Positions 1-64,000 of a stretch of DNA of 64,000 nt are shown here, piece by piece (the stretch's first letter is position 1; every line of letters begins with the position of its first letter). The position numbers and the translations under genes were made by a program. The DNA lies in IMG/VR virus record IMGVR_UViG_3300028735_000003, positions 248,001 through 312,000 of that record; one strand, given 5' to 3'. A model generated the notes under the pieces. The model saw only the letters and a list, made by a program, of their open reading frames with translations. It was not told the origin of the DNA and did no database searches.

Positions 1-807
1 TCCTTTTCTATTAAAAAATAAACAATAATGTCCATTATATTTTTTATAATTACAAGAAATACCTAAATCATTAAATTTCTTTACAAATCTTATATGGCTA
101 TCTTCGTCGAACGAATAAGTGGAAATTCTACCAGAATAACCTGAAACACCAATATTATTTAAACTACAACTGTCCATAAACCATATTGCAATCCCCCTAG
201 CATCAATTTCATCTAATATCCACTGTGGGCAAGAAGTTTTTGTTTTAGGAAATTCTTGTTCTAAACCTATAATTTCTGTACAAAAATTAACAGCGGACTT
301 TTTTGCATAACCTTTATTTCTAACAATATTAGTTTTACAGTTAAATATATTAGCTTTCCATTGGCAATATTCTTTTTGATTAATGCTATGCGTAACCGAT
401 AATCTAATTTTAGATTTTCCTTCGGTCCTTATATGTCCATTACCTAAAAATGATCCTAATATTAGTTGCTTTTGATCAGAATTAATTGCTTTTACACTTA
501 AACCTTTATCTATAGAACCTTTTATTAAAGATCCTTTAGATAGTTTAGACGCTTCAACCCACCCATTTGATGTTAAAAATTTATGATTTTCTGTACATTT
601 TATCTTTCTTCCATTACAACTTATTTGTACTAATTTTTGCTTGCCTTTCTTAAAAATATTAGAAATTTCTTTATATTCAAATGTTTCTGATAACTCATTA
701 AAACTTAATACTAATGGCATATCATGATTTTTACAAAAATCATGATATAGTCTGCCAATTGATTTAGGTCCATTGTTTGTTACAACTCTTTGTTGATATG
801 GAAAGCA
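1..807 (-). other. Intein 2 in TerL, class 1, partial
   Basis: Starts CFPYQQRVVTNNG immediately after the Walker B DE. Block B KCTENHKF. Degenerate LAGLIDADG blocks LGSFLGNG and AIWFMDSCS. Confidence 0.88.
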
Positions 808-2454
808 CTCATCAAAAAAGATAACGTCAGCAGTATTATGTGTTGGAATACATTTTCTAGTTACCAAAAATAAATTACTTGGACTATCAACTGTAATACA
901 GCGCATTGGAACTGGATCAATAGGCTTTACATCAACTATAAATCTATGTGAACTATTTGTTGTATTTTTATTCTTTATATTTATTAATTTTCTTTTTAAT
1001 CTAAAAACTTGTAAATTAGTTGAGAATCTAATTCTATATTGGTCCTGATATCTTTTGTCATATCTGTAATTTTGCCCTTTATAAATATAAGCTTTAATTC
1101 CTAAACCTAATACAAGCTCATATACTTGATAAGCCAATCTCTTATTTATTTGTACGAATTCTATATTACCATTTTTATCACAATGACCGCTGCTATCTAA
1201 AAGCCCTTGCAATAAGGATAATCTCTGTACAAATGAACTTCTCATATAAATATCAGGTATATATTTGTCGTAAGTTACATTAAATTTCTTATAACTACTG
1301 ACTAATAAACCTAATTTGCGTAATTTTGCAGTAAGCCCTAAAATACGATAAGAATTTGATTTTGAAATACCAAAACTTCTATAATTGTTTATTGAAGATG
1401 GAATAATTCTATGTTTATAATTACTTAATACTTCAGGATCGACGGTATCTATTCGCCCTGAACCATCACCACTTCCTAACCACAATCCTAGCAAATACGG
1501 ATCTACAATTAATTCTTTTTCTGAAAATTGTAATGGTTTACAATTAGGTATAGAATGGTTTGTTTCACCAAAATAATTTAATGTTTGAAATATCTCTTTA
1601 GTATTTTTTATTTGAGGGTTAGGCGCATTTTGCCGTTTACCACATAAAAATTTATTAAGATTAATTCGATCTTTTTGGGTATATGTTTGCCATAAATGGT
1701 CTGCACAGGCATCTATTTCTGTTCCATCATCAAATATAATTCTATATGATTCTGGTTTCAAATCTATAGGATGTAATTTAATCACATGACATATATTACC
1801 ACTTTCATCAAATAATTCATCTCCCTCTTTAAGATTAATTAATTTAACAAAACCATTTGGAGTTGGAATCTCAGTATCTAATGATAACATACGACCCATT
1901 AATCTATCAGCATCAATGCCTGTAGACTCAATCCAAATATGATTACCACCAACGAATTGTTTAAAATGCAAAGAATCATTAGTAGGACTAGTGGGATCTA
2001 GTAGCGCCTGCATATATGATTTTATTTTACCGCCATTTTTTTTATCTGTTTTTTCTTTGTCTTCAAAAACGATAGATGAAGCTATCATTTGATTAAGTTT
2101 TGTTTTTGAATATGCGGCGGCTAATTCTAATAAAGGAAAAGCATGAATTACACGAATCGGAGGTTTATTTCCAACACCAAATAAACCAGACCCCATAAAA
2201 TACATTTCCAAGGCACCAGCCATGGTGGTACCACCAACCTGACGTCCTTTAACCATAATAACAGGCTTGGAGTTTGGCTCTAATGCCTTAATACCTATAT
2301 ACCTATATATATCTGCAAACGGTTTATACCCATTATTACTTAGTTTAAATGGCTTTCCATCCAAAGTAAGGTACTTCTCACAAAAATATACAGGGTCAAT
2401 TATAGATAACTGATCTTTGAGTTTTTTAAATAATTCATTACCTTCTTTATTCAT
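1..2454 (-). CDS. terL: Terminase large subunit, intein-containing (3' end runs off the window)
   Basis: Hand translation from ATG 2454 (MNKEGNELFKK...). Walker A-like VKGRQVGGTT. After removing inteins the extein reads RLMGR|TADVIFFDE (Walker B). Missing from the ORF track because it is truncated by the window edge. Confidence 0.9.
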   Translation of the reverse strand, partial: MNKEGNELFKKLKDQLSIIDPVYFCEKYLTLDGKPFKLSNNGYKPFADIYRYIGIKALEPNSKPVIMVKGRQVGGTTMAGALEMYFMGSGLFGVGNKPPIRVIHAFPLLELAAAYSKTKLNQMIASSIVFEDKEKTDKKNGGKIKSYMQALLDPTSPTNDSLHFKQFVGGNHIWIESTGIDADRLMGRMLSLDTEIPTPNGFVKLINLKEGDELFDESGNICHVIKLHPIDLKPESYRIIFDDGTEIDACADHLWQTYTQKDRINLNKFLCGKRQNAPNPQIKNTKEIFQTLNYFGETNHSIPNCKPLQFSEKELIVDPYLLGLWLGSGDGSGRIDTVDPEVLSNYKHRIIPSSINNYRSFGISKSNSYRILGLTAKLRKLGLLVSSYKKFNVTYDKYIPDIYMRSSFVQRLSLLQGLLDSSGHCDKNGNIEFVQINKRLAYQVYELVLGLGIKAYIYKGQNYRYDKRYQDQYRIRFSTNLQVFRLKRKLINIKNKNTTNSSHRFIVDVKPIDPVPMRCITVDSPSNLFLVTRKCIPTHNTADVIFFDECFPYQQRVVTNNGPKSIGRLYHDFCKNHDMPLVLSFNELSETFEYKEISNIFKKGKQKLVQISCNGRKIKCTENHKFLTSNGWVEASKLSKGSLIKGSIDKGLSVKAINSDQKQLILGSFLGNGHIRTEGKSKIRLSVTHSINQKEYCQWKANIFNCKTNIVRNKGYAKKSAVNFCTEIIGLEQEFPKTKTSCPQWILDEIDARGIAIWFMDSCSLNNIGVSGYSGRISTYSFDEDSHIRFVKKFNDLGISCNYKKYNGHYCLFFNRKG
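835..1890 (-). other. Intein 1 in TerL, class 3 (Met1, WCT triplet), with LAGLIDADG-type domain, 352 aa
   Basis: Starts MLSLDTEIPTPNG. Block B ACADHLW (Trp B12), block F PMRCITV (Cys F4), block G CIPTHN|T (Thr G5). Endonuclease blocks PYLLGLWLGSGDG and LQGLLDSSG. Confidence 0.88.
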
Positions 2455-2551
2455 ACCATGAATATATCACTAAAAATAATCACAAATTACTTTGTTACAA
2501 CTGTAATTGTGTGAAAATATTTTTTGATATTGTCTATATCAAAAAAGATCC

Positions 2552-3589
2552 CTAATACTTCGCGGGCATCAATCCAATGAAAGCATCGTTATTATCAAGA
2601 TCAATATCGTAAGAACTAAAAGCGTCCTCACGAGATCCTAAATTGGAAGATTCAACTACATCCGCATTTTTACTTTTTTCTTCTAGATTCTTTTTGCTTA
2701 CATATTGAATTAAATCATCAGAATCCCAGTATTTAGCATCTGATACGTCATTTTGATGTATTGATCTTACTCTATCTATAATAGCAGGAATAGATAAATT
2801 GCCTCGTGTACTTCTAATGACATTGTCAAATGTTGATTCGGCTTGAGGGCACTTAATAAGAATCATTGGTAATCTCTTACCTAATGGTATCTTTTTGTTT
2901 ATAACAGAATTATTATCAGAAGCTCTTTTTTCTCTCAGCATATATTCAAGTTGTTGCTTAGTTCTTCTAAAATCAGACTCTCTTTCCTCATCCGACAATT
3001 TTGCACCAACAGAATATCCAACAGAATAATTCAACCAATATTGCGGCGGAACAACAGCATTTGATATTATTGGATCATAAAAATACTTCAATGTTTTAAT
3101 TGATTCAACACTGTCTGTTATGTTATTTATTTTATGATCTAGTTCTCCATTTAAACGACCAAGTTCATACCAATCTTTGTTCTGTATTGCTATTTTCATA
3201 TCATTAATTAATTTCTCTTCTTTATCTAAATCGTCGCCTGGTTCTACTACAACTAGTTGATCAAACAATTCTTCTGTTTTATCTTCTGCAGTTTTAGTTT
3301 GTTGAGAGTCGTCAGCATCATTGGAAGTCTTATTAAGATTCTTCAAAAATGCAGACAGACCACTGCGTTCTTTCATGTCTTCAACTGCTGCTGCTACTGA
3401 TGGATATTTAGATTTTCCATTCATTATAGAACTAATTTGGTCATATAATGAATGCTCAGTTCCGCGAGGTTGTACAGCACCCTTTTCAAGCAATTTATTT
3501 TGAAATTGCTTTAGCCAATGATCTTCATCTAATTGACTTTCTGAATTTCTAGATATTACAGTTTGGTGCCTGTTATATTTGTTTGACAT
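2552..3589 (-). CDS. Hypothetical protein, possibly virion-associated
   Basis: Long ORF. Start revised to MSNKYNRHQ (3589), 1 nt from the upstream stop. Confidence 0.7.
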   Translation of the reverse strand: MSNKYNRHQTVISRNSESQLDEDHWLKQFQNKLLEKGAVQPRGTEHSLYDQISSIMNGKSKYPSVAAAVEDMKERSGLSAFLKNLNKTSNDADDSQQTKTAEDKTEELFDQLVVVEPGDDLDKEEKLINDMKIAIQNKDWYELGRLNGELDHKINNITDSVESIKTLKYFYDPIISNAVVPPQYWLNYSVGYSVGAKLSDEERESDFRRTKQQLEYMLREKRASDNNSVINKKIPLGKRLPMILIKCPQAESTFDNVIRSTRGNLSIPAIIDRVRSIHQNDVSDAKYWDSDDLIQYVSKKNLEEKSKNADVVESSNLGSREDAFSSYDIDLDNNDAFIGLMPAKY

Positions 3590-3590
3590 T

Positions 3591-4553
3591 TTAACCTTTA
3601 AAATTAGCTGCCCAATCAAATTGATCATCAACGCTAATATCAAAATCTTCATCAGGCATATAGCCTCTATCTTGACGTAGTGGGTAACCCATATCTGCTA
3701 ACAATTGCATTACTTCGGCTTGTTCTCTATCAGTCAATTTCCATTTCTTAACTTGTTTAGAAAACATTTCTTCGATATCATGCCCGCCAGAGACCATACC
3801 ATTAATACAAATTCTTGCTATTCTTGAGGCAAAAAGTGGAGCCATAATATAGATACCCTTAACTCCAGTTATCTTTTGTGCTTCTTTTATAAAAGAAGAT
3901 ATTTCTACATCAGACCTCTTCCTCTTGGTTTTCTTTGATTGTTTGATTTTATCTAATCTTTCATAAAGTCTATCGATTCCTTCTTCAATCTTAGCACGTA
4001 TTTCTTCTATTTTATTGGCATCCAATTCGCCATCCAGGTCTAGCCTCATAGCTTTGGAAATTTCAGAATCCAATTTTTCCAAATATGAAACAGCTCTCTC
4101 CAATCCTGCGGTATCATATCCTGAGTGTTTTGGAACAGTATCGAAACGTTCTTTAATCCAAGCTAAGAATCCCGTAGCCCCCTTAGATTCCCAATCCCAT
4201 CTTTCACTTTTCTTAGATTTTTTGGTATCATCTGAATCTTTTTCTGCAACTTCTAAATTAGCCTCATCAGATTTATCATCTACTTCTATTACTGGTTCCG
4301 GGCTATTTGGTGCTCCAGGTAATCCTATAAATTCAATTACGAGTTCTTCTCCTTGTTCAGGCTCCATAACCTCTAACTCTCCACGATTAGAGCGCTCAAA
4401 TGATTCAGGTTCATCAACAACTAATTCTGTGGAATCACCTTCCAAAAATTCTGCTATAGGGTCTGCATAATCGTTATGATTACCTTCTCCAGATTGTTCC
4501 AAAACAACTACTGGGGTGCCTGAAATTGATTGTGATGTAGATTTTAGTGACAT
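3591..4553 (-). CDS. Hypothetical acidic protein
   Basis: 320 aa ORF with GAGG-type RBS; no recognised motif. Confidence 0.7.
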   Translation of the reverse strand: MSLKSTSQSISGTPVVVLEQSGEGNHNDYADPIAEFLEGDSTELVVDEPESFERSNRGELEVMEPEQGEELVIEFIGLPGAPNSPEPVIEVDDKSDEANLEVAEKDSDDTKKSKKSERWDWESKGATGFLAWIKERFDTVPKHSGYDTAGLERAVSYLEKLDSEISKAMRLDLDGELDANKIEEIRAKIEEGIDRLYERLDKIKQSKKTKRKRSDVEISSFIKEAQKITGVKGIYIMAPLFASRIARICINGMVSGGHDIEEMFSKQVKKWKLTDREQAEVMQLLADMGYPLRQDRGYMPDEDFDISVDDQFDWAANFKG

Positions 4554-4622
4554 CGAGTACCTCTAGACTTAACTCTATAATACGTTTATATGCATTTATA
4601 TCCTAATATTCCACAAGAGTTA

Positions 4623-5401
4623 TTGAAGGTTATTCTACAAAGCCACAACATTGTCTTATAGGTTTATCAGTACAGCCATTTCTACCGATACTTTTATTGA
4701 TATAACATATCGATGCATTTGACTTTACAATATTAAAATTTGCATTGATATCGACATGATCAGTATGTCCACAATTGACACACTTAAATATTTTATCATT
4801 ACGCTTTTCAATATCACCACATTTACTACAAATTTGGCATGTATTGATCGAATCAATATATTGTACTGAAATACCCTGCAAAAGCGCGTTATAGGCTATA
4901 ATGTTGTCTAATTTGTAATATGACCAAGGGTTTAATGTATATCGAAATAACTTATTGTTTTTCTTATTATTGTGAATATCTTTTAGGCTTTCTAACTTAA
5001 TACCGCAGTTATTTTGTTTAACAAAATCAACTACTTGTTTGCTAATCTTATGATTAATACCTTTAACTTTTCTTATTTCTTTTTCTTTAATTTCTTTTAC
5101 TGATACTATGCTAATAGCATTTCCATCTATTTTAACAAATTGGCTTGGTTCGGACAATTTAATTTTGTCTTGATTAATACGTTTACATTTCTTATTTTTA
5201 ACATACTTACGAAGAATTTGATTACTAATAGCAGGCGGCAATCCAATATCAGAAATATTAGCTGAAGATAATTTATCTTTATTCTTAATCGCATAATTAG
5301 CAACGAATATTGCTTCATTTAATTGGTAGATTAAGTCAGCATTATGTTTAATCTTAACTATAAGATTGCTCATTTGCCCCTTTGATTCTCAATATAGTGT
5401 T
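4623..5401 (-). mobile_element. Degenerate IS200/IS605-family (tnpB-only) element
   Basis: TnpB-like ORF followed by a decayed hairpin and TTCAA (right-end-like, ending at 4623). TTGAT (TAM-like) at 5402-5406 upstream. Boundaries approximate. Confidence 0.55.
4630..5373 (-). pseudogene. tnpB: TnpB, internally deleted (RuvC-I segment missing)
   Basis: IKLESL (RuvC-II-like), CQICSKCG...CVNCG zinc ribbon, HVDINANFNI (RuvC-III). No GxD RuvC-I motif. Confidence 0.8.
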
Positions 5402-5415
5402 ATCAATTCCATTCA

Positions 5416-6171
5416 TTAAATCAACATCTTTTCATATAGAGTATTTCCAGAATCCGTGACACCATAATCCGGATCTTCATCATTTGGCGCATCTAGGTCT
5501 TCTTTTGGTGATATTCCATCAGGTAATCCATATAAATCTGATTCATGTGAATTAAGCGTTTCATTTAATTCATCCAACAATGATTGCATTAAACTAATAT
5601 TATCAGTAATAGCAGCGTCGTCATTGGTATAGTCTCTTCCAAAATCTAATTGATCTGGGCTCTTTCCCTCAAAGTCAGGAATTGTTAAATATTCATCTAA
5701 CTGTCCACCTATAGGTATAGAATCACCATATGATCCGGAATCTCCTAAAATCGGCGTAGAGTTAATTTGATCATCAGAACCAAAATCAATAGCATTTTTT
5801 ACTATTGTTGAAAGTAGAATCATTCTTCTGGCAATTCTATTGCTTTTCTTATCACCTTTAGTAATAGAACCATTATCTTCTATATATGAATCATCAGCCT
5901 TATATTTGCCCTTCAGTTTTTTTATTTTATCGTTTAAGAAATCTTTCACATTTTTAAACTCATGCATTTTATGATATCCTGCGCCAGGACCATGTTTCGC
6001 AGGACCATCTACACCTTGCACTTCATACAAATCGTAGTTTATATAAAATGGTTCCTTGAATCGTGGTTGAATTACGATGGCTCTATCAGATTTATACTTC
6101 TTCTTCTTTGGTGTTGGTTCATTAACGCCGCCACCACCTTGAAAGTATGCATTTTTATTAATGTTAAACAT
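5416..6171 (-). CDS. Hypothetical protein
   Basis: 251 aa ORF; overlaps the stop of the upstream gene. Confidence 0.7.
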   Translation of the reverse strand: MFNINKNAYFQGGGGVNEPTPKKKKYKSDRAIVIQPRFKEPFYINYDLYEVQGVDGPAKHGPGAGYHKMHEFKNVKDFLNDKIKKLKGKYKADDSYIEDNGSITKGDKKSNRIARRMILLSTIVKNAIDFGSDDQINSTPILGDSGSYGDSIPIGGQLDEYLTIPDFEGKSPDQLDFGRDYTNDDAAITDNISLMQSLLDELNETLNSHESDLYGLPDGISPKEDLDAPNDEDPDYGVTDSGNTLYEKMLI

Positions 6172-6934
6172 TGGCGGCAGTTCCTTTGATATGTTTTTTA
6201 TAATATGGATATACTTGTTCTGTTATCGGAATATAATTCCACAAGTTCATTTCTGTTAATAAATAGCTTGTTTTATCTGCATCCCACTTAAATGCATCAT
6301 TTAATTTTTCTGACAAAGACTTAGTAGATGATATTTTTATAGAAGTAGGGTTTCTTTTGACATAATCTATAATTGATTTATCAACATCAAAATTTAGCTT
6401 AGAAGCTAGATATATCGCACGGATTACTCTGTTTCTATTTGAAGTTAGAGTGATTTCTGGAGATAAACACGTCTTGATCTTCTTCTCTTTGATATCATTA
6501 AATCCACGACGTGTAGGATCAATAACATCTTTTAGATCAAAAGATAGCAATAGGGCATTACAAGTAAAATCTCTACTGAACAATTCTCTCTGCATATTCG
6601 TTGGTTTAGTTATTCCCATCTTTTGAAGAAAACCATCTATTCCTTCAACAACAAAATTAGAAGAGAAATCAATTTTAATGTTTCCAATAAAAATAGAACT
6701 ATGCCCATCAGACATGTTCTTTCGTATAATATTATAATCTTTCTTCAATTCTATGGCAAATTCTTGAGACAAATAATCGACTGTTTTATCCCCAGTAGTA
6801 ACATCGATATCAGATATTCTGTCTAATTTATTTAAGTACTTATCTCTTGACGTACCACCGCAAATATAGGGTTTAGATGCCCCTATTTTTTGTTGTACTT
6901 CGGTCATTTTTTGAAGAAGTTCGCGTAATTTCAT
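6164..6934 (-). CDS. Class II nucleotidyltransferase (CCA-adding/poly(A) polymerase head and neck), atypical template motif
   Basis: YICGGTSRD, DIDVTT (DxD), SRDFTCNAL. Motif D reads SNRNRVIRA instead of EDxxRxxR. Confidence 0.85.
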   Translation of the reverse strand: MKLRELLQKMTEVQQKIGASKPYICGGTSRDKYLNKLDRISDIDVTTGDKTVDYLSQEFAIELKKDYNIIRKNMSDGHSSIFIGNIKIDFSSNFVVEGIDGFLQKMGITKPTNMQRELFSRDFTCNALLLSFDLKDVIDPTRRGFNDIKEKKIKTCLSPEITLTSNRNRVIRAIYLASKLNFDVDKSIIDYVKRNPTSIKISSTKSLSEKLNDAFKWDADKTSYLLTEMNLWNYIPITEQVYPYYKKHIKGTAANV

Positions 6935-6948
6935 AAGTACTATTCATA

Positions 6949-8940
6949 TTATACGGCTAATGGTTTTACGGGCATTGGAGTAGGTGGGACTGGTTTATTT
7001 GCCAAATCTTCTTCCACCTCTATTTCTGGAGACTCTTTATTTAATGATTCCATCTCCATGTCTTTTCTAATTTGTTTTCTGGCTTTTTCTTTCTTATCTT
7101 CTTCTATTAATTTCTTTTTGGCTTGTTCTATTTCTAAAGAAGATGTGCTAGGAACATCTTCAATATCAATATCTCTAGTCTTCATTGTTCCTCTAAGTTT
7201 AGAGATAATATCTTCCAAACGAGTTGAAATGTAGTTATTAGCTTCAAGTGCCTTATTGGTAGCTTCTGATAATGCTGGAAAGAATGGAGCTAATCCCAAA
7301 CTATCTAGCATCATGTCTGCTAAAGCTAATTGTCTAGGCATTTCCCTTGTCTTATAGAACTTTGCAATATCTTCAAACTTTGCTACAACATCAGCTATAG
7401 TTAAATTAGAGAAAATTGATTCTATCATATGATCAAAATCTTTTGACGGGTCAGGCGGCGAAACTTTATCTTCTTTTATCTCTAGATTTTCATTTACTGA
7501 TTTAACTGGTTTCTCATCGAAAAGTGGGGGTGTGTTTGTAATTTGATGTGCATTCGGAAGTGAAGTGGTGTTTGGAGGTTGCTGCGCGTATGGCAACGCC
7601 TGTGCTGACACAGTAATCTCATCATCTATCACTAAGTCGTCATCAGCATCAGATACTTCTAAAGTATCGCCTTTACCCCCAGATTCTAACTTATTTAAGA
7701 ATTCATTTATTCCTTTAGATTCTGTATCATGTTCTTTTACATGCACTGGTGATGGTGCTGGAGTTGTGGTACCTGGAGTTGTTGCTGGCAATCCGCCAAC
7801 ATTACCGCTACCTTGCATTGGTGGTGCCGCTGAAGTTGGAGCAGGTATACTAGATGACGAGGGAGGTGGAAGGAAAGGTAGAGGGGAAGGGGAAGGGGAA
7901 GGCGAAGGGGAAGGGGATGGTAGAGGGGAAGGGGAAGGAGAAGGTGGAGTTGGAGGGGAAGGTGGAGTTGGAGGGGAAGGTGGAGTGGTAGGTGGAGAGA
8001 TAGGGGATGGTATAGATGAATGTTGCGGTGGAGATGAAGGGGACTCAGCATCAGATGGTATAGTACCCGAATTATTTGGCGCATCTTGAGCTATAGAATG
8101 TAATATTTCAGCAGCTTTTGCAAATCCCCTGTAGCTAAGTCTATTAGCCTCTCTAACAATCATATCATTGTATAACTTATCAGATGAGCTTATCTTATTA
8201 ACCATCTGAATTTTTTTCTTTAATTCATATATAGTATCTAATAATGATGCAAACTCTTTATCAGCAAATAACTGTCCTTCTTGGGATCTAAGAAGTTTTT
8301 CGGCTGAATCCAATCTCCCTATAATCTTATTACGTTGTTTTTCTATTATTTTTTTCTTTTCAGAAGTTGATAGTTCGTCAGTAACAGAATCTCTAGCAAA
8401 ATCAATACTGTTACCATCAACATTTTGATTCGTTTTTTCTTTTATTGGATCAGGCTTAATCGGAAGCAAATATCCAACATCAGCATCACCATACCAATTA
8501 TGTGCAACTTTGTATTTCAAGTGAGTACCCTCTTCATAAAATCGTAACCAGTTAAGAAAATCATATACTTCAGTTATAAACCAACCCTTAGTTGCAAAAC
8601 GAACTGCGGCATTTCTACTAAGTTGATTTTTCTTCTCCTCATAATATATGGTTTTAACGGCTTGTAGCCATTTCTGCATATCATGAGCGCCAGGTATATT
8701 TTGCATTTGTTCGAAATTAGGATATGCTGTTTTTGTCTTTACTTTTTTAAATAATTCTGGGTTTACGTCTCTAAGATCTTCAATATCTACTCCTAATTTC
8801 TCAAGAATCCTCAATTGTCTCAATAATCTTTCCATTTCTGAGGGATCTGACGTATATAAATGACTATCTGGATATATAATAATTAGATCACTCCATCTTG
8901 GGCAATCTTTTATATTAATTTCCGTTGAAGATTTTGTCAT
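6949..8940 (-). CDS. Hypothetical protein with Pro/Ser-rich low-complexity linker
   Basis: Start revised to 8940 (4 nt after the upstream stop at 8945). PS/PPT repeats centrally, coiled-coil C-terminus. Confidence 0.75.
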   Translation of the reverse strand: MTKSSTEINIKDCPRWSDLIIIYPDSHLYTSDPSEMERLLRQLRILEKLGVDIEDLRDVNPELFKKVKTKTAYPNFEQMQNIPGAHDMQKWLQAVKTIYYEEKKNQLSRNAAVRFATKGWFITEVYDFLNWLRFYEEGTHLKYKVAHNWYGDADVGYLLPIKPDPIKEKTNQNVDGNSIDFARDSVTDELSTSEKKKIIEKQRNKIIGRLDSAEKLLRSQEGQLFADKEFASLLDTIYELKKKIQMVNKISSSDKLYNDMIVREANRLSYRGFAKAAEILHSIAQDAPNNSGTIPSDAESPSSPPQHSSIPSPISPPTTPPSPPTPPSPPTPPSPSPSPLPSPSPSPSPSPSPLPFLPPPSSSSIPAPTSAAPPMQGSGNVGGLPATTPGTTTPAPSPVHVKEHDTESKGINEFLNKLESGGKGDTLEVSDADDDLVIDDEITVSAQALPYAQQPPNTTSLPNAHQITNTPPLFDEKPVKSVNENLEIKEDKVSPPDPSKDFDHMIESIFSNLTIADVVAKFEDIAKFYKTREMPRQLALADMMLDSLGLAPFFPALSEATNKALEANNYISTRLEDIISKLRGTMKTRDIDIEDVPSTSSLEIEQAKKKLIEEDKKEKARKQIRKDMEMESLNKESPEIEVEEDLANKPVPPTPMPVKPLAV
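7861..7998. repeat. Purine-rich GGGGAA hexamer runs plus 18-bp tandem repeat (GAAGGTGGAGTTGGAGGG x2.6 at 7940-7986)
   Basis: Read directly; encodes (PS)n and (PPSPPT)n on the minus strand. Confidence 0.9.
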
Positions 8941-8944
8941 GAAA

Positions 8945-9700
8945 TTACTCGTTAATTTTCTTGTTAATTGTTTCACTTAAAAGTTTAGCTTCAGCCAATC
9001 TCACTTCTGTATTAGGTGCATCTTTCTCACTTGGAAGCTTTAACTTTGAAAATTCTTCATTAAACACTTCCATAAAATACAAAGATGTTTCTAAGTCCAT
9101 TTGAGATAGAACTTTTCTTATTACATCATGAAATACAGAAATATGCTGATCTACAACCTGTAATGTGACTTTGTGTTCTACTGTTTGATTTACCGGGACT
9201 TCTGTAAACTTGTAATACTTCTCCAATATATTTCCAAGAACTTCGGCATAATCAATTAACAATCTATCTACTCTTGTATTGATGTTTCTAGGATCTTCTT
9301 GTATTTCATCGAAAACCTGAGCCAATCTGCTCTCGATAGCAACACATAAGTTAGTAACAATTTGCCTTATATCCAGTTCCTTGCCAGCCAACTCGAGCAT
9401 TTTATTCTTGTAAGTTGGATTATTTTGAATAGATAAAGATAGTTGCTCCTCAGTATTTGTAGCTAACGCTGATTTAGATTTAGCCAAATCAGCATTAATC
9501 ATATTATAAATGTCTAAATAATTAGATTGAAAAGACTTAATAGATTTTTCCGCAATTACAAACTTCATTTCGCTTACATTGGTATATTTAGCTTTCAACC
9601 AATCATGTATATCTTTAGCAGAGATACCAATAATTAGTTTAGAGATAATCTCGTCCTTATCTGGATGCTCCAAAATCTTCTTGAGTGCATTTTTGTTCAT
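8945..9700 (-). CDS. Hypothetical helical protein
   Basis: Start revised to MNKNALKK (GGAAGAG upstream). Helical N-terminus and coiled-coil middle. Confidence 0.7.
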   Translation of the reverse strand: MNKNALKKILEHPDKDEIISKLIIGISAKDIHDWLKAKYTNVSEMKFVIAEKSIKSFQSNYLDIYNMINADLAKSKSALATNTEEQLSLSIQNNPTYKNKMLELAGKELDIRQIVTNLCVAIESRLAQVFDEIQEDPRNINTRVDRLLIDYAEVLGNILEKYYKFTEVPVNQTVEHKVTLQVVDQHISVFHDVIRKVLSQMDLETSLYFMEVFNEEFSKLKLPSEKDAPNTEVRLAEAKLLSETINKKINE

Positions 9701-9757
9701 TACACGCTGCTCTTCCAATCATATTATTACCAAAATACCTTCTATATTGTGTTGAAA

Positions 9758-10465
9758 TTATTGTCTTAATCTATCTTCTCTAGAATCAAAAATATTATAG
9801 AATGGGGCATCAAATGCTTTAGTTTGATTAGATACATCACCGCCAGGAACCTTTGTTCCATTATTTAGAGTGAACCCAGTTTCAAAATTATAAATCTTTT
9901 TATCTAACTCACACTGCCACATATGTTCACCTACACGAGCCATTTGCGCCCCGGGATGGTCTGGACAATATCTAGAACTTAATGGTGCCTCTAATATATC
10001 CATTTGTTTTGTCATATTACTATTTTCTATTAACTTTTCAGAATCAGCGATTTTGTTTACTTCAGATAAGTCCTTTCTTGGTTGCTCATATTTTTTTTTA
10101 ACTTCTTCCAGCCTTTTGTCTAAAAGATCTTGCCTCTGAGCAACAGCATCAGGAGGAGATGCGATTGTTAATAGAAGTTCATCTATTACAGAGGCTTGTT
10201 TTTGTAAAGCTGGATCACCAGATTCATCAAGAGCCGTAGCAAGATTTGCTAATTCTTCTACTGATTCAGGAGTTATCTTAGATTCTTCAGGTGGTTCTAT
10301 ATCTTCAACCGCTTCCGCAGTTATTTTTAACAAAGCCGCTGCTTGAACACAAGAGTTTGCAACAATTTGCAAACATTCTTCGTCATATTCTGCAAGTAGT
10401 ATTGCTTCATTATCTGGACTTTCAAGCCAAGATGCTATTGCTGTTAACATTTCTGATATTCTCAT
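9758..10465 (-). CDS. Hypothetical protein with C-terminal Cys/His cluster
   Basis: CPDHPG...WQC motif; GGAG RBS. Confidence 0.7.
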   Translation of the reverse strand: MRISEMLTAIASWLESPDNEAILLAEYDEECLQIVANSCVQAAALLKITAEAVEDIEPPEESKITPESVEELANLATALDESGDPALQKQASVIDELLLTIASPPDAVAQRQDLLDKRLEEVKKKYEQPRKDLSEVNKIADSEKLIENSNMTKQMDILEAPLSSRYCPDHPGAQMARVGEHMWQCELDKKIYNFETGFTLNNGTKVPGGDVSNQTKAFDAPFYNIFDSREDRLRQ

Positions 10466-10527
10466 ATTACTCCACCTTCATTGCATTCGCCTTCACCGCC
10501 TAAGAACCTCTCTCATTTTTATAGTCT

Positions 10528-11418
10528 TTATATTTTAAATTCTTTTACACCAGCATTACGTAATTCCTCTTTGAATTCGTAGACATCTTTGGCAAATCCG
10601 CTATCAAATTTGGGCTTAGTTCTGCTATTATTCCATGCCCTAATTATATCTACCAAACGATTTCTCAAATTTATTGCAGTTTCTTTCAATTCTTCATTAG
10701 GTAAGGTATTTGGAGCATTATAAATATAATACCACAATGGATCCTCAACAGAATCTATTCCATAATAATCACCCATTGCTAACAAAAATGCCTTTATAAG
10801 ATGTCGATCAAGAATTTTCATATCAATATCACCGACCTCAGTAATTCCTGGTTCGTTATATTGCGCAACTAATTCTGAATCCACACCGCGAGCTTCCCAA
10901 ATAGACTTTATCTTCTCAAGCCTAGGAGCAAAAGATTTTGCAAAATTATATACACCCTGTATTATTTTGTCTCTATATTCTTTACCTGGAACATTTATAT
11001 TATGAGTATCTTTTATTTTCTCATATATAGCATAATCATTCGTAATGTTATTCAGATGTACCAATAGAGTACATATTCTATCATAAAACTCGTTTTTATC
11101 CATTGGATTATCTGGTGTTTCTTCCTCTAATTTAGTTCCGAATTCAGAGGCTGCGTTTAAAAAACTCATAGCAAGACCTTTGCGCTGTTTGCCTCCTGGT
11201 GTAACATTGCTCTGTTCAATTCTATATAATTCTCTTATAGCGTTGAATCTGGATAGAACGCCAGTTGTTTTTGAGGAATGACCTAAAATAGCTCTTAGAA
11301 CGCCAAGCATTTCGCCTTTGTGTTCTTTCAACATTTCGTCATCTGATTTAGCAGCAAATGACAAAATCTTATACTTGTAATTATAGATATCTGCTAATCT
11401 AAACAATCGTTGAGTCAT
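10528..11418 (-). CDS. Hypothetical protein
   Basis: 296 aa ORF, tightly packed. Confidence 0.65.
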   Translation of the reverse strand: MTQRLFRLADIYNYKYKILSFAAKSDDEMLKEHKGEMLGVLRAILGHSSKTTGVLSRFNAIRELYRIEQSNVTPGGKQRKGLAMSFLNAASEFGTKLEEETPDNPMDKNEFYDRICTLLVHLNNITNDYAIYEKIKDTHNINVPGKEYRDKIIQGVYNFAKSFAPRLEKIKSIWEARGVDSELVAQYNEPGITEVGDIDMKILDRHLIKAFLLAMGDYYGIDSVEDPLWYYIYNAPNTLPNEELKETAINLRNRLVDIIRAWNNSRTKPKFDSGFAKDVYEFKEELRNAGVKEFKI

Positions 11419-11421
11419 GAT

Positions 11422-13035
11422 TTATCCAAAAATTTTAGCATTCATAAAGCTTGCACCCTCATATGTTTCATCCATTCCGCGTCTGTATAATGGTCGACAA
11501 TTACCATCCTTATCCTGATAAACCTTATGTAATGGCAAACCAGTATGTCCACATATTGGGTACTTGCTAACCTTGCTATCACTAATAATCATGTTGCAAT
11601 GATTAGCAGAAGATGCTTCTACCCTCTTAGTTCCTAATCCATGTACAAAAGCTTGGAATCCAGTTGCATAAGCTTTCGCATCTCCAGAATTAGCCAACAC
11701 ATTTAGAGCGTCTTCTGCTTTGGCAACATTACCTTCAGATACTGCAGATCTGATATTATCAATTAATTCACTTGGTTTAAGATCGAACAACGGAGAAGCA
11801 ATTGCTGCTGCCTTATAATCTGATTCGTTGTTGACATATAGATTATCAATATTTTCTTTTTCAAAGACTGACACAGAGCCATTGCACAAAAAGACTGAAG
11901 GTTTATTCACTTTGCCATTAGTAATTTTGACCGGCACCACAAAAGCAACTTTGCCACCATCCAATGAAACACTATAAAATACTGTATTTTCGTTAACATC
12001 AGAAATCGCAAGTTGAGCATTAGAATAACCCATACTAACCAAGTCTCTCATTATATTGTTGCGAACAATATTAATTGTATCTTTACCAAACTTAAATGTT
12101 GCAAATCCAGTTGGTGTTGAAAATCGCTTCTCAAAAGACACAAATTCATCAGATTTTGGAAGGACAACATCTCCTTTTGCTGCTTCATCTACTTTTTGTC
12201 CAATAATTTGCCCCTGGAAGAATTCTGCCTTACCTTGACGAGTAGCATATAATCTTGTAAGAGCTAATTCAGCATCGCTGATTTCTCTGTTTTCGCTAGC
12301 AGCCTTTGTAAGAACACCTAATATATTGGCAGCACTAATCTTAAGCTTAGAACCTGCATTTGCAGTAATATAGTCTTTTACATTGTTGTGATTTAATTCT
12401 TGTGGTCCCAAATTACCCATAAATACAGATGCTTCGGAAATCTTATTATCAACTACTTCAATAGGAACATAAAAACTAGTAATTCCCTTTGGAGTCTCAT
12501 AATCAGCCTTAAGAACAAGAAATTTATCATTACCATCACAAACAGCTAAGGATGTTGGCTTGAGCCCCCAAGAATCCAAATCAGTATTAACTGATACAAC
12601 AGCTTTATTTGCAAGTGCCTGGGAATATAGTTTTAACGGAATATTTTTGTCGAATGCACTATTTAATGCATTTGATAGAATTGGGTCTGCTACTTCATAA
12701 AAATTCAAATTAGTTGAATCATCTCTTGAAGCTGTTTTAACTTTTTTTGGGGCTTCTACGATACCAAGTTCGTCCCTAAATAATTGGGCAAACTTTGTGT
12801 TTGTAGAATACAGCTTTTGATATAGACTTTTAAGATCTCCTCTGCTAATAAATAATGTATTATTAGCTGCCATTTGATCAATAACTCTCAACATAGTTCC
12901 AATTGTTTGGTCATGAGGATATAATTCGAGAGATTTTGCTAATTTAACAGCTAGCACAGGAGTAGCAATCTTATGATTATCCTCTATTGTATTTGTGATA
13001 GAACTAATTAACTGTTGTATTTTATCGAGGCTCAT
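11422..13035 (-). CDS. Hypothetical protein, probably virion-associated, with internally repeated beta domain
   Basis: 537 aa. Two similar segments (SFYVPIEVVDNKISEASVF and AFVVPVKITNGKVNKPSVF). C-terminal Cys cluster. Confidence 0.7.
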   Translation of the reverse strand: MSLDKIQQLISSITNTIEDNHKIATPVLAVKLAKSLELYPHDQTIGTMLRVIDQMAANNTLFISRGDLKSLYQKLYSTNTKFAQLFRDELGIVEAPKKVKTASRDDSTNLNFYEVADPILSNALNSAFDKNIPLKLYSQALANKAVVSVNTDLDSWGLKPTSLAVCDGNDKFLVLKADYETPKGITSFYVPIEVVDNKISEASVFMGNLGPQELNHNNVKDYITANAGSKLKISAANILGVLTKAASENREISDAELALTRLYATRQGKAEFFQGQIIGQKVDEAAKGDVVLPKSDEFVSFEKRFSTPTGFATFKFGKDTINIVRNNIMRDLVSMGYSNAQLAISDVNENTVFYSVSLDGGKVAFVVPVKITNGKVNKPSVFLCNGSVSVFEKENIDNLYVNNESDYKAAAIASPLFDLKPSELIDNIRSAVSEGNVAKAEDALNVLANSGDAKAYATGFQAFVHGLGTKRVEASSANHCNMIISDSKVSKYPICGHTGLPLHKVYQDKDGNCRPLYRRGMDETYEGASFMNAKIFG

Positions 13036-13055
13036 TTAAACACCTATTCCGTAAT

Positions 13056-13517
13056 TTAACCCAATTCAGGGTATTTACTTAATACCTCTTTTTTAGCTGA
13101 TTCACTAAGTTCATTTAACAATGAAGTGACTAATTTTTTATTATTGGCTAACTTTTGTGGTAAATATTGTTCTACCTTTGATAATTCAGAACGTGGAATA
13201 CCCAATTTATTGTACGCTAGTCTAACTAATGGATCTCCCTTATACGATATTTGCATATCGCCACTAATTTTATTAATTGAAACAGACCATGAATTTACTA
13301 TTTTTTCATTTGGATCTGGCTCATAAATAGATACAATATAGTCACCATCGTCAGCGCTCTGAATTTGCCATAGTTTGGCGCCATTGTCATCGTCATTAAA
13401 GCGAACCACATCAAATGCTACCCGTTCTATACGATCTTGTACATCTTGAAGACGATAAGCCTTCTTATAAATAGCTTTTTCTAAATCTGAGTAATTTATA
13501 GCAAATTTCGACATCAC
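13056..13517 (-). CDS. Hypothetical protein
   Basis: 153 aa ORF; AGGAG RBS. Confidence 0.7.
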   Translation of the reverse strand: MMSKFAINYSDLEKAIYKKAYRLQDVQDRIERVAFDVVRFNDDDNGAKLWQIQSADDGDYIVSIYEPDPNEKIVNSWSVSINKISGDMQISYKGDPLVRLAYNKLGIPRSELSKVEQYLPQKLANNKKLVTSLLNELSESAKKEVLSKYPELG

Positions 13518-13621
13518 GTCTCCTATTATACAGAATATGCCATACTATACATAAAGAAATATTGATAATAAGTATACCTTATTCTCTATATTACTATCCA
13601 ATAGAATTCAATTTTATTAGC

Positions 13622-13661
13622 AAAAAAAGAGATGTAGTTTTTAATCATAAAACTACATCTC
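13622..13661 (-). terminator. Rho-independent terminator
   Basis: 13-bp perfect stem GAGATGTAGTTTT/AAAACTACATCTC followed by T7 on the minus strand, downstream of the sigma-like gene. Confidence 0.75.
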
Positions 13662-13678
13662 CTATATACAATTATTGT

Positions 13679-13723
13679 GTCAATCACCACCAACATAATA
13701 CTGGTGGCTTTCTTGACATAAGA
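13679..13723 (-). repeat. Solo IS200/IS605-end-like hairpin, copy A
   Basis: TCTTATGTCAAGAAAGCCACCAGTATTATGTTGGTGGTGATTGAC; 38/45 identical to copy B. Confidence 0.75.
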
Positions 13724-13740
13724 TTATAAATTAAGTTATC

Positions 13741-14181
13741 TTACCAAGTCTCGTCGCGCAACTCTCTCATTTGGCTTAGTATCTCTTTTATACGAACGTC
13801 ATTCTCTATTATTTTTATAATCTTTTTTCTAGCCCCACCATATATCTTCTTGCCATTTTTGTAATCCACATTACCATTTAGTGATTTAGTAATAGAGCTT
13901 TGGTTCACATTAAGCATCTTAGCAATTTCCATCTGTGTGTAACCGTCAGCATATAGTCTAATGACTTCTCTCTGTCTTGGTGTAAGTAAAGTGTCTACAA
14001 CCCTCCAAAATTCAACTTTCAGTTGTTCTTCAAGTTCCATTAAGTCCTCATTATAGCCAAATGGATTTAATCTATTGTAGATTCCCTCCTCATTACAAAA
14101 AGACTCCATCATATCATTACTACAAACTGTTTCGAGCAAAACCCACTGATAATGGTCGCTCCTGTTCTGTCTTTTATTCAT
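13741..14181 (-). CDS. Sigma-70 region 4-like HTH protein
   Basis: LLTPRQREVIRLYADGYTQMEIAKMLNVNQSSITKSL. Start revised to 14181 (GAGGAG RBS). No region 2 recognised. Confidence 0.75.
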   Translation of the reverse strand: MNKRQNRSDHYQWVLLETVCSNDMMESFCNEEGIYNRLNPFGYNEDLMELEEQLKVEFWRVVDTLLTPRQREVIRLYADGYTQMEIAKMLNVNQSSITKSLNGNVDYKNGKKIYGGARKKIIKIIENDVRIKEILSQMRELRDETW

Positions 14182-14199
14182 GATGCTCCTCATTTATGG

Positions 14200-14244
14200 T
14201 CTTATGCCAAGAAGGCCACCAGCCTTGTGCTGGTGGTAATTGAC
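14200..14244 (+). repeat. Solo IS200/IS605-end-like hairpin, copy B
   Basis: TCTTATGCCAAGAAGGCCACCAGCCTTGTGCTGGTGGTAATTGAC; stem CCACCAGC/GCTGGTGG; ends in TTGAC like the right end at 37996. Confidence 0.75.
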
Positions 14245-14300
14245 GATATTTAAAGTTGTATTTTGAGCTTTAAGTTAATCAATATAACTATATCTACTAT

Positions 14301-15056
14301 TTAATCTTTGACAAGAAAAGATAATGACTCATAATCATTATGTGATAGGAACTCGTCTATATCTTTGTATTCCTTGGGCAAATAAAAGTTTCGAATGTTA
14401 GCATATTTCCCGAAACGTTCTACAATACGTCTTCTTCCTCGCTCACCAGCCTCATCATTATCCAACAATAAGAATATATTATTGGTGTATCTGCTAATTA
14501 TAGAAAATTGATAGTAAGTCATATTAGAATTCCCTAACGCAACAATATTTCTAAATCCAGACTCTACAGATTTAATAACATCAAATTGTCCTTCTACTAT
14601 ATAGACACTATCTTGTTGTATAATATTACGTTTATTTTCATATAAGCCAAATAAATAGTTTCTTTTCTGAAAAACAGTATTCTTATATTTTGCTATTCCT
14701 TCTTTAGATCTCTCTTCTTCTGACAATAACGTTCTTCCAACAAGAGCAACTATTTCTCCGTAAGCACTCTTATATGGCATAATAAGAGGATAATTATCAA
14801 AAAATGAAAATAAAAACGTTCTTGGATAAAAAGAGTCTTCAACATCCTTATTATATAGTAGTTTTGTTGAGTACAAATCTTCTTCTGATATTAAAGAGGT
14901 TAAAACCGATATATTACTTATATTCGGAAAATATCCAAATTGAAACATTTCTTGGCTAGTTTTATTAATACGTGAATCAAGATAATCCCTACATTCCTGT
15001 GCCTCTGGAAAGTTCTTTAATAAAAACTGACATGATTCTACGATTTTTTCTAACAT
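14301..15056 (-). CDS. dnaG: DnaG-type primase catalytic core (no zinc-binding domain)
   Basis: IMPYKSAYGEIVALVGR, KYKN, Toprim YIVEGQFD and LLDNDEAG. Confidence 0.88.
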   Translation of the reverse strand: MLEKIVESCQFLLKNFPEAQECRDYLDSRINKTSQEMFQFGYFPNISNISVLTSLISEEDLYSTKLLYNKDVEDSFYPRTFLFSFFDNYPLIMPYKSAYGEIVALVGRTLLSEEERSKEGIAKYKNTVFQKRNYLFGLYENKRNIIQQDSVYIVEGQFDVIKSVESGFRNIVALGNSNMTYYQFSIISRYTNNIFLLLDNDEAGERGRRRIVERFGKYANIRNFYLPKEYKDIDEFLSHNDYESLSFLVKD

Positions 15057-15066
15057 AGCGTCTTCC

Positions 15067-15405
15067 TTATGCTATATCCTTATCTACTGTTTTCAATTTT
15101 TCCTTCAACATATTCTTGAATGGAATACTAAGATTATCTAAAGATTTGCGGCATGAAGAGCATACAATGTCATCATTAAGTAATAATGGTCTATCCTGTT
15201 TTCCACACTTATCGCATTTAACTGCAAAAGATATAGGAACTTTCTTTTTATATTGTTTTAAGTTCTTCATTTGTACTTTTGTAAAGTATGTGACATTTGT
15301 AATCTCTTTATTACAGATAGAGCAATATACTTTATCGTCTTTTGGATCAATATATGGCTCTTGAACCTTACCACAACCTTTGTTATTACATGGCATAGAA
15401 AACAT
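15067..15405 (-). CDS. Double zinc-ribbon hypothetical protein
   Basis: CNNKGC, CSIC, CDKC, CSSC. Confidence 0.7.
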   Translation of the reverse strand: MFSMPCNNKGCGKVQEPYIDPKDDKVYCSICNKEITNVTYFTKVQMKNLKQYKKKVPISFAVKCDKCGKQDRPLLLNDDIVCSSCRKSLDNLSIPFKNMLKEKLKTVDKDIA

Positions 15406-15418
15406 ATTGTACCTTATA

Positions 15419-16357
15419 TTAAGCTAAAACATTAAGCAAAGCTTGTATATTGTCTGGATATTGAACGTTTAATATAACTCTTTGAGATCCAATACCTTCA
15501 ACTCCAAGTTTAGGAATAATCACTTCATCTTTGTTTTTTGATTTTGGAGGTATAGATATATCTATTTCTCCATTTATTGTATTTACCTTTTTATTACAAC
15601 CTGATAATGCTTCTAATAAAGAAATATCGATATGTGATACTACATCACGACCAATAATAGATAAGCCTGGTGCTGGCTCTACTTCAATATGAAGATGTAC
15701 ATCAGTATATTGAGCAAAACCCATAATACTTCCCATATAATTTCCCATTCCGTTTAGACGTAAAACATCGCCAGATTCAACACCACCCGGAATATTTACT
15801 TGAACAGACGATTCCACTTCAATATTTCCTGAAGCATTACACCTCTGACATGGTTGCATTTTACGAACCCCACCACATTTATCACATGTCTGAGAGAATA
15901 TCATTCCTCCGCGCCGCTGCGTAATCATTCCTGATCCCTTACACTTATCACATCCATTATTAATATGTTGTTCTCCTTGGCCTCCACAATTATCGCATTG
16001 TGTATATCTCTTAAAAGAGATATCTTTCTTACAACCAAGAACTGATTCCTTAAACGTGATAGTTATATTAATATTAATTAGCGGAACATAATTTCTATAT
16101 TGTTGTCTACCAAATGGATTTCTTATACCAAATTCATCAAATGGGTTTCTCATTATTGGTGGTTCTTTATCGGTTCCTTTTCCAGATTGAACACATCCAT
16201 AAGCTTCATTGATCTTTTTGAACTTTTCTTCCGCGCCAGGCTCTTTATTTATATCTGGGTGATACTTTCTAGTAAGTTCCCTATAACGTTTTTTAGCCTC
16301 TTCCTGAGAGGCGCTCGTTGGTAATCCTAAAATTGAATATGCTTCTTGTAAATTCAA
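15419..16357 (-). CDS. dnaJ: DnaJ chaperone
   Basis: J domain with HPD; CxxCxGxG repeats; C-terminal substrate-binding domain. Confidence 0.95.
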   Translation of the reverse strand: MNLQEAYSILGLPTSASQEEAKKRYRELTRKYHPDINKEPGAEEKFKKINEAYGCVQSGKGTDKEPPIMRNPFDEFGIRNPFGRQQYRNYVPLININITITFKESVLGCKKDISFKRYTQCDNCGGQGEQHINNGCDKCKGSGMITQRRGGMIFSQTCDKCGGVRKMQPCQRCNASGNIEVESSVQVNIPGGVESGDVLRLNGMGNYMGSIMGFAQYTDVHLHIEVEPAPGLSIIGRDVVSHIDISLLEALSGCNKKVNTINGEIDISIPPKSKNKDEVIIPKLGVEGIGSQRVILNVQYPDNIQALLNVLA

Positions 16358-16986
16358 TGAACTAAACCTTTCTTAACTATTTTAACTTTCTGAGCAACTT
16401 TCTTCTTGGTCTTTTTAACTGTTGCTCTTTTTTGCTTAATTTTCCCGGTTAAAACAAAGGCATAATATAGCGCAACTGCTATGCCGTCCGCTCTATCAAA
16501 ACTTTCGTCAACAATTTTCGTGACTTTACTGCGCTTGCCAGTTTTATACTCATAAGGAAATGTAATCCCTAAATGTTTTGCGACAAGCTCTGGTATATCT
16601 TCTTTTTTGGGAGATATTTTCCCAATTTTCAATCCGTTTCTAATTGTCATTACATTAAACAGTTCTGGTCTAAATTTAAGATAATCAAAAGCCAACACAC
16701 CAATCATTCTATTAAATGTTGTTAACATGATTATGGTATTTGCAGTACTTTTGCCTTTCATGAATTTAATAATGTCTTCTATTCCTATATAGTCTGGCTT
16801 GCATGCAATTATTATATCATTAACTTTATTTCTAGTATCAATTATTCTGTCTATTATTTGCCCATCTTTAATTGGCTTTAAATACCCGGAATCAATTAAT
16901 ATAATGTGTCCAGATGTATTATCTGTTGATACTAATCCCCAACCTATGGTTTCGCTTGAAACGTCAAACCCTAATATTCTACTCAT
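16354..16986 (-). CDS. ruvC: RuvC-like Holliday junction resolvase
   Basis: MSRILGFDVSSETIGWG, YIGIED, DRADGIAVALY. Start revised to 16986. Confidence 0.8.
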   Translation of the reverse strand: MSRILGFDVSSETIGWGLVSTDNTSGHIILIDSGYLKPIKDGQIIDRIIDTRNKVNDIIIACKPDYIGIEDIIKFMKGKSTANTIIMLTTFNRMIGVLAFDYLKFRPELFNVMTIRNGLKIGKISPKKEDIPELVAKHLGITFPYEYKTGKRSKVTKIVDESFDRADGIAVALYYAFVLTGKIKQKRATVKKTKKKVAQKVKIVKKGLVH

Positions 16987-17003
16987 ATCATAGTATATAT
17001 CTA

Positions 17004-17044
17004 CAAAAATAAAGGGGTCTAGACTAAAAGTACTAGACCCCTTT
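17004..17044 (-). terminator. Rho-independent terminator
   Basis: 12-bp stem AAAGGGGTCTAG/CTAGACCCCTTT followed by ATTTTTG on the minus strand, after the SSB gene. Confidence 0.75.
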
Positions 17045-17065
17045 CGCATTTTTTTAGCTTAACGA

Positions 17066-17785
17066 TCAACTTGCGTTTACGCTGTCACCGTCATATGCTG
17101 GGAATAATTCATCATCGTCATCTGACATACTTACTGGTGAAGGGGGTACTTTAACGGATTTATTTGTCTTTTCAGTTTTTGAATATGGTGTTGTCCCCAC
17201 TGCATCTACTGCTAATCCATTGATCTTATCAATTCTCTTTTGAACCATATCTGGTGTAGGTGGAGTAACTCTGCGCTTTAAATCTTCTAAATCAACTTGT
17301 GTATCTTTGATTTTTTGATCCGCTGCAGATAGTGGCTCTTTAGGGATGGGTTGAACTGCATAATATCCAGTTGCACCACCGTTCTTATCGACAACGATAT
17401 CGATATCATACTTGGTAGGATCGCCCCAACGAGCAGTATTACGGGCATATTTTCTTATTTGAGAAAATACTGCATATGAAATATCAAGAATTTGATACTT
17501 GCCAGTTTTACGACTAATTACGCCAATTAGCCAGCGTGGTTTTGGTTTATCTCCTGTTGCGCATAATGGGCAGCTTCCATGAATCATGGAACAGTATACT
17601 TTTTGTCCAAATCCAGTATCACCTTCTTTGTTATACTTATGAACCAAGTATTGGAAAGGTTGTGTTACTAGCCTCATCTCATTAGAGCCTTCATCTAATC
17701 TCAAGAATAAATCCTTCGAATTCTTCTTTTCTGAACCCAAATATAAATCATCATTCCAAGAAACTTCACCAAATGTAGTTGTCAT
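17066..17785 (-). CDS. Phage single-stranded DNA-binding protein (gp32-like)
   Basis: FLRLDEGSNEMRLV, CPLC, acidic/aromatic tail (DDDDELFPAYD); located among recA and ruvC. Confidence 0.65.
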   Translation of the reverse strand: MTTTFGEVSWNDDLYLGSEKKNSKDLFLRLDEGSNEMRLVTQPFQYLVHKYNKEGDTGFGQKVYCSMIHGSCPLCATGDKPKPRWLIGVISRKTGKYQILDISYAVFSQIRKYARNTARWGDPTKYDIDIVVDKNGGATGYYAVQPIPKEPLSAADQKIKDTQVDLEDLKRRVTPPTPDMVQKRIDKINGLAVDAVGTTPYSKTEKTNKSVKVPPSPVSMSDDDDELFPAYDGDSVNAS

Positions 17786-17873
17786 TTTGATCTCCTAATG
17801 TTATTTCATCTGTACTATAAGTACTATATCTACTTAACAAATCGAATGTTATATATCTATTTAACACATTAGA

Positions 17874-18209
17874 TTAGCGTGTTACAAATCTAACATAACG
17901 AGTACGAGTATGATCTGTTGTTCTACCAAACTTTACACTAATTCCCCTGACGCGAATTCTATTAACCACACGATTTAATACAACTCTTAGTGCGCTAGGA
18001 GAACGAGGTAAATTGCTCTTATTTCCTATGTAAGTAACTAATTCTTTTCGCAAATCAGTCATTGTACCTGTCCACACATTTCTATTATCAAGCACCCTCA
18101 AAACACCGTCCAAAACCGTATTATTCACATCGAATTTAACAACTTGCCCGGTCTTCTTAGATATTTTTACATTATTATTTGATATCATTTTATCACCTAT
18201 TGTTTGCAA
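17874..18209 (-). CDS. Hypothetical basic protein
   Basis: 111 aa Arg-rich ORF. Confidence 0.6.
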   Translation of the reverse strand: MQTIGDKMISNNNVKISKKTGQVVKFDVNNTVLDGVLRVLDNRNVWTGTMTDLRKELVTYIGNKSNLPRSPSALRVVLNRVVNRIRVRGISVKFGRTTDHTRTRYVRFVTR

Positions 18210-18230
18210 CTATTTTTGTTATTTTTAACC

Positions 18231-18557
18231 TTATTTTGCCCTGAAAACTAAACTTCTAATACTTACAATTTTGTGCCAGGGCAGCATCACTTCCAAGAAT
18301 AATTCTTTTTCTGCACTTGTCAAGATTTCCGAAAAAGAAGTTATTATCTTGTCTTCCGTCATATTTTTATCAGCATATAGCCCCTTCGCCTGTACAAATC
18401 CGTTCAATAACTCAGGCTTATCTAGCGTAATAAAAAATCGAAAAATTTTCGATTTTCCAACGTTTTGTTCTACTGTAATTAAATACGATGGCTTATTCAT
18501 AACAGGACTTCCAGCAGGAACTCTATTGGACATATTTATTGCAATATCAGTTGACAT
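18231..18557 (-). CDS. Hypothetical protein
   Basis: Start revised to avoid overlap with recA; AAGGA RBS. Confidence 0.6.
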   Translation of the reverse strand: MSTDIAINMSNRVPAGSPVMNKPSYLITVEQNVGKSKIFRFFITLDKPELLNGFVQAKGLYADKNMTEDKIITSFSEILTSAEKELFLEVMLPWHKIVSIRSLVFRAK

Positions 18558-18567
18558 TATCATTCCT

Positions 18568-19755
18568 TTACTTTTTAGATCTTCCCTTCTTAGTAGACTC
18601 AAGAGATTCAGTTGAATCTAAAACCTTTTCAGAGGCATTTCCAAGCTTTCTAAGTGCTTGTTCTGCGCGCTTTTGTTCTAACTTCGCTTCACGGGCTTCA
18701 CCGATCTTAACTATTAATTCTGACGCAAGTATAGGATCTTCTTTAATTGCTTCACAATACTTTGGAAAACCAACCCATTTTTTATCGCCATATTCATGCG
18801 TTAATGATGTTGTTTTTTGTACAACATCATAGTCCAAAGCTAATTGAGCAATTTCTTCATGTTGATCTATAATGCCAACTCCAAAATTAACCTTGAATTC
18901 ACATTTTCTTGGCCAAGGTCCGAACTTAGATTTTTCAATAGTTGCCCTCATACAATGACCAACCTTATTCTCTTTTTCATCCAATACCATTGCGTCTTTT
19001 CTTTGAACTGCTTCAAAATATACGTTAGCACTTAGGAAGTGAGAATATGTATTACCTCCAGAATATGTATGGTCTCCACCATACATATCCATACTATCTT
19101 TCTTGTGATTAATAACAATGAAAGGAACTTTTGCCTTATGCAATTCCAAACTTAGCTTTCTGAATGTAGTCGTCAAGAATCTTGCAAGCAAGGACATATT
19201 CATCTTTCCAACAGCAGCCGTATCTTCACCAGGAGGAAGAATAGATCCAAGGGAATCTAGAACAATCAGATTTATGTTTAACTCTCCCTTAATAATAAGG
19301 TCAAGCAAACCTTCTTTAGATTTACCCTTTAGTATATGTGTCTTAGCATCTTCTTTTGGCACACCTAAAAGCATTTCGAAACATTTACGACCATTAGCAG
19401 CCATATCGCCTTCTACAAGAATAACTCTAGAGGTATCGACTCCTAATATTTCAGCCCAATTAGGATCAAAAGTTTGCTCAGCATCAATAAATACTTGTTG
19501 TGAATTAATATCTTGTTTTTGTGCTTCATAAATAGCAAGAATAGCCATCAATGTCTTACCTGAACCCGCCGGTCCATAGTATTGGATAATACGTCCTTTA
19601 GGCAGTCCACCAGCAGACAAAGCATCATCTAAAGACAACGAACCTGTCGGAATAACAGGAACTTTTTCTCCAATTGTTTCATGGGCAAACCTGTAATCTA
19701 ATTGATCCTCTGATTCAGCATAACTTCTAAAGAATTCATCTAATTTATTTGACAT
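18568..19755 (-). CDS. recA: RecA/UvsX-like recombinase
   Basis: IPTGSLSLDDAL, GLPKGRI, GPAGSGKT, VFIDAE, LIVLDS. Confidence 0.95.
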   Translation of the reverse strand: MSNKLDEFFRSYAESEDQLDYRFAHETIGEKVPVIPTGSLSLDDALSAGGLPKGRIIQYYGPAGSGKTLMAILAIYEAQKQDINSQQVFIDAEQTFDPNWAEILGVDTSRVILVEGDMAANGRKCFEMLLGVPKEDAKTHILKGKSKEGLLDLIIKGELNINLIVLDSLGSILPPGEDTAAVGKMNMSLLARFLTTTFRKLSLELHKAKVPFIVINHKKDSMDMYGGDHTYSGGNTYSHFLSANVYFEAVQRKDAMVLDEKENKVGHCMRATIEKSKFGPWPRKCEFKVNFGVGIIDQHEEIAQLALDYDVVQKTTSLTHEYGDKKWVGFPKYCEAIKEDPILASELIVKIGEAREAKLEQKRAEQALRKLGNASEKVLDSTESLESTKKGRSKK

Positions 19756-19766
19756 ATTATCTCCGT

Positions 19767-19846
19767 TTATTCATAGTCTCTTGGCACATTCTCAGTAATA
19801 CCAGAACTATATCCGAGGATCGATTTTATCATATTTTTTCTAATAT
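19767..19846 (-). pseudogene. Decayed duplicate of the 3' end of the 19974-20489 gene
   Basis: Reads KSILGYSSGITENVPRDYE* versus KTILGITTQSCEKIPEGYE*, preceded by a frameshifted LEK-YD. Confidence 0.55.
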
Positions 19847-19973
19847 GAAAATTGCAAACGTTTATCTCTTGTGAATTTTTGTTATACTAAGTTTCCTTAT
19901 GTTTATATTTTATTTATAAAATAAGACATATTCGAAAATAATTCAATACAAACTTTTTTAACATAACCATCAA

Positions 19974-20489
19974 TCATTCATACCCTTCAGGGATTTTTTC
20001 ACAAGATTGAGTAGTAATTCCCAAAATAGTCTTTCTAATTCCAGAGGCTATATCCTTATAGTGATGATGCGACTTAATTAACACATCATATTTCTTCTCT
20101 AAAACAACTTTACTAGCTTTAGCCTTTGCCAATCTAATTTGTAACTCTTCGACTTCTGGCGCAGATTCAGAATACCATTTTTTCATATCAGATGTTGTTC
20201 TACTTCCATCTGGCGCTGTATAATTTAAAGCTGCCCTATTTTTCGCACTATTTATTTTAGCTTCCAAATAAGAAACCGTCTTAACTATCTTACAAAGATA
20301 CTCACTCAATATATCGGCTCCCCTTAATGCTTTTTGTTGAAGCATTTCGGCATGTGCCAAATCATGCGCAGTATTTTCGGCTAAAACATCTAACACATCT
20401 TGAATTTCTGTTAAATCGAAATCTAAAAAATTCTCTTCTAAATTATCGCCCAAAAAATCATTAAGCACAACCCTTGCAGTCATAATCAA
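19974..20489 (-). CDS. Coiled-coil protein, candidate UvsY-like mediator
   Basis: All-helical 171 aa protein directly upstream of recA; the function is inferred from context only. Confidence 0.5.
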   Translation of the reverse strand: MIMTARVVLNDFLGDNLEENFLDFDLTEIQDVLDVLAENTAHDLAHAEMLQQKALRGADILSEYLCKIVKTVSYLEAKINSAKNRAALNYTAPDGSRTTSDMKKWYSESAPEVEELQIRLAKAKASKVVLEKKYDVLIKSHHHYKDIASGIRKTILGITTQSCEKIPEGYE

Positions 20490-20537
20490 CTTCCTTCATA
20501 ACATAGGATTTACGAAATTATCTCTCGACAAACTAAA

Positions 20538-20846
20538 TTATTTGTCTTTTAACTTGTCGCGAACCTCTGCACACAAAGAATCTACTTTTTTGTGCATAAT
20601 TCTTAAATGCTGGTGCTGCATAACGCTCATAAGAAACAAAAACACTTCGAAACTTGTTTGTCGTCTTGAAGGCGGTTTTAGAAAGATTATTATACCATTA
20701 TCATCTGTCTCAAACAGATCTATAAACAGATCTTCTCCTTTGTTGGTTAGACTCGTATATGATGCAACAATCTTTTGATACATTTGATCTTCATCATACG
20801 TAAGATCAACTCGTTTATTATCAATTACTCTAAGTGGCATGCACAA
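20538..20846 (-). CDS. Hypothetical protein
   Basis: 102 aa ORF. Confidence 0.6.
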   Translation of the reverse strand: MCMPLRVIDNKRVDLTYDEDQMYQKIVASYTSLTNKGEDLFIDLFETDDNGIIIFLKPPSRRQTSFEVFLFLMSVMQHQHLRIMHKKVDSLCAEVRDKLKDK

Positions 20847-20855
20847 ATCCTACTT

Positions 20856-21683
20856 TCATCCGGACCTAGAAAACCCACCCTTCCCCCTACTTTCTCCCGA
20901 CTCGAAGTTTCTACGAGAGTTATATATCCTATCTTGCATTTTCTTCAATTTCAATAAATCAGCCGCATTTGAGGAAGAATTGCTCTTGCTAATTCCACGG
21001 TTAGCCATGGCTAGAACAACAGGAGGTATTTCATCATCCTCAGACACCGGCAAAGACGAAGTTATATTTGCATCTTCCTCAGAAATAAGTGCTTGCATCT
21101 CAGCCACAGCTTCTGGATCAGCATTTTCAATCATTTCAGCAGAAATAAATCCATTGCTATCGGAAGTTATTGCCGTAACCCCAGCCCTCTTAATTTGGTC
21201 CGCCATTTTTTTAAGACGTTGAGTCTTTTCTGCTGCTGACTTAAATCCATCGATGTTTGGCTTGACTGCTTCTGCTCTCTGAAAAAATGAGGATGTTTTC
21301 TCATCCGTTTGAATCTTTTCAGCCACAATTTCCTCTTCCTCACCGCTTTCATTCTTAACCTTTACAGTGAATTTTGCATTATCAATAACTTCTTTTTGTT
21401 GATTATTTTTGCTAGTTTCTTTAGCAAACTTATCGATCAACCCACCCTGCAAATAAGTCGGTAAATCAGGTGAGTCAGTTTTAATATAATTATAATTTGA
21501 TAATAGCCAATCATTTAGTTGTTCTGGATAACTCAATAAAGCATCTATAGTTTCTCGCAAATCAGATAACAAATCCCTTAATTTCTCTTCCATAATACTA
21601 TTGCCACAGAAGGGGCAGACATTACTATCTATTGCATGCTTCCACTTTGGATTGATTTCTGATTCGCATGACATACATTTCAT
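20856..21683 (-). CDS. Hypothetical protein with N-terminal zinc ribbon
   Basis: CMSC...CPFC. Confidence 0.7.
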   Translation of the reverse strand: MKCMSCESEINPKWKHAIDSNVCPFCGNSIMEEKLRDLLSDLRETIDALLSYPEQLNDWLLSNYNYIKTDSPDLPTYLQGGLIDKFAKETSKNNQQKEVIDNAKFTVKVKNESGEEEEIVAEKIQTDEKTSSFFQRAEAVKPNIDGFKSAAEKTQRLKKMADQIKRAGVTAITSDSNGFISAEMIENADPEAVAEMQALISEEDANITSSLPVSEDDEIPPVVLAMANRGISKSNSSSNAADLLKLKKMQDRIYNSRRNFESGESRGKGGFSRSG

Positions 21684-21995
21684 ATTTACAACCTTTATTA
21701 TAAACTATATCAAGATTATTTATATCAGCAGATAATTACAATTATGATACTTTGCAAAAAGAGCCCGACTTAGAAACTTTATTTAATGTTTATTACGGAT
21801 TCGACATTATATCTAAATTTAAAACTTTAGATATGATAAACACTCTAATTTATAAATGAAACCATCGACCTCTATTAAACTATATTATTGCTAAATAACA
21901 CAACCTTTTTCAAAATATGTTAAAACGCATCACTATTTGATGTGTCTGACATATTTTGTATAGTTTGCTACGATAATTCTTCATCTTCTATATCA

Positions 21996-23240
21996 TCAAT
22001 TCTCTGGATCTTCATCCAAATCTATAAGACCCTGATCATACAGGTGATCCTCAAGTATCTCCATTAAATTGTCAATCTTATCTGGGCTTCTATCTACATT
22101 TTCTGTTTTAACTTTAGATTCCTTTAGATTTACTTTCTTTGCTTTCAAGTCAGCAGGAAGAGATGGTATCATCGAAATATTAAACAAATTATCTAAAATC
22201 ACGCCAACATTGTCATCATAATCGTTTGTACTGCCAGAAAAATGCAACGCCAACCCCACATCGAACACAGCTCTACTATGTATTTGTTTCAATCTTTCTT
22301 GTACCATTTGCCATCTGTCAGGGAATATAGTACAAGAACACTGATCTCCGTGCATATCTTCTATCACAGCCTTAATCATTGATTGACCATAGTATCTGCT
22401 TGTCTCTTTCTTTACTTTAAACTCGAAAAAATCTTTAACAATTGCAATCATTGATTGGATCGAGGTTTTATTCTTAGATTTTCTAATCTCTTTAATAGCT
22501 GTATGCTCTTTATCGAAGAATTTTCCATGTGCTTGATATGGCTTGCACACAAAAGATTCACCAAGATAGAACTGTTCTAAAGCATATAATTCAGATACTC
22601 CCCATTCAGCATCGTTTGGCCAAGGATATATAAATTCTTCTTTTGTCGGATCATGCTTCTTACACCATACTTGTAATTTCTTTCTATAATCAGAACAATA
22701 CAGATAAATCAATTTTCTTGGAATTTTGAATTCATCTAAACAGCCACTTGCTGCCAAAGCTTGAATATTGTTGGCACGTACCTTCTTAGAATCTACTCTG
22801 ACCATAAAATCAAAAAAATTCTTAAATGGTCTCTTTGCAATTATCTCTTTTATTGCATCTTCTCCAACAAATTTCAAAGCATCTAAACCAGTGATTAACT
22901 TATTATCATCGCCTATCGTATAAGTAAGTTGTGATGTATTAATATTTGGTGCTACTATTTTTACATTATGATCTCTGATTTCTTTCTTAATCTTTTCTAT
23001 ATTACTCTTGGCATCTTGGGCGTTTGAATTAACTTCAAACATTAGATTTGCCAATAAAAATTCTATCGGATAATGCGCTTTTAGATAAGCAGTCTGATAC
23101 CCAACCATGGAATATAATGTGGCGTGAGAATTAGATGTTAATACTCCATTTGATAAATAAAATTGATGATCTAAATGATCCACTTCTAAATCATAAGTCT
23201 GAAGATCTCCAATATATTTAACAGATTTTATATTCCCCAT
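21996..23240 (-). CDS. dnaE: DNA polymerase III alpha, C-terminal part, preceded by split-intein C fragment
   Basis: After IntC reads SHATLYSMVGYQTAYLKAHYPIEF, then LITGLDALKFVG (HhH) and an OB-fold region. GGAGA RBS before ATG 23240. Confidence 0.93.
   Translation of the reverse strand: MGNIKSVKYIGDLQTYDLEVDHLDHQFYLSNGVLTSNSHATLYSMVGYQTAYLKAHYPIEFLLANLMFEVNSNAQDAKSNIEKIKKEIRDHNVKIVAPNINTSQLTYTIGDDNKLITGLDALKFVGEDAIKEIIAKRPFKNFFDFMVRVDSKKVRANNIQALAASGCLDEFKIPRKLIYLYCSDYRKKLQVWCKKHDPTKEEFIYPWPNDAEWGVSELYALEQFYLGESFVCKPYQAHGKFFDKEHTAIKEIRKSKNKTSIQSMIAIVKDFFEFKVKKETSRYYGQSMIKAVIEDMHGDQCSCTIFPDRWQMVQERLKQIHSRAVFDVGLALHFSGSTNDYDDNVGVILDNLFNISMIPSLPADLKAKKVNLKESKVKTENVDRSPDKIDNLMEILEDHLYDQGLIDLDEDPEN
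23130..23240 (-). other. Split intein C fragment (37 aa)
   Basis: MGNIKSVKYIGDLQTYDLEVDHLDHQFYLSNGVLTSN|S; blocks F and G, terminal Asn, Ser+1. Confidence 0.92.
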
Positions 23241-23351
23241 ATGCTTCTCCAATTTTATATTCCTGGTATTTTTTATCTAAAATATCTAACAACTTATTTA
23301 AATATTATTTCTAAATTATCAGTTTAATATGATCAATTATAATATCTAATT

Positions 23352-26057
23352 TTATCGATTTAAATGTTCCACAGCATCAACAATAATGGTTAATTTTTCA
23401 TTTATTATCTTCCACAATGGAAGCATCTCCCCACTTTCCTCTACACGAAATTTATGGTTAATTGTACATTTAACTTTTTCTCCAGTTACTAACTCTATTT
23501 CAACTAACGGCAATATTCCATGATCATATTTATTTGTTACTTCAACAAAAATATCTTTTTTAGTCTTTTCATCTCTAGATCTAATATACTCTCCAGGGAC
23601 AACATCACATATCATCTTTTGGTATAAAAATTTACCATCTGAAGTATATATGTCAATTTTTTCTAAAGCTGACAAACATAAATTGAAACCATATCCACCA
23701 AATTTTTCTATAGTTTCATCCCAAATTCTTTTGGCTATTTCTTCATTAATACCATTCTTAATAGCACCTTCAATAAATTCTATTCTCCACTTCTTCGCCT
23801 TTTCAGGATCCTTGCCCTTCGCTTTTGTAAGCTTTCTAAGACGATCAGCTTCATGCAATGACCATCCAGCAACATCTTGTGCCAAATACATTAAGCACTC
23901 TTCATATAAACCAAAACCATATGTATTACCGAATCCTCTCTTAAGGGCTGGATGTAATAATGTGATTGGTTTTTTACCATCTCTAGTTAGAATGAAATCG
24001 TCTCTCATATCTCGTGCCGATGGTCTAGCCAATGCGTTAATATTTGATATATCATTGATATTACATGGCTTAATTCTCCTACACAGATCTGTGGTGCCTC
24101 CACTAGTTCCTAGTTGGAATACGCGCAACGTATCTCCAGATGATATTAAATCATAGGTTTCTTTGTCATATTCATCATAATTTAACGGATCTGGCGGGGG
24201 TTGTTTTCCAGCCTGTATAATAAGTTCGGTTGTCTTGCTAATAATATCTAGAGTAGATAGACCTAACATATCCATCTTTACAAGACCATTATCCTCAGCC
24301 TTTTCTTTATCGTACTCAATGGCTAAGGCTCCATCTTTATCTTTTCTAAGAGGGACCAATCCAGTTAGGGGTCTTTGAGATATAATAATGCCACCAGCGT
24401 GAGTAGACCATGCACGATACTTACCACAAATATCCTTATACTTTAAGAATTCAGGATATTTCTTGCAATATTCTGCAAATAAAGGTACCTTTACTAGAGC
24501 ATCATCAATACTGTGAATATCAGCAGGTATACAATCTGCAACATCATTTCCGATCTTTATGGCTGCCTCTCTTGACCCGCCAAGCTCGCATGCTCTGGCA
24601 ATATCCCTAACAAATACTTTCGGAGTAATTGTATTAACATTAGATACATGCGCGACATGGTCTTCACCATATTTTAGCTTAAGGTATTCTTGTACCCTTG
24701 CCCTGCCAGACGGAGCGAAATCTGTGTCAATATCAGGAAAGCTAGACTTTTCCTTATTATGGAATCTTGCAAAAATCAAATTATATTTTATTGGATCTGC
24801 TTGGTGAATATTTAGCAAATAGGCGACCAATGAGCCACCCACAGATCCACGACCTGCTCCTACAGCAACCCCATTATTTCTTGACCAATTTATATAGTCT
24901 GCTACGATTAGCATATAGCTAGAAAACCCATGAAATTCTAATACATCGAGTTCTTCGGCTATACGGTCTTTATATTCTTGTATTTTATCTTCATCTATAT
25001 CTTTAAGTCTTATGCTAAAATTCTTATCACACTTAAATCTCAAATACCTCTTATCTTCATCTAGACTTTGAACAATATCAGGCTGTGTTGCGCTCCAACT
25101 AATAAACTCAGAATAATCACCCTCATCCTTAACTGGAAATATTGGTAATTCCTTTCCAGACGGATTAGAAAACTTAGGATCTATCCAATTAGGATACTCA
25201 CACATTTGAGAAAAATAAATGCTATTAGAACATAATTCCTCAGCAAGTGCATCTCCATAATTTCTGCTAAAGAAAGACTTTACTTCATCTCCAGATTTAA
25301 GATAAAAATCAGGAACAGTATATCTTAGTCTATAATTAGAATACACTGACTGATGAGATCCTATAGATAATAGCACATCGTGTGTCTCATGATCTTCTTT
25401 ATTCACATAATGTGAATTACAAGCTGCCACAACGCGCACACCATGCTTTTTACCTAACTCTATCATCCTGTGATTTATGAATTTTTGATCAATCTCATCG
25501 TTGAATATATTTGAACCTCGCTTCATATTATTTGGTTGAACTTCTAACCCAAGGTTATCACCAAATAATTCTTTAAGCCTAATTATGGTATTTTCTGCCT
25601 CATCTATCTTACCATTCATTAAAAGCTGGCTTACAATACCATTACCACACGCAGTTAAGCAAATCAAACCATTAGCATATTCATTCAACATATTCCAATC
25701 AATTATGGAATATACCCTCTTTCCAATCAAAGAGTTTTGATCGAAACCTTTTTTATTTAGGGTTAAAAGATTTTTATACCCCTCAGCATTTTTCGCTAAT
25801 AGAATAATGTGCCGTAATCGATCTGATGGTTTAGTAATATCGTCTTGAAAATATAATTCGCATCCTATTATAAGCTTAACTCCTGTTTCTTTTGATATCT
25901 TCAAAGCGTCCCAGGCGCCAGCTAAAGATCCGTGATCAGTAATAGCTATCGCTGTTTGACCTAACTCTTTTGCTTTTTTGAATAATCCCCTTACAGAGGA
26001 CAGTGAATCTAATATAGAAAAATCTGTTTGATTGTGTAATGATACGAAATCAATCAT
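23352..26057 (-). CDS. dnaE: DNA polymerase III alpha, N-terminal part, ending in split-intein N fragment
   Basis: PHP domain (SLHNQTDFS, AITDHG), GRGSVGG, FPDIDTDF, STHAGG, KMDMLGL; ends GGYGFNL|CLS. Start revised to MIDFVSLH. Confidence 0.95.
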   Translation of the reverse strand: MIDFVSLHNQTDFSILDSLSSVRGLFKKAKELGQTAIAITDHGSLAGAWDALKISKETGVKLIIGCELYFQDDITKPSDRLRHIILLAKNAEGYKNLLTLNKKGFDQNSLIGKRVYSIIDWNMLNEYANGLICLTACGNGIVSQLLMNGKIDEAENTIIRLKELFGDNLGLEVQPNNMKRGSNIFNDEIDQKFINHRMIELGKKHGVRVVAACNSHYVNKEDHETHDVLLSIGSHQSVYSNYRLRYTVPDFYLKSGDEVKSFFSRNYGDALAEELCSNSIYFSQMCEYPNWIDPKFSNPSGKELPIFPVKDEGDYSEFISWSATQPDIVQSLDEDKRYLRFKCDKNFSIRLKDIDEDKIQEYKDRIAEELDVLEFHGFSSYMLIVADYINWSRNNGVAVGAGRGSVGGSLVAYLLNIHQADPIKYNLIFARFHNKEKSSFPDIDTDFAPSGRARVQEYLKLKYGEDHVAHVSNVNTITPKVFVRDIARACELGGSREAAIKIGNDVADCIPADIHSIDDALVKVPLFAEYCKKYPEFLKYKDICGKYRAWSTHAGGIIISQRPLTGLVPLRKDKDGALAIEYDKEKAEDNGLVKMDMLGLSTLDIISKTTELIIQAGKQPPPDPLNYDEYDKETYDLISSGDTLRVFQLGTSGGTTDLCRRIKPCNINDISNINALARPSARDMRDDFILTRDGKKPITLLHPALKRGFGNTYGFGLYEECLMYLAQDVAGWSLHEADRLRKLTKAKGKDPEKAKKWRIEFIEGAIKNGINEEIAKRIWDETIEKFGGYGFNLCLSALEKIDIYTSDGKFLYQKMICDVVPGEYIRSRDEKTKKDIFVEVTNKYDHGILPLVEIELVTGEKVKCTINHKFRVEESGEMLPLWKIINEKLTIIVDAVEHLNR
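23355..23678 (-). other. Split intein N fragment (108 aa)
   Basis: CLSALEKIDI...block B VKCTINHKF...EMLPLWKII, then stop. Confidence 0.92.
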
Positions 26058-26182
26058 ATAGCTTCCATTACTTGATAAGTACTTTAACAAATACACATCT
26101 CACTTATTAGAAAGCAATTTTAACCTAATGTATAGGTTACGTGTGTTTTGTCAGGGAATACGGTACATTTATAGTTATATAG

Positions 26183-26863
26183 TTATAATAACTTACGTCT
26201 TATTAAGATAGATCGTAATTCTTTTTCGTCAAGAACTTTGTAATTTTCATAAATATTATCAATTATTTTAAATTGATCTTTCCAAAATTTCTTATCATCA
26301 TTATTGATTAATAGTGATTTAATATCAGAATAATACAGCCGTTTCTTTTGAAATAAACCATGAGCAATAATACTTACTGAATTCCAATTATCTTGTAATT
26401 CTTTCAATGTATTACTTATAAGTTTCTTTTTTAATTTATATCTTTGCTTACCTGGAGTAGCAAGTTTATATTTTTTGATTAATTTAGCAGCATTTTTAGT
26501 ATCATCAGACGATCCATCTTTTAGAAATATTGGTAACGTATCGGAACCAGATATTGTTTTGAAATGGAATTTTTCGGCTGTTAAACCAGCATATATTAAA
26601 CAAATTTCTGATTTGACGATATAAGTTAGCAAATCATTAGATTGCACATCGCTTGCTGTCAAAAAATCGAAATGGGTGAACCCACTTACTTTATTTTTTC
26701 CAAAAGGCATAACTTGTACAGACTCTATCCTAGCCAAATGTAGCAAACCATATATTGTATGACCAGCTTCGTGATAAGACGTAGATATCAAATTATGAAT
26801 AAATGCTACATTATTGTTAGCGACATTTTTGGAAATACTTATAGAGTCTATACAACATACCAT
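26183..26863 (-). CDS. Stand-alone peptidase M41 (FtsH-like) zinc protease domain
   Basis: SYHEAGH (HExxH), YAGLTAE, GSSDD. Confidence 0.75.
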   Translation of the reverse strand: MVCCIDSISISKNVANNNVAFIHNLISTSYHEAGHTIYGLLHLARIESVQVMPFGKNKVSGFTHFDFLTASDVQSNDLLTYIVKSEICLIYAGLTAEKFHFKTISGSDTLPIFLKDGSSDDTKNAAKLIKKYKLATPGKQRYKLKKKLISNTLKELQDNWNSVSIIAHGLFQKKRLYYSDIKSLLINNDDKKFWKDQFKIIDNIYENYKVLDEKELRSILIRRKLL

Positions 26864-26866
26864 ATT

Positions 26867-27145
26867 CTACACAATTTGTTTAAGTTGCTCTTCTAACGTA
26901 TTGAGTTTTTGGTCACAATCTGATCTCTTACATTTAATTTGCAACCTGTTGGAACCAAATGGTCCTGTCACTATAAAGTCCGAATTATCGACATATAGTA
27001 TTCCGGCAGCAGTAAAATGCGCAAGTTCTGTGAAACCAACACTAACCAGAGCGGATAACAAACTGGTATCAATAGGTCTATCTATCTTATAGATAGTCGA
27101 TTTCTTGCCACAACAAGCTTGAACAGTGAACTTCTCAATGTTCAT
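26867..27145 (-). CDS. Hypothetical protein
   Basis: 92 aa ORF, operon-like spacing. Confidence 0.6.
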   Translation of the reverse strand: MNIEKFTVQACCGKKSTIYKIDRPIDTSLLSALVSVGFTELAHFTAAGILYVDNSDFIVTGPFGSNRLQIKCKRSDCDQKLNTLEEQLKQIV

Positions 27146-27146
27146 A

Positions 27147-27467
27147 TTAATCCTTGTTGTCTAGATTGATTCCCTTACCCTCAAGCAAAAACATAGCATA
27201 TTTAACTTTTACAGTCTGCGCTTTAATTGCTTCACGATATGGCGCCGAATATTCTTTCACAAGTTCTTTGGCGCCATTTAGCTTTACATCTGCTTCTTTT
27301 TCCTTCTCGATAGTGTAAATGTTTCCTTCAGATTCTACAACTATCTTTTTGAGATCTTCTGCGCTGGCTGCATCAGCAATCTCTTTGAATTCAGGCATCT
27401 TTTCCAATAATTTTAACCACTTATCTGGAAATGTGGTTGGCATATCATCATCTTTTGTATTACTCAT
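27147..27467 (-). CDS. Hypothetical protein
   Basis: 106 aa ORF; AAGGA RBS. Confidence 0.65.
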   Translation of the reverse strand: MSNTKDDDMPTTFPDKWLKLLEKMPEFKEIADAASAEDLKKIVVESEGNIYTIEKEKEADVKLNGAKELVKEYSAPYREAIKAQTVKVKYAMFLLEGKGINLDNKD

Positions 27468-27478
27468 ATTATCTTCCT

Positions 27479-28726
27479 TTATTCTACAAACTTAACGGTT
27501 TTTACTATGAAATCTAATGTATTTTCATCTCTGATTCTTGAGAATAAGATTTGTAAATATCCTGTTCTATTCATTTCTTGAATAATATCGTCTGGAGTAG
27601 ACTTTGTCTGAGATTGCAAAATATTATGTTTGATTATATCAAACACTTCCTGATCTGATAATTGAGCCTCTGGTTCAACTTCACGAATCCTGTCCAATAT
27701 AAGCGAGAGTTTTACATTATTCTCTGCCATCTCCATAAACTTCCTTCTATCTAAATCCGTTAAATTATCCCACTCCAATTTAGATTGATGCGCCAAGTAT
27801 CTTGCTTCTGATAGAAGCAACCAATTTGGAACTTCAAATTTATGATTTGCTACTAGAAATTTAGATACAACTTCATTAAGTTGCGTTTTAATAGCAATAG
27901 CCATTTTGGCTGCGGCTGATTGCGAAACAAATTCTTTTAGTTCGGCAAAACTGCTTTTACCTACCTTCAATGCCAATTCATCATTTAATGGCATTGGATT
28001 ATTTTTCGCCCCCATATTTAATGTTACTGAGAAATGAATTGTCTTTCCTACCAGAGATGGTAGCCCACCTTCTGGTACAACCAAGTTAAACTCTCTAGTT
28101 TCACCTATAGTCATGCCAAGCAAATTGTCATCAAACGCCGTCAATTGACTATGACCAACTGTAAGCATTTCTCCTTCCGCAGATAGACTATCAACCTTTT
28201 GCCCGTCTATGGAACCAATATAACTGATAATTACATTATCACCCTTCTGAACAAAATCAGTCTCTTCATATGGAAGAGAAGTACCGAATCTAACACGCAA
28301 TTCTTGAAGCATCTTCTCGGCAAGTTCTGCAGAAGTTATTGCTTCATGAGGTTTTGGCAGTTCGAAATCTTTATACGTAGTTAATTCAAAATCTGGCTTT
28401 ACAGCGAGATCAAAATCACACATAAACTTACCATCAGCCATTAACAATGAATTGAATCTTGGCGCTCCATGTGGGCGCAACTTCTTTTCGAATAGAGTAT
28501 TGTGATAAGCATCTTCTGCTAAGCCGCGCTTTAAAGATTCTTCTATTTGGTTTCTATAATACATCTTTATTGCATCTATAGTTGCCCTTCCCTTTCTAAA
28601 ACCTGGAACTGGAGCTTTCCTAAAAGCTTTCAAGACTTCTACCCTCTTATTGAGAATTTCTTCAGCATCAGCTATATAATGAACAGATAACTTACACGGC
28701 TCTATTTCTTTTATTTCAATATCCAT
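27479..28726 (-). CDS. tig: Trigger factor
   Basis: Ribosome-binding signature VPGFRKGR; FKBP-like GDNVIISYIGSIDG...LLGMTIGETREF; helical C domain. Confidence 0.9.
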   Translation of the reverse strand: MDIEIKEIEPCKLSVHYIADAEEILNKRVEVLKAFRKAPVPGFRKGRATIDAIKMYYRNQIEESLKRGLAEDAYHNTLFEKKLRPHGAPRFNSLLMADGKFMCDFDLAVKPDFELTTYKDFELPKPHEAITSAELAEKMLQELRVRFGTSLPYEETDFVQKGDNVIISYIGSIDGQKVDSLSAEGEMLTVGHSQLTAFDDNLLGMTIGETREFNLVVPEGGLPSLVGKTIHFSVTLNMGAKNNPMPLNDELALKVGKSSFAELKEFVSQSAAAKMAIAIKTQLNEVVSKFLVANHKFEVPNWLLLSEARYLAHQSKLEWDNLTDLDRRKFMEMAENNVKLSLILDRIREVEPEAQLSDQEVFDIIKHNILQSQTKSTPDDIIQEMNRTGYLQILFSRIRDENTLDFIVKTVKFVE

Positions 28727-28740
28727 AATTCCTCTTTATA

Positions 28741-29532
28741 TTAATCAGTTAACCAATTAACTTCACCATAAATACTTGTAGGGTCTACCATTTTTCTCCC
28801 TTCAGGGCATATATTTACATGATCACAGAATCTGCACAAATTTGTTGGGTTTGGTTTAAATTCTTTCTCGGCAAGTATTTGATCTGCGTATTGCACATAT
28901 TTGTCAGCTACATTTAATATCTCATTCTTCTGAAATTCAGTAGTAATATACTCAAAATTATGCCTCAATAGAATATATGATGCCCTGACCTTTTCTATAT
29001 TAGGGTCTTCTGTAACTATAACATACGCATATGTTAATAATTGAAAGAAATCGTTCTTTAGATATTTTTTATTTTTTGACGTCTTGTAATCACAGACGTG
29101 TATAATATTATCATCATCAAGCTGTACTCTGTCAATCATGCCATTTAATAAAACTTTTCCTCCGATTAATAATTCGAAATTTTTCTCACACGCCAAAACA
29201 TTTGCAGTTAAATTATTTTTCTTGTCATTAGTTACCAGTCGCAAATATTCATCAATAATATGCCAACATTCTTTTTTCATATCAGGCGTTAATTCAGATC
29301 TGTACAACTCTACAGCATCTTTAAATGCAGTAGACATAGTAATATTATATGGCGCTTGAGATCCATTGATATACACATTGTGGAAATTTTCCAATACTTT
29401 ATGACAAAATTTACCAATCGTATGAAAGTCCCAGGTCTTACGAGGTAATTTATCGATGTATGTATACTTATATTTTGCTTTACAATCTAGATAAGTTTTA
29501 GTTTTCGAGACACTAAGTCTAAATTCATTCAT
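28741..29532 (-). CDS. Cas4/RecB-like PD-(D/E)XK exonuclease
   Basis: SVSKTKTYLDC, GMIDRV, DYKTS, QLLTY, CRFCDHVNIC (four Cys, Fe-S type). Confidence 0.88.
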   Translation of the reverse strand: MNEFRLSVSKTKTYLDCKAKYKYTYIDKLPRKTWDFHTIGKFCHKVLENFHNVYINGSQAPYNITMSTAFKDAVELYRSELTPDMKKECWHIIDEYLRLVTNDKKNNLTANVLACEKNFELLIGGKVLLNGMIDRVQLDDDNIIHVCDYKTSKNKKYLKNDFFQLLTYAYVIVTEDPNIEKVRASYILLRHNFEYITTEFQKNEILNVADKYVQYADQILAEKEFKPNPTNLCRFCDHVNICPEGRKMVDPTSIYGEVNWLTD

Positions 29533-29612
29533 GACGTACTCTGTTAATTCAATCTAAATCCATCTAAATAATTTTGTTTTTGAGTTTAATTTAGCACAGC
29601 TCCAATATCCAT

Positions 29613-29643
29613 GTCAATTACCACCAGCACAAGTCTAGTGGCT
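29613..29643 (-). repeat. IS200/IS605 right-end hairpin, copy C, with tnpB tail relic upstream
   Basis: AGCCACTAGACTTGTGCTGGTGGTAATTGAC, 28/31 identical to copy B. Upstream reads VNQTNV, like VVNQPNA at the end of the TnpB at 37.9 kb. Confidence 0.75.
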
Positions 29644-29758
29644 TATCTCTGTATCTCATAAACATTTGTCTGATTTACCATAATCTTGGTGTTAAATCTA
29701 AAATAACCTCTCTTACTTAATTTACAATCCAATAACTTTAACTTGCAGAATTTCACGA

Positions 29759-30739
29759 TTAAAACAAAACTCTTCTTGTGAACGGGAGCCACTCAAATAC
29801 AAAACCGGCGCCAGCATTCTTAGATAGTGCAATATTGGAAAGATTTCCATCGAATACGCCGCCTGGTTGATATGGTGTCTTTGAAATAATCCATCTGTTA
29901 GCATGAGTATCCAAATAGTAATACGTCATAGTGTTGTCCCTGGGATTATAATGCGAACGTAAAAATGAGCCCATAACTGGAGGAGAATCTAAACCACTAT
30001 TGTAATAGCTGTTCCCATCTCTAACAGTTTCCGTATTTTCCAGAGAAAAGAATTCACGATTAATATGAGCAGGGTCATCTGGATTTTCTTTAGAAAAATC
30101 CTGAAATATAACAAAAGCTCTAGGATCGAATAGATTACTAAATTGATAGCTCTCTTCTAGCGGTGCTTCTGGAATCACAATTTTTGCTGTAGCCGGAAGA
30201 TTACCTACTGTTGGCTGCCCCTCAGCATCACGATTTGTATAGACAATATTGTAATTTTCTATATTGTACGGTTCATTAGTAAATCCCGTTTCATTACCCA
30301 TTCCATCATAGCCGCTGGCGATTTCAATTTTTTCTTGATTATCTACTGTAATTCCAGCATCACCAGGATTCAAGAAATGTGTATTTGGCTGTATTGGATT
30401 AGTTCCGAATGGATATAAACCAGGAATGTTTTCTCCAGATTGAGCATCCGTTGCGGAACGTGGCAATCTGGCATTTACTAAAATATCTGTCTGATATACT
30501 TCTGTAATAATTGGAGAAAATATACTACCATTAGTGGCAAGAACTCTAAGTTCTATTCTTAGCGAATTATTTGAAAAAAATAGCGGTGCAGTATATATGT
30601 CAGATAATAATGTAGGATCAGTTCCATCCAACGTATAGAATATCGTTGCCGGAATATTTGTAGATATAGTGACAGATCTAGGTATCCCTGATACTACCTG
30701 CTCGGTCGATTCTATAATTGTCACACTTATAATTGCCAT
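29759..30739 (-). CDS. Hypothetical protein with N-terminal FN3-associated/CHB_HEX_C-like beta domain, probably virion-associated
   Basis: TIFYTLDGTDPT motif. Confidence 0.65.
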   Translation of the reverse strand: MAIISVTIIESTEQVVSGIPRSVTISTNIPATIFYTLDGTDPTLLSDIYTAPLFFSNNSLRIELRVLATNGSIFSPIITEVYQTDILVNARLPRSATDAQSGENIPGLYPFGTNPIQPNTHFLNPGDAGITVDNQEKIEIASGYDGMGNETGFTNEPYNIENYNIVYTNRDAEGQPTVGNLPATAKIVIPEAPLEESYQFSNLFDPRAFVIFQDFSKENPDDPAHINREFFSLENTETVRDGNSYYNSGLDSPPVMGSFLRSHYNPRDNTMTYYYLDTHANRWIISKTPYQPGGVFDGNLSNIALSKNAGAGFVFEWLPFTRRVLF

Positions 30740-30861
30740 TTTAGTTTCATACGGATATTAGTATGTCAACATAACCATATATTGTGAGAAACCTATATAC
30801 AAATTTAGGCTATTCATTTTTAGGCCCTGAGCATCTATCTTAAACATATACGGTATTATAC

Positions 30862-31476
30862 TTATTGTTTCAACTTACTAAGCATATCATTTACCTGAAT
30901 AAGAAGATCGTCTTTTGTTCCATTATTATCGATAACAAAATCGAATTCACTATCATTTATAGACTCCTGCTCAACTTCACTGGCATGATTCATTTGCAAT
31001 TGCTCATTGCGATTGATACGAACCATAGTACATCCAGATTTCTTCATGCTATCGAACTCATTGCGAAATCTAACGTCCGTTACAATAAATAACAGATATC
31101 CTTTTTTCTCTGCTTTTTCCATCTTATAATTTAACGCATCTATCCAGATATCTTCTTTAAACCTTCTGCCAATCTCAGTTCCCAATTCTTGCAATAACAT
31201 TCTATAAGTAAGCGGCACTCCATTTTTAAATACACCTGGAATTTCTGCCGACCTATATTTCGATGGTCCATACAATGTTTGTCTTGTTGTTCTTGGGAAC
31301 ATTAAACGAATCATCTCTTTAATTGGATCCGCAAGTGCTGCCTTCTGTACAGCTTCAGTTCTTTTCGATACATGAGTCTTATCATATGGGTACATAGTCT
31401 TCAAAACATCCCATATTATATCTGCAAGAGTATCTTTTCCAGAATTCGCTTTACCAGAAATAGCTATCTTGTACAT
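30862..31476 (-). CDS. Deoxynucleoside monophosphate kinase
   Basis: IAISGKANSGKD, LADPIKE, LQELGTE, IVTDVRFRNE, HASE. Confidence 0.9.
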   Translation of the reverse strand: MYKIAISGKANSGKDTLADIIWDVLKTMYPYDKTHVSKRTEAVQKAALADPIKEMIRLMFPRTTRQTLYGPSKYRSAEIPGVFKNGVPLTYRMLLQELGTEIGRRFKEDIWIDALNYKMEKAEKKGYLLFIVTDVRFRNEFDSMKKSGCTMVRINRNEQLQMNHASEVEQESINDSEFDFVIDNNGTKDDLLIQVNDMLSKLKQ

Positions 31477-31483
31477 TATCCTC

Positions 31484-33715
31484 TCACCATGTCGAAACTA
31501 CTTGCGCCTTAGATACCATGTTTATATCCTGATTGACAAGTATAGCGTGAGAAAACTTATCCTTCAGCCTATCATTGTGTGTTATGATAAGTATAGTAAA
31601 ATCCTTTTGAAAAAACTTAACAATATCAGCGAACGCATCGACACCTGCCTTATCTAAAGACTGATCAATTTCGTCCAACAATAAAAACTTAATATCTGTA
31701 CCAATCATCTTTTGAAGTAAAAATGATAGTCCTAGCTTAAGACTAAAAATAACAGCTAATTTCATAGCGCCAGATAATTGTTCATACGATCGTTTTCTAC
31801 CATTCATCATATAATTAATCTCTAATGTATCGTCTTGACTTCCATCGCCCTTAGTTTTCTCAATTACAAATGATAATTGAAGACCTGGTTTTAATTGAGT
31901 TAAAATAGCATTTGCTTCTATTTGCAAATCATCTAACACATTTTGTATGATAAGATTTGGTATTCCTACCGACGAAAAAGCCTGAACTACATTAGGATAT
32001 ATAGAGAATTTTGCTTCTAATTTTTCGAGATTATTTTTAAGGGACTTTAGTTTGTTAATATTATCTTCAGATTGGGACACATTATACACAAGAACTGCCT
32101 TAATTGAATTAAGGTGTGCGATTTCTTTGTTAATTGAAGCAAGTTCAACATTTATATTTGCAAGATTGTTTTTCGCGGCGTCTATTTTAGACTGAATATT
32201 TTTTGCCTCTTCCAAAGAAGAGTTATTTAATTCATCTTTTACTTCATTTATTTCTCTTATTTTCTCGGATAAATCAGCAGTAAACTTATTTAAAAGTTGA
32301 TTGTATTCTTCATATATTACTTTTTTATCCTTGATTTCATTATTTTTGTTAGTTATCTGTATATTAATATCTTCCAATTTCTTCTTTGACAGATTTAAGC
32401 TATTAATTTCCTGTTGTAATTTTGAAATCTGTGCTGTCAAAGACACAACTGCTTCTTTAGAAGATTTTATGTTTAATTGGCAATCTGCGATTTCTTTTGA
32501 TACCTGGGCTTTGCATGCCTTTTTGTGTTCTTCTGTGAGCGGTTGACGGCAGTGTTTGCAAATATTATCATCTGGAACAGGTATCTTAAGTTCCTCATAT
32601 CTAGCAACATTTGACTGAATATTGAGATTATGTTTAGTAACCTCTTCTTTCAATAAATTTACATTATCGGACAAAATATCTATTTGCGCATAATCTAACG
32701 ATGCTAATTTCACTTGTATGGCTTTAAGTTCTTCTATCTCTCTAACAATAATCTGTGCTGACTTGATAACATTTGATTTTTTTATTTGGTATTCTTTAAT
32801 AGAATTCTCAAGTTTAGATTTATCCGATTGTAAATTCTTTTCTTTTAATAGTAGTTCTGAAAACTTACTTTCAAGTACAGAATGCGCACTAGTTAGATCA
32901 CTAATTCTTAGAACCTCTTGATCTCTATTATACGAGATATCTCGAAGTAAAGATTGTTTATCACTAATCTTAGTATCGACCTCAGATAATTGTATCTTAA
33001 ATGAAGATAAATCGGATTCTGGATCTTTCAGGCTATCTATTAATGTTTTGTGTTTTTCAATATCTTTTGATATTACTGCCGCTTTATCTTTGGCTATTTT
33101 TTCTAATTTCGAGTAAATTCCAAGCTCCAGAGCATCTTTTAAGATTCCTTTGCGCTTGGCGGGGGTAACAGTACTAAGACCAGTGAAATCATTTTGTATA
33201 AAGTGCAGTGTACTTCTAAACGCACTAAAATTAATCTTGACCAACTTACCTAATTCTTTCTCTGTATCAGACGCTCTACGCCCACCAATATCCTTCCAAT
33301 ACTTAGAAATTAGTTTGTCATCACTTATTGGGACATAAATATCATCAATCTTTAAAGTATGATATACCTCATCATCTGGTCCACCAATCGCGTTTCTCTG
33401 CCATAAAGAAATGTCTGTTGCCCCCTTTCTTGTTCTAGATCTTGACAAACGATACTCTTGACCGTCTATCTCAAAATCAAAAACTATCTTACATAATGAG
33501 GCGTCCTCTCGAATTATCATATCTAGGTTAACATCTGCTTGGTTAAACAATACATATTCTATTGATTTAAATATACTTGTCTTTCCAACTCCGTTTGAAT
33601 ATAGATCATTATTTTCGATTTTCCCAACTATTAAAGCCGAATTAAATTTAGTAAAATCTATAAAGCCATTCGAATAGCACATAAAGTCTTCGATATAAAG
33701 TCTAAGTGGCTTCAA
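31484..33715 (-). CDS. sbcC: SbcC/Rad50/gp46-like ATPase
   Basis: NGVGKTS, FIQNDF, CKHC hook within coiled coil, LSGA signature, LLLDE, ITH. Confidence 0.92.
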   Translation of the reverse strand: MKPLRLYIEDFMCYSNGFIDFTKFNSALIVGKIENNDLYSNGVGKTSIFKSIEYVLFNQADVNLDMIIREDASLCKIVFDFEIDGQEYRLSRSRTRKGATDISLWQRNAIGGPDDEVYHTLKIDDIYVPISDDKLISKYWKDIGGRRASDTEKELGKLVKINFSAFRSTLHFIQNDFTGLSTVTPAKRKGILKDALELGIYSKLEKIAKDKAAVISKDIEKHKTLIDSLKDPESDLSSFKIQLSEVDTKISDKQSLLRDISYNRDQEVLRISDLTSAHSVLESKFSELLLKEKNLQSDKSKLENSIKEYQIKKSNVIKSAQIIVREIEELKAIQVKLASLDYAQIDILSDNVNLLKEEVTKHNLNIQSNVARYEELKIPVPDDNICKHCRQPLTEEHKKACKAQVSKEIADCQLNIKSSKEAVVSLTAQISKLQQEINSLNLSKKKLEDINIQITNKNNEIKDKKVIYEEYNQLLNKFTADLSEKIREINEVKDELNNSSLEEAKNIQSKIDAAKNNLANINVELASINKEIAHLNSIKAVLVYNVSQSEDNINKLKSLKNNLEKLEAKFSIYPNVVQAFSSVGIPNLIIQNVLDDLQIEANAILTQLKPGLQLSFVIEKTKGDGSQDDTLEINYMMNGRKRSYEQLSGAMKLAVIFSLKLGLSFLLQKMIGTDIKFLLLDEIDQSLDKAGVDAFADIVKFFQKDFTILIITHNDRLKDKFSHAILVNQDINMVSKAQVVSTW

Positions 33716-34905
33716 TCTTTTACCTCTATTTTGTAAGTGTTGTAAATGTCTATCGCCAACTCAATAAAATCGGACTGTAGTTTATCTTCAACATATGCTT
33801 TAGCATATGTTTTTATTGCAGAAGGAACATCCATTTTAGTATTCAGAATATTATTAGCATTCGTCTTAATAAGTGTGACCTTTTTAGATTCAAAAATACC
33901 AGCGACATTAAACACGCCTTTTGATACCAAAAACTTATCTATTGCAGATTTGTTTATTGACTCTATGTCAGAAGATTCTAATGATATCTCCACCTTAACT
34001 ATAGATTTATCAAACACGTCTCCTAGCTTATTAATTTCTTCTACGACGTATTCCGTTGAGTTTTTAACTGTTTTTGGTACAGATATTGATATTTTCTTTA
34101 ATGGTCTTGTAGGCAAGATAATCTCAGAATGCTGACCATATATACAATTAAATAAAACAATGCGTTTACTTTGGTCAGTCTCTGCAAAATTAGAAATGTC
34201 CATGCTACCGATATGACAAATCATAGGTTTGTTCTTGATTACCTGCGGTTTATGAACATGTCCCATCCAGACATAATCATATCCAGAAAACATATCTAAT
34301 GGGCAAAACAACTCATTGTTTATATCATCCAGTTCATCTCCAATTGGTATTGATCCCTCAATTGCAATATGACCTATCATAACTTTATGATATGTCACCG
34401 GAATACTAGCTAATTCATAAATTATAGAGTCTTTAAGCATAGATAATGCGGTAGCATAATTATTACTTCCCAAAAACTTTCTATCCTTAAATGGAACCAA
34501 CGTAAACGCAGTAGTATCTATAAATATCGTCGTTATATTCTTATAAACAAAAACATTATCAATTTCTGCCTCAGAAATAATATCCAGAGGAGAATAAATT
34601 ATATTACCATTTCGAAGAATATCGTGGTTTCCAAGTATTATGTGCACTGACACATCATATACTCTACATTTATTTAACCAGGACATGAATAATGTGATAA
34701 GTGACGGATGTGGTTTAGGATCATCAAACACATCTCCAGTAATTATAATATTACTTGCATGGTGTTCTACCGCCTGATCCAACGTCCAATCAAGCAGATC
34801 TAGTTGATCAGATATTCTACTATTTAAACTACTACCTATACCAGCCTTACCTATATTCGTAGACTTACCTATATGCGGATCTCCTAATATTATTATATTA
34901 CTCAT
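33712..34905 (-). CDS. sbcD: SbcD/Mre11/gp47-like nuclease
   Basis: LGDPHIG, ITGDVFD, LGNHD, IGH, MGHVH. Confidence 0.92.
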   Translation of the reverse strand: MSNIIILGDPHIGKSTNIGKAGIGSSLNSRISDQLDLLDWTLDQAVEHHASNIIITGDVFDDPKPHPSLITLFMSWLNKCRVYDVSVHIILGNHDILRNGNIIYSPLDIISEAEIDNVFVYKNITTIFIDTTAFTLVPFKDRKFLGSNNYATALSMLKDSIIYELASIPVTYHKVMIGHIAIEGSIPIGDELDDINNELFCPLDMFSGYDYVWMGHVHKPQVIKNKPMICHIGSMDISNFAETDQSKRIVLFNCIYGQHSEIILPTRPLKKISISVPKTVKNSTEYVVEEINKLGDVFDKSIVKVEISLESSDIESINKSAIDKFLVSKGVFNVAGIFESKKVTLIKTNANNILNTKMDVPSAIKTYAKAYVEDKLQSDFIELAIDIYNTYKIEVKD

Positions 34906-34915
34906 GCATTTATAT

Positions 34916-35539
34916 TTATAGATACGATGATATCCACAACTTTAACTCATCGACCATAGATCGTAGAGCTTTATTGTCCAACTCTCGCTTCAGATTTATA
35001 GCATCATATACCATGCATACGTGTTCGATAAACTTAAAAGGTTCTTCGCCAGGATGGTTCTCTCGAAATTCGCGAACCGCTCGCGAAAAATCCATCATTA
35101 TGTCGAACCTCTCCGAAAAATCTGCTAATTGCTGACGGTCAGTACTTACAACATCCGAAGAATTAAATAACTCCAAAATCTTGTATGCAGCTATAACTTT
35201 CGTAGTATTTTCTATTAGAGACACAAAATCGCAACAAGTTGATCCTTTATTACAACCAAAACAATAAAATGTATTGGTTTCCTTATAATAGGAAAAAGAC
35301 GGAGTCCTTTCTTTTCCACCTTTATGGAATGGGAATGGACATGTCGTTTTTCTATTAGCATCAATATGAATGCCGTAATGATTCAATACTTTAATAATTG
35401 GAACAGAATTAGCTTTATTTATTAGTCTTTGATAAAATAGTTTCCCTTCAGAATGAGGTGATATGTCTCCATCTTCCCAAGATGTCTCGCCGTTACTAAT
35501 GGGTCCGGTTGTACTTGATACATCGCGCATAATTGACAA
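34916..35539 (-). CDS. Stand-alone CHC2 zinc-finger (primase ZBD-like) protein
   Basis: TCPFPFHKGGKERTPSFSYY...FYCFGC. Confidence 0.85.
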   Translation of the reverse strand: MSIMRDVSSTTGPISNGETSWEDGDISPHSEGKLFYQRLINKANSVPIIKVLNHYGIHIDANRKTTCPFPFHKGGKERTPSFSYYKETNTFYCFGCNKGSTCCDFVSLIENTTKVIAAYKILELFNSSDVVSTDRQQLADFSERFDIMMDFSRAVREFRENHPGEEPFKFIEHVCMVYDAINLKRELDNKALRSMVDELKLWISSYL

Positions 35540-35601
35540 TATTTGCTATACGTTTCTTTTTCCTCAGATATGAGAGATAATAACATATCCTTAGTTAACA
35601 T
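35422..35601 (-). CDS. Small hypothetical protein overlapping the CHC2 gene
   Basis: MLTKDMLLSLISEEKETYSKYCQLC...; starts 7 nt after the upstream stop. Confidence 0.45.
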   Translation of the reverse strand: MLTKDMLLSLISEEKETYSKYCQLCAMYQVQPDPLVTARHLGKMETYHLILKGNYFIKD

Positions 35602-35608
35602 AACTAAT

Positions 35609-36115
35609 TTACCCACTATTTCTGCGCCTGTCAAGATCATTATTAATTTCTTTTTTTACTTCCACATTAGCAACAGATTCTAGTTTTTTCTCTAATTGAA
35701 AAATGGAGTATTCCAAAAAATTAATTTTGTCTCTTTGCATCAAACAAGTTTTTAACAAAAGAATTATCCACATTAATGAACCCATACCTTCTTGTTCATT
35801 AGGGTCATTATTAACTTCTACCGCCAATTTAATCATATTAGACAGAAGTTCAGATTCTAATTCTTTAGCGAAAACACTTTTGTTCTGCTGCAAAGTCTTA
35901 TCAAGCATAGACTTCTTAAATTGCGCAGAATATTCTGCAGCCTTTTGTTTATATCCAGAAGCACGTTCCTGAAGATCTTTGACTTTGCGATCAAACTCTT
36001 GCTGAGTTTGTTTTTGTGTCGCTCCGTCAAAAATAGATTTTTGCGAACTTACTTGCCGCAATCCCCTTTTATTAGGAACCAGCTCAACATCATTATCTTC
36101 CTCATCGAATGGCAT
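35609..36115 (-). CDS. Hypothetical protein
   Basis: 168 aa helical ORF. Confidence 0.65.
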   Translation of the reverse strand: MPFDEEDNDVELVPNKRGLRQVSSQKSIFDGATQKQTQQEFDRKVKDLQERASGYKQKAAEYSAQFKKSMLDKTLQQNKSVFAKELESELLSNMIKLAVEVNNDPNEQEGMGSLMWIILLLKTCLMQRDKINFLEYSIFQLEKKLESVANVEVKKEINNDLDRRRNSG

Positions 36116-36121
36116 GGTGCC

Positions 36122-36424
36122 TCATTCTTTTACAATTGGTGTTACGCAAATATATTTATCAATCATCTCAACTTTATAATCATCTTTTAATGCAGTTTCA
36201 AGCGCAGGCAAAACAGCAGGTACTGTAAACTTAAGATACAACTTAGCATTTGGTTCTATAGCCACTGGCTCACAATACATTTCAACGAATTGTTTTGGTA
36301 ATGCAAAAATATCTAACCGTTCATCTTTAATATCATCCCAGATTTTATCTGCTAGAGTGGAGACCTTAGCAGGTTTAGATGTATCAATCTTATCGGAAAC
36401 TTGTGTATCAATATTTTTTTCCAT
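36122..36424 (-). CDS. Hypothetical protein
   Basis: 100 aa ORF. Confidence 0.6.
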   Translation of the reverse strand: MEKNIDTQVSDKIDTSKPAKVSTLADKIWDDIKDERLDIFALPKQFVEMYCEPVAIEPNAKLYLKFTVPAVLPALETALKDDYKVEMIDKYICVTPIVKE

Positions 36425-36439
36425 ATTCTATCTCCATAC

Positions 36440-36751
36440 TTATTTAGTACTAACACTACATATATCAGCAAATACACTCCTAAAAACACTGGTAAGAACT
36501 AAGCCAGTAATTCGCTTAAGTTCTTTTTTATTAAAAATCAATACTGTTGGTACACTATTAATGGCGAATCTTTTTGTAACTTGCTTAAAATCATCAACAT
36601 TAATAGCAAAAAATTTAATATGGTTATATTTCTGTTCCATTTTATCCAACATAATTAACATCTTCTTATTATATGGATACCATGATGCATAAAAATATAA
36701 CACGCACATATCATCAAATGATAAATCAGATTCTTTATCGATAAATATCAT
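36440..36751 (-). CDS. Thioredoxin-like protein lacking the CxxC motif
   Basis: VLYFYASWYPYNKKM, FFAINVD, FAINSVPTVLIF; active site reads WYPYN. Confidence 0.8.
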   Translation of the reverse strand: MIFIDKESDLSFDDMCVLYFYASWYPYNKKMLIMLDKMEQKYNHIKFFAINVDDFKQVTKRFAINSVPTVLIFNKKELKRITGLVLTSVFRSVFADICSVSTK

Positions 36752-37996
36752 GAAAACCTCGCAAGTAGACCCACGGCTTTAGCCGTGGGAGGAATTGCGG
36801 ATTATAAAAGTTAATCAGCTTATTATTTTTATTTTCTAATAATGATATATATATCTGTGATGCGAAGAACTTATAGTTTTTATTTATCCGCTCCTGATGG
36901 GTTTTTAGATTTCCTAAAAACCTGCGCAGATATTTATTCGCATCATGTCGAGTGGGCTTTCGAAAATAAATCGACCAATAAAGTTAAAGCTCATCAAGAT
37001 TTATATCAGAAATTACGATCTCTTTATCCTGATATTCCTTCTAATATCCTGCAAGCTACAAGAGATCAGGCATTAGAGGCAGTTAGAAAGTTAAAATTCA
37101 AAATTAAACCGAAAAAGAAACCATATTCTGCAGTTAGATATGATGTAAGAACTATTTCTCTTCGTGGTAATCTATTAACTTTCTCTTGGTCAGGTAAGAG
37201 AATCAGAACTCTAATTAACTTACCTAAATATTTTAAACAATATCAAAACTGGACGATGAAGTCTGGAACTATTGGATATGATCAACAAAAAAAGAAACTT
37301 AAAGTCAGCTTAATTTTCGAAGCTCCAGATACTCTTCCTATTAAAAACTCTAATCGAATAGTAGGAGTAGATAGAGGATTATATAATATCGTCTCGTTGT
37401 CGGATGGTCAATTATATAATGCGAAACAAGTAAGAAAACAAAAACGAAAGTTTCTATATGTTAAAAGACAACTTCAAGCAAAAGGCACTCATTCTGCCAA
37501 GAGAAAATTACAGAAAAGGTCAGGACGAGAAAAGCGGTTCAGCTTGAATATTAATCATATTATTTCGAAATGGTTAGTTAATCAACCTTATGATATTTTT
37601 GTTCTTGAAGACCTTAAAGGAATAAGGAAACAGAAAAAAGCAAGAAATTAAACGGTTGGTTATCTAATTGGACTTTCTATCAGTTAGAAAAATTTTTAGA
37701 ATATAAAGCATTAGCATTAGGAAAACAAGTAGTTAAAGTTGATGCAAGATATACTTCTCAAAAATGTTCTAATTGTAGAATTATTGAAAAGTCTAATAGA
37801 AATAAGTCGAAATATATTTGTAGCAAATGTGGTTACATAGAACATGCAGATATTAATGCTGCTAAAAATATTAAGACAAATTATTTTATCTCGTTAGCTG
37901 AAAAGAATAACGAGCAGGCTGTTGTCAATCAGCCAAACGCAGCCAAAACTGATGTTTTGAGCAGCAAGCCCACGACTTTAGTCGTGGGTTATTGAC
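36752..37996 (+). mobile_element. IS200/IS605-family tnpB-only element with exact ends
   Basis: Left hairpin CCCACGGCTTTAGCCGTGGG, right hairpin CCCACGACTTTAGTCGTGGG then TTATTGAC. Inserted after TCAT. Removing it restores the def stop overlapping the trx start (ATGA). Confidence 0.92.
36842..37995 (+). pseudogene. tnpB: TnpB with single -1 frameshift near 37640
   Basis: VGVDRG, FVLEDL; in the -1 frame KKLNGWLSNWTFYQL...CSNC...CSKCG...HADINAAKNI. Confidence 0.9.
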
Positions 37997-38532
37997 CGAA
38001 TACTCCCACAACATTTCTTAAATTTTTTACCTGACCCACATAAACATATATCATTTGGAGCTTGTTTATTCTTTGCAATAATAGGGGATAACTTGGGAGC
38101 CGCTCTGTCCATAAACAATGTTCCATATATATGATCTATTTCGTGTTGACAAACTATAGAGACAATACCGGTAGCAATAAAGCTATAAGGATATACTAGA
38201 TTGTTTGTCACATATATTTCTTTATATCTGATCGTATCTTCACTTCTACCTGGAAAAGATAAACAACCTTCTTGTGTAAATATTATTGGATCAAAAGCTT
38301 TTTCTATCTTACAATTTACAAGGTTTATATTTACCCCATCCAACCTAACAATTGCAATCTTTTTTGATAAACCAATTTGTGGCGCAGCCAAACCAATACC
38401 GCTACGACCTATTTTATTAGCTTCCATTAATTCTTTATCAAGAAGCTCAATTAAAGATGCGACTTCTTCTTCCGTCACATCTTCACATGGCGCCCTTAAT
38501 ATATTTTCGTCGTTTATTATAATCATAATCAA
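37978..38532 (-). CDS. def: Peptide deformylase with C-terminal SEC-C motif
   Basis: GIGLAAPQIG, EGCLS, QHEIDH; PNDICLCGSGKKFKKCCG. The stop codon is supplied by the IS end. Confidence 0.93.
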   Translation of the reverse strand: MIMIIINDENILRAPCEDVTEEEVASLIELLDKELMEANKIGRSGIGLAAPQIGLSKKIAIVRLDGVNINLVNCKIEKAFDPIIFTQEGCLSFPGRSEDTIRYKEIYVTNNLVYPYSFIATGIVSIVCQHEIDHIYGTLFMDRAAPKLSPIIAKNKQAPNDICLCGSGKKFKKCCGSIRSITHD

Positions 38533-38537
38533 TCCGT

Positions 38538-38750
38538 TTATTTATGCCCACACCTACCACAACCTCTATAACTTTGCTTTCGTGGATCTGGATTTATTCT
38601 TTTAAGACAAACAGAACATATCTTTTGAGAATTAGAACATGACTCACATAATACTGAAATATTATTTAATACTAAAGCATTACATTTTATACATTTCTTT
38701 TGTGTGACTAATAAAGCTAATTTGGCGCAATTGCTGCAAAACATTAACAT
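38538..38750 (-). CDS. Small Cys-rich zinc-binding protein
   Basis: Five CxxC pairs in 70 aa; AGGAG RBS. Confidence 0.7.
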   Translation of the reverse strand: MLMFCSNCAKLALLVTQKKCIKCNALVLNNISVLCESCSNSQKICSVCLKRINPDPRKQSYRGCGRCGHK

Positions 38751-38788
38751 CTCCTTAATAATATTCCGTTATATTAATGGAGGCTTAA

Positions 38789-38947
38789 ATGTATACTTTT
38801 GCCCAATTTATACAAGAGAAAAATAGTCACAAAGAAAAAGAGAAACAAATTCAACTATATGTGGAAGGGACTCTGTATTACGATAAAAAAGAACAGGACA
38901 AAGCAGACGACGAAGCTATACAGGTAATCATTATAGATATAATGTAA
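38789..38947 (+). CDS. Small hypothetical protein (52 aa, below the track cutoff)
   Basis: GGAGG RBS, MYTFAQFIQEK...QVIIIDIM*; its stop abuts the stop of the convergent gene. Confidence 0.6.
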   Translation: MYTFAQFIQEKNSHKEKEKQIQLYVEGTLYYDKKEQDKADDEAIQVIIIDIM

Positions 38948-39241
38948 CTATTTCTTCATTGATTCTAAAATCTCCTTAGCTTCTTTGAACCAGTGTTTAG
39001 CATTTACAAATTCAATGTAAGAACTTATTATTGTTCTTACTTGCTTATAGTCTTCTGCAGGATCAGATTTGTCAAAGCATTCTTGACAAATCTTAAAGCT
39101 GGTCATATTGATCTCTGATAATGTAACGCTATTAAGCTCATCAGGATTAAATTCTTTAGCACAAACTATACAATTGCAATTTTCCTGGTTCATAGCAAAT
39201 CCTATATCAGCAGATACTATATAGTATTCAAAATTATTCAA
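38948..39241 (-). CDS. Hypothetical protein with two CxxC
   Basis: CIVC, CQEC. Confidence 0.6.
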   Translation of the reverse strand: MNNFEYYIVSADIGFAMNQENCNCIVCAKEFNPDELNSVTLSEINMTSFKICQECFDKSDPAEDYKQVRTIISSYIEFVNAKHWFKEAKEILESMKK

Positions 39242-39256
39242 TTGTTACAATTTATT

Positions 39257-39766
39257 TCATGTGTAACCTAAAAAGTCATTCCAATCGTTATGCCAATATT
39301 CATTAGGATCTGCGTCGTTATAAGCTGCAAAAGACGGATGTGTTGGTTTCTTTAGCAAAACCATTCCAGCCTGTTCAGGTGTTCTATTTGCCTTCTTATT
39401 ATTACATTGTTTACAACAAACTACACAATTCGTAAAAGACGTAATACCACCCTGTGCCTTAGGTAAAACGTGATCAATCGTGATCTGAGAGGCAGTTAAC
39501 TTTTCATTACAATATTGACAACGTGATTTATCTCTTTTGATCAAAGCCTTTCTGCTAAAATTAGCATTAAAGTAATTTCTTTTGACATAGTTTTTTAATA
39601 TAAGAATTGATGGGTGGTAAATCTTTTCCTGACCCCAATTGATAATATCATCCCAGTTAGAAATTACATCTACCTTTTTCTTCCACAAAAGATTAAAAGC
39701 CTTCCTTTCTGGAATAAAAGCTAATACTTCATAGCTAGCATTTAATAAAAGAGTTTTTTTCGACAT
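39257..39766 (-). CDS. HNH endonuclease (McrA-like)
   Basis: RDKSRCQYC, TIDHVLPKAQGG, NCVVCCKQCNNKK. Confidence 0.92.
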   Translation of the reverse strand: MSKKTLLLNASYEVLAFIPERKAFNLLWKKKVDVISNWDDIINWGQEKIYHPSILILKNYVKRNYFNANFSRKALIKRDKSRCQYCNEKLTASQITIDHVLPKAQGGITSFTNCVVCCKQCNNKKANRTPEQAGMVLLKKPTHPSFAAYNDADPNEYWHNDWNDFLGYT

Positions 39767-39889
39767 ATTCGCAAAACGTCATTATATTATAATTAGCTTT
39801 CGCTAATCTATCAATATCAGACATACATAGTGGATCAGAAAAATATAACAAAGGACCGCTAACTATTACATGAAATTTCATATAATTCA

Positions 39890-40642
39890 TTATTTGAATA
39901 TCAGAATTGGTAAATCTAACGGAGATGTCTTACCATCAACCACAATCTCCTGAGTCAACTCAACTTTTTCTTTTGTTAACGACTCTCTCTTACTTATAAC
40001 TACTTTGTAGATATCCGGAGCTAGACTTGCCATCCATTTTCCGGTTCCATTAGTACGTCCTTTGAAAACTCTATCTCCTGAACTAGCCTTAAACACTTCT
40101 ACATCAGCTAGAAATACAGATTTGCTATTTTTATCTACAACTCTTTGTTGTACAGGTATAGAGTTGTTCATAATGACATTTGTATGCGCTTGTTGAGTAT
40201 GATCAGAAGATTGCTGCTGCATAGCAGCAGCCGGAACAATTACTTCCGACTTTGGGACTTGTATTGGAAACTTTGGCGAAACTGTTGTTTTAGATGGAAG
40301 ATATGAATTATCTCCAGCATATGTCTCAGGTCTAGATGTTCTTCTAAAACCCTTTGGTCTATTCTCTAGTGGTAATTTATCTTCGGAAGAAATTGGAATT
40401 TGTACCGGTGTCTCTGGAACATTTCCAAAAATTGTCGCAGTATTAACCGCTTCAACTGTAACTGGAGCTGGAGCTGGAGCTACATTCTGCACTTGCTGTG
40501 TTTGTTTCGCAAGCAAAGAGTTAATCTTATTTGATAAAACCTTCATATTGAGGTCTTGGTTTCTAACAAGATTAAGCAAAATATCTACTTTTGTCTCTAA
40601 CTCTAACAACACATCTGTTGCTTTTCTTGGTTCATTTGTCAA
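39890..40642 (-). CDS. Hypothetical protein (N-terminal coiled coil, C-terminal beta-sandwich-like)
   Basis: 250 aa; RTNGTGKWMASLAPDIYKV resembles a carboxypeptidase-regulatory-like fold. Confidence 0.6.
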   Translation of the reverse strand: MTNEPRKATDVLLELETKVDILLNLVRNQDLNMKVLSNKINSLLAKQTQQVQNVAPAPAPVTVEAVNTATIFGNVPETPVQIPISSEDKLPLENRPKGFRRTSRPETYAGDNSYLPSKTTVSPKFPIQVPKSEVIVPAAAMQQQSSDHTQQAHTNVIMNNSIPVQQRVVDKNSKSVFLADVEVFKASSGDRVFKGRTNGTGKWMASLAPDIYKVVISKRESLTKEKVELTQEIVVDGKTSPLDLPILIFK

Positions 40643-40653
40643 GGTATGTCCCC

Positions 40654-41346
40654 TTATTCTAAGAATAAACCTAGTTTAAGTTTTATCTTTTTAAGAACAA
40701 CAATATCTTCTACTGGAATTTGTCTACCATCACATAAAGGATGGTCTCCAAATACCAACGAACCAGCTAACTCTTCTATATCTTTCATAGAACCAGTGCT
40801 TACTATTGTGCCTTTTAACAATAAGATATAATGATCGTCTGGCAATACAGACAGATCATTTTTTACTTCATGTAAAAGATCTTGTTTTGTCATGAATTGC
40901 TTTGGTTCAGTATCATTTGGCGCATCTAGTTGAACTTCTTCTAATAACCCAGGAATGTTAACTGTATAATTATTATCGATCATCTGATGATCCGGGTTCA
41001 AATTTTCTTGAACTACTTCTCCACTAATATCGTCAATCATTTGACTATCTACTCCTGCCCAAGTCTGTTCTATATTATTACCAACATTTGGTATAGGACT
41101 ATTTCCTATAGTAGAAGACAACTCTTCTGGTTTAGCATATGGCTGTCTAATATTAAGTCTTCGAGTTCTCGGATTATCTTCCTGAGATGGAATCCTAGCG
41201 ATTAGAACATTAACTGGCAGTGTTTTTATATCTTGTGTGATAGGCTCAATACCAAGAGTTTGGTATTGAGGTACATATGGCTGCCTGACGGCATCGATTT
41301 TTGTCCTTGCCGGATTTTTATATGTTTTTACGGTGTCGTCAGACAT
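40654..41346 (-). CDS. Hypothetical protein
   Basis: 230 aa ORF; AGGAG RBS. Confidence 0.65.
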   Translation of the reverse strand: MSDDTVKTYKNPARTKIDAVRQPYVPQYQTLGIEPITQDIKTLPVNVLIARIPSQEDNPRTRRLNIRQPYAKPEELSSTIGNSPIPNVGNNIEQTWAGVDSQMIDDISGEVVQENLNPDHQMIDNNYTVNIPGLLEEVQLDAPNDTEPKQFMTKQDLLHEVKNDLSVLPDDHYILLLKGTIVSTGSMKDIEELAGSLVFGDHPLCDGRQIPVEDIVVLKKIKLKLGLFLE

Positions 41347-41392
41347 CCATATACTCCTTATTCTTTAAATTTTGAAGGGTGGTTTACCATAT

Positions 41393-41746
41393 TTATACAT
41401 CTTTAGACTTCTTCTCAGAAGAATGAGTGTTGACGCAACGTCCTTTCGTACACTCATCCATTGCCTTTCTGCGCGATTCATTGCGCTTCCTTCTGCGTTT
41501 ATCAGAAGGCTTCTCATAAGTTCGTTTCTCCTTATAAGAAGATAATATTCGTTCCTTTTGAACAAGCGCCCTAAATGCTTTTAGAGCCTTTTCAAAGTTA
41601 TTTCCATAAACTTTGACTTCAAGTGGAGTAGCCTGTACTGCATCACTTATTGAATGAGTAGACGAATCTCGGCTTTCTGTGTCACCTCCCTTCAACGCCT
41701 TTTCTGAATTGTCATTACCACGTTTATTATGTTTGTGTTCTTTCAT
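41393..41746 (-). CDS. rpsU: Ribosomal protein bS21 with terminal extensions
   Basis: EVKVYGNNFEKALKAFRALVQKERILSSYKEKRTYEKPSDKRRRK. Confidence 0.88.
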   Translation of the reverse strand: MKEHKHNKRGNDNSEKALKGGDTESRDSSTHSISDAVQATPLEVKVYGNNFEKALKAFRALVQKERILSSYKEKRTYEKPSDKRRRKRNESRRKAMDECTKGRCVNTHSSEKKSKDV

Positions 41747-41776
41747 ATATACTAACTAACCTATATTTAACTTTCT

Positions 41777-43090
41777 TTATTTATTGAAATATTTTTCAGT
41801 TTTAATAACGTTACTACCATTTAAAATATTTTTATCCTTTATTAAGGACTTAAGCGCCGCATTTATATCAGAAGCTATAGGAGACTTGCGATTGTGTGAT
41901 AATGCTTCGAACATAGCTGAAATATAAAGCTCTTTCAAATATGCATAAGAAAAATTGTTTTGAACAGCATATCTTGCAAGATCTTTAGCCTTCGCCATAT
42001 TGATCATATTACCAAACCATCTCTTAATATATATATAAGCCATTTCTTGAGTTGGTAAAGGAATTTCGAATTTTCTATCAAATCTTGATGGTCTATCAGT
42101 AATATTCTTTTTTAATTTTGTAATATCATTGGCAGTAGCTATAACAAGCAAACCGTTTGTCGCAGATATACCATCCATTAGGTTTAAGAAAGATGATGTA
42201 TCAATATTCTCTAAAAGAGAATCTAAATCCTCAAAATATAACAAAGATGGACTTTGTCTTTCGGCGTAATCAAATGCATCACGAACCATACTGGTTGTTG
42301 CATCAGAAACGATAGTTACAGGTTTAAAATTATAAACAGATATAATTGTCTTAATTATAGAAGTCTTGCCATTGCCTGGTTTACCATACAACAGAATTCC
42401 GCGCTTCCAAGGAATCTTGTTTTGTATATAAAATTCGCGTGATGACAAAAAACTTTCAACTAAGCCCCTTAAACTATTCTTAATAGAATCAGGTAAGAAC
42501 AGATCATCCCAAGTAGAACTTCTATCATAAGGTATATCATCATCGCCAATAACCCTAATATGTAGATTAGATCTATCTCTGTCTTGCACCCAACTATCAA
42601 ACCTATTTCTCATAGAGACATAAGCTTCATAGTTAGATTCAGAAACCAATACAAAAAAACTTATTTCATCTTCATTTTGATTTCCTTTATGGAAAAGAGC
42701 AGCATGAATAAACTCAAGACCTTTTCCTTTAATTAAGAATACCCCTTGAATAAAGAATTTTTCGAAATCGTGTTCTGTTTTCCATGAAATTATTGAATCC
42801 TTGTACACACACTCAACGGTCAAATTTTGCTCTTTACAAAACTGTAAAAATTGCCCATCAATAATTATTCTATTTTGAACAAACTTATTTATATTATTAC
42901 GATCACTTAGTAATGATAATGAACCTTCCAGTACCCAATTCATCAGATCTATAAAGTTAGCTGTTGGTCTGGGCGCCCTAGAAGAAAAACGTCCAGTAGA
43001 TGATAAATCTGCAAGATATTTCTCAGTTAAGTGTTCCTGGCGTTCTAACTCTTCTGAAGATACATAAACTAAATTATTATTATTTTTCAT
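41777..43090 (-). CDS. AAA+ ATPase (classic clade) with unknown N-terminal domain
   Basis: KRGILLYGKPGNGKT, LLYFEDLD, IATAN, RPSRFDR. Confidence 0.9.
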   Translation of the reverse strand: MKNNNNLVYVSSEELERQEHLTEKYLADLSSTGRFSSRAPRPTANFIDLMNWVLEGSLSLLSDRNNINKFVQNRIIIDGQFLQFCKEQNLTVECVYKDSIISWKTEHDFEKFFIQGVFLIKGKGLEFIHAALFHKGNQNEDEISFFVLVSESNYEAYVSMRNRFDSWVQDRDRSNLHIRVIGDDDIPYDRSSTWDDLFLPDSIKNSLRGLVESFLSSREFYIQNKIPWKRGILLYGKPGNGKTSIIKTIISVYNFKPVTIVSDATTSMVRDAFDYAERQSPSLLYFEDLDSLLENIDTSSFLNLMDGISATNGLLVIATANDITKLKKNITDRPSRFDRKFEIPLPTQEMAYIYIKRWFGNMINMAKAKDLARYAVQNNFSYAYLKELYISAMFEALSHNRKSPIASDINAALKSLIKDKNILNGSNVIKTEKYFNK

Positions 43091-43097
43091 TTAACTC

Positions 43098-44906
43098 TTA
43101 CTCAGACTTTGTTGTAACCTGTTCGTTTTGTGTTAATGATTTCGTATTATTACATTTTGGATATGCAGAACATGCTAGGAACTTACTTCCGTCTCTCTTT
43201 GCCGTTCTATTATACATTGGACTTCCACATTTGTCGCATAATACCCCACCATGTCTCAAATATGCTTTATCTAGCTCAGCTTTAAAAGCCGGGTAGAATT
43301 TTTTAAGCATATCTATATAGTCTACTTTTTTATGTTCTACATCATCCAATTGTTTTTCCATCTTAGCTGTATAATCATAATCCATAAAAGTAAAATATTC
43401 TTTTAAAATATCTGTAATCTTCTTTCCAAGATCAGTTGCATGAAATACGTTATTTTTATTTTCAACATAATTTCTAGCAGTAATCTTACTTAACAATTCG
43501 GCATAAGTAGCTGGACGACCTATATTTTTTGAATCAAGCTCTTTGATAAGTTTATCTATAGAGTATCTGGGGGGTGGCTGAGTTTGTTTCTTCTCCATCT
43601 TGACAGCTTTGGGTCCGGATAATTTAAGAATATCTCCTTTTTTCAAATTAGGTATATCTATTGAGCTGGTGTCGTTGACACCTAATATATCCAAGAATCC
43701 TTTAGACTTCAACGCTTTTCCTGACGCCTTAACTTCTGCTGACTTGTCACCTTTAACATGTGCAGTAACTTTTAACGTATTATATACGGCAGGAAGCATT
43801 TGGCTTGCTACAAAATATTTCCAAATTGTCTCATATACTAGTTTTTCATCTGGATCAATAATTGCCATATTATTGTGTGGAAGCAAAGTTATCTCTGTTG
43901 GCCTAATGCATTCGTGTGCATCTTGAGCGGCATCTTTGTTATTATACTTGTTAGGTGTTGCTGGTATCTTATAACCTTCATTAGTTAACCAATCTCTTAC
44001 ATCAACAATCGCCTCCTCACCGACTCTAACAGAGTCAGTTCTAATGTAAGAACAATATCCACTTTCATATAATGACTGCGCAGCTTTCATAGTTCTATCT
44101 GCTGCAAATCCATGATTCTTAGACATGATACGTTGTAGGGTGGAAGTAACTAATGGTGCAACAGGATATTTTAGCTCTTCATTGGCAATCACATTTGACA
44201 CTATATATTCTGCATTTTTGTCACCCAACTTATCCTTCATGGCATTTGCCGATGCCAAATCTGTAAGCTTTCCAGAATATTTAGCGATAAAGCTATCGTT
44301 ACCATTTGATAGATTTACTTGAATAGTCCAGAACTCTTCTGGAAGAAAAGCTTCAATTTCTCTTTCTCTATCAACAATCATTCTAGTTACAACAGATTGG
44401 ACTCTGCCTGCTGATAACTTCGGACCAAAAAAGTTCATCAAAAATGGCGACGCCATAAATCCAACTATACGATCTAAAATTCTTCTTGCTTCCTGAGCAT
44501 GGAAAAGATCCATGTCAATATCTCTTGGGTTCTTTAAAGACTTCATTACTACAGATTTCTTAATCTCATTAAAAACTACACGTTTTATTGGTTTTCCAAT
44601 ATCTTCAAGCCTAGTTTTCAGATGCCAAGCTATTGCTTCTCCCTCTCTATCAGGGTCAGATGCAATCAATATTTGATCACATTCTTTTGCAGCAGACATA
44701 AGATCATCTAATACCTTTACCTTATCATCACTTAATACATACCTTGGCTTAAAATTATTTTCAATATCAACTCCAATCCCTAATCTTCCACCCTTTGCTA
44801 ACTCAGTAATATGACCAATACTAGCCATAACAACATAGTCTTTACCAAGAAAACCCTGTATAGTATTAGCCTTATGCGGTGACTCAACAATTATTAATGT
44901 TTTCAT
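43098..44906 (-). CDS. topA: DNA topoisomerase IA
   Basis: LIIVESP, ASDPDREGEAI, LSAGRVQS, CSYIRTDS, DAHECIRPT, IGRPATY, one C-terminal zinc ribbon. Confidence 0.96.
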   Translation of the reverse strand: MKTLIIVESPHKANTIQGFLGKDYVVMASIGHITELAKGGRLGIGVDIENNFKPRYVLSDDKVKVLDDLMSAAKECDQILIASDPDREGEAIAWHLKTRLEDIGKPIKRVVFNEIKKSVVMKSLKNPRDIDMDLFHAQEARRILDRIVGFMASPFLMNFFGPKLSAGRVQSVVTRMIVDREREIEAFLPEEFWTIQVNLSNGNDSFIAKYSGKLTDLASANAMKDKLGDKNAEYIVSNVIANEELKYPVAPLVTSTLQRIMSKNHGFAADRTMKAAQSLYESGYCSYIRTDSVRVGEEAIVDVRDWLTNEGYKIPATPNKYNNKDAAQDAHECIRPTEITLLPHNNMAIIDPDEKLVYETIWKYFVASQMLPAVYNTLKVTAHVKGDKSAEVKASGKALKSKGFLDILGVNDTSSIDIPNLKKGDILKLSGPKAVKMEKKQTQPPPRYSIDKLIKELDSKNIGRPATYAELLSKITARNYVENKNNVFHATDLGKKITDILKEYFTFMDYDYTAKMEKQLDDVEHKKVDYIDMLKKFYPAFKAELDKAYLRHGGVLCDKCGSPMYNRTAKRDGSKFLACSAYPKCNNTKSLTQNEQVTTKSE

Positions 44907-44997
44907 ACCAAATCCTTATTAGACAACTTATGTTCAGTCGCATACGCCCAATGTAAATATTCAAAAAAACTGCACAAGTTCTACAAAATATTTAATA

Positions 44998-45441
44998 TTA
45001 GAATAATTTATCAAATATTCTGTCGGATTTTCTGTTTACAATTTCTATAATATTCTGTATTGCTTTTTGTTTAAAACACCAATTTGTTCTTCCACAATCA
45101 CATGTTAAATATTCATAATAATCATTTTTAATATCTAAACCGTGTTTATGATGAACGCTGGAATCATATGACTTATATGATGGATCAAATGATAATAATG
45201 ATATGTTCTTAAAATCTCTTGGTGACTCAATATAATAAAAGTCGCTACACATTCTATCAGTATTTCTTACCACCCACCTAAATGCACTTAAGAAGTGTAC
45301 TATATCTTTTTGATGTACATTTAATCTGGTTTTAAAATAATAAGTTGGTGGAGATGAGCAATATTTGCATCTTGCACGAGCCAAAAAAGTTGATGATAAC
45401 TTAATATGTATTCCATCTTTATATTCGTTTCTTTTTGACAT
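44998..45441 (-). CDS. Hypothetical protein with split Cys pairs
   Basis: CKYC near the N-terminus, CDC near the C-terminus. Confidence 0.55.
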   Translation of the reverse strand: MSKRNEYKDGIHIKLSSTFLARARCKYCSSPPTYYFKTRLNVHQKDIVHFLSAFRWVVRNTDRMCSDFYYIESPRDFKNISLLSFDPSYKSYDSSVHHKHGLDIKNDYYEYLTCDCGRTNWCFKQKAIQNIIEIVNRKSDRIFDKLF

Positions 45442-46781
45442 TATTCGTATCTTTTGCCTAAAAGATCAAGCGCACTATCTACAATCTTTTTCCTGATTCT
45501 GTTAATATATACCATGCCGCCCATTTGATAGTGTGGTGGTACACGAAGATGTGTTACTGTAACCTCTGTGCCAGGCAATATATCTTGCATTTTGATCTTA
45601 GAAAACCCATAGCTCTTTACATTGGCTAGCAGAGGTTCTTTCGTAGTTTTATCAATCACATTCAAAAGCTTTCCAATATAAAATGGCTGAGAATAGGAGG
45701 CTTTTCTTCCTCCAATATAAAATTCTTGCGTGTTGTTTTTTATATCAAGTTTATCATTTACTACAGCATCAAATACACTTATTCCGTCGAATATATGTAA
45801 ATTAGGATCTAATAAAGAATCTACCCTATAGATCTTACCCCTTTTCTTAAAACAGAATGGGAATGAATCTTCCAACAACCTAATATACTCTTGAAAAATC
45901 TTGTTCTGAAAGCCACCAGTACGTCTTTTATGCAAAAGATACTCAACAATTTCTTCCGGATATATCTCCAGCATGTTCTTAAAAGCCTGATAAACTAGTA
46001 CTTTATGAATTAAAGTAAAATCCGTTCCATTATATGGAACATTATTGCTTTGATTGTCAATAATATCTTTTAATAGTCTTACATTATTATCTAGTTCTTC
46101 ATTACGCTTTAATTGTGTATGAGAATCTATACTTAATAAGCTATTATCTACTTTTATAACAAGATCTGTGTCTCCGAAAAATCTTTCCGGATTTGTTTGT
46201 GAACTTGGATGGTTCATCTTTTTTAGATCTGTTATGTTACCAACAAAATAACAATCCAAGTACGGACAAGAAATCGTATCAGAACCGCCATATATTGGCT
46301 TTGGAATAAATCTATTACAATTTGGGCATTTATAACCATTCTTGTTGTGATGCTTAAACGATTTAAAAAAGCTCTGTTTTTTATGGTCTGTTGTTGATAA
46401 GTATGCGCGTGAACACTCATCACATTTAAATATATTGCCTGTAGGTATAATAAGATTGGTCTTACACAAGAACAAACAACCGGGACATAGATATTCTATG
46501 GTTTTCTTATAAGATTGCGCCGCAAGTTGCTTTGCAAATGTATTAGATATATAGAATAAATATGAGTCTACGCCCTCAGTGGAATTATTATTATTGACAA
46601 ATGTCACACAACCAGATCTTAATTTACCTATTAATTCTGATATAAAGGCATCAAAAGATAAATTAGTAGCGTATGGATTAGATACTCTATGCAGAGTAGA
46701 TAACCCTCTATCATACCTTTCCAAAAAATCTTGAACTATAGCATCAATATCTGATAGATTTAACTGACTAGTTTCTTCCAT
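45441..46781 (-). CDS. Hypothetical multi-zinc-ribbon protein
   Basis: CPGC, CDEC, CPNC, CPYLDC. Confidence 0.65.
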   Translation of the reverse strand: MEETSQLNLSDIDAIVQDFLERYDRGLSTLHRVSNPYATNLSFDAFISELIGKLRSGCVTFVNNNNSTEGVDSYLFYISNTFAKQLAAQSYKKTIEYLCPGCLFLCKTNLIIPTGNIFKCDECSRAYLSTTDHKKQSFFKSFKHHNKNGYKCPNCNRFIPKPIYGGSDTISCPYLDCYFVGNITDLKKMNHPSSQTNPERFFGDTDLVIKVDNSLLSIDSHTQLKRNEELDNNVRLLKDIIDNQSNNVPYNGTDFTLIHKVLVYQAFKNMLEIYPEEIVEYLLHKRRTGGFQNKIFQEYIRLLEDSFPFCFKKRGKIYRVDSLLDPNLHIFDGISVFDAVVNDKLDIKNNTQEFYIGGRKASYSQPFYIGKLLNVIDKTTKEPLLANVKSYGFSKIKMQDILPGTEVTVTHLRVPPHYQMGGMVYINRIRKKIVDSALDLLGKRYE

Positions 46782-47781
46782 TTAACCTACCAAAAAAATT
46801 GCAAACTTCAGCAGCATCTGTATATGCAATCTGGAATCTTTCCAAAAATCTTAAATGATCTTTTAGTAAAGCATCACCCATTCCATACAAATGTTCTGCA
46901 CCAATAGTGTCTAATATAATCTTAGAATCGACATGACTAGCTACTTGACATGCGATACGAACTGGAAAATTAGATTTTATTGTTCCATCAATAATATTAG
47001 CTGATGGACGCTGAGTAGATAAAACTATAGAAATCTTAGCCGCTCTACACTTTTGCGCTAAACGACATAGTTTAGTGTAGAATTTATTATCGGCGTCTTG
47101 TAATATAATGTCAGCAAACTCATCAATCATCAATACGACATATGGAATATGTGAAGATGGTATTCCTTTTTTTAGTAGTTCGTATCTGAACTCCATCACC
47201 TTTAGCAATGTATCTAAAGTATTAATTGTATCTTTATATGTATAACCGACTTGTACATTCTTGAAATTATACTTTTCATATTCATAAAATTCAATGCCCT
47301 TTGGATCTATCAAAAATGTAAAAACATTGTTATAGTTCATAATATTAGCGATTAGGTTATGCATCAGTGTACTCTTGCCTGAGCCAGTGGTTCCAGCAAT
47401 AATCATATGAGGATTCTTAGCTAAATCCATCCAAACACGCTTTCCAAAAATATCTTGCCCCAATAGGCAAATCACATCACCATCTGGAACTTCATCGTCA
47501 ACAGCAAAGTACTCAAATAGATTTAATGTCGAAGTTCTACGTGTAACAAATTCCAATCTCACAATACCTTCGTCATAAAGTACTTTTATTGTAGGTCTTC
47601 CTGGCGCCTTAAGTGACATGGAAATTTCATCACAATATTTATGGACGTCTTTAACTTTGGCGCCCCGTTCTAAAACCAAATCATAGAATGCATAGTTATC
47701 AGTGTTTTTGTAATTTATACAATTAGCCCTAATATGAAGAGATTTTAGAATCTCATTCATTCTAGCAACATTATCCATCAC
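46768..47781 (-). CDS. FtsK/SpoIIIE-like ATPase (soluble, no transmembrane or gamma domain)
   Basis: PHMIIAGTTGSGKS, LIDPK, VLMIDEFAD, STQRPS, AEHLYGMGDAL. Confidence 0.9.
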   Translation of the reverse strand: MMDNVARMNEILKSLHIRANCINYKNTDNYAFYDLVLERGAKVKDVHKYCDEISMSLKAPGRPTIKVLYDEGIVRLEFVTRRTSTLNLFEYFAVDDEVPDGDVICLLGQDIFGKRVWMDLAKNPHMIIAGTTGSGKSTLMHNLIANIMNYNNVFTFLIDPKGIEFYEYEKYNFKNVQVGYTYKDTINTLDTLLKVMEFRYELLKKGIPSSHIPYVVLMIDEFADIILQDADNKFYTKLCRLAQKCRAAKISIVLSTQRPSANIIDGTIKSNFPVRIACQVASHVDSKIILDTIGAEHLYGMGDALLKDHLRFLERFQIAYTDAAEVCNFFGRLNGRN

Positions 47782-47850
47782 TACACCTCTGAGATAGATA
47801 CCCCTCTATTTCAGTAGAAATATAATCACGAATTTAGTACGTGCAAGGGC

Positions 47851-48258
47851 TCAGTATTTTACTAAATTGTTATATTTTCTAGCAATAATTTTTTTTAATT
47901 CAGATTCAGTGGGGGTAATAAAGCCAACTTTATCGCCCACCTTTATATTAGCACTATCTATTGTACCAAATGGAAATTCTACAACCAAATCACTAGGCTG
48001 ATCTTCTCCGACAGTATGTGTAGTGAACGGTTCTCCAACACATATTTGCGTAATTTTTCCATTACAGCAGAACACAATGTCTAATGGGCTTGGCGTATTT
48101 TTCATCCAAAATTTATTAATCCTAGGCGAAGAATATACAAAAGACATGATTGGCGGTGGAAATGGCTCAAACATCAATCCCATAGATTGTTCATCTTCGG
48201 ATATTGCCAATAATGTAGGAAATACATTATCATTGATATATATGTAACCATGTTCCAT
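47851..48258 (-). CDS. DUF192-family protein
   Basis: GLMF, FWMKNTPSPLDIVF, LVVEFP. Confidence 0.85.
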   Translation of the reverse strand: MEHGYIYINDNVFPTLLAISEDEQSMGLMFEPFPPPIMSFVYSSPRINKFWMKNTPSPLDIVFCCNGKITQICVGEPFTTHTVGEDQPSDLVVEFPFGTIDSANIKVGDKVGFITPTESELKKIIARKYNNLVKY

Positions 48259-48269
48259 TACTTATTGCC

Positions 48270-49760
48270 TCATCTAGACGTATCCACTGGAAAAGTTATT
48301 CTTGGAACCAATCTTTCAGCCAATTGTCTATTCTTACGGCTCATGATCAATTTATCAAGTCTTGTCTTTTGATCTAAAGGTAGATTACTAGTATCTAGTT
48401 GCATTGTAGACAATATAGATTCCAAACTTTCTTTCATTACAAAATAAGGTTTTATGATGCGCTCACTCAGTAACTCTGTAAGCTTATCTGGAATAAAATC
48501 TTTTTCAAGTTCATTCATAAACTCATCTAAACCTTTTCTCATATCTTCAGCATAATTATACGCCAATAATCTGCTTGAATTCGTTTTTCTAGTAATAATA
48601 GATCTTAGCAATTTACCATGCATTTTGCTAAGCAAATAATCTGCTTGAACTTCTAAACCAGAACCAGAATAATCTTCGAATGCAATAGCAGATAGTTCAG
48701 CAATCTCAGATAATGATGTCGCATTTGTGTTTCGTACAGAATTTAAACCCATCAAAATCGCATTATATGTGGAAACTATTTGCTCTGCTAGAATGGTTTT
48801 CATTTTAGCATTATCTGTATTAAGATATTTATCTAATAACGAAATAATTTCAACTCTCATGGATTGATCCATATCCAAGAATAAAGTGGAAGCCTTTTGC
48901 CAATCTGGTATAATCTTGGTATCCACTTCTTGAATGATTCTATTCGCTATAGATTCAGTAGATTTACTAGGTGCTGCTAGCGGGATTTCTCTAGTACCAA
49001 TTGGGGTTACTTCTGATGCACCTCCGGATGTTCTTTCTGGCGATTTTTCCACTACATTTGGTTTGGGTTCCATGTCTTCAAGTTTTTTTGCAGCTACTTG
49101 CAAAGATTGAAACATTTCATTCCATCTATTCTCAATTTCTATAAGAATAGAATTTGCTTCTTCAAGTCCCTCAAAATCATCACTAAAGGATTTAAACTTT
49201 ACTATATTGGATTGAAATTTAGAACACAACTTATATATTTGATGTGCCGAAGTTAATAGACTAATTCTTGCTCTACGTTTGATAGCAGCAGCACTATTAC
49301 CAAATCTCGGTCCCCTTAGCGTTGATAAGAATCTAGTTAAAGGATTTGATCCTACTGAAATTAATTCTGCCATTTCTACACTAGCTGACAATGGTAATGA
49401 CAATTGTTTAGTTAAATCTGGTGACACTGGAGTTTCTGGCGAAGCAGCGGGTTGTTTAGGTCTCTTCTTCCTTCTAGTTTGAGAATATGCAATTTGTGCT
49501 GCAATTATATCATTTCCTTCGTTTACAATTTCTACAAAATCTTTACCTAACACACCAAGTATGGTTGCCGGATCTTTTGGAATAGGATCAGTTATCCTAG
49601 ATCTTTCCATTAAAAACTTAGATGGCCAACCGTTCATCATCTTTTTCAGATGAATAAGATCATCAATGAATTCTGACACTTTCTTGTTCCATCTGGCTTT
49701 GCGCTCTCTAAGAGATTGCTGAACAGGATCAGATGATTTTTTTTGTGCTGTAACAATCAT
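48270..49760 (-). CDS. Hypothetical helical protein
   Basis: 496 aa ORF. Confidence 0.7.
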   Translation of the reverse strand: MIVTAQKKSSDPVQQSLRERKARWNKKVSEFIDDLIHLKKMMNGWPSKFLMERSRITDPIPKDPATILGVLGKDFVEIVNEGNDIIAAQIAYSQTRRKKRPKQPAASPETPVSPDLTKQLSLPLSASVEMAELISVGSNPLTRFLSTLRGPRFGNSAAAIKRRARISLLTSAHQIYKLCSKFQSNIVKFKSFSDDFEGLEEANSILIEIENRWNEMFQSLQVAAKKLEDMEPKPNVVEKSPERTSGGASEVTPIGTREIPLAAPSKSTESIANRIIQEVDTKIIPDWQKASTLFLDMDQSMRVEIISLLDKYLNTDNAKMKTILAEQIVSTYNAILMGLNSVRNTNATSLSEIAELSAIAFEDYSGSGLEVQADYLLSKMHGKLLRSIITRKTNSSRLLAYNYAEDMRKGLDEFMNELEKDFIPDKLTELLSERIIKPYFVMKESLESILSTMQLDTSNLPLDQKTRLDKLIMSRKNRQLAERLVPRITFPVDTSR

Positions 49761-49840
49761 ATATTAATGAACAAATATTACTATTTAATGGCTATACCCA
49801 CACTATCTAAGTAGTACACCAGACAACACAAAATAACAAA

Positions 49841-50422
49841 TCATATTACATGATCAATTATGCCATATTTCAAAGCTTCATTTGGTTCCAGAAATAAATC
49901 CCTTTTGCAATCTTCCTTTACTTTATTCAAATCATTTCCAGTACTATCTGCTAACATCTTCATAAGTTTATCATTATTCTTCTTAGCGAATTCAAAATAA
50001 TTTTTCGAATTAACCTGGTCATCTCCAGGTATAGGAAATTCGAATTGAATACCATGGATCATGATTTTAGAATTTTTGTAAGCATATCTTTTGCCCTTAG
50101 TACCGGATGCCAATAATATCGCTGCGGCAGAAAACGCTTTACCTAAACATATTGTTTTTACAGGGGCTCTGATCATATTAATAACGTCATAAATTTGCAC
50201 TAACGCATCTCCATCTCCACCATTTGAATGTATATAAATACTAATATCATCGGTTGGGCTCATATTATCATAATACAATAATAAAGCCGACAATTCTGAT
50301 GCCACCTCTTTTGTAATACCTTCCTTAAGAAATATTATTCTGTCTTTTGACAAAAAAACATATGATGTGTCATATTTTGTGTTCTTTAATAGTAAAAGAT
50401 TCTCTGCTTCATATAATTTCAT
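49841..50422 (-). CDS. clpP: ClpP protease subunit, catalytic triad intact
   Basis: YIHSNGG, CLGKAFSAAA (Ser), IMIHG (His), KRDLFL (Asp). Confidence 0.92.
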   Translation of the reverse strand: MKLYEAENLLLLKNTKYDTSYVFLSKDRIIFLKEGITKEVASELSALLLYYDNMSPTDDISIYIHSNGGDGDALVQIYDVINMIRAPVKTICLGKAFSAAAILLASGTKGKRYAYKNSKIMIHGIQFEFPIPGDDQVNSKNYFEFAKKNNDKLMKMLADSTGNDLNKVKEDCKRDLFLEPNEALKYGIIDHVI

Positions 50423-50434
50423 AATACAAAAACC

Positions 50435-51019
50435 TTATTTCCTAAAAGGAACCACCTTATCTATAAACCCTCTTTTAAGTGCTTGACGACTATCCATAAA
50501 AACAAGTCTTTCATATTTAGACATTGCTTGTTTTAATGATATATTAGTTTTTCTTGCAATTATATCCATCATCTTTTTATTATCGCTTAAAGAATGGTTT
50601 AGCATGGTTTGAGCATCAGTTATATCAGAATGATGTACCCAGCTATTAACTAACTGCCCTGCGCAAATAATAGAATTCTTAGTTGCCAACCTCATACCAG
50701 GTGTTCCAGCAACCAATAAAATGACTGCCTCTTTCATAGCTGAGCCGATACATACAGTCTCTATTGGAGAATCGATCATAGTAATCATATCATAAATTGC
50801 CAAAGCACTTCTTATGTCTCCTCCTCTAGAATTAATAAATATGGTTATTTTATTATCAGAATCTTCACTATCTAGTAATAATAATGTGGCTGATATATCT
50901 GCAGCCATGTCATCATCAATATCTCCAGATACGAATAATATTCGATCATTAGATAACTTCTGAAACACATCAATAGATACTTCGCCTTCTTCAGTATTTT
51001 CAGTTACTATAGTATTCAA
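50435..51019 (-). CDS. ClpP paralogue lacking all three catalytic residues (ClpR-like)
   Basis: DRILFV, FINSRGG; CIGSAMKEA (Ser to Lys), NSIICAGQ (His lost), ERLVFM (Asp lost). Confidence 0.88.
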   Translation of the reverse strand: MNTIVTENTEEGEVSIDVFQKLSNDRILFVSGDIDDDMAADISATLLLLDSEDSDNKITIFINSRGGDIRSALAIYDMITMIDSPIETVCIGSAMKEAVILLVAGTPGMRLATKNSIICAGQLVNSWVHHSDITDAQTMLNHSLSDNKKMMDIIARKTNISLKQAMSKYERLVFMDSRQALKRGFIDKVVPFRK

Positions 51020-51381
51020 CTTTGTTCCCTATTCCTCTGTTTTTCCTCTATCTCTCGATCTTCTGCACAATCAACACATATTTCGACGTAAGGATTGAAT
51101 AACAATCTTTTCTCTGGAATATCTTCACCACAATCATCACAAATTCCATATGTGCTGTTTTTCAGTTTAGCTAATGCGGTCTCAATCTGAACAAGCTTTT
51201 GAGCATTTCGTGTACTTAGTTGGTTTTGCATTTCAATTAATAAATTACCCTGGATTTCGTCATATTCATCTCCGTCAGTGTCAATCTCTATATCCTGTTC
51301 CATATTAGCTGTAATTATAAGCTGACGTTTCTGCGCCAGCAATTCTTCTTCAATCTTCTTAAGAAAAGCTTTACTTAACAT
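51016..51381 (-). CDS. dksA: DksA/TraR-family C4 zinc-finger protein
   Basis: Coiled-coil tip DEYD (DxxD), YGICDDCGEDIPEKRL...CVDCAE. Confidence 0.9.
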   Translation of the reverse strand: MLSKAFLKKIEEELLAQKRQLIITANMEQDIEIDTDGDEYDEIQGNLLIEMQNQLSTRNAQKLVQIETALAKLKNSTYGICDDCGEDIPEKRLLFNPYVEICVDCAEDREIEEKQRNREQS

Positions 51382-51761
51382 TACATAAACCTCAAGTCAG
51401 AAATGGGTACTGTAATAGTACCAGTTGGTGCAGATGCTTTCTTACCATCTACTCGTTTAATAAAAACGAGATATGCCTGATTTTCAGGCTCTTTTAACAA
51501 AAAGGCATTAACATACCAATCATTGAATATTGCTTTCTTGGTCTGATTAGAAAATTTTAACATTCTTGTAGTCTCCAGTACATGCGATTTTTTCTTATAA
51601 AAAGGACCAAGAATTTCTTTTGCTTTTAAAGATGTTTGCTCACTGAACAAATTTCCAGCTTCATCCTGAGATGAAGCGGCAATAATTCTATTAATTAGAT
51701 CGCCATTTTCTCCAATAGAACTACATACATATACTACCTGTCTGGCACCCTTTCTACTCAT
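51381..51761 (-). CDS. Hypothetical protein
   Basis: 126 aa, coupled overlap with dksA. Confidence 0.65.
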   Translation of the reverse strand: MSRKGARQVVYVCSSIGENGDLINRIIAASSQDEAGNLFSEQTSLKAKEILGPFYKKKSHVLETTRMLKFSNQTKKAIFNDWYVNAFLLKEPENQAYLVFIKRVDGKKASAPTGTITVPISDLRFM

Positions 51762-52094
51762 TTAGCCATCCTTAAACGTCCTGTCAATATCTAAAAAATC
51801 ACAGATTTTTTTTCTAATTTTTGTAACAAGTGAAAATCGCAATATTTTGTTACCATTAGATTGAAGAACCTTATTATACCTAACATCATGATATCGTCTT
51901 GGTTTCATCTGCTTTAATGAAATAGTTCCAAAATTAACTATCTTTATGTCTTTTCCATTATTCAAATCCTTAATCAACTCGTCAAATAATATTGATATAA
52001 CACTATAAACATGTGCGTGATGAATAGCCCTATTAATTCTTAGATTAACATATTGCCATAGTATTTTTCTACTTATGCTTGTTGGTATATTCAT
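51762..52094 (-). CDS. HU/IHF-like DNA-binding protein
   Basis: ISILFDELIKDLNNGKDIKIVNFGTISLKQMKPR. Confidence 0.85.
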   Translation of the reverse strand: MNIPTSISRKILWQYVNLRINRAIHHAHVYSVISILFDELIKDLNNGKDIKIVNFGTISLKQMKPRRYHDVRYNKVLQSNGNKILRFSLVTKIRKKICDFLDIDRTFKDG

Positions 52095-52097
52095 TAA

Positions 52098-52559
52098 TCA
52101 ACTCTTCAACACAAATTTTACATATTCACCGAATAATTCTCCTCTTAACAAATAATTTCCGACTTTTGATACTACTTTGTGCTCCAACAATTGCTTCACA
52201 CAAAATATAATGTCCTCAACAGAATATCCTTTGTTATAAAGAGAATCCATGCTTATTGCCGAATCTTTTATATTATCACATATCAATTTGCATATATGCT
52301 GATTTTGAATTTTAAAGAGAGATAATATTTTAGATTCGGCATTTTTTTTAGAATTATCTTGTTTTTCAAAAACAGAAACGACATCAATAAGATTACACCT
52401 AACTCTTTTGAGAGTTTCTGCTTCTCTAATTTTAGAATCAATCGTATCAATCTGAGATTTAGCACATCTAACAATATCTTCCGTTGAAGATATGTTTTTT
52501 GAAACACATTCACTTATAAATTGGCTCAAAAAGTCAGAATCGATCTTCCTTCCTCTCAT
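52098..52559 (-). CDS. Hypothetical protein, possible C-terminal winged helix
   Basis: 153 aa ORF. Confidence 0.6.
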   Translation of the reverse strand: MRGRKIDSDFLSQFISECVSKNISSTEDIVRCAKSQIDTIDSKIREAETLKRVRCNLIDVVSVFEKQDNSKKNAESKILSLFKIQNQHICKLICDNIKDSAISMDSLYNKGYSVEDIIFCVKQLLEHKVVSKVGNYLLRGELFGEYVKFVLKS

Positions 52560-52561
52560 AG

Positions 52562-53092
52562 TTACTCTGCCTCATAATGTGCATCATGAAATTCTATAAA
52601 TGATTTCATCATTTCATATTGAGATTTATAGTCCGTACACTTTTTCCATGTAAAACCAAGTTCTTTAAGATTTTCCATTGCAGCTAAAAATGTTGCCTGT
52701 AAATATGTATTGCACTCTAACCAATCCTTCTCATTCATTGTGCACGCAATCATTGGCTCTGCAGAAATTTCAGAATCATCAGTATCTATTAAATACAATC
52801 CATAAGCGGGAGATCCTTTCAGTTGAATTAACAAACAATACTCTTTAGTTAAAGTATCCTGAGAACAATCTCCAAGTAATATTTTTACTTCATGATCTAA
52901 TGCTGACAGTTGACACCCCCAAACTCTATTAAAAATCTTTCCATTATCTGTATCAAATGACAATTTCTCTTTTAACAAAAAATCAGTTGACATTAACGAT
53001 TTAGATCTTTTTTCGTTAACAAATTCAGATGAAACTATCATAAAATTAGCAAATATGTGCCGCACAATTTGTTCAAGTAACTTTAAATTCAT
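52562..53092 (-). CDS. Hypothetical protein
   Basis: 176 aa ORF. Confidence 0.6.
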   Translation of the reverse strand: MNLKLLEQIVRHIFANFMIVSSEFVNEKRSKSLMSTDFLLKEKLSFDTDNGKIFNRVWGCQLSALDHEVKILLGDCSQDTLTKEYCLLIQLKGSPAYGLYLIDTDDSEISAEPMIACTMNEKDWLECNTYLQATFLAAMENLKELGFTWKKCTDYKSQYEMMKSFIEFHDAHYEAE

Positions 53093-53403
53093 CGTTTAAA
53101 TCCAGATATTATTTTAATTATAGAAGATTGTACATCAGCAATTGAAAAATCAAGTTTTGGCAATGCATTATATTCTCTCTCGATATATGCCTCGAAATCG
53201 AATGTGTCTCCATTTTCCCTCCTCATACCTAATTCCTCCATACATACTGTGGCTAGTTTATCACTAAATCCCAAATACCTATCACAAATAACAATATCAC
53301 ATAGTTGTATCATACTATAATTGTGCAGATTTTTTATAATCTCGTCTAAATTAAGTTCTTCAATTTGATAATCTTCAAGATTATTGTCGTCTTCGTCGAT
53401 CAT
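53089..53403 (-). CDS. Hypothetical acidic protein
   Basis: 104 aa ORF, overlapping neighbours. Confidence 0.6.
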   Translation of the reverse strand: MIDEDDNNLEDYQIEELNLDEIIKNLHNYSMIQLCDIVICDRYLGFSDKLATVCMEELGMRRENGDTFDFEAYIEREYNALPKLDFSIADVQSSIIKIISGFKR

Positions 53404-53740
53404 TTTTCCTCATTTTTGGTGGAGTAGACATTTGTACTTTCAAAGAAGGTATTATATGCCCTCTTCGATGTTTATCAAAAAATAACAATTTCGTGTCAAA
53501 AAATAAATTATTGAAATTCAAAACTTTTCCTAACAGCAATAGCTCCCTAAAACTACTAAACACAGCAGTTACAATTAAACTGATTTCATATTTAGATATT
53601 AGAGGATATCTTGAATGAATTCGATTCACTAAATCTTCATTATATCTAATACCAACTGGATAATGCGTATTCAATAGATCTATTATCTCATTGGTATCTG
53701 TATTAAAGAAGAAAGGTTTAACTATTTTTTGTTTCTTCAT
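53381..53740 (-). CDS. Divergent HU/IHF-like protein
   Basis: LISKYEISLIVTAVFSSFRELLLLGKVLNFNN resembles HU helix 2-3; weak. Confidence 0.5.
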   Translation of the reverse strand: MKKQKIVKPFFFNTDTNEIIDLLNTHYPVGIRYNEDLVNRIHSRYPLISKYEISLIVTAVFSSFRELLLLGKVLNFNNLFFDTKLLFFDKHRRGHIIPSLKVQMSTPPKMRKNDRRRRQ

Positions 53741-53884
53741 ATATCCACACTTACTTTGGTAGCCACAAAATTTTCTCTATGATATGTATATACTAACTCC
53801 CCCTATTATATATCCCCATGCGTTTGTCGAGAGTCAGTTCAGGTAATTTCAAATAATAATAGCTATTTTTTATAAAAATGCCAC

Positions 53885-54523
53885 TTGATATATAAAGTTG
53901 GCATGACAATGCGTATTATGTCAAATATTAATGAAGAAATCCTTGTTGTTGGATCCATATACGACAATTTTGAGAAAATAGAATCAATAGAAAAGTTAAT
54001 ACACAAATATGCTGCCGTTATTTTCAATGGCAATTTATTGTATCCATTTGATAATATTTCGTCTGTTTATACTAGAATATCTATAATGAAAGCACTTCTT
54101 CAAACTGGTAAAGTGATATACAATTTAGGAGCATATGATTTGAAATTATCTAATATATTATACCAAAATAATGACCATATAGATATTCAGCAATGGATTA
54201 TATCTAATCCAAATGTAATTAACATAGATTTTGCTAACTCCTCATCTGTACTAATCATTAGCGGTGGATTAACGCCAAACATAAATAACAAAAAATTGTT
54301 AACTGATAATATTGAAGTTAGTTTTGTATCCAAAATAAATGGTAAACCATGGCAAGTATATTACAACGGTATGTTGGGATACGTTATATCTAATAATCCA
54401 CTTGGAAATAAGCCTATGTTTTACTCTAATGCAGCGCAAATAGGAATACAATATAAACATAAGTGCGATGTCTATGCCCAAGAAATAAATAAGTTTGGTC
54501 TAAAAAACATAATTAAGCTGTGA
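53885..54523 (+). CDS. Calcineurin-like metallophosphoesterase fold, metal ligands degenerate
   Basis: VVGSIYD (vs GDIHG), FNGNLL (vs GDLV), LGAYD (vs GNHD). Confidence 0.65.
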   Translation: MIYKVGMTMRIMSNINEEILVVGSIYDNFEKIESIEKLIHKYAAVIFNGNLLYPFDNISSVYTRISIMKALLQTGKVIYNLGAYDLKLSNILYQNNDHIDIQQWIISNPNVINIDFANSSSVLIISGGLTPNINNKKLLTDNIEVSFVSKINGKPWQVYYNGMLGYVISNNPLGNKPMFYSNAAQIGIQYKHKCDVYAQEINKFGLKNIIKL

Positions 54524-54573
54524 TATACTAATAAACACATATCTTTTACAAAATACGATCATAAGCAGGAATC

Positions 54574-54840
54574 ATGGATAAATACCATAAAGTTACAGCA
54601 CTATATTTAGCTGCTGAAAAATTAGTTGGTTATGATACTCCAGCCTATGATCTTCATACCGCATTATTAAACAAAGTATTGCTTAAGTATAAAAATTTAG
54701 AGGAGTCTACAATCAAGATGTCCTTAGCCATCGAAAAAGATTTTCTTAAATTCTCTAAGATGGTATACAATTGTTTTGAAGATGAAGGTAAGCTAACTTT
54801 AGGACTTGATGATATAATAATGTCAAGTGTGATGAAATAA
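54574..54840 (+). CDS. Hypothetical protein
   Basis: 88 aa; AGGA RBS. Confidence 0.6.
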   Translation: MDKYHKVTALYLAAEKLVGYDTPAYDLHTALLNKVLLKYKNLEESTIKMSLAIEKDFLKFSKMVYNCFEDEGKLTLGLDDIIMSSVMK

Positions 54841-54865
54841 CAGCAATTATATAAGAGGATATACA

Positions 54866-55207
54866 ATGAATACTGACAAAGAGGTTTTACAAAAACTATT
54901 TAAGATTGCCAAAAATCAACAGAAGATTATTAGAAAACTTGCTCAAACGTCTTCTCAAGTGCAAGATATTAGAGCAGAAGTTAACAACCTTATCGTATCA
55001 CTTGGTTCTAAAGTTCCAAGAGGAACTGTATGTTTAAAGGCTTATTTTTATCCGATTGAGAATATAGTAGATTCAACAATTAAATTACAAAACGCCCAAC
55101 CATTGGATGAGAATAATAAAAAAATAAGAGCTATATTAGCTTCAGCTATCGCTGATATGAAGAAAATACCTGTGGGTAATGTCAAGATTATTTTAGCATT
55201 AGGTTAA
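54866..55207 (+). CDS. Hypothetical protein
   Basis: 113 aa; GAGGA RBS. Confidence 0.65.
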   Translation: MNTDKEVLQKLFKIAKNQQKIIRKLAQTSSQVQDIRAEVNNLIVSLGSKVPRGTVCLKAYFYPIENIVDSTIKLQNAQPLDENNKKIRAILASAIADMKKIPVGNVKIILALG

Positions 55208-55506
55208 TCAGAATACTTGTTTGAAAATATAGCAATATTTCGTTGCATTAATGCCGTATGTAATGCATCAAATACGTTTATATTGTCTTTCAATGAAATT
55301 GATGTAATTGACAATAAAATCTCGCCCATAATGCGAGATTTTGCTATATTTTTGTCTTCCGAAGAAATATCCGATTTTTTATCTATCATAGAATAAAGAT
55401 TTAACTTCATCGTTAACTCGTCTATGATGTCCAATATGCTTTCATCATAGGAATTATTGGAGTTAAATTCTTCGCACTTTTCCCATAATTCTTCGAAATG
55501 TATCAT
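55204..55506 (-). CDS. Possible MazG-like all-alpha NTP-PPase fold, degenerate
   Basis: MGEILLSITSISLKDNINVFDAL resembles the LGDxLF...xIDxEEAL pattern; weak. Confidence 0.45.
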   Translation of the reverse strand: MIHFEELWEKCEEFNSNNSYDESILDIIDELTMKLNLYSMIDKKSDISSEDKNIAKSRIMGEILLSITSISLKDNINVFDALHTALMQRNIAIFSNKYSD

Positions 55507-55508
55507 TT

Positions 55509-55700
55509 TTAGTCGTCATCCTTTTTATCCATCGTGGCAATCTGTAGTTGTTCATCTCCTTTATCAGATACAAATACTAAAAATACTGCACCCTCAGAAC
55601 AATCAATCATTACTGGGCACTTAAGCTTTCCAACATAAAATGTTTGCCCATCCACATCTTTTCTAGCTTTTAAATCAATAGTTAGATTATTATTAGACAT
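55509..55700 (-). CDS. Small hypothetical protein
   Basis: 63 aa; GGAGG RBS. Confidence 0.65.
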   Translation of the reverse strand: MSNNNLTIDLKARKDVDGQTFYVGKLKCPVMIDCSEGAVFLVFVSDKGDEQLQIATMDKKDDD

Positions 55701-55713
55701 ATAACCTCCAATA

Positions 55714-56024
55714 TCAAGTATTTTTTATGTATTCTTTCTCTTTCATTTTTTGTTCTAATGCTTCACTAGAATTTTTCATAATAAATCCGGCTTTGTTATT
55801 TTACGCATTTAATATATAAATTGGACTTTTGATAACAGTGATTTTACAATATCAGTCGCAGATAATGGTCCAGGATTTGTTGCGTGGAAAATACTAGGAA
55901 CAAGCTCATGTACGTTTAGAATATAATTAATTTGTCGTGTGTTTAGTCCAACACGATCTGTGATTATCTGATAATTCATATGGTTGCTAATAAAACCACT
56001 ACCACCACGTGTGAAAATTCTCAT
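55714..56024 (-). pseudogene. RmlB N-terminus fused by deletion to RmlD-like C-terminal fragments
   Basis: MRIFTRGGSGFISNHM (GGxGFIG Rossmann relic); IFHATNPGPLS; later frame KAGFIMKNSSEALE. Confidence 0.55.
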
Positions 56025-56030
56025 TAATAT

Positions 56031-56226
56031 TTAGCCTTTAACGAAAGTGCAATCCAAATCTTCTTTATTGGTATACATTATTTATAATATCAGTGGTCTC
56101 ATACTCACCAGGCGCTAGGCTTCAGCGAGCTAAAGAACTTAAAAAATGCCCGCCAAATAAAGAATTTAATGGAAGCAATCTACTGCCAGTCCCGCTTGTT
56201 AATATGATACCTGTACTTACTTGCAT
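56031..56226 (-). pseudogene. RmlA (glucose-1-phosphate thymidylyltransferase) relic with large internal deletion
   Basis: GIILTSGTGSRLLPL (vs GIILAGGxGxRLxP), then frameshifted PGEYETTDIINN (vs RGExEITD). Confidence 0.7.
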
Positions 56227-56251
56227 GATATACAATATAACATGTCTTTTG

Positions 56252-56323
56252 CATCCCTAGCAGGACTCGAACCTGCATATATCAGTTTAGGAAACTGACG
56301 CCTCTCCTTTAGGCTATAGGGAC
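56252..56323 (-). tRNA. tRNA-Arg(CCU), CCA not encoded
   Basis: Acceptor GTCCCTA/TAGGGAT (G1:U72), D stem GCCT/AGGC, anticodon arm TCAGT-TTCCTAA-ACTGA, T arm GCAGG-TTCGAGT-CCTGC. Confidence 0.92.
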
Positions 56324-56358
56324 ATTATAATTTATCTAATTAATTTACTAATGTCTAA

Positions 56359-56658
56359 TTATTTGAATTTTCTATACAAATGTTCATACTGTCTTGCTAA
56401 TTTATATAGGTCAACACCAATATCATATTCTGAAGAATCTGGTCCATTTTCAATCATAGTCTTAGCTATATTAATTAAAGCCGTCATTGGAACATTAATT
56501 TGTATAAGATTATCTCTAATGTTGTTTATTAGATCATCATTAATTGGACTCTTATACACTTTTTCTTCAAAAGATTCCGCGAGCGACCACAAACGTTTTA
56601 GATTATACATGTCAATTACTCTGATCACAAAGTTGATTGCTTGTTTCTGACTTTCCAA
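56359..56658 (-). CDS. Hypothetical protein (start uncertain)
   Basis: 99 aa ORF with TTG start. Confidence 0.45.
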   Translation of the reverse strand: MESQKQAINFVIRVIDMYNLKRLWSLAESFEEKVYKSPINDDLINNIRDNLIQINVPMTALINIAKTMIENGPDSSEYDIGVDLYKLARQYEHLYRKFK

Positions 56659-57330
56659 GACATTCGGTTAATTGGCACACAACCTGCTGTACCTTTTTAG
56701 CAGTATGATTAAATATCGCTGCAAAGCGTTAAGATAGGTTAAAACTGTTGCGGTGCCTCAATTTTTAGTGATATGGCTCTTTAAATATTCGTATCTATTT
56801 TGTTAGATACAAGTATAGTAGTAGATTTTTCACCACCAAATAGACCATTAATAGACAATTGTGAAAACAATATAATGATAACCACACGATATACGAATTA
56901 GAACAAATCACATGATCGTATTAATAGAGATAGCCAAAACACCAAAAACAATTAGTTCAGTATATCTTTTTACTATTTTTCTAAAACTAAAAGCTGAATA
57001 AGAAAAATATTAAATAGAATTTGTACACTTAGTTTTATGGACTACGACACAGCCACTATACCAATTAAGCTTTCAAAGCTAAATATATAATTAGAGTGTT
57101 GCATCCAGTTATTAACTATTTCTTTATGTTCATTTGCAAATAAATTAAACGTAAATTAAACGCATAGCTCTGTAAACTAAAAACATTGTGTTATTTAGAA
57201 TGATCTCTATTATGAACTTATGAACACTTGATAGTCTTTCAATCTCCAACGACACTATATAGGCTTATTGTAAATAATTTTTAAAATCTTATATGAAAAG
57301 CAGCATCTATTCATCAACAAGGAAATCGTA

Positions 57331-57651
57331 TTATCCTACCCACCAGTGACTAATGTTTTGTAACTCCTTGGGAATATCGATTTTTGAGATCACTACACTT
57401 TCATCAACGAAATCAGCCTTATACCACCATTGTTTAGGTACTGGAGTATAAACACTAGCACGATCATGAACTACAATTTCCTCTATCAATGCATAGTTGT
57501 AATAATGTTCGAAAAAATCGCCACAATTTGACATAATAGTAGCTTCAGCCGCCTCAAAATTATCAAACAATGACCATAATCTTGAACCTTTTGTAGTATA
57601 TTGGGGCAGAACAATACATATAGCTCCCGCTGCATATAGCTCCCGCTGCAT
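57331..57651 (-). CDS. Hypothetical protein with 16-bp duplication at the 5' end
   Basis: Original start probably ATG 57664 (MNKIYAAGAICIV); the duplication shifts the frame but creates a new in-frame ATG. Confidence 0.6.
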   Translation of the reverse strand: MQRELYAAGAICIVLPQYTTKGSRLWSLFDNFEAAEATIMSNCGDFFEHYYNYALIEEIVVHDRASVYTPVPKQWWYKADFVDESVVISKIDIPKELQNISHWWVG

Positions 57652-57654
57652 ATA
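57617..57654. repeat. Perfect 16-bp tandem duplication CATATAGCTCCCGCTG x2.4
   Basis: Read directly. Confidence 0.9.
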
Positions 57655-57680
57655 TCTTGTTCATGTTAAACACCAATTAT

Positions 57681-58210
57681 GTGAACTACTTCTGGCTAAA
57701 GCCAGAAGCTTCCACAATCGTTGCCGACTGTGTACATCGTTTAGAAACGATGGCTTGTCCCAAGCAAAGAATATTTTTAGCAGCATTTTCATCTCGGTCA
57801 TAACTATTTCCACATGTACAACTTATTGTTCTATCTGATAATTTCAGATTATGAATTGCGCTAATTTGGCATTTCTTATTGCCTTATTCAATCTCGTATA
57901 ATTTTCTTCTGACATATATTTTACTGACAAGTTTTCTGCAAAAATTGTATCATATTTACGAGATAGGTTTTTAGAAACCTTATGCTGAAAGTCATTGATT
58001 TTTCTAACTTTCGCATCATACAACCTTTGCTTCGCTCGTCTTAATCTACGGTACCTTCGTGATCCTTTCTTTTTATTATCTATGTTAGTTTTATCTGTTC
58101 TATACATTTCTTGCCTACTGTAATATATAACGAACTATTGATAAAGATTTTAAAATTTTTAGCAGCATTCATCCTCCACCTAAAGGTATAGGATTTCTGC
58201 TGATTTTAGG
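57681..58210 (-). mobile_element. Internally deleted IS200/IS605 tnpB element (about 530 bp)
   Basis: Right end GAAGCTTCTGGCTTTAGCCAGAAGTAGTTCAC; left hairpin TCCTATACCTTTAGGTGGAGGA; fragments IFAENL and RDENAAKNI. Confidence 0.85.
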
Positions 58211-58509
58211 TTAAAACACCTTTTATTGTTGGCTCGTTCCATTCCAAGAACAGTCATTTGATCAATCATCAAATTAACCGTTTGCAAATTCTTTGCAGCT
58301 TGCAACGCAACATCTTTATCATCAGAATTCAAATAGAATAACATATCATGTCGATATTTGATTAACGTATAATATTTGCCACGCTGGCAATAATTCAGTG
58401 GTTGAGCAATTTTTTGTTCTATTAATGTTGGCTCAGTATTTGGTGGGTGCTGCAATCTTGTATGAGAACAACCTAACAGTGATAATAAAATTATGAGGGC
58501 ATATCTCAT
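58180..58509 (-). CDS. Predicted lipoprotein
   Basis: MRYALIILLSLLG|C lipobox; the stop codon lies inside the IS left-end hairpin. Confidence 0.65.
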   Translation of the reverse strand: MRYALIILLSLLGCSHTRLQHPPNTEPTLIEQKIAQPLNYCQRGKYYTLIKYRHDMLFYLNSDDKDVALQAAKNLQTVNLMIDQMTVLGMERANNKRCFNLKSAEILYL

Positions 58510-58536
58510 ATAATAATACCAAATTAGTAGTTGTTA

Positions 58537-58898
58537 TGGTGGAGGATCGGGGGATCGAACCCCGGTCTTGAATACTTCGCGATTAAACTCATTCACAAAC
58601 TTAGTTGATGTTTATCTGTCATCAGCACCAGTGAAAGAATTCGCTCTAACTGGCTAGTTACTGTTCATTTCGAATGTTAAATCCGTAACCGACAAAACAT
58701 TCTATCCTTAGTGTGTTGAGCATTCATCAGATACCAAGAATATCTCTCCTAGAACACTCCAATTAAGCAGCTTGTGCCATTGGAACAAATGCATTGTCGT
58801 TTGCATTTATACGTTGATTGCTTTTTAACGAGTCCCTGCAATCATCCCCGGTTTGCATTTAAATCGCTATTTACCCAATCGAAACCAAATTATCCCCC
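58537..58898 (-). ncRNA. ssrA: tmRNA; tag peptide (A)ANDNAFVPMAQAA
   Basis: 5' GGGGGAT pairs with ATCCTCC-ACCA (G3:U70); T arm GGTTCGATCCC; resume context ATAAAT-GCA AAC GAC; tag ends GCT GCT TAA. Confidence 0.95.
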
Positions 58899-59009
58899 AT
58901 ATCTATTATATCCAATATTTTACTATAATTTCTACGTATTTGTCCCTGTTATTTTTTTAAGCTTAATACAATAAGTAATTTAACTCAACATCACAGCCAC
59001 CACGTATAT

Positions 59010-59037
59010 AATATAACACAATATGCACCGCCGTCAA
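59010..59037 (-). promoter_or_regulatory. Sigma70-like promoter upstream of ssrA
   Basis: TTGACG-N16-TATATT with TG extension, about 110 nt upstream of the tmRNA. Confidence 0.5.
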
Positions 59038-59145
59038 GTGTCTCATTATTTTTTTGAAAAAAACTGATCTATGAAGACCATTTTTAGATATAATTATTTC
59101 ACTAGTTTGCCAATTGGAAACAATCATCTAATGCAGAACATCGTT

Positions 59146-59931
59146 TTATATGCTGTCACTTCTAAAGATGTCTGCTCCATTTTTGAATATATTAGAAAGA
59201 AATGACTGATCTTTTGTAAATATTGGAAGTTCTGTGTTAATAGCCCATTTATTTTTGACTACACCGTTAACAATTTTAGGAATCTTGTAGCAAGCAGCGC
59301 CGCGCCTAAATGATGTATGATATTCATTGAAATCTATGTCGCACTCTTGTTTCAATAAATCAATCTTTTCATCTATACTCAAATCGCTCAACATCTCTTT
59401 TATTGTTGTTTTGTCATATTTCTTTAATAACTCATAGAAACATGCAAACTGAATAGATAAATAAAAATTACTTTGTTGTTTGTAAATAATTGTATTAATG
59501 GCTTCTGCTATTGTTGGCACAACAAACACTTGTGACGTAAATAGGGCATCACCCATTAAATTCAACTTAGTATTTACAGCAAATAAATTGAAATGTTGTG
59601 TTGCTATTGATGAAGTTATAGAGCATATATTTTGTAACTTATTATCATACCATGGCAATGTTTCTTGTGTTTGGTCATTACGCACAACAATAGTTATTTC
59701 GTCATTATGTTGATAAGCGAACAAAGCGCCATCAATTTCCATACATAACTTTACTGTTGTTGATAACATACCCTCAGCAAATTCAGTACAATAAGGTTTG
59801 TCAAGCAGCGATGTAATCTTATGAAACGAGCGCCCATTAATATTTATTATTAATGGCACTTTGTTCAATAAACGATAATTAGACATATCGATATAGGAAT
59901 CGATCCTGTCTTTAAGCTTAATAGTATACAT
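59146..59931 (-). CDS. Thg1-like 3'-5' nucleotidyltransferase
   Basis: KLKDRIDSY, ININGRSFHK, YQHNDEIT, SITSSIAT, FRRG. First metal Asp appears as Asn. Start revised. Confidence 0.88.
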   Translation of the reverse strand: MYTIKLKDRIDSYIDMSNYRLLNKVPLIININGRSFHKITSLLDKPYCTEFAEGMLSTTVKLCMEIDGALFAYQHNDEITIVVRNDQTQETLPWYDNKLQNICSITSSIATQHFNLFAVNTKLNLMGDALFTSQVFVVPTIAEAINTIIYKQQSNFYLSIQFACFYELLKKYDKTTIKEMLSDLSIDEKIDLLKQECDIDFNEYHTSFRRGAACYKIPKIVNGVVKNKWAINTELPIFTKDQSFLSNIFKNGADIFRSDSI

Positions 59932-59970
59932 ATAGAATAATATAACCAAGCACACAAGTTCTGCAACACA

Positions 59971-60378
59971 TTACGAAATTGATTTTTTTATGTATCGTAA
60001 ATAGTTTAGTATGTTAGTTTTAAGTACGATCATATTCATTATGATCATTTCTATATATTGGGAAAATAGATCGTCATTAACTTTAATAGTTAATTGACCT
60101 AATGTATCGGTATTTGACAGTGAATTTAATTCATGACTTACACTAAGAAAATCAATTCTACTAGATATTTCTTTTGAAGTTAACTATTTTGTAAATGCAG
60201 TTTTGTTATTTAATAAATAGTGTGCTCATCTGATCAGCAATCGTTCGACCAAATCCAATATAAATAGATGGAAATAAAGACTGAAGTTGAAAAGACGGAA
60301 GTGTTTCAGTAGCAGATGGTATTGAAATAAACTCAGTATTTTTAACTGCTTCCTGTGCTATTTTCTTAATTTTTAATA
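59971..60378 (-). pseudogene. Decayed hypothetical gene
   Basis: Protein-like segments (KIKKIAQEAV...; LTSKEISSRIDF...KKSIS*) broken by a stop and a frameshift. Confidence 0.4.
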
Positions 60379-60391
60379 CCCTTTTATAATA

Positions 60392-60928
60392 TTACCCGTT
60401 TACAACAATTAATATATCATCCCATCGATTGTTTATATGCCTGTTATCAACTACTATAGTTTTATTTTGCAAAGAATGAGGTAAAACGTTAATAATGTTT
60501 TTTGTCCAATTTATAGATGGAATGTCTTCAATAATCATTACCCCATCTGGATTTAGTTTTTGAGAATAATACCTAGCACAAAATATCATACTTTCATATG
60601 TATGAGGACCATCATCAATAATCATATCAAATTTTATATTTTTGAGTTTATCATCAATAAATGATGCATCATATGCATTAGCTGTAAAATGTATCATTCT
60701 GTCTTTAAGAATAAAATCAGGAGGAAGAGGGTTGATATCTACGCTATAAATGTTTGAATTAGGTAAAAAATCGTGCCATAATAATATCGAGCCTCCAAGC
60801 CAAACACCAATCTCAAATAAATTTTTAATACTATCTTTTCTTGGAGATAGTATTTTATCATAAGTATCAAGATAGGTATGAGACGTAAACTTATCTGTTT
60901 TATAATTGGTTGCTATTTCTCTAAACAT
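60392..60928 (-). CDS. Class I SAM-dependent methyltransferase (sugar O-methyltransferase-like)
   Basis: TDKFTSHTY, LFEIGVWLGGS, YSVDI, IIDDGPH, IIEDI. Confidence 0.85.
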   Translation of the reverse strand: MFREIATNYKTDKFTSHTYLDTYDKILSPRKDSIKNLFEIGVWLGGSILLWHDFLPNSNIYSVDINPLPPDFILKDRMIHFTANAYDASFIDDKLKNIKFDMIIDDGPHTYESMIFCARYYSQKLNPDGVMIIEDIPSINWTKNIINVLPHSLQNKTIVVDNRHINNRWDDILIVVNG

Positions 60929-61627
60929 TTATTGCCTATAAGATGATTGGGCGCCATGTCCAATTGTTGCGCACGCTGAATTTAAAAGATATGCGGCTCT
61001 ATACCCATATTTCATAGCATGCTCATTACAACGAAACTCATCTATCCATCTAGCCTCGTCAGGTCTCTGAAATTCTGAATATCCATTTGGAAACATTTTA
61101 TTGTAGTCTTCAGTTCGTCTTAGACCAGCATTGAAACTAAATCCACACCAATAGCTACAATGAGGTGAAATTATTTTCTTATAATAAACATTTGTTGATG
61201 TTTTTAGAGTTTCAGACTCTAAATAATTATTTATATCACCATGACTAACACGATAATTGTCCGCATGTCTAATCCATATTTGATGGACACTTTTATCTTC
61301 TTCTAAAATATCAATTGAATCTTGTATAAAATTAGCATTACCATAAAATAGATAATCATCCTCACTATGGAAAATATAATCGCTTGTTACTGTTTTATAC
61401 ATTTTATCTATTGATCTAACTTGACCGATATTTATTTCGTTGAAAATAAACTCTACTTTATTAGAATAATTAGTAGAAATCAAATTTTTTATCTCTGGAT
61501 TTGTAGAATCATCAATAACAATAATTCTTTCTATAGGAAACTTATTAAGAGACAAAAAACTATCAATTGTTTTCTTTAATAGACTAAATCTATTATAAGA
61601 TGTTATGCACACAGTAACTGTTTTCAT
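60929..61627 (-). CDS. Glycosyltransferase family 2
   Basis: VCITSYNR, IVIDDS, IFHSEDD. Confidence 0.85.
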   Translation of the reverse strand: MKTVTVCITSYNRFSLLKKTIDSFLSLNKFPIERIIVIDDSTNPEIKNLISTNYSNKVEFIFNEINIGQVRSIDKMYKTVTSDYIFHSEDDYLFYGNANFIQDSIDILEEDKSVHQIWIRHADNYRVSHGDINNYLESETLKTSTNVYYKKIISPHCSYWCGFSFNAGLRRTEDYNKMFPNGYSEFQRPDEARWIDEFRCNEHAMKYGYRAAYLLNSACATIGHGAQSSYRQ

Positions 61628-61633
61628 TTTGAA

Positions 61634-61786
61634 TCACAACTGAATAAACCAAGATGTTTCTATTATTTCAAATCTATATTCGACAACTTTATTTACTCCA
61701 AGCCAGACATTATAGCCATGTTCTGCAATAATTCCATTCAGTTTTCTACTATATGTAGAATTATCTTGCAATGAGTTAATAACATT
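61634..61786 (-). pseudogene. C-terminal relic of a methyltransferase
   Basis: Start-less frame NGIIAEHGYNVWLGVNKVV...IETSW*, resembling the GHDY...WPGV tail of small methyltransferases. Confidence 0.4.
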
Positions 61787-62349
61787 TACTTTTCAAAAAT
61801 CATAATAGTATTTTTAAACCACGGAGCAGAATTATCGATACAAGATCTTGCGCTTAAGCTGTCTTGTTCTAAATATTTAAAGCCTCTATCAGTCATCTTT
61901 TTTATAACTTCATGATTATCATAACAATTAACATGACCATATCCTGGTTGATTTCTTATTGCCCATGACATTATTAATTTACCATTACAACACGATGATA
62001 CATTATTTAATAATGTATCTTCAAATTGTGCTGGAACATGTTCAGCAACTTCCAGAAAAATACAATTACCCTTATCAGTAACAGTAAAAGATTTCGTTAA
62101 ATCTTGTTGTTTAATATTTTGAAATACTTTTTGTTTTGGAATATCACCCTCAAACCCAGTTAAATTCTTAAAGCCAGCTTTTTGTAAAGCTAATAAATAA
62201 TTACCAAGTCCGCAACCCAAATCATATAATGGCTTTTCTTTGTCATCTTTTAGATATTCTATAATCCATTTTGCCAATACAGGGCAATGAACATGATGAA
62301 TATGAGCAGAATCGCCAGACCAAAATCCAGTGTTTGATATTACTGACAT
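61786..62349 (-). CDS. Class I SAM-dependent methyltransferase
   Basis: YDLGCGLG, GFEG, QDLT, FLEVAEHV, GYGHVN. Confidence 0.88.
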   Translation of the reverse strand: MSVISNTGFWSGDSAHIHHVHCPVLAKWIIEYLKDDKEKPLYDLGCGLGNYLLALQKAGFKNLTGFEGDIPKQKVFQNIKQQDLTKSFTVTDKGNCIFLEVAEHVPAQFEDTLLNNVSSCCNGKLIMSWAIRNQPGYGHVNCYDNHEVIKKMTDRGFKYLEQDSLSARSCIDNSAPWFKNTIMIFEK

Positions 62350-63056
62350 TATTTTTCCTTAATCTTAGTTACATAACTTCTAGCCTGTATAAATGATTGT
62401 CTTATACTTTCCTCAGATTGAAGATAATGATTACCCCAACCATGTTGTTTATTTTCTGGGCTCAATCTAGAAGCAAATAATTTATATCTTTCAACCTTAT
62501 AATCTGGATTTATACAATTATAGTGATATGTCTTGTAAACATTCGTATTGTACTTAACTGCTCCTATAGGATTACAATTATGACACCCATGTGTATATCT
62601 AATATCTGTAATAAATTTTTTGTTAAATAGATAAGATTTATCATATGGTGTACATCTAGAACCATAAACTATTTTTGGTAAATCAAAATTATCTTCCATA
62701 TTTACCATATTATAACCTTCGCCTTTTATGATTGTTGTTCCAGATGATTCTTCCATAAGAAGTTGTTGCTGATTGATTTCTAACATCTCATCAACATCAC
62801 AAACAAGTACCCAATCTGTTTTTGCGCCCTTCCAGCAATTATTCTTAATTTCGAGATATTTGTTATCATTAATCATGTTATTTGTATTGTAATATATTAT
62901 TTCGCAATTATTATCCTTAGCAATTTTTACAGTGTTATCGGTGCTAAAATTGTCATATATTACAATATGACAATTTGGAAATCTTAATCTATAATGGTCA
63001 ATCATAAATTGAATTAAAACTTCTTCATTAAAAGCAACTGTATATATAGTAATCAT
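62349..63056 (-). CDS. GT-A glycosyltransferase (GT2-like)
   Basis: FNEE, IDHY, IYDNFSTD, WVLVCDVDE. Confidence 0.85.
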   Translation of the reverse strand: MITIYTVAFNEEVLIQFMIDHYRLRFPNCHIVIYDNFSTDNTVKIAKDNNCEIIYYNTNNMINDNKYLEIKNNCWKGAKTDWVLVCDVDEMLEINQQQLLMEESSGTTIIKGEGYNMVNMEDNFDLPKIVYGSRCTPYDKSYLFNKKFITDIRYTHGCHNCNPIGAVKYNTNVYKTYHYNCINPDYKVERYKLFASRLSPENKQHGWGNHYLQSEESIRQSFIQARSYVTKIKEK

Positions 63057-63760
63057 TATTCTCTAACCCTTATAGATTCTCTTCTTAATAAATCAAATTT
63101 GTCTTTAAGTTCTTGTTCACTAATAGTATAATGAATACCCCAACCGTGTTTGATATTTTCTTTACTAAGTCTAGTGATATTTCTTTTATATTTAGACATT
63201 ACAAATTCAAAATTAATAAAATGATAGTGGTACAAATTATATGAACAACAACTATATTTAATAGTGCCTACTGGATTACAAATATGACATCCTGCCTCAT
63301 AATTTATGCTATGTATAAATTCTTTATTGAACATAATATATTTGTCATATTGCGGCGCCCGTTTTCCATACTTAATTGATTTAATATCCAAATTATCATT
63401 AAAATTAACCATATTATATCCGCAAGATTTGATAATAGATACTCCGTTATTTGCCTCTTTTATAAGTTGTTCCTGATTTATGTCTAAAAGCTCATCAACA
63501 TCACAAACTATAACCCAATTATTATCCGAATTTTTCCAACAATTATTCTTAATTTCCAAATATTTTAAATCATTTATTTGGTTATTTGTATCAAATTGTA
63601 AAACTTTGGCGCCATTTTTTATGGCGATTTCTGGTGTCTTATCAGTGCTCATGTTGTCGTAAACAATGATATTACAATTTGGGAATCTTTTTTTATAATG
63701 ATCTATCGTAAATGGAAGAATTATTTCTTCATTATACGCCACTATATATATAGTTATCAT
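63056..63760 (-). CDS. GT-A glycosyltransferase (GT2-like), tandem paralogue
   Basis: YNEE, IDHY, VYDNMSTD, WVIVCDVDE; colinear with the neighbour. Confidence 0.85.
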   Translation of the reverse strand: MITIYIVAYNEEIILPFTIDHYKKRFPNCNIIVYDNMSTDKTPEIAIKNGAKVLQFDTNNQINDLKYLEIKNNCWKNSDNNWVIVCDVDELLDINQEQLIKEANNGVSIIKSCGYNMVNFNDNLDIKSIKYGKRAPQYDKYIMFNKEFIHSINYEAGCHICNPVGTIKYSCCSYNLYHYHFINFEFVMSKYKRNITRLSKENIKHGWGIHYTISEQELKDKFDLLRRESIRVRE

Positions 63761-63766
63761 TATACC

Positions 63767-64000
63767 TCAAACCAAACACCTATATATTTCTCTAGTTCCA
63801 GATTGTTTGGATGTACCCAACAACTCAACAGATGAGAAATTATTCTTAAGATACACAATAAAATTGTCTTTATTGAAATCTTGCACCGTTGCATCTTTAT
63901 TGAAATCTAAATGATGAAGCATACATGATATACAATCATCAGAAGGGTCAATCCATTCAACATATAAAACATACTCAGTTAAATTTCTTAAATGTAAAAC
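63767..64000 (-). CDS. Partial CDS (C-terminus; start beyond the window)
   Basis: Open frame ...YVEWIDPSDD...REIYRCLV*, followed by GAGG RBS of the next gene. Confidence 0.55.
   Translation of the reverse strand, partial: VLHLRNLTEYVLYVEWIDPSDDCISCMLHHLDFNKDATVQDFNKDNFIVYLKNNFSSVELLGTSKQSGTREIYRCLV

What the first reader, a model, noticed from the sequence alone, without database searches (positions are those of the whole stretch)
49841..51381. Phage ClpP/ClpR-like pair: one active and one triad-less subunit, co-transcribed with DksA, plus a phage tmRNA degron
Seen: tandem clpP paralogues; the downstream one has Ser-His-Asp, the upstream one has lost all three. The tmRNA tag ends in AQAA. 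Known: inactive ClpR subunits in hetero-oligomeric cores are described in cyanobacteria, plastids and apicomplexans, and C-terminal AA is the ClpXP degron. Inference: a self-contained tag-and-degrade system, or a decoy that poisons or retargets host ClpP. No ClpX/ClpA or SmpB is in this window.
Basis: partly seen in the sequence, partly recalled or inferred. Interest (0 to 1): 0.72.

Follow-up and report, generated by a model that had tools for sequence, protein, structure and literature searches.

The report
Huge-phage dead-plus-live ClpP protease pair
A lineage of very large phages (about 350-470 kb) carries, as a conserved core operon, one working ClpP protease subunit and one permanently inactive copy behind a DksA-like transcription factor, a phage version of the mixed active/inactive Clp cores known from cyanobacteria and plastids, which apparently arose independently.

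Summary
On the minus strand lie a DksA-like gene (51016-51381), a triad-less ClpP paralogue (50435-51019; K96/G121/L172 replace Ser/His/Asp) and an active ClpP (49841-50422; S98/H123/D175). A full-length tmRNA (tag ANDNAFVPMAQAA) lies 7 kb away.

The window belongs to a 354-kb virus record. The three-gene order recurs in every related locus with room for it, down to 33% identity. The inactive copy is not decaying: it forms one diverse clade (support 100/100), and its dN is usually equal to or lower than its active partner's.

It keeps the canonical N-terminal axial hairpin, starts at the mature N-terminus and usually uses a TTG start beside the DksA stop. The active copy has a variable N-terminus modelled with low confidence.

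Cyanobacterial ClpR forms a separate clade, so the likeness is probably convergent, though an AU test does not reject a common origin.

No ClpX/ClpA/ClpC-type unfoldase, ClpS or SmpB was found here. None of ClpX/ClpA/ClpC or SmpB was found in five complete relatives. The system is therefore not self-contained.

Best reading: a phage hetero-oligomeric ClpP core that depends on host unfoldases. Ring arrangement, substrates and any tmRNA link are inferred.

The parts
50435..51019 (-). Pseudo-ClpP ('UP'), 194 aa, TTG start. It has the ClpP fold, with K96, G121 and L172 in place of Ser, His and Asp. The N-terminal axial hairpin is canonical and there is no propeptide.
   Evidence: Pfam CLP_protease 146 bits. 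Alignments to solved ClpPs and E. coli ClpP. AF2 model pLDDT 90.7 with hairpin strands 4-9 and 12-17. Foldseek top hits are M. tuberculosis ClpP2, TM 0.93. The family is one clade with support 100/100.
49841..50422 (-). Active ClpP ('DN'), 193 aa, ATG start. S98, H123 and D175 are present. The N-terminal ~20 residues are divergent and modelled with low confidence. The handle motif H-G-[IV]-Q-x-x-F-P-[IL]-P-G-x-D is family-specific.
   Evidence: Pfam CLP_protease 162 bits. PDB alignments, 36-44% identity to Thermus and Coxiella ClpP. Triad invariant in the family alignment. AF2 residues 1-23 have pLDDT below 50.
51016..51381 (-). DksA/TraR-family C4 zinc-finger protein, 121 aa. Its stop codon overlaps the TTG start of the pseudo-ClpP.
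   Evidence: Pfam zf-dskA_traR 53.8 bits and PHROG phrog_54. Alignment with E. coli DksA shows D71, D74 and all four Cys invariant across phage homologues. Junction sequence AGTTGA.
58537..58898 (-). Full-length one-piece tmRNA with tag ANDNAFVPMAQAA. It is a conserved neighbour, about 7.2 kb from the clpP pair here and 9-12 kb in five relatives.
   Evidence: ARAGORN. Rfam RF00023, 117 bits, model positions 1-374. Present in 5 of 5 complete relatives. Tags read in four of them.
51381..52094 (-). Two conserved upstream genes of the same gene string: an HU-like DNA-binding protein (51762-52094) and a 126-aa protein of unknown function (51381-51761).
   Evidence: Pfam Bac_DNA_binding 37.7 bits. 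Synteny in L004, L005, L007, L009 and L014. The Atlas search of the 126-aa protein was uninformative.
46768..49760 (-). Conserved downstream genes: a 496-aa unknown protein, a DUF192 protein and an FtsK/SpoIIIE-like ATPase.
   Evidence: Pfam. The same order is seen in distant relatives.

Best explanation
The two genes encode the subunits of a phage-owned, hetero-oligomeric ClpP proteolytic core. One subunit is catalytically dead but structurally intact and keeps the canonical N-terminal axial hairpin. The other subunit carries Ser-His-Asp and has a divergent N-terminus. They are made from one compact operon. Translation of the dead subunit is probably coupled to the preceding DksA-like gene through a conserved TTG start. 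Shown: both are bona fide ClpP-family proteins; the triad is lost in one and kept in the other; the trio is a conserved core module of a lineage of roughly 350-470-kb phages; the dead copy is under purifying selection at least as strong as that on the live one; and it forms a single old clade that groups with the phage's own active ClpP family, not with cyanobacterial ClpR. Inferred: the two proteins assemble together, as in ClpP1P2 or ClpP/ClpR cores. The dead subunits would supply the gated face that docks an unfoldase, and the live subunits would supply the chemistry. Because no ClpX/ClpA/ClpC-type unfoldase is encoded, the core would work with host AAA+ unfoldases. That would let the phage redirect or supplement host Clp proteolysis during infection. 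Proteins tagged by the phage's own ssrA-like tmRNA are possible but unproven substrates.
For: Family membership and triad status. Conserved trio: about 40 loci, 30 of them unique, all with DksA-like, pseudo-ClpP and ClpP in that order and gaps of a few nucleotides. The pair holds in the most divergent members at 33-46% identity, although a DksA match is missing in two loci. Selection: all 120 closest homologues and about 44 clusters at 50% identity lack all three catalytic residues yet keep length and fold. dN of the dead copy is usually equal to or lower than dN of the live copy, with dN/dS of 0.04-0.2 where computable and dS saturated. Monophyly is 100/100, sister to the group holding the active family at 85/71. 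N-terminal asymmetry: the hairpin residues N3, T4, E8, T10, E11, G13, E14, D18, Y20, K22, L23 and R27 are 61-98% conserved in the dead family, while the live family is variable before Y16. AF2 predicts the hairpin in the dead copy only. Ring-ring sensor pair (E. coli positions 169/170): the dead family keeps D/E169 (84%) and R170 (86%), while the live family has K169 (65%). Contact model: 2+2 chains give ipSAE 0.83 against 0.01 for the best control (mark reached by 58 of 80 solved complexes and 2 of 110 mismatched pairs). The interface uses both in-ring faces and the handles. TTG start at the conserved N-terminus in 23 of 27 unique loci, -4 to +12 nt from the DksA stop. No phage unfoldase or SmpB. 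No ClpS in this record.
Against: There is no biochemical or expression evidence, and no RNA run was available. The complex prediction is of a family with many solved homologous complexes, so it may score from memory. It cannot tell mixed rings from stacked homo-rings. Both subunits keep mostly hydrophobic residues at the unfoldase-docking pocket positions, so the sequence does not prove that docking is limited to the dead subunit. The host is unknown, so no host unfoldase could be examined. Two phage AAA+ ATPases of other clades cannot be ruled out as partners: a YjoB-like one at 41777-43090 and an AAA_5-like one. The structural module was not located, so a virion-maturation role is not excluded by context alone.
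Confidence: 0.6

Rival explanations
1. Decoy or poison. The dead subunit acts mainly on host components. It either co-assembles with host ClpP to inactivate or retarget it, or it forms dead rings that soak up host ClpX/ClpA. This would protect phage proteins from host Clp proteolysis.
For: The dead subunit keeps exactly the parts needed to engage unfoldases and partner rings: the N-terminal hairpin, D/E169-R170 and hydrophobic pocket positions. The phage encodes no unfoldase.
Against: The dead gene is never seen without its own active partner immediately downstream in about 40 loci. The two families have diverged in parallel. Both have lineage-specific handle insertions, +2 and +3 residues against E. 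coli. This fits a dedicated partnership better than a fit to diverse host ClpPs.
Confidence: 0.15
2. Unfoldase-independent protease. Because the active subunit lacks the canonical gating N-terminus, its pore is constitutively open, and the complex degrades unstructured or nascent polypeptides without any AAA+ partner. The dead subunit would serve only as a scaffold or activator.
For: The N-terminus of the active family is variable and modelled with low confidence, and the pore-lining hydrophobic residues 3-7 are absent. No unfoldase is encoded. From general knowledge, N-terminally truncated or ADEP-opened ClpP degrades unfolded proteins without an ATPase.
Against: The strongly conserved canonical hairpin of the dead subunit would be hard to explain without an axial partner. 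Low model confidence is not proof of an open pore.
Confidence: 0.12
3. Head-maturation (prohead) protease of the ClpP-like type, as automatic annotation would call it.
For: The best PHROG hits are 'head maturation protease' families: phrog_94 at 82 and 53 bits. RefSeq names some jumbo-phage ClpPs this way. No S77 or S78 prohead protease was found. Phage G ClpP was detected in virions (PMC12484599).
Against: Matches to cellular ClpP are much stronger and run end to end: Pfam 162 and 146 bits, and the top 50 Foldseek hits for both models are genuine ClpPs at TM 0.82-0.93. Both proteins end with the ClpP core and have no scaffold or capsid-targeting extension. The neighbours are DksA, HU, FtsK-like, TopoIA and DNA-replication genes. 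The failure to find other prohead proteases is uninformative, because capsid models also find nothing in six genomes.
Confidence: 0.08
4. The upstream copy is a decaying duplicate with no function.
For: All three catalytic residues are lost, and the replacement residues vary between relatives.
Against: The reading frame is intact and the length constant in all homologues. There are about 44 clusters at 50% identity in one clade. Many family-specific residues are 85-100% conserved. dN is no higher than in the active partner, and dN/dS is 0.04-0.2.
Confidence: 0.01

Closest known systems
Cyanobacterial / plastid / apicoplast ClpR with ClpP3 (ClpP/R cores; review PMC7966870)
   Same: A ClpP paralogue without catalytic activity is encoded next to an active ClpP. 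In the five cyanobacteria examined, clpR also lies immediately upstream of its active partner. The inactive subunit has no propeptide, as the review reports for P. falciparum ClpR.
   Different: The origin is probably separate. ClpR nests among cyanobacterial ClpPs, and the phage family groups with the phage active family, although the AU test does not reject a joint clade (p 0.19). Four of the six ClpRs examined have G-H-[LM] at the triad positions and so keep the His; the two Capilliphycus copies have G-T-T and G-N-M. The phage family has lost all three residues, with D/K, S/G/N and R/K/L. The setting is a phage genome with no cognate ClpC or ClpX.
Bacterial ClpP1P2 two-ring heterocomplexes (M. 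tuberculosis, Listeria, Chlamydia, P. aeruginosa)
   Same: Two paralogues lie in one operon. The N-termini are asymmetric. The dead subunit's model superposes best on M. tuberculosis ClpP2 (TM 0.93), which from general knowledge is the ring that docks ClpX/ClpC1.
   Different: In those systems both paralogues keep catalytic residues (Listeria ClpP1 has Asn for Asp). Here one partner is completely dead. The ring composition is unknown.
Single ClpP genes of jumbo phages (Iyer et al. 2021, PMC7824862; phage G ClpP+ClpX, PMC12484599; Lak phages, Asteriusvirus)
   Same: These are phage-encoded bona fide ClpPs, proposed there to act on host proteins.
   Different: Those phages carry one active ClpP. 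One checked example is LR756504, which has a single S-H-D copy. Phage G brings its own ClpX. The pseudo-subunit, the DksA linkage and the lack of an unfoldase are specific to this lineage. All GenBank phage hits are below 43% identity.
Phage- and huge-phage-encoded tmRNAs (Al-Shayeb et al. 2020, PMC7162821)
   Same: A full-length tmRNA is carried in a huge phage genome.
   Different: That paper reports tmRNA together with SmpB in huge phage genomes generally. This lineage has tmRNA without SmpB.

Membership tests
ClpP (MEROPS S14, Pfam CLP_protease) | Sequence match to the family model over its curated cut-off, end to end | tested here: met
   162 bits (downstream) and 146 bits (upstream) against a cut-off of 20.2, covering profile positions 2-179 of 182.
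ClpP (MEROPS S14, Pfam CLP_protease) | Ser-His-Asp catalytic triad | tested here: met
   This row is for the downstream protein only: S98, H123 and D175, invariant in its family. The upstream protein fails this feature with K96, G121 and L172, so it is a pseudo-enzyme member of the fold family, not a protease.
ClpP (MEROPS S14, Pfam CLP_protease) | ClpP fold with handle helix and N-terminal axial hairpin | tested here: met
   These are predicted models only. Upstream: pLDDT 90.7, TM 0.93 to M. tuberculosis ClpP2, hairpin present. Downstream: pLDDT 83.4, TM about 0.82 over 173 columns, hairpin not predicted.
ClpP (MEROPS S14, Pfam CLP_protease) | Double-heptamer assembly and functional docking of a ClpX/ClpA/ClpC unfoldase | not testable with these tools
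   Only a 2+2-chain contact model could be run: ipSAE 0.83 against a best control of 0.01 (mark reached by 58 of 80 solved complexes and 2 of 110 mismatched pairs). No unfoldase is encoded and the host is unknown.
ClpR (cyanobacterial/plastid inactive Clp subunit) | Belongs to the ClpR clade | tested here: inconclusive
   The best trees put the phage family (100/100) and ClpR (100/100) apart, each beside active ClpPs of its own kind. Forcing them together costs 54.7 log-likelihood units, but the AU p is 0.19, so it is not rejected.
ClpR (cyanobacterial/plastid inactive Clp subunit) | Residues at triad positions as in ClpR (G-H-[LM] in 4 of the 6 ClpRs examined, from five cyanobacteria) | tested here: not met
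   The phage family has D/K at the Ser position, S/G/N at His and R/K/L at Asp. There is no His.
ClpP1P2-type two-ring heterocomplex | Two co-operonic paralogues with asymmetric N-termini | tested here: met
   The genes are 12 nt apart. Hairpin conservation and prediction are limited to the upstream protein.
ClpP1P2-type two-ring heterocomplex | Each paralogue forms its own heptameric ring, and the unfoldase binds only one ring | not testable with these tools
   The contact model used both in-ring and handle surfaces between the two proteins. It cannot separate the arrangements.
ClpP-like phage head-maturation protease | Placed in the head module, with a scaffold or capsid-targeting extension | tested here: not met
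   The neighbours are DksA-like, HU-like, DUF192, FtsK-like, TopoIA and replication genes. Both proteins end with the ClpP core at 193-194 aa. The PHROG hit is weaker than the Pfam ClpP hit. Caveat: the capsid genes were not located.
tmRNA (Rfam RF00023) | Full-length match over the gathering score, an alanine-type acceptor stem and a tag reading frame | tested here: met
   117 bits against 47, model positions 1-374. With ARAGORN's start, the 5' GGGGGAU pairs with AUCCUCC and gives G3-U70 (read). Tag ANDNAFVPMAQAA followed by a stop.
DksA/TraR | C4 zinc finger plus a coiled-coil tip with two Asp | tested here: met
   All four Cys and D71/D74 are invariant in nine aligned sequences. The Ala of DxxDxA is I/V/G in the phage proteins. 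The N-terminal 30 residues of E. coli DksA are absent.

The most novel reading that the evidence does not exclude
This huge-phage lineage runs its own proteostasis take-over kit. Its centre would be a half-dead, asymmetric ClpP machine. A catalytically dead ring captures host ClpX/ClpA/ClpC, which sequesters them from host ClpP. Substrates are then fed into a phage-made catalytic ring. The phage tmRNA, which has ssrA-like tags and no SmpB of its own, and a phage trigger factor would shape what is tagged and folded. The whole kit would be expressed with a DksA-like factor that reprograms host RNA polymerase.
Probability: 0.2. Interest if true: 0.8.

Novelty: new variant of a known kind. Interest (0 to 1): 0.62.

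Why it matters
Inactive ClpP paralogues built into Clp cores have so far been treated as a feature of cyanobacteria, plastids and apicoplasts. Why a protease keeps dead subunits is still debated. Here the same solution appears to have arisen separately in a virus. It has been kept as a core gene across a deep, diverse phage lineage, in a two-gene form small enough to express and reconstitute easily.

This gives a simple system for asking what dead subunits do: gating, unfoldase docking, or limiting the number of active sites. It also bears on how large phages use host AAA+ unfoldases. Practically, it warns that automatic labels such as 'head maturation protease' or 'ATP-dependent Clp protease proteolytic subunit' on these genes hide a pseudo-enzyme.

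Tried and rejected
1. RNA evidence for co-transcription. No RNA run holding the region was listed.

2. GenBank phages by DNA gave no match. Protein mode found only distant single ClpPs.

3. A phage unfoldase.
   - The only AAA_2-type hit in the record is an AAA_5-like ATPase (phrog_1297) split by a LAGLIDADG intein, not ClpX.
   - One relative has a 739-aa ClpB-like protein, but I saw no IGF/IGL-type loop when reading its sequence.
   - A YjoB-like AAA ATPase at 41777-43090 lacks an aromatic pore loop.

4. SmpB, the ClpX zinc finger and ClpS were all absent.

5. Excluding the prohead-protease reading by finding another prohead protease. The S77 and S78 models found nothing, but the capsid models also found nothing, so this is uninformative.

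6. Function of the conserved 126-aa and 496-aa neighbours. Pfam, PHROG and Atlas gave nothing above chance.

7. The search for related loci with the wide alignment failed for lack of a conserved stretch. A narrower alignment worked.

8. dN/dS is only a bound, because dS is saturated or incomputable in most pairs.

9. Host identification was not achieved. The tag prefix ANDN resembles proteobacterial ssrA tags, but that is from memory only. The samples are microbial-mat and hot-spring metagenomes.

10. My first by-eye alignment put Ala at the His position of the upstream protein. HMMER and MAFFT both place G121 there.
Full report
**What is there**

The window is bases 248001-312000 of a 353,765-bp linear IMG/VR virus record, estimated 79% complete. 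GC content is about 32%. Between 46.7 and 53.7 kb, almost all genes lie on the minus strand in a tight string. In order, the string holds:
- an HU-like protein (51762-52094);
- a 126-aa unknown protein (51381-51761);
- a DksA/TraR zinc-finger protein (51016-51381);
- a first ClpP homologue, 'UP' (50435-51019, TTG start);
- a second ClpP homologue, 'DN' (49841-50422);
- a 496-aa unknown protein;
- a DUF192 protein;
- an FtsK-like ATPase.

These assignments rest on Pfam.

Both ClpP homologues match CLP_protease end to end, at 146 and 162 bits. Both align over their whole length with solved ClpPs. Against E. coli ClpP taken from NC_000913, DN has S98, H123 and D175. UP has K96, G121 and L172 at the same columns. 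The two proteins are 36% identical.

The DksA stop and the UP start overlap in the sequence AGTTGA. Twelve nucleotides separate UP from DN.

A full-length tmRNA with tag ANDNAFVPMAQAA lies at 58537-58898 on the same strand. It scores 117 bits against the Rfam model. Co-transcription remains an inference from gene packing, because no RNA run was available.

**It is a conserved module, not an accident of this genome**

The dead copy has 489 database homologues. All of the 120 closest (58-99% identity) lack all three catalytic residues. They sit on contigs of up to 467 kb.

An exhaustive search of 1.8 billion representatives found about 44 clusters at 50% identity of fully triad-less proteins. 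Ordinary S-H-D ClpPs take over only below that.

In about 40 related loci, 30 of them unique, the order DksA-like, dead ClpP, live ClpP is kept with gaps or overlaps of a few bases. The pair, followed by the unknown protein, DUF192, FtsK-like and TopoIA genes, persists in members only 33-46% identical. The DksA match is missing in two of these loci.

At the conserved N-terminus the start codon is TTG in 23 of 27 unique loci, -4 to +12 nt from the DksA stop. This suggests conserved translational coupling and a controlled subunit ratio. That step is inference.

**The dead copy is under selection**

Where synonymous divergence could be estimated it is saturated. dN/dS values of 0.04-0.2 are therefore only bounds. 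In most genome pairs, however, dN of the dead copy is equal to or lower than dN of its active partner, and lower than that of the DksA-like gene.

Many residues specific to the dead family are 85-100% conserved. The former active-site positions are variable but patterned: D or K at the Ser position, E at position 98 in 90% of sequences, and R, K or L at the Asp position. An acidic residue at the first site co-occurs with a basic residue at the last in 89 of 156 sequences.

**Where it came from**

In maximum-likelihood trees the dead proteins form one clade on a long stem. Support is SH-aLRT 100 and 100/100. Their sister group holds the phage active family plus a few other S-H-D proteins, with support 82 to 85/71.

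ClpR and ClpP paralogues were taken from five cyanobacterial genomes. ClpR forms its own clade with 99-100 support, nested among cyanobacterial ClpPs. Four of the six ClpRs keep the His, with the pattern G-H-L/M.

The simplest reading is a duplication inside the phage lineage and convergence with ClpR. An AU test did not reject forcing the two inactive groups together (p = 0.19), so independent origin is likely rather than proven.

**Anatomy that bears on mechanism**

*Dead subunit.* It starts exactly where mature ClpP starts and has no propeptide. It keeps the axial hairpin residues at 61-98% conservation. AlphaFold2 models that hairpin, with overall pLDDT 90.7. The best structural matches are M. 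tuberculosis ClpP2 chains at TM 0.93.

*Live subunit.* Its first ~20 residues are variable in length and sequence. They are modelled with pLDDT below 50, and the pore-lining hydrophobic stretch is missing. Its core matches genuine ClpPs at TM about 0.82.

*Handles and ring contacts.* Both handles carry lineage-specific insertions, +2 and +3 residues relative to E. coli. The live family has an invariant H-G-[IV]-Q-x-x-F-P-[IL]-P-G-x-D motif. At the positions that form the inter-ring Asp/Arg sensor in S. aureus ClpP (my own knowledge of that literature), the dead family keeps D/E and R, while the live family mostly has K at the acidic position. This would disfavour live-live ring stacking and allow dead-live contacts. 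That step is inference.

*Contact model.* A 2+2-chain model scored ipSAE 0.83 against 0.01 for the best control. The mark was reached by 58 of 80 solved complexes and 2 of 110 mismatched pairs. The interface uses both side-by-side and handle surfaces. This supports compatibility of the two proteins. It does not support a particular ring arrangement, and it may reflect memory of solved ClpP complexes.

**What is missing**

This record has no ClpX zinc finger, no ClpX/ClpA/ClpC-type AAA_2 protein, no ClpS and no SmpB.

Five relatives of 432-473 kb, rated 97-100% complete and one with terminal repeats, also lack SmpB. They also lack any unfoldase with a ClpP-docking loop. What they do have:
- an AAA_5-like ATPase, split by an intein in this genome and in one relative;
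- in one genome only, a ClpB-like protein without an IGF/IGL loop.

A YjoB-like classical AAA ATPase lies 7 kb downstream at 41777-43090. It has no aromatic pore loop.

The system is therefore not self-contained. If it uses an unfoldase, that unfoldase is most likely the host's.

**The tmRNA**

All five complete relatives carry a tmRNA 9-12 kb from the clpP pair. The tags read in the window and four relatives are:
- ANDNAFVPMAQAA (the window and one relative);
- ANDNASAPLALAA;
- ANDNATAPYALAA;
- ANDNSIAPLAQVA.

They fit a 13-residue pattern ANDN-x3-P-x-A-[LQ]-[AV]-A with ssrA-like ends.

The tmRNA and the ClpP pair are both core genes of the lineage, so their co-occurrence does not by itself show a functional link. 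Proteins tagged by this RNA would be expected substrates of any ClpXP-type machine, whether host or hybrid. That is inference.

**Rivals**

*Decoy or poison of host ClpP or ClpX.* This remains possible. It explains the obligatory, co-diverging active partner less well.

*Open-gate, unfoldase-independent protease.* The odd N-terminus of the live subunit allows this reading.

*Head-maturation protease.* PHROG and some RefSeq records suggest this label. It is disfavoured by the end-to-end likeness to cellular ClpP, the absence of any extension and the non-structural neighbourhood. It could not be excluded by locating the head module, because neither capsid nor prohead-protease models match anything in six genomes.

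*Neutral decay.* This is refuted.

**Literature**

ClpP in jumbo phages is known and has been proposed to target host proteins (PMC7824862). Phage G carries ClpP and ClpX (PMC12484599). Huge-phage tmRNAs have been reported together with SmpB (PMC7162821). ClpR biology is reviewed in PMC7966870.

Searches for a phage active/inactive ClpP pair found nothing. One published 636-kb phage that was checked has a single active ClpP.

**Verdict**

This is a real, conserved and apparently undescribed phage variant of the heteromeric ClpP/ClpR or ClpP1P2 theme. It is most likely a phage-built proteolytic core that works with host unfoldases.

Noticed in passing
window 27479-28726 (-): A phage-encoded trigger factor homologue: Trigger_N at 73.9 bits plus Trigger_C at 46.8 bits, 415 aa. 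With the ClpP pair and the tmRNA, this is a third proteostasis component in the same 64 kb.
   Followed up: no
window 41777-43090 (-): A 437-aa classical AAA ATPase. Its best solved relative is B. subtilis YjoB (7w42, E 2e-33). There is no aromatic pore loop between Walker A and Walker B. It lies in the same gene string, 7 kb downstream of the clpP pair.
   Followed up: partly
L003 766-2907 (G000:C1 about 319.5-321.7 kb, outside the window): An AAA_5-like ATPase (phrog_1297) is interrupted, right after its Walker A motif, by an intein-like insert that matches the LAGLIDADG homing-endonuclease family. It is 713 aa here and 726 aa in relative G001. The same protein is an uninterrupted 370 aa in the relatives whose copy was read (G002, G004).
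   Followed up: partly
window 21996-26096 (-): DNA polymerase III alpha appears split. The PHP, core and finger domains are in a 914-aa ORF (23352-26096). The HHH_6 part is in a separate 418-aa ORF (21996-23252) about 100 nt downstream.
   Followed up: no
window 58537-58898 (-) and L078 1501-1853: The tmRNA tag peptide is identical (ANDNAFVPMAQAA) in this genome and in a relative whose ClpP-pair proteins are only about 62% identical. ARAGORN missed the tmRNA in four other relatives where Rfam found it (51-71 bits). I read the tag frames of three of those four by hand.
   Followed up: partly
window 50435-51019 (-), start codon at 51017-51019: The pseudo-ClpP uses a TTG start that overlaps or abuts the DksA stop. 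TTG is kept at this position in 23 of 27 unique related loci.
   Followed up: yes
L071 1210-3429 (relative G005): One relative alone carries a 739-aa ClpB-like two-ring AAA+ protein (AAA_2 at 214 bits, ClpB_D2-small). I saw no IGF/IGL-type ClpP-docking loop when reading its sequence.
   Followed up: partly
window 18568-19755, 31484-34905, 43098-44906 (-); tRNA 56251-56323 (-): RecA, an SbcC/SbcD-like pair, topoisomerase IA and a tRNA-Arg(CCT) lie in the same window. Relatives also carry Thg1 and dTDP-sugar epimerase-like genes near the module.
   Followed up: no
whole record and relatives G001-G005: Pfam capsid models (Phage_capsid, Gp23) and the S78 prohead-protease model match nothing in six genomes of this lineage. 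The S77 model was searched in this record only and also matched nothing. IMG/VR labels two of the 430-450-kb relatives 'provirus'. The source samples are microbial-mat and hot-spring metagenomes.
   Followed up: no
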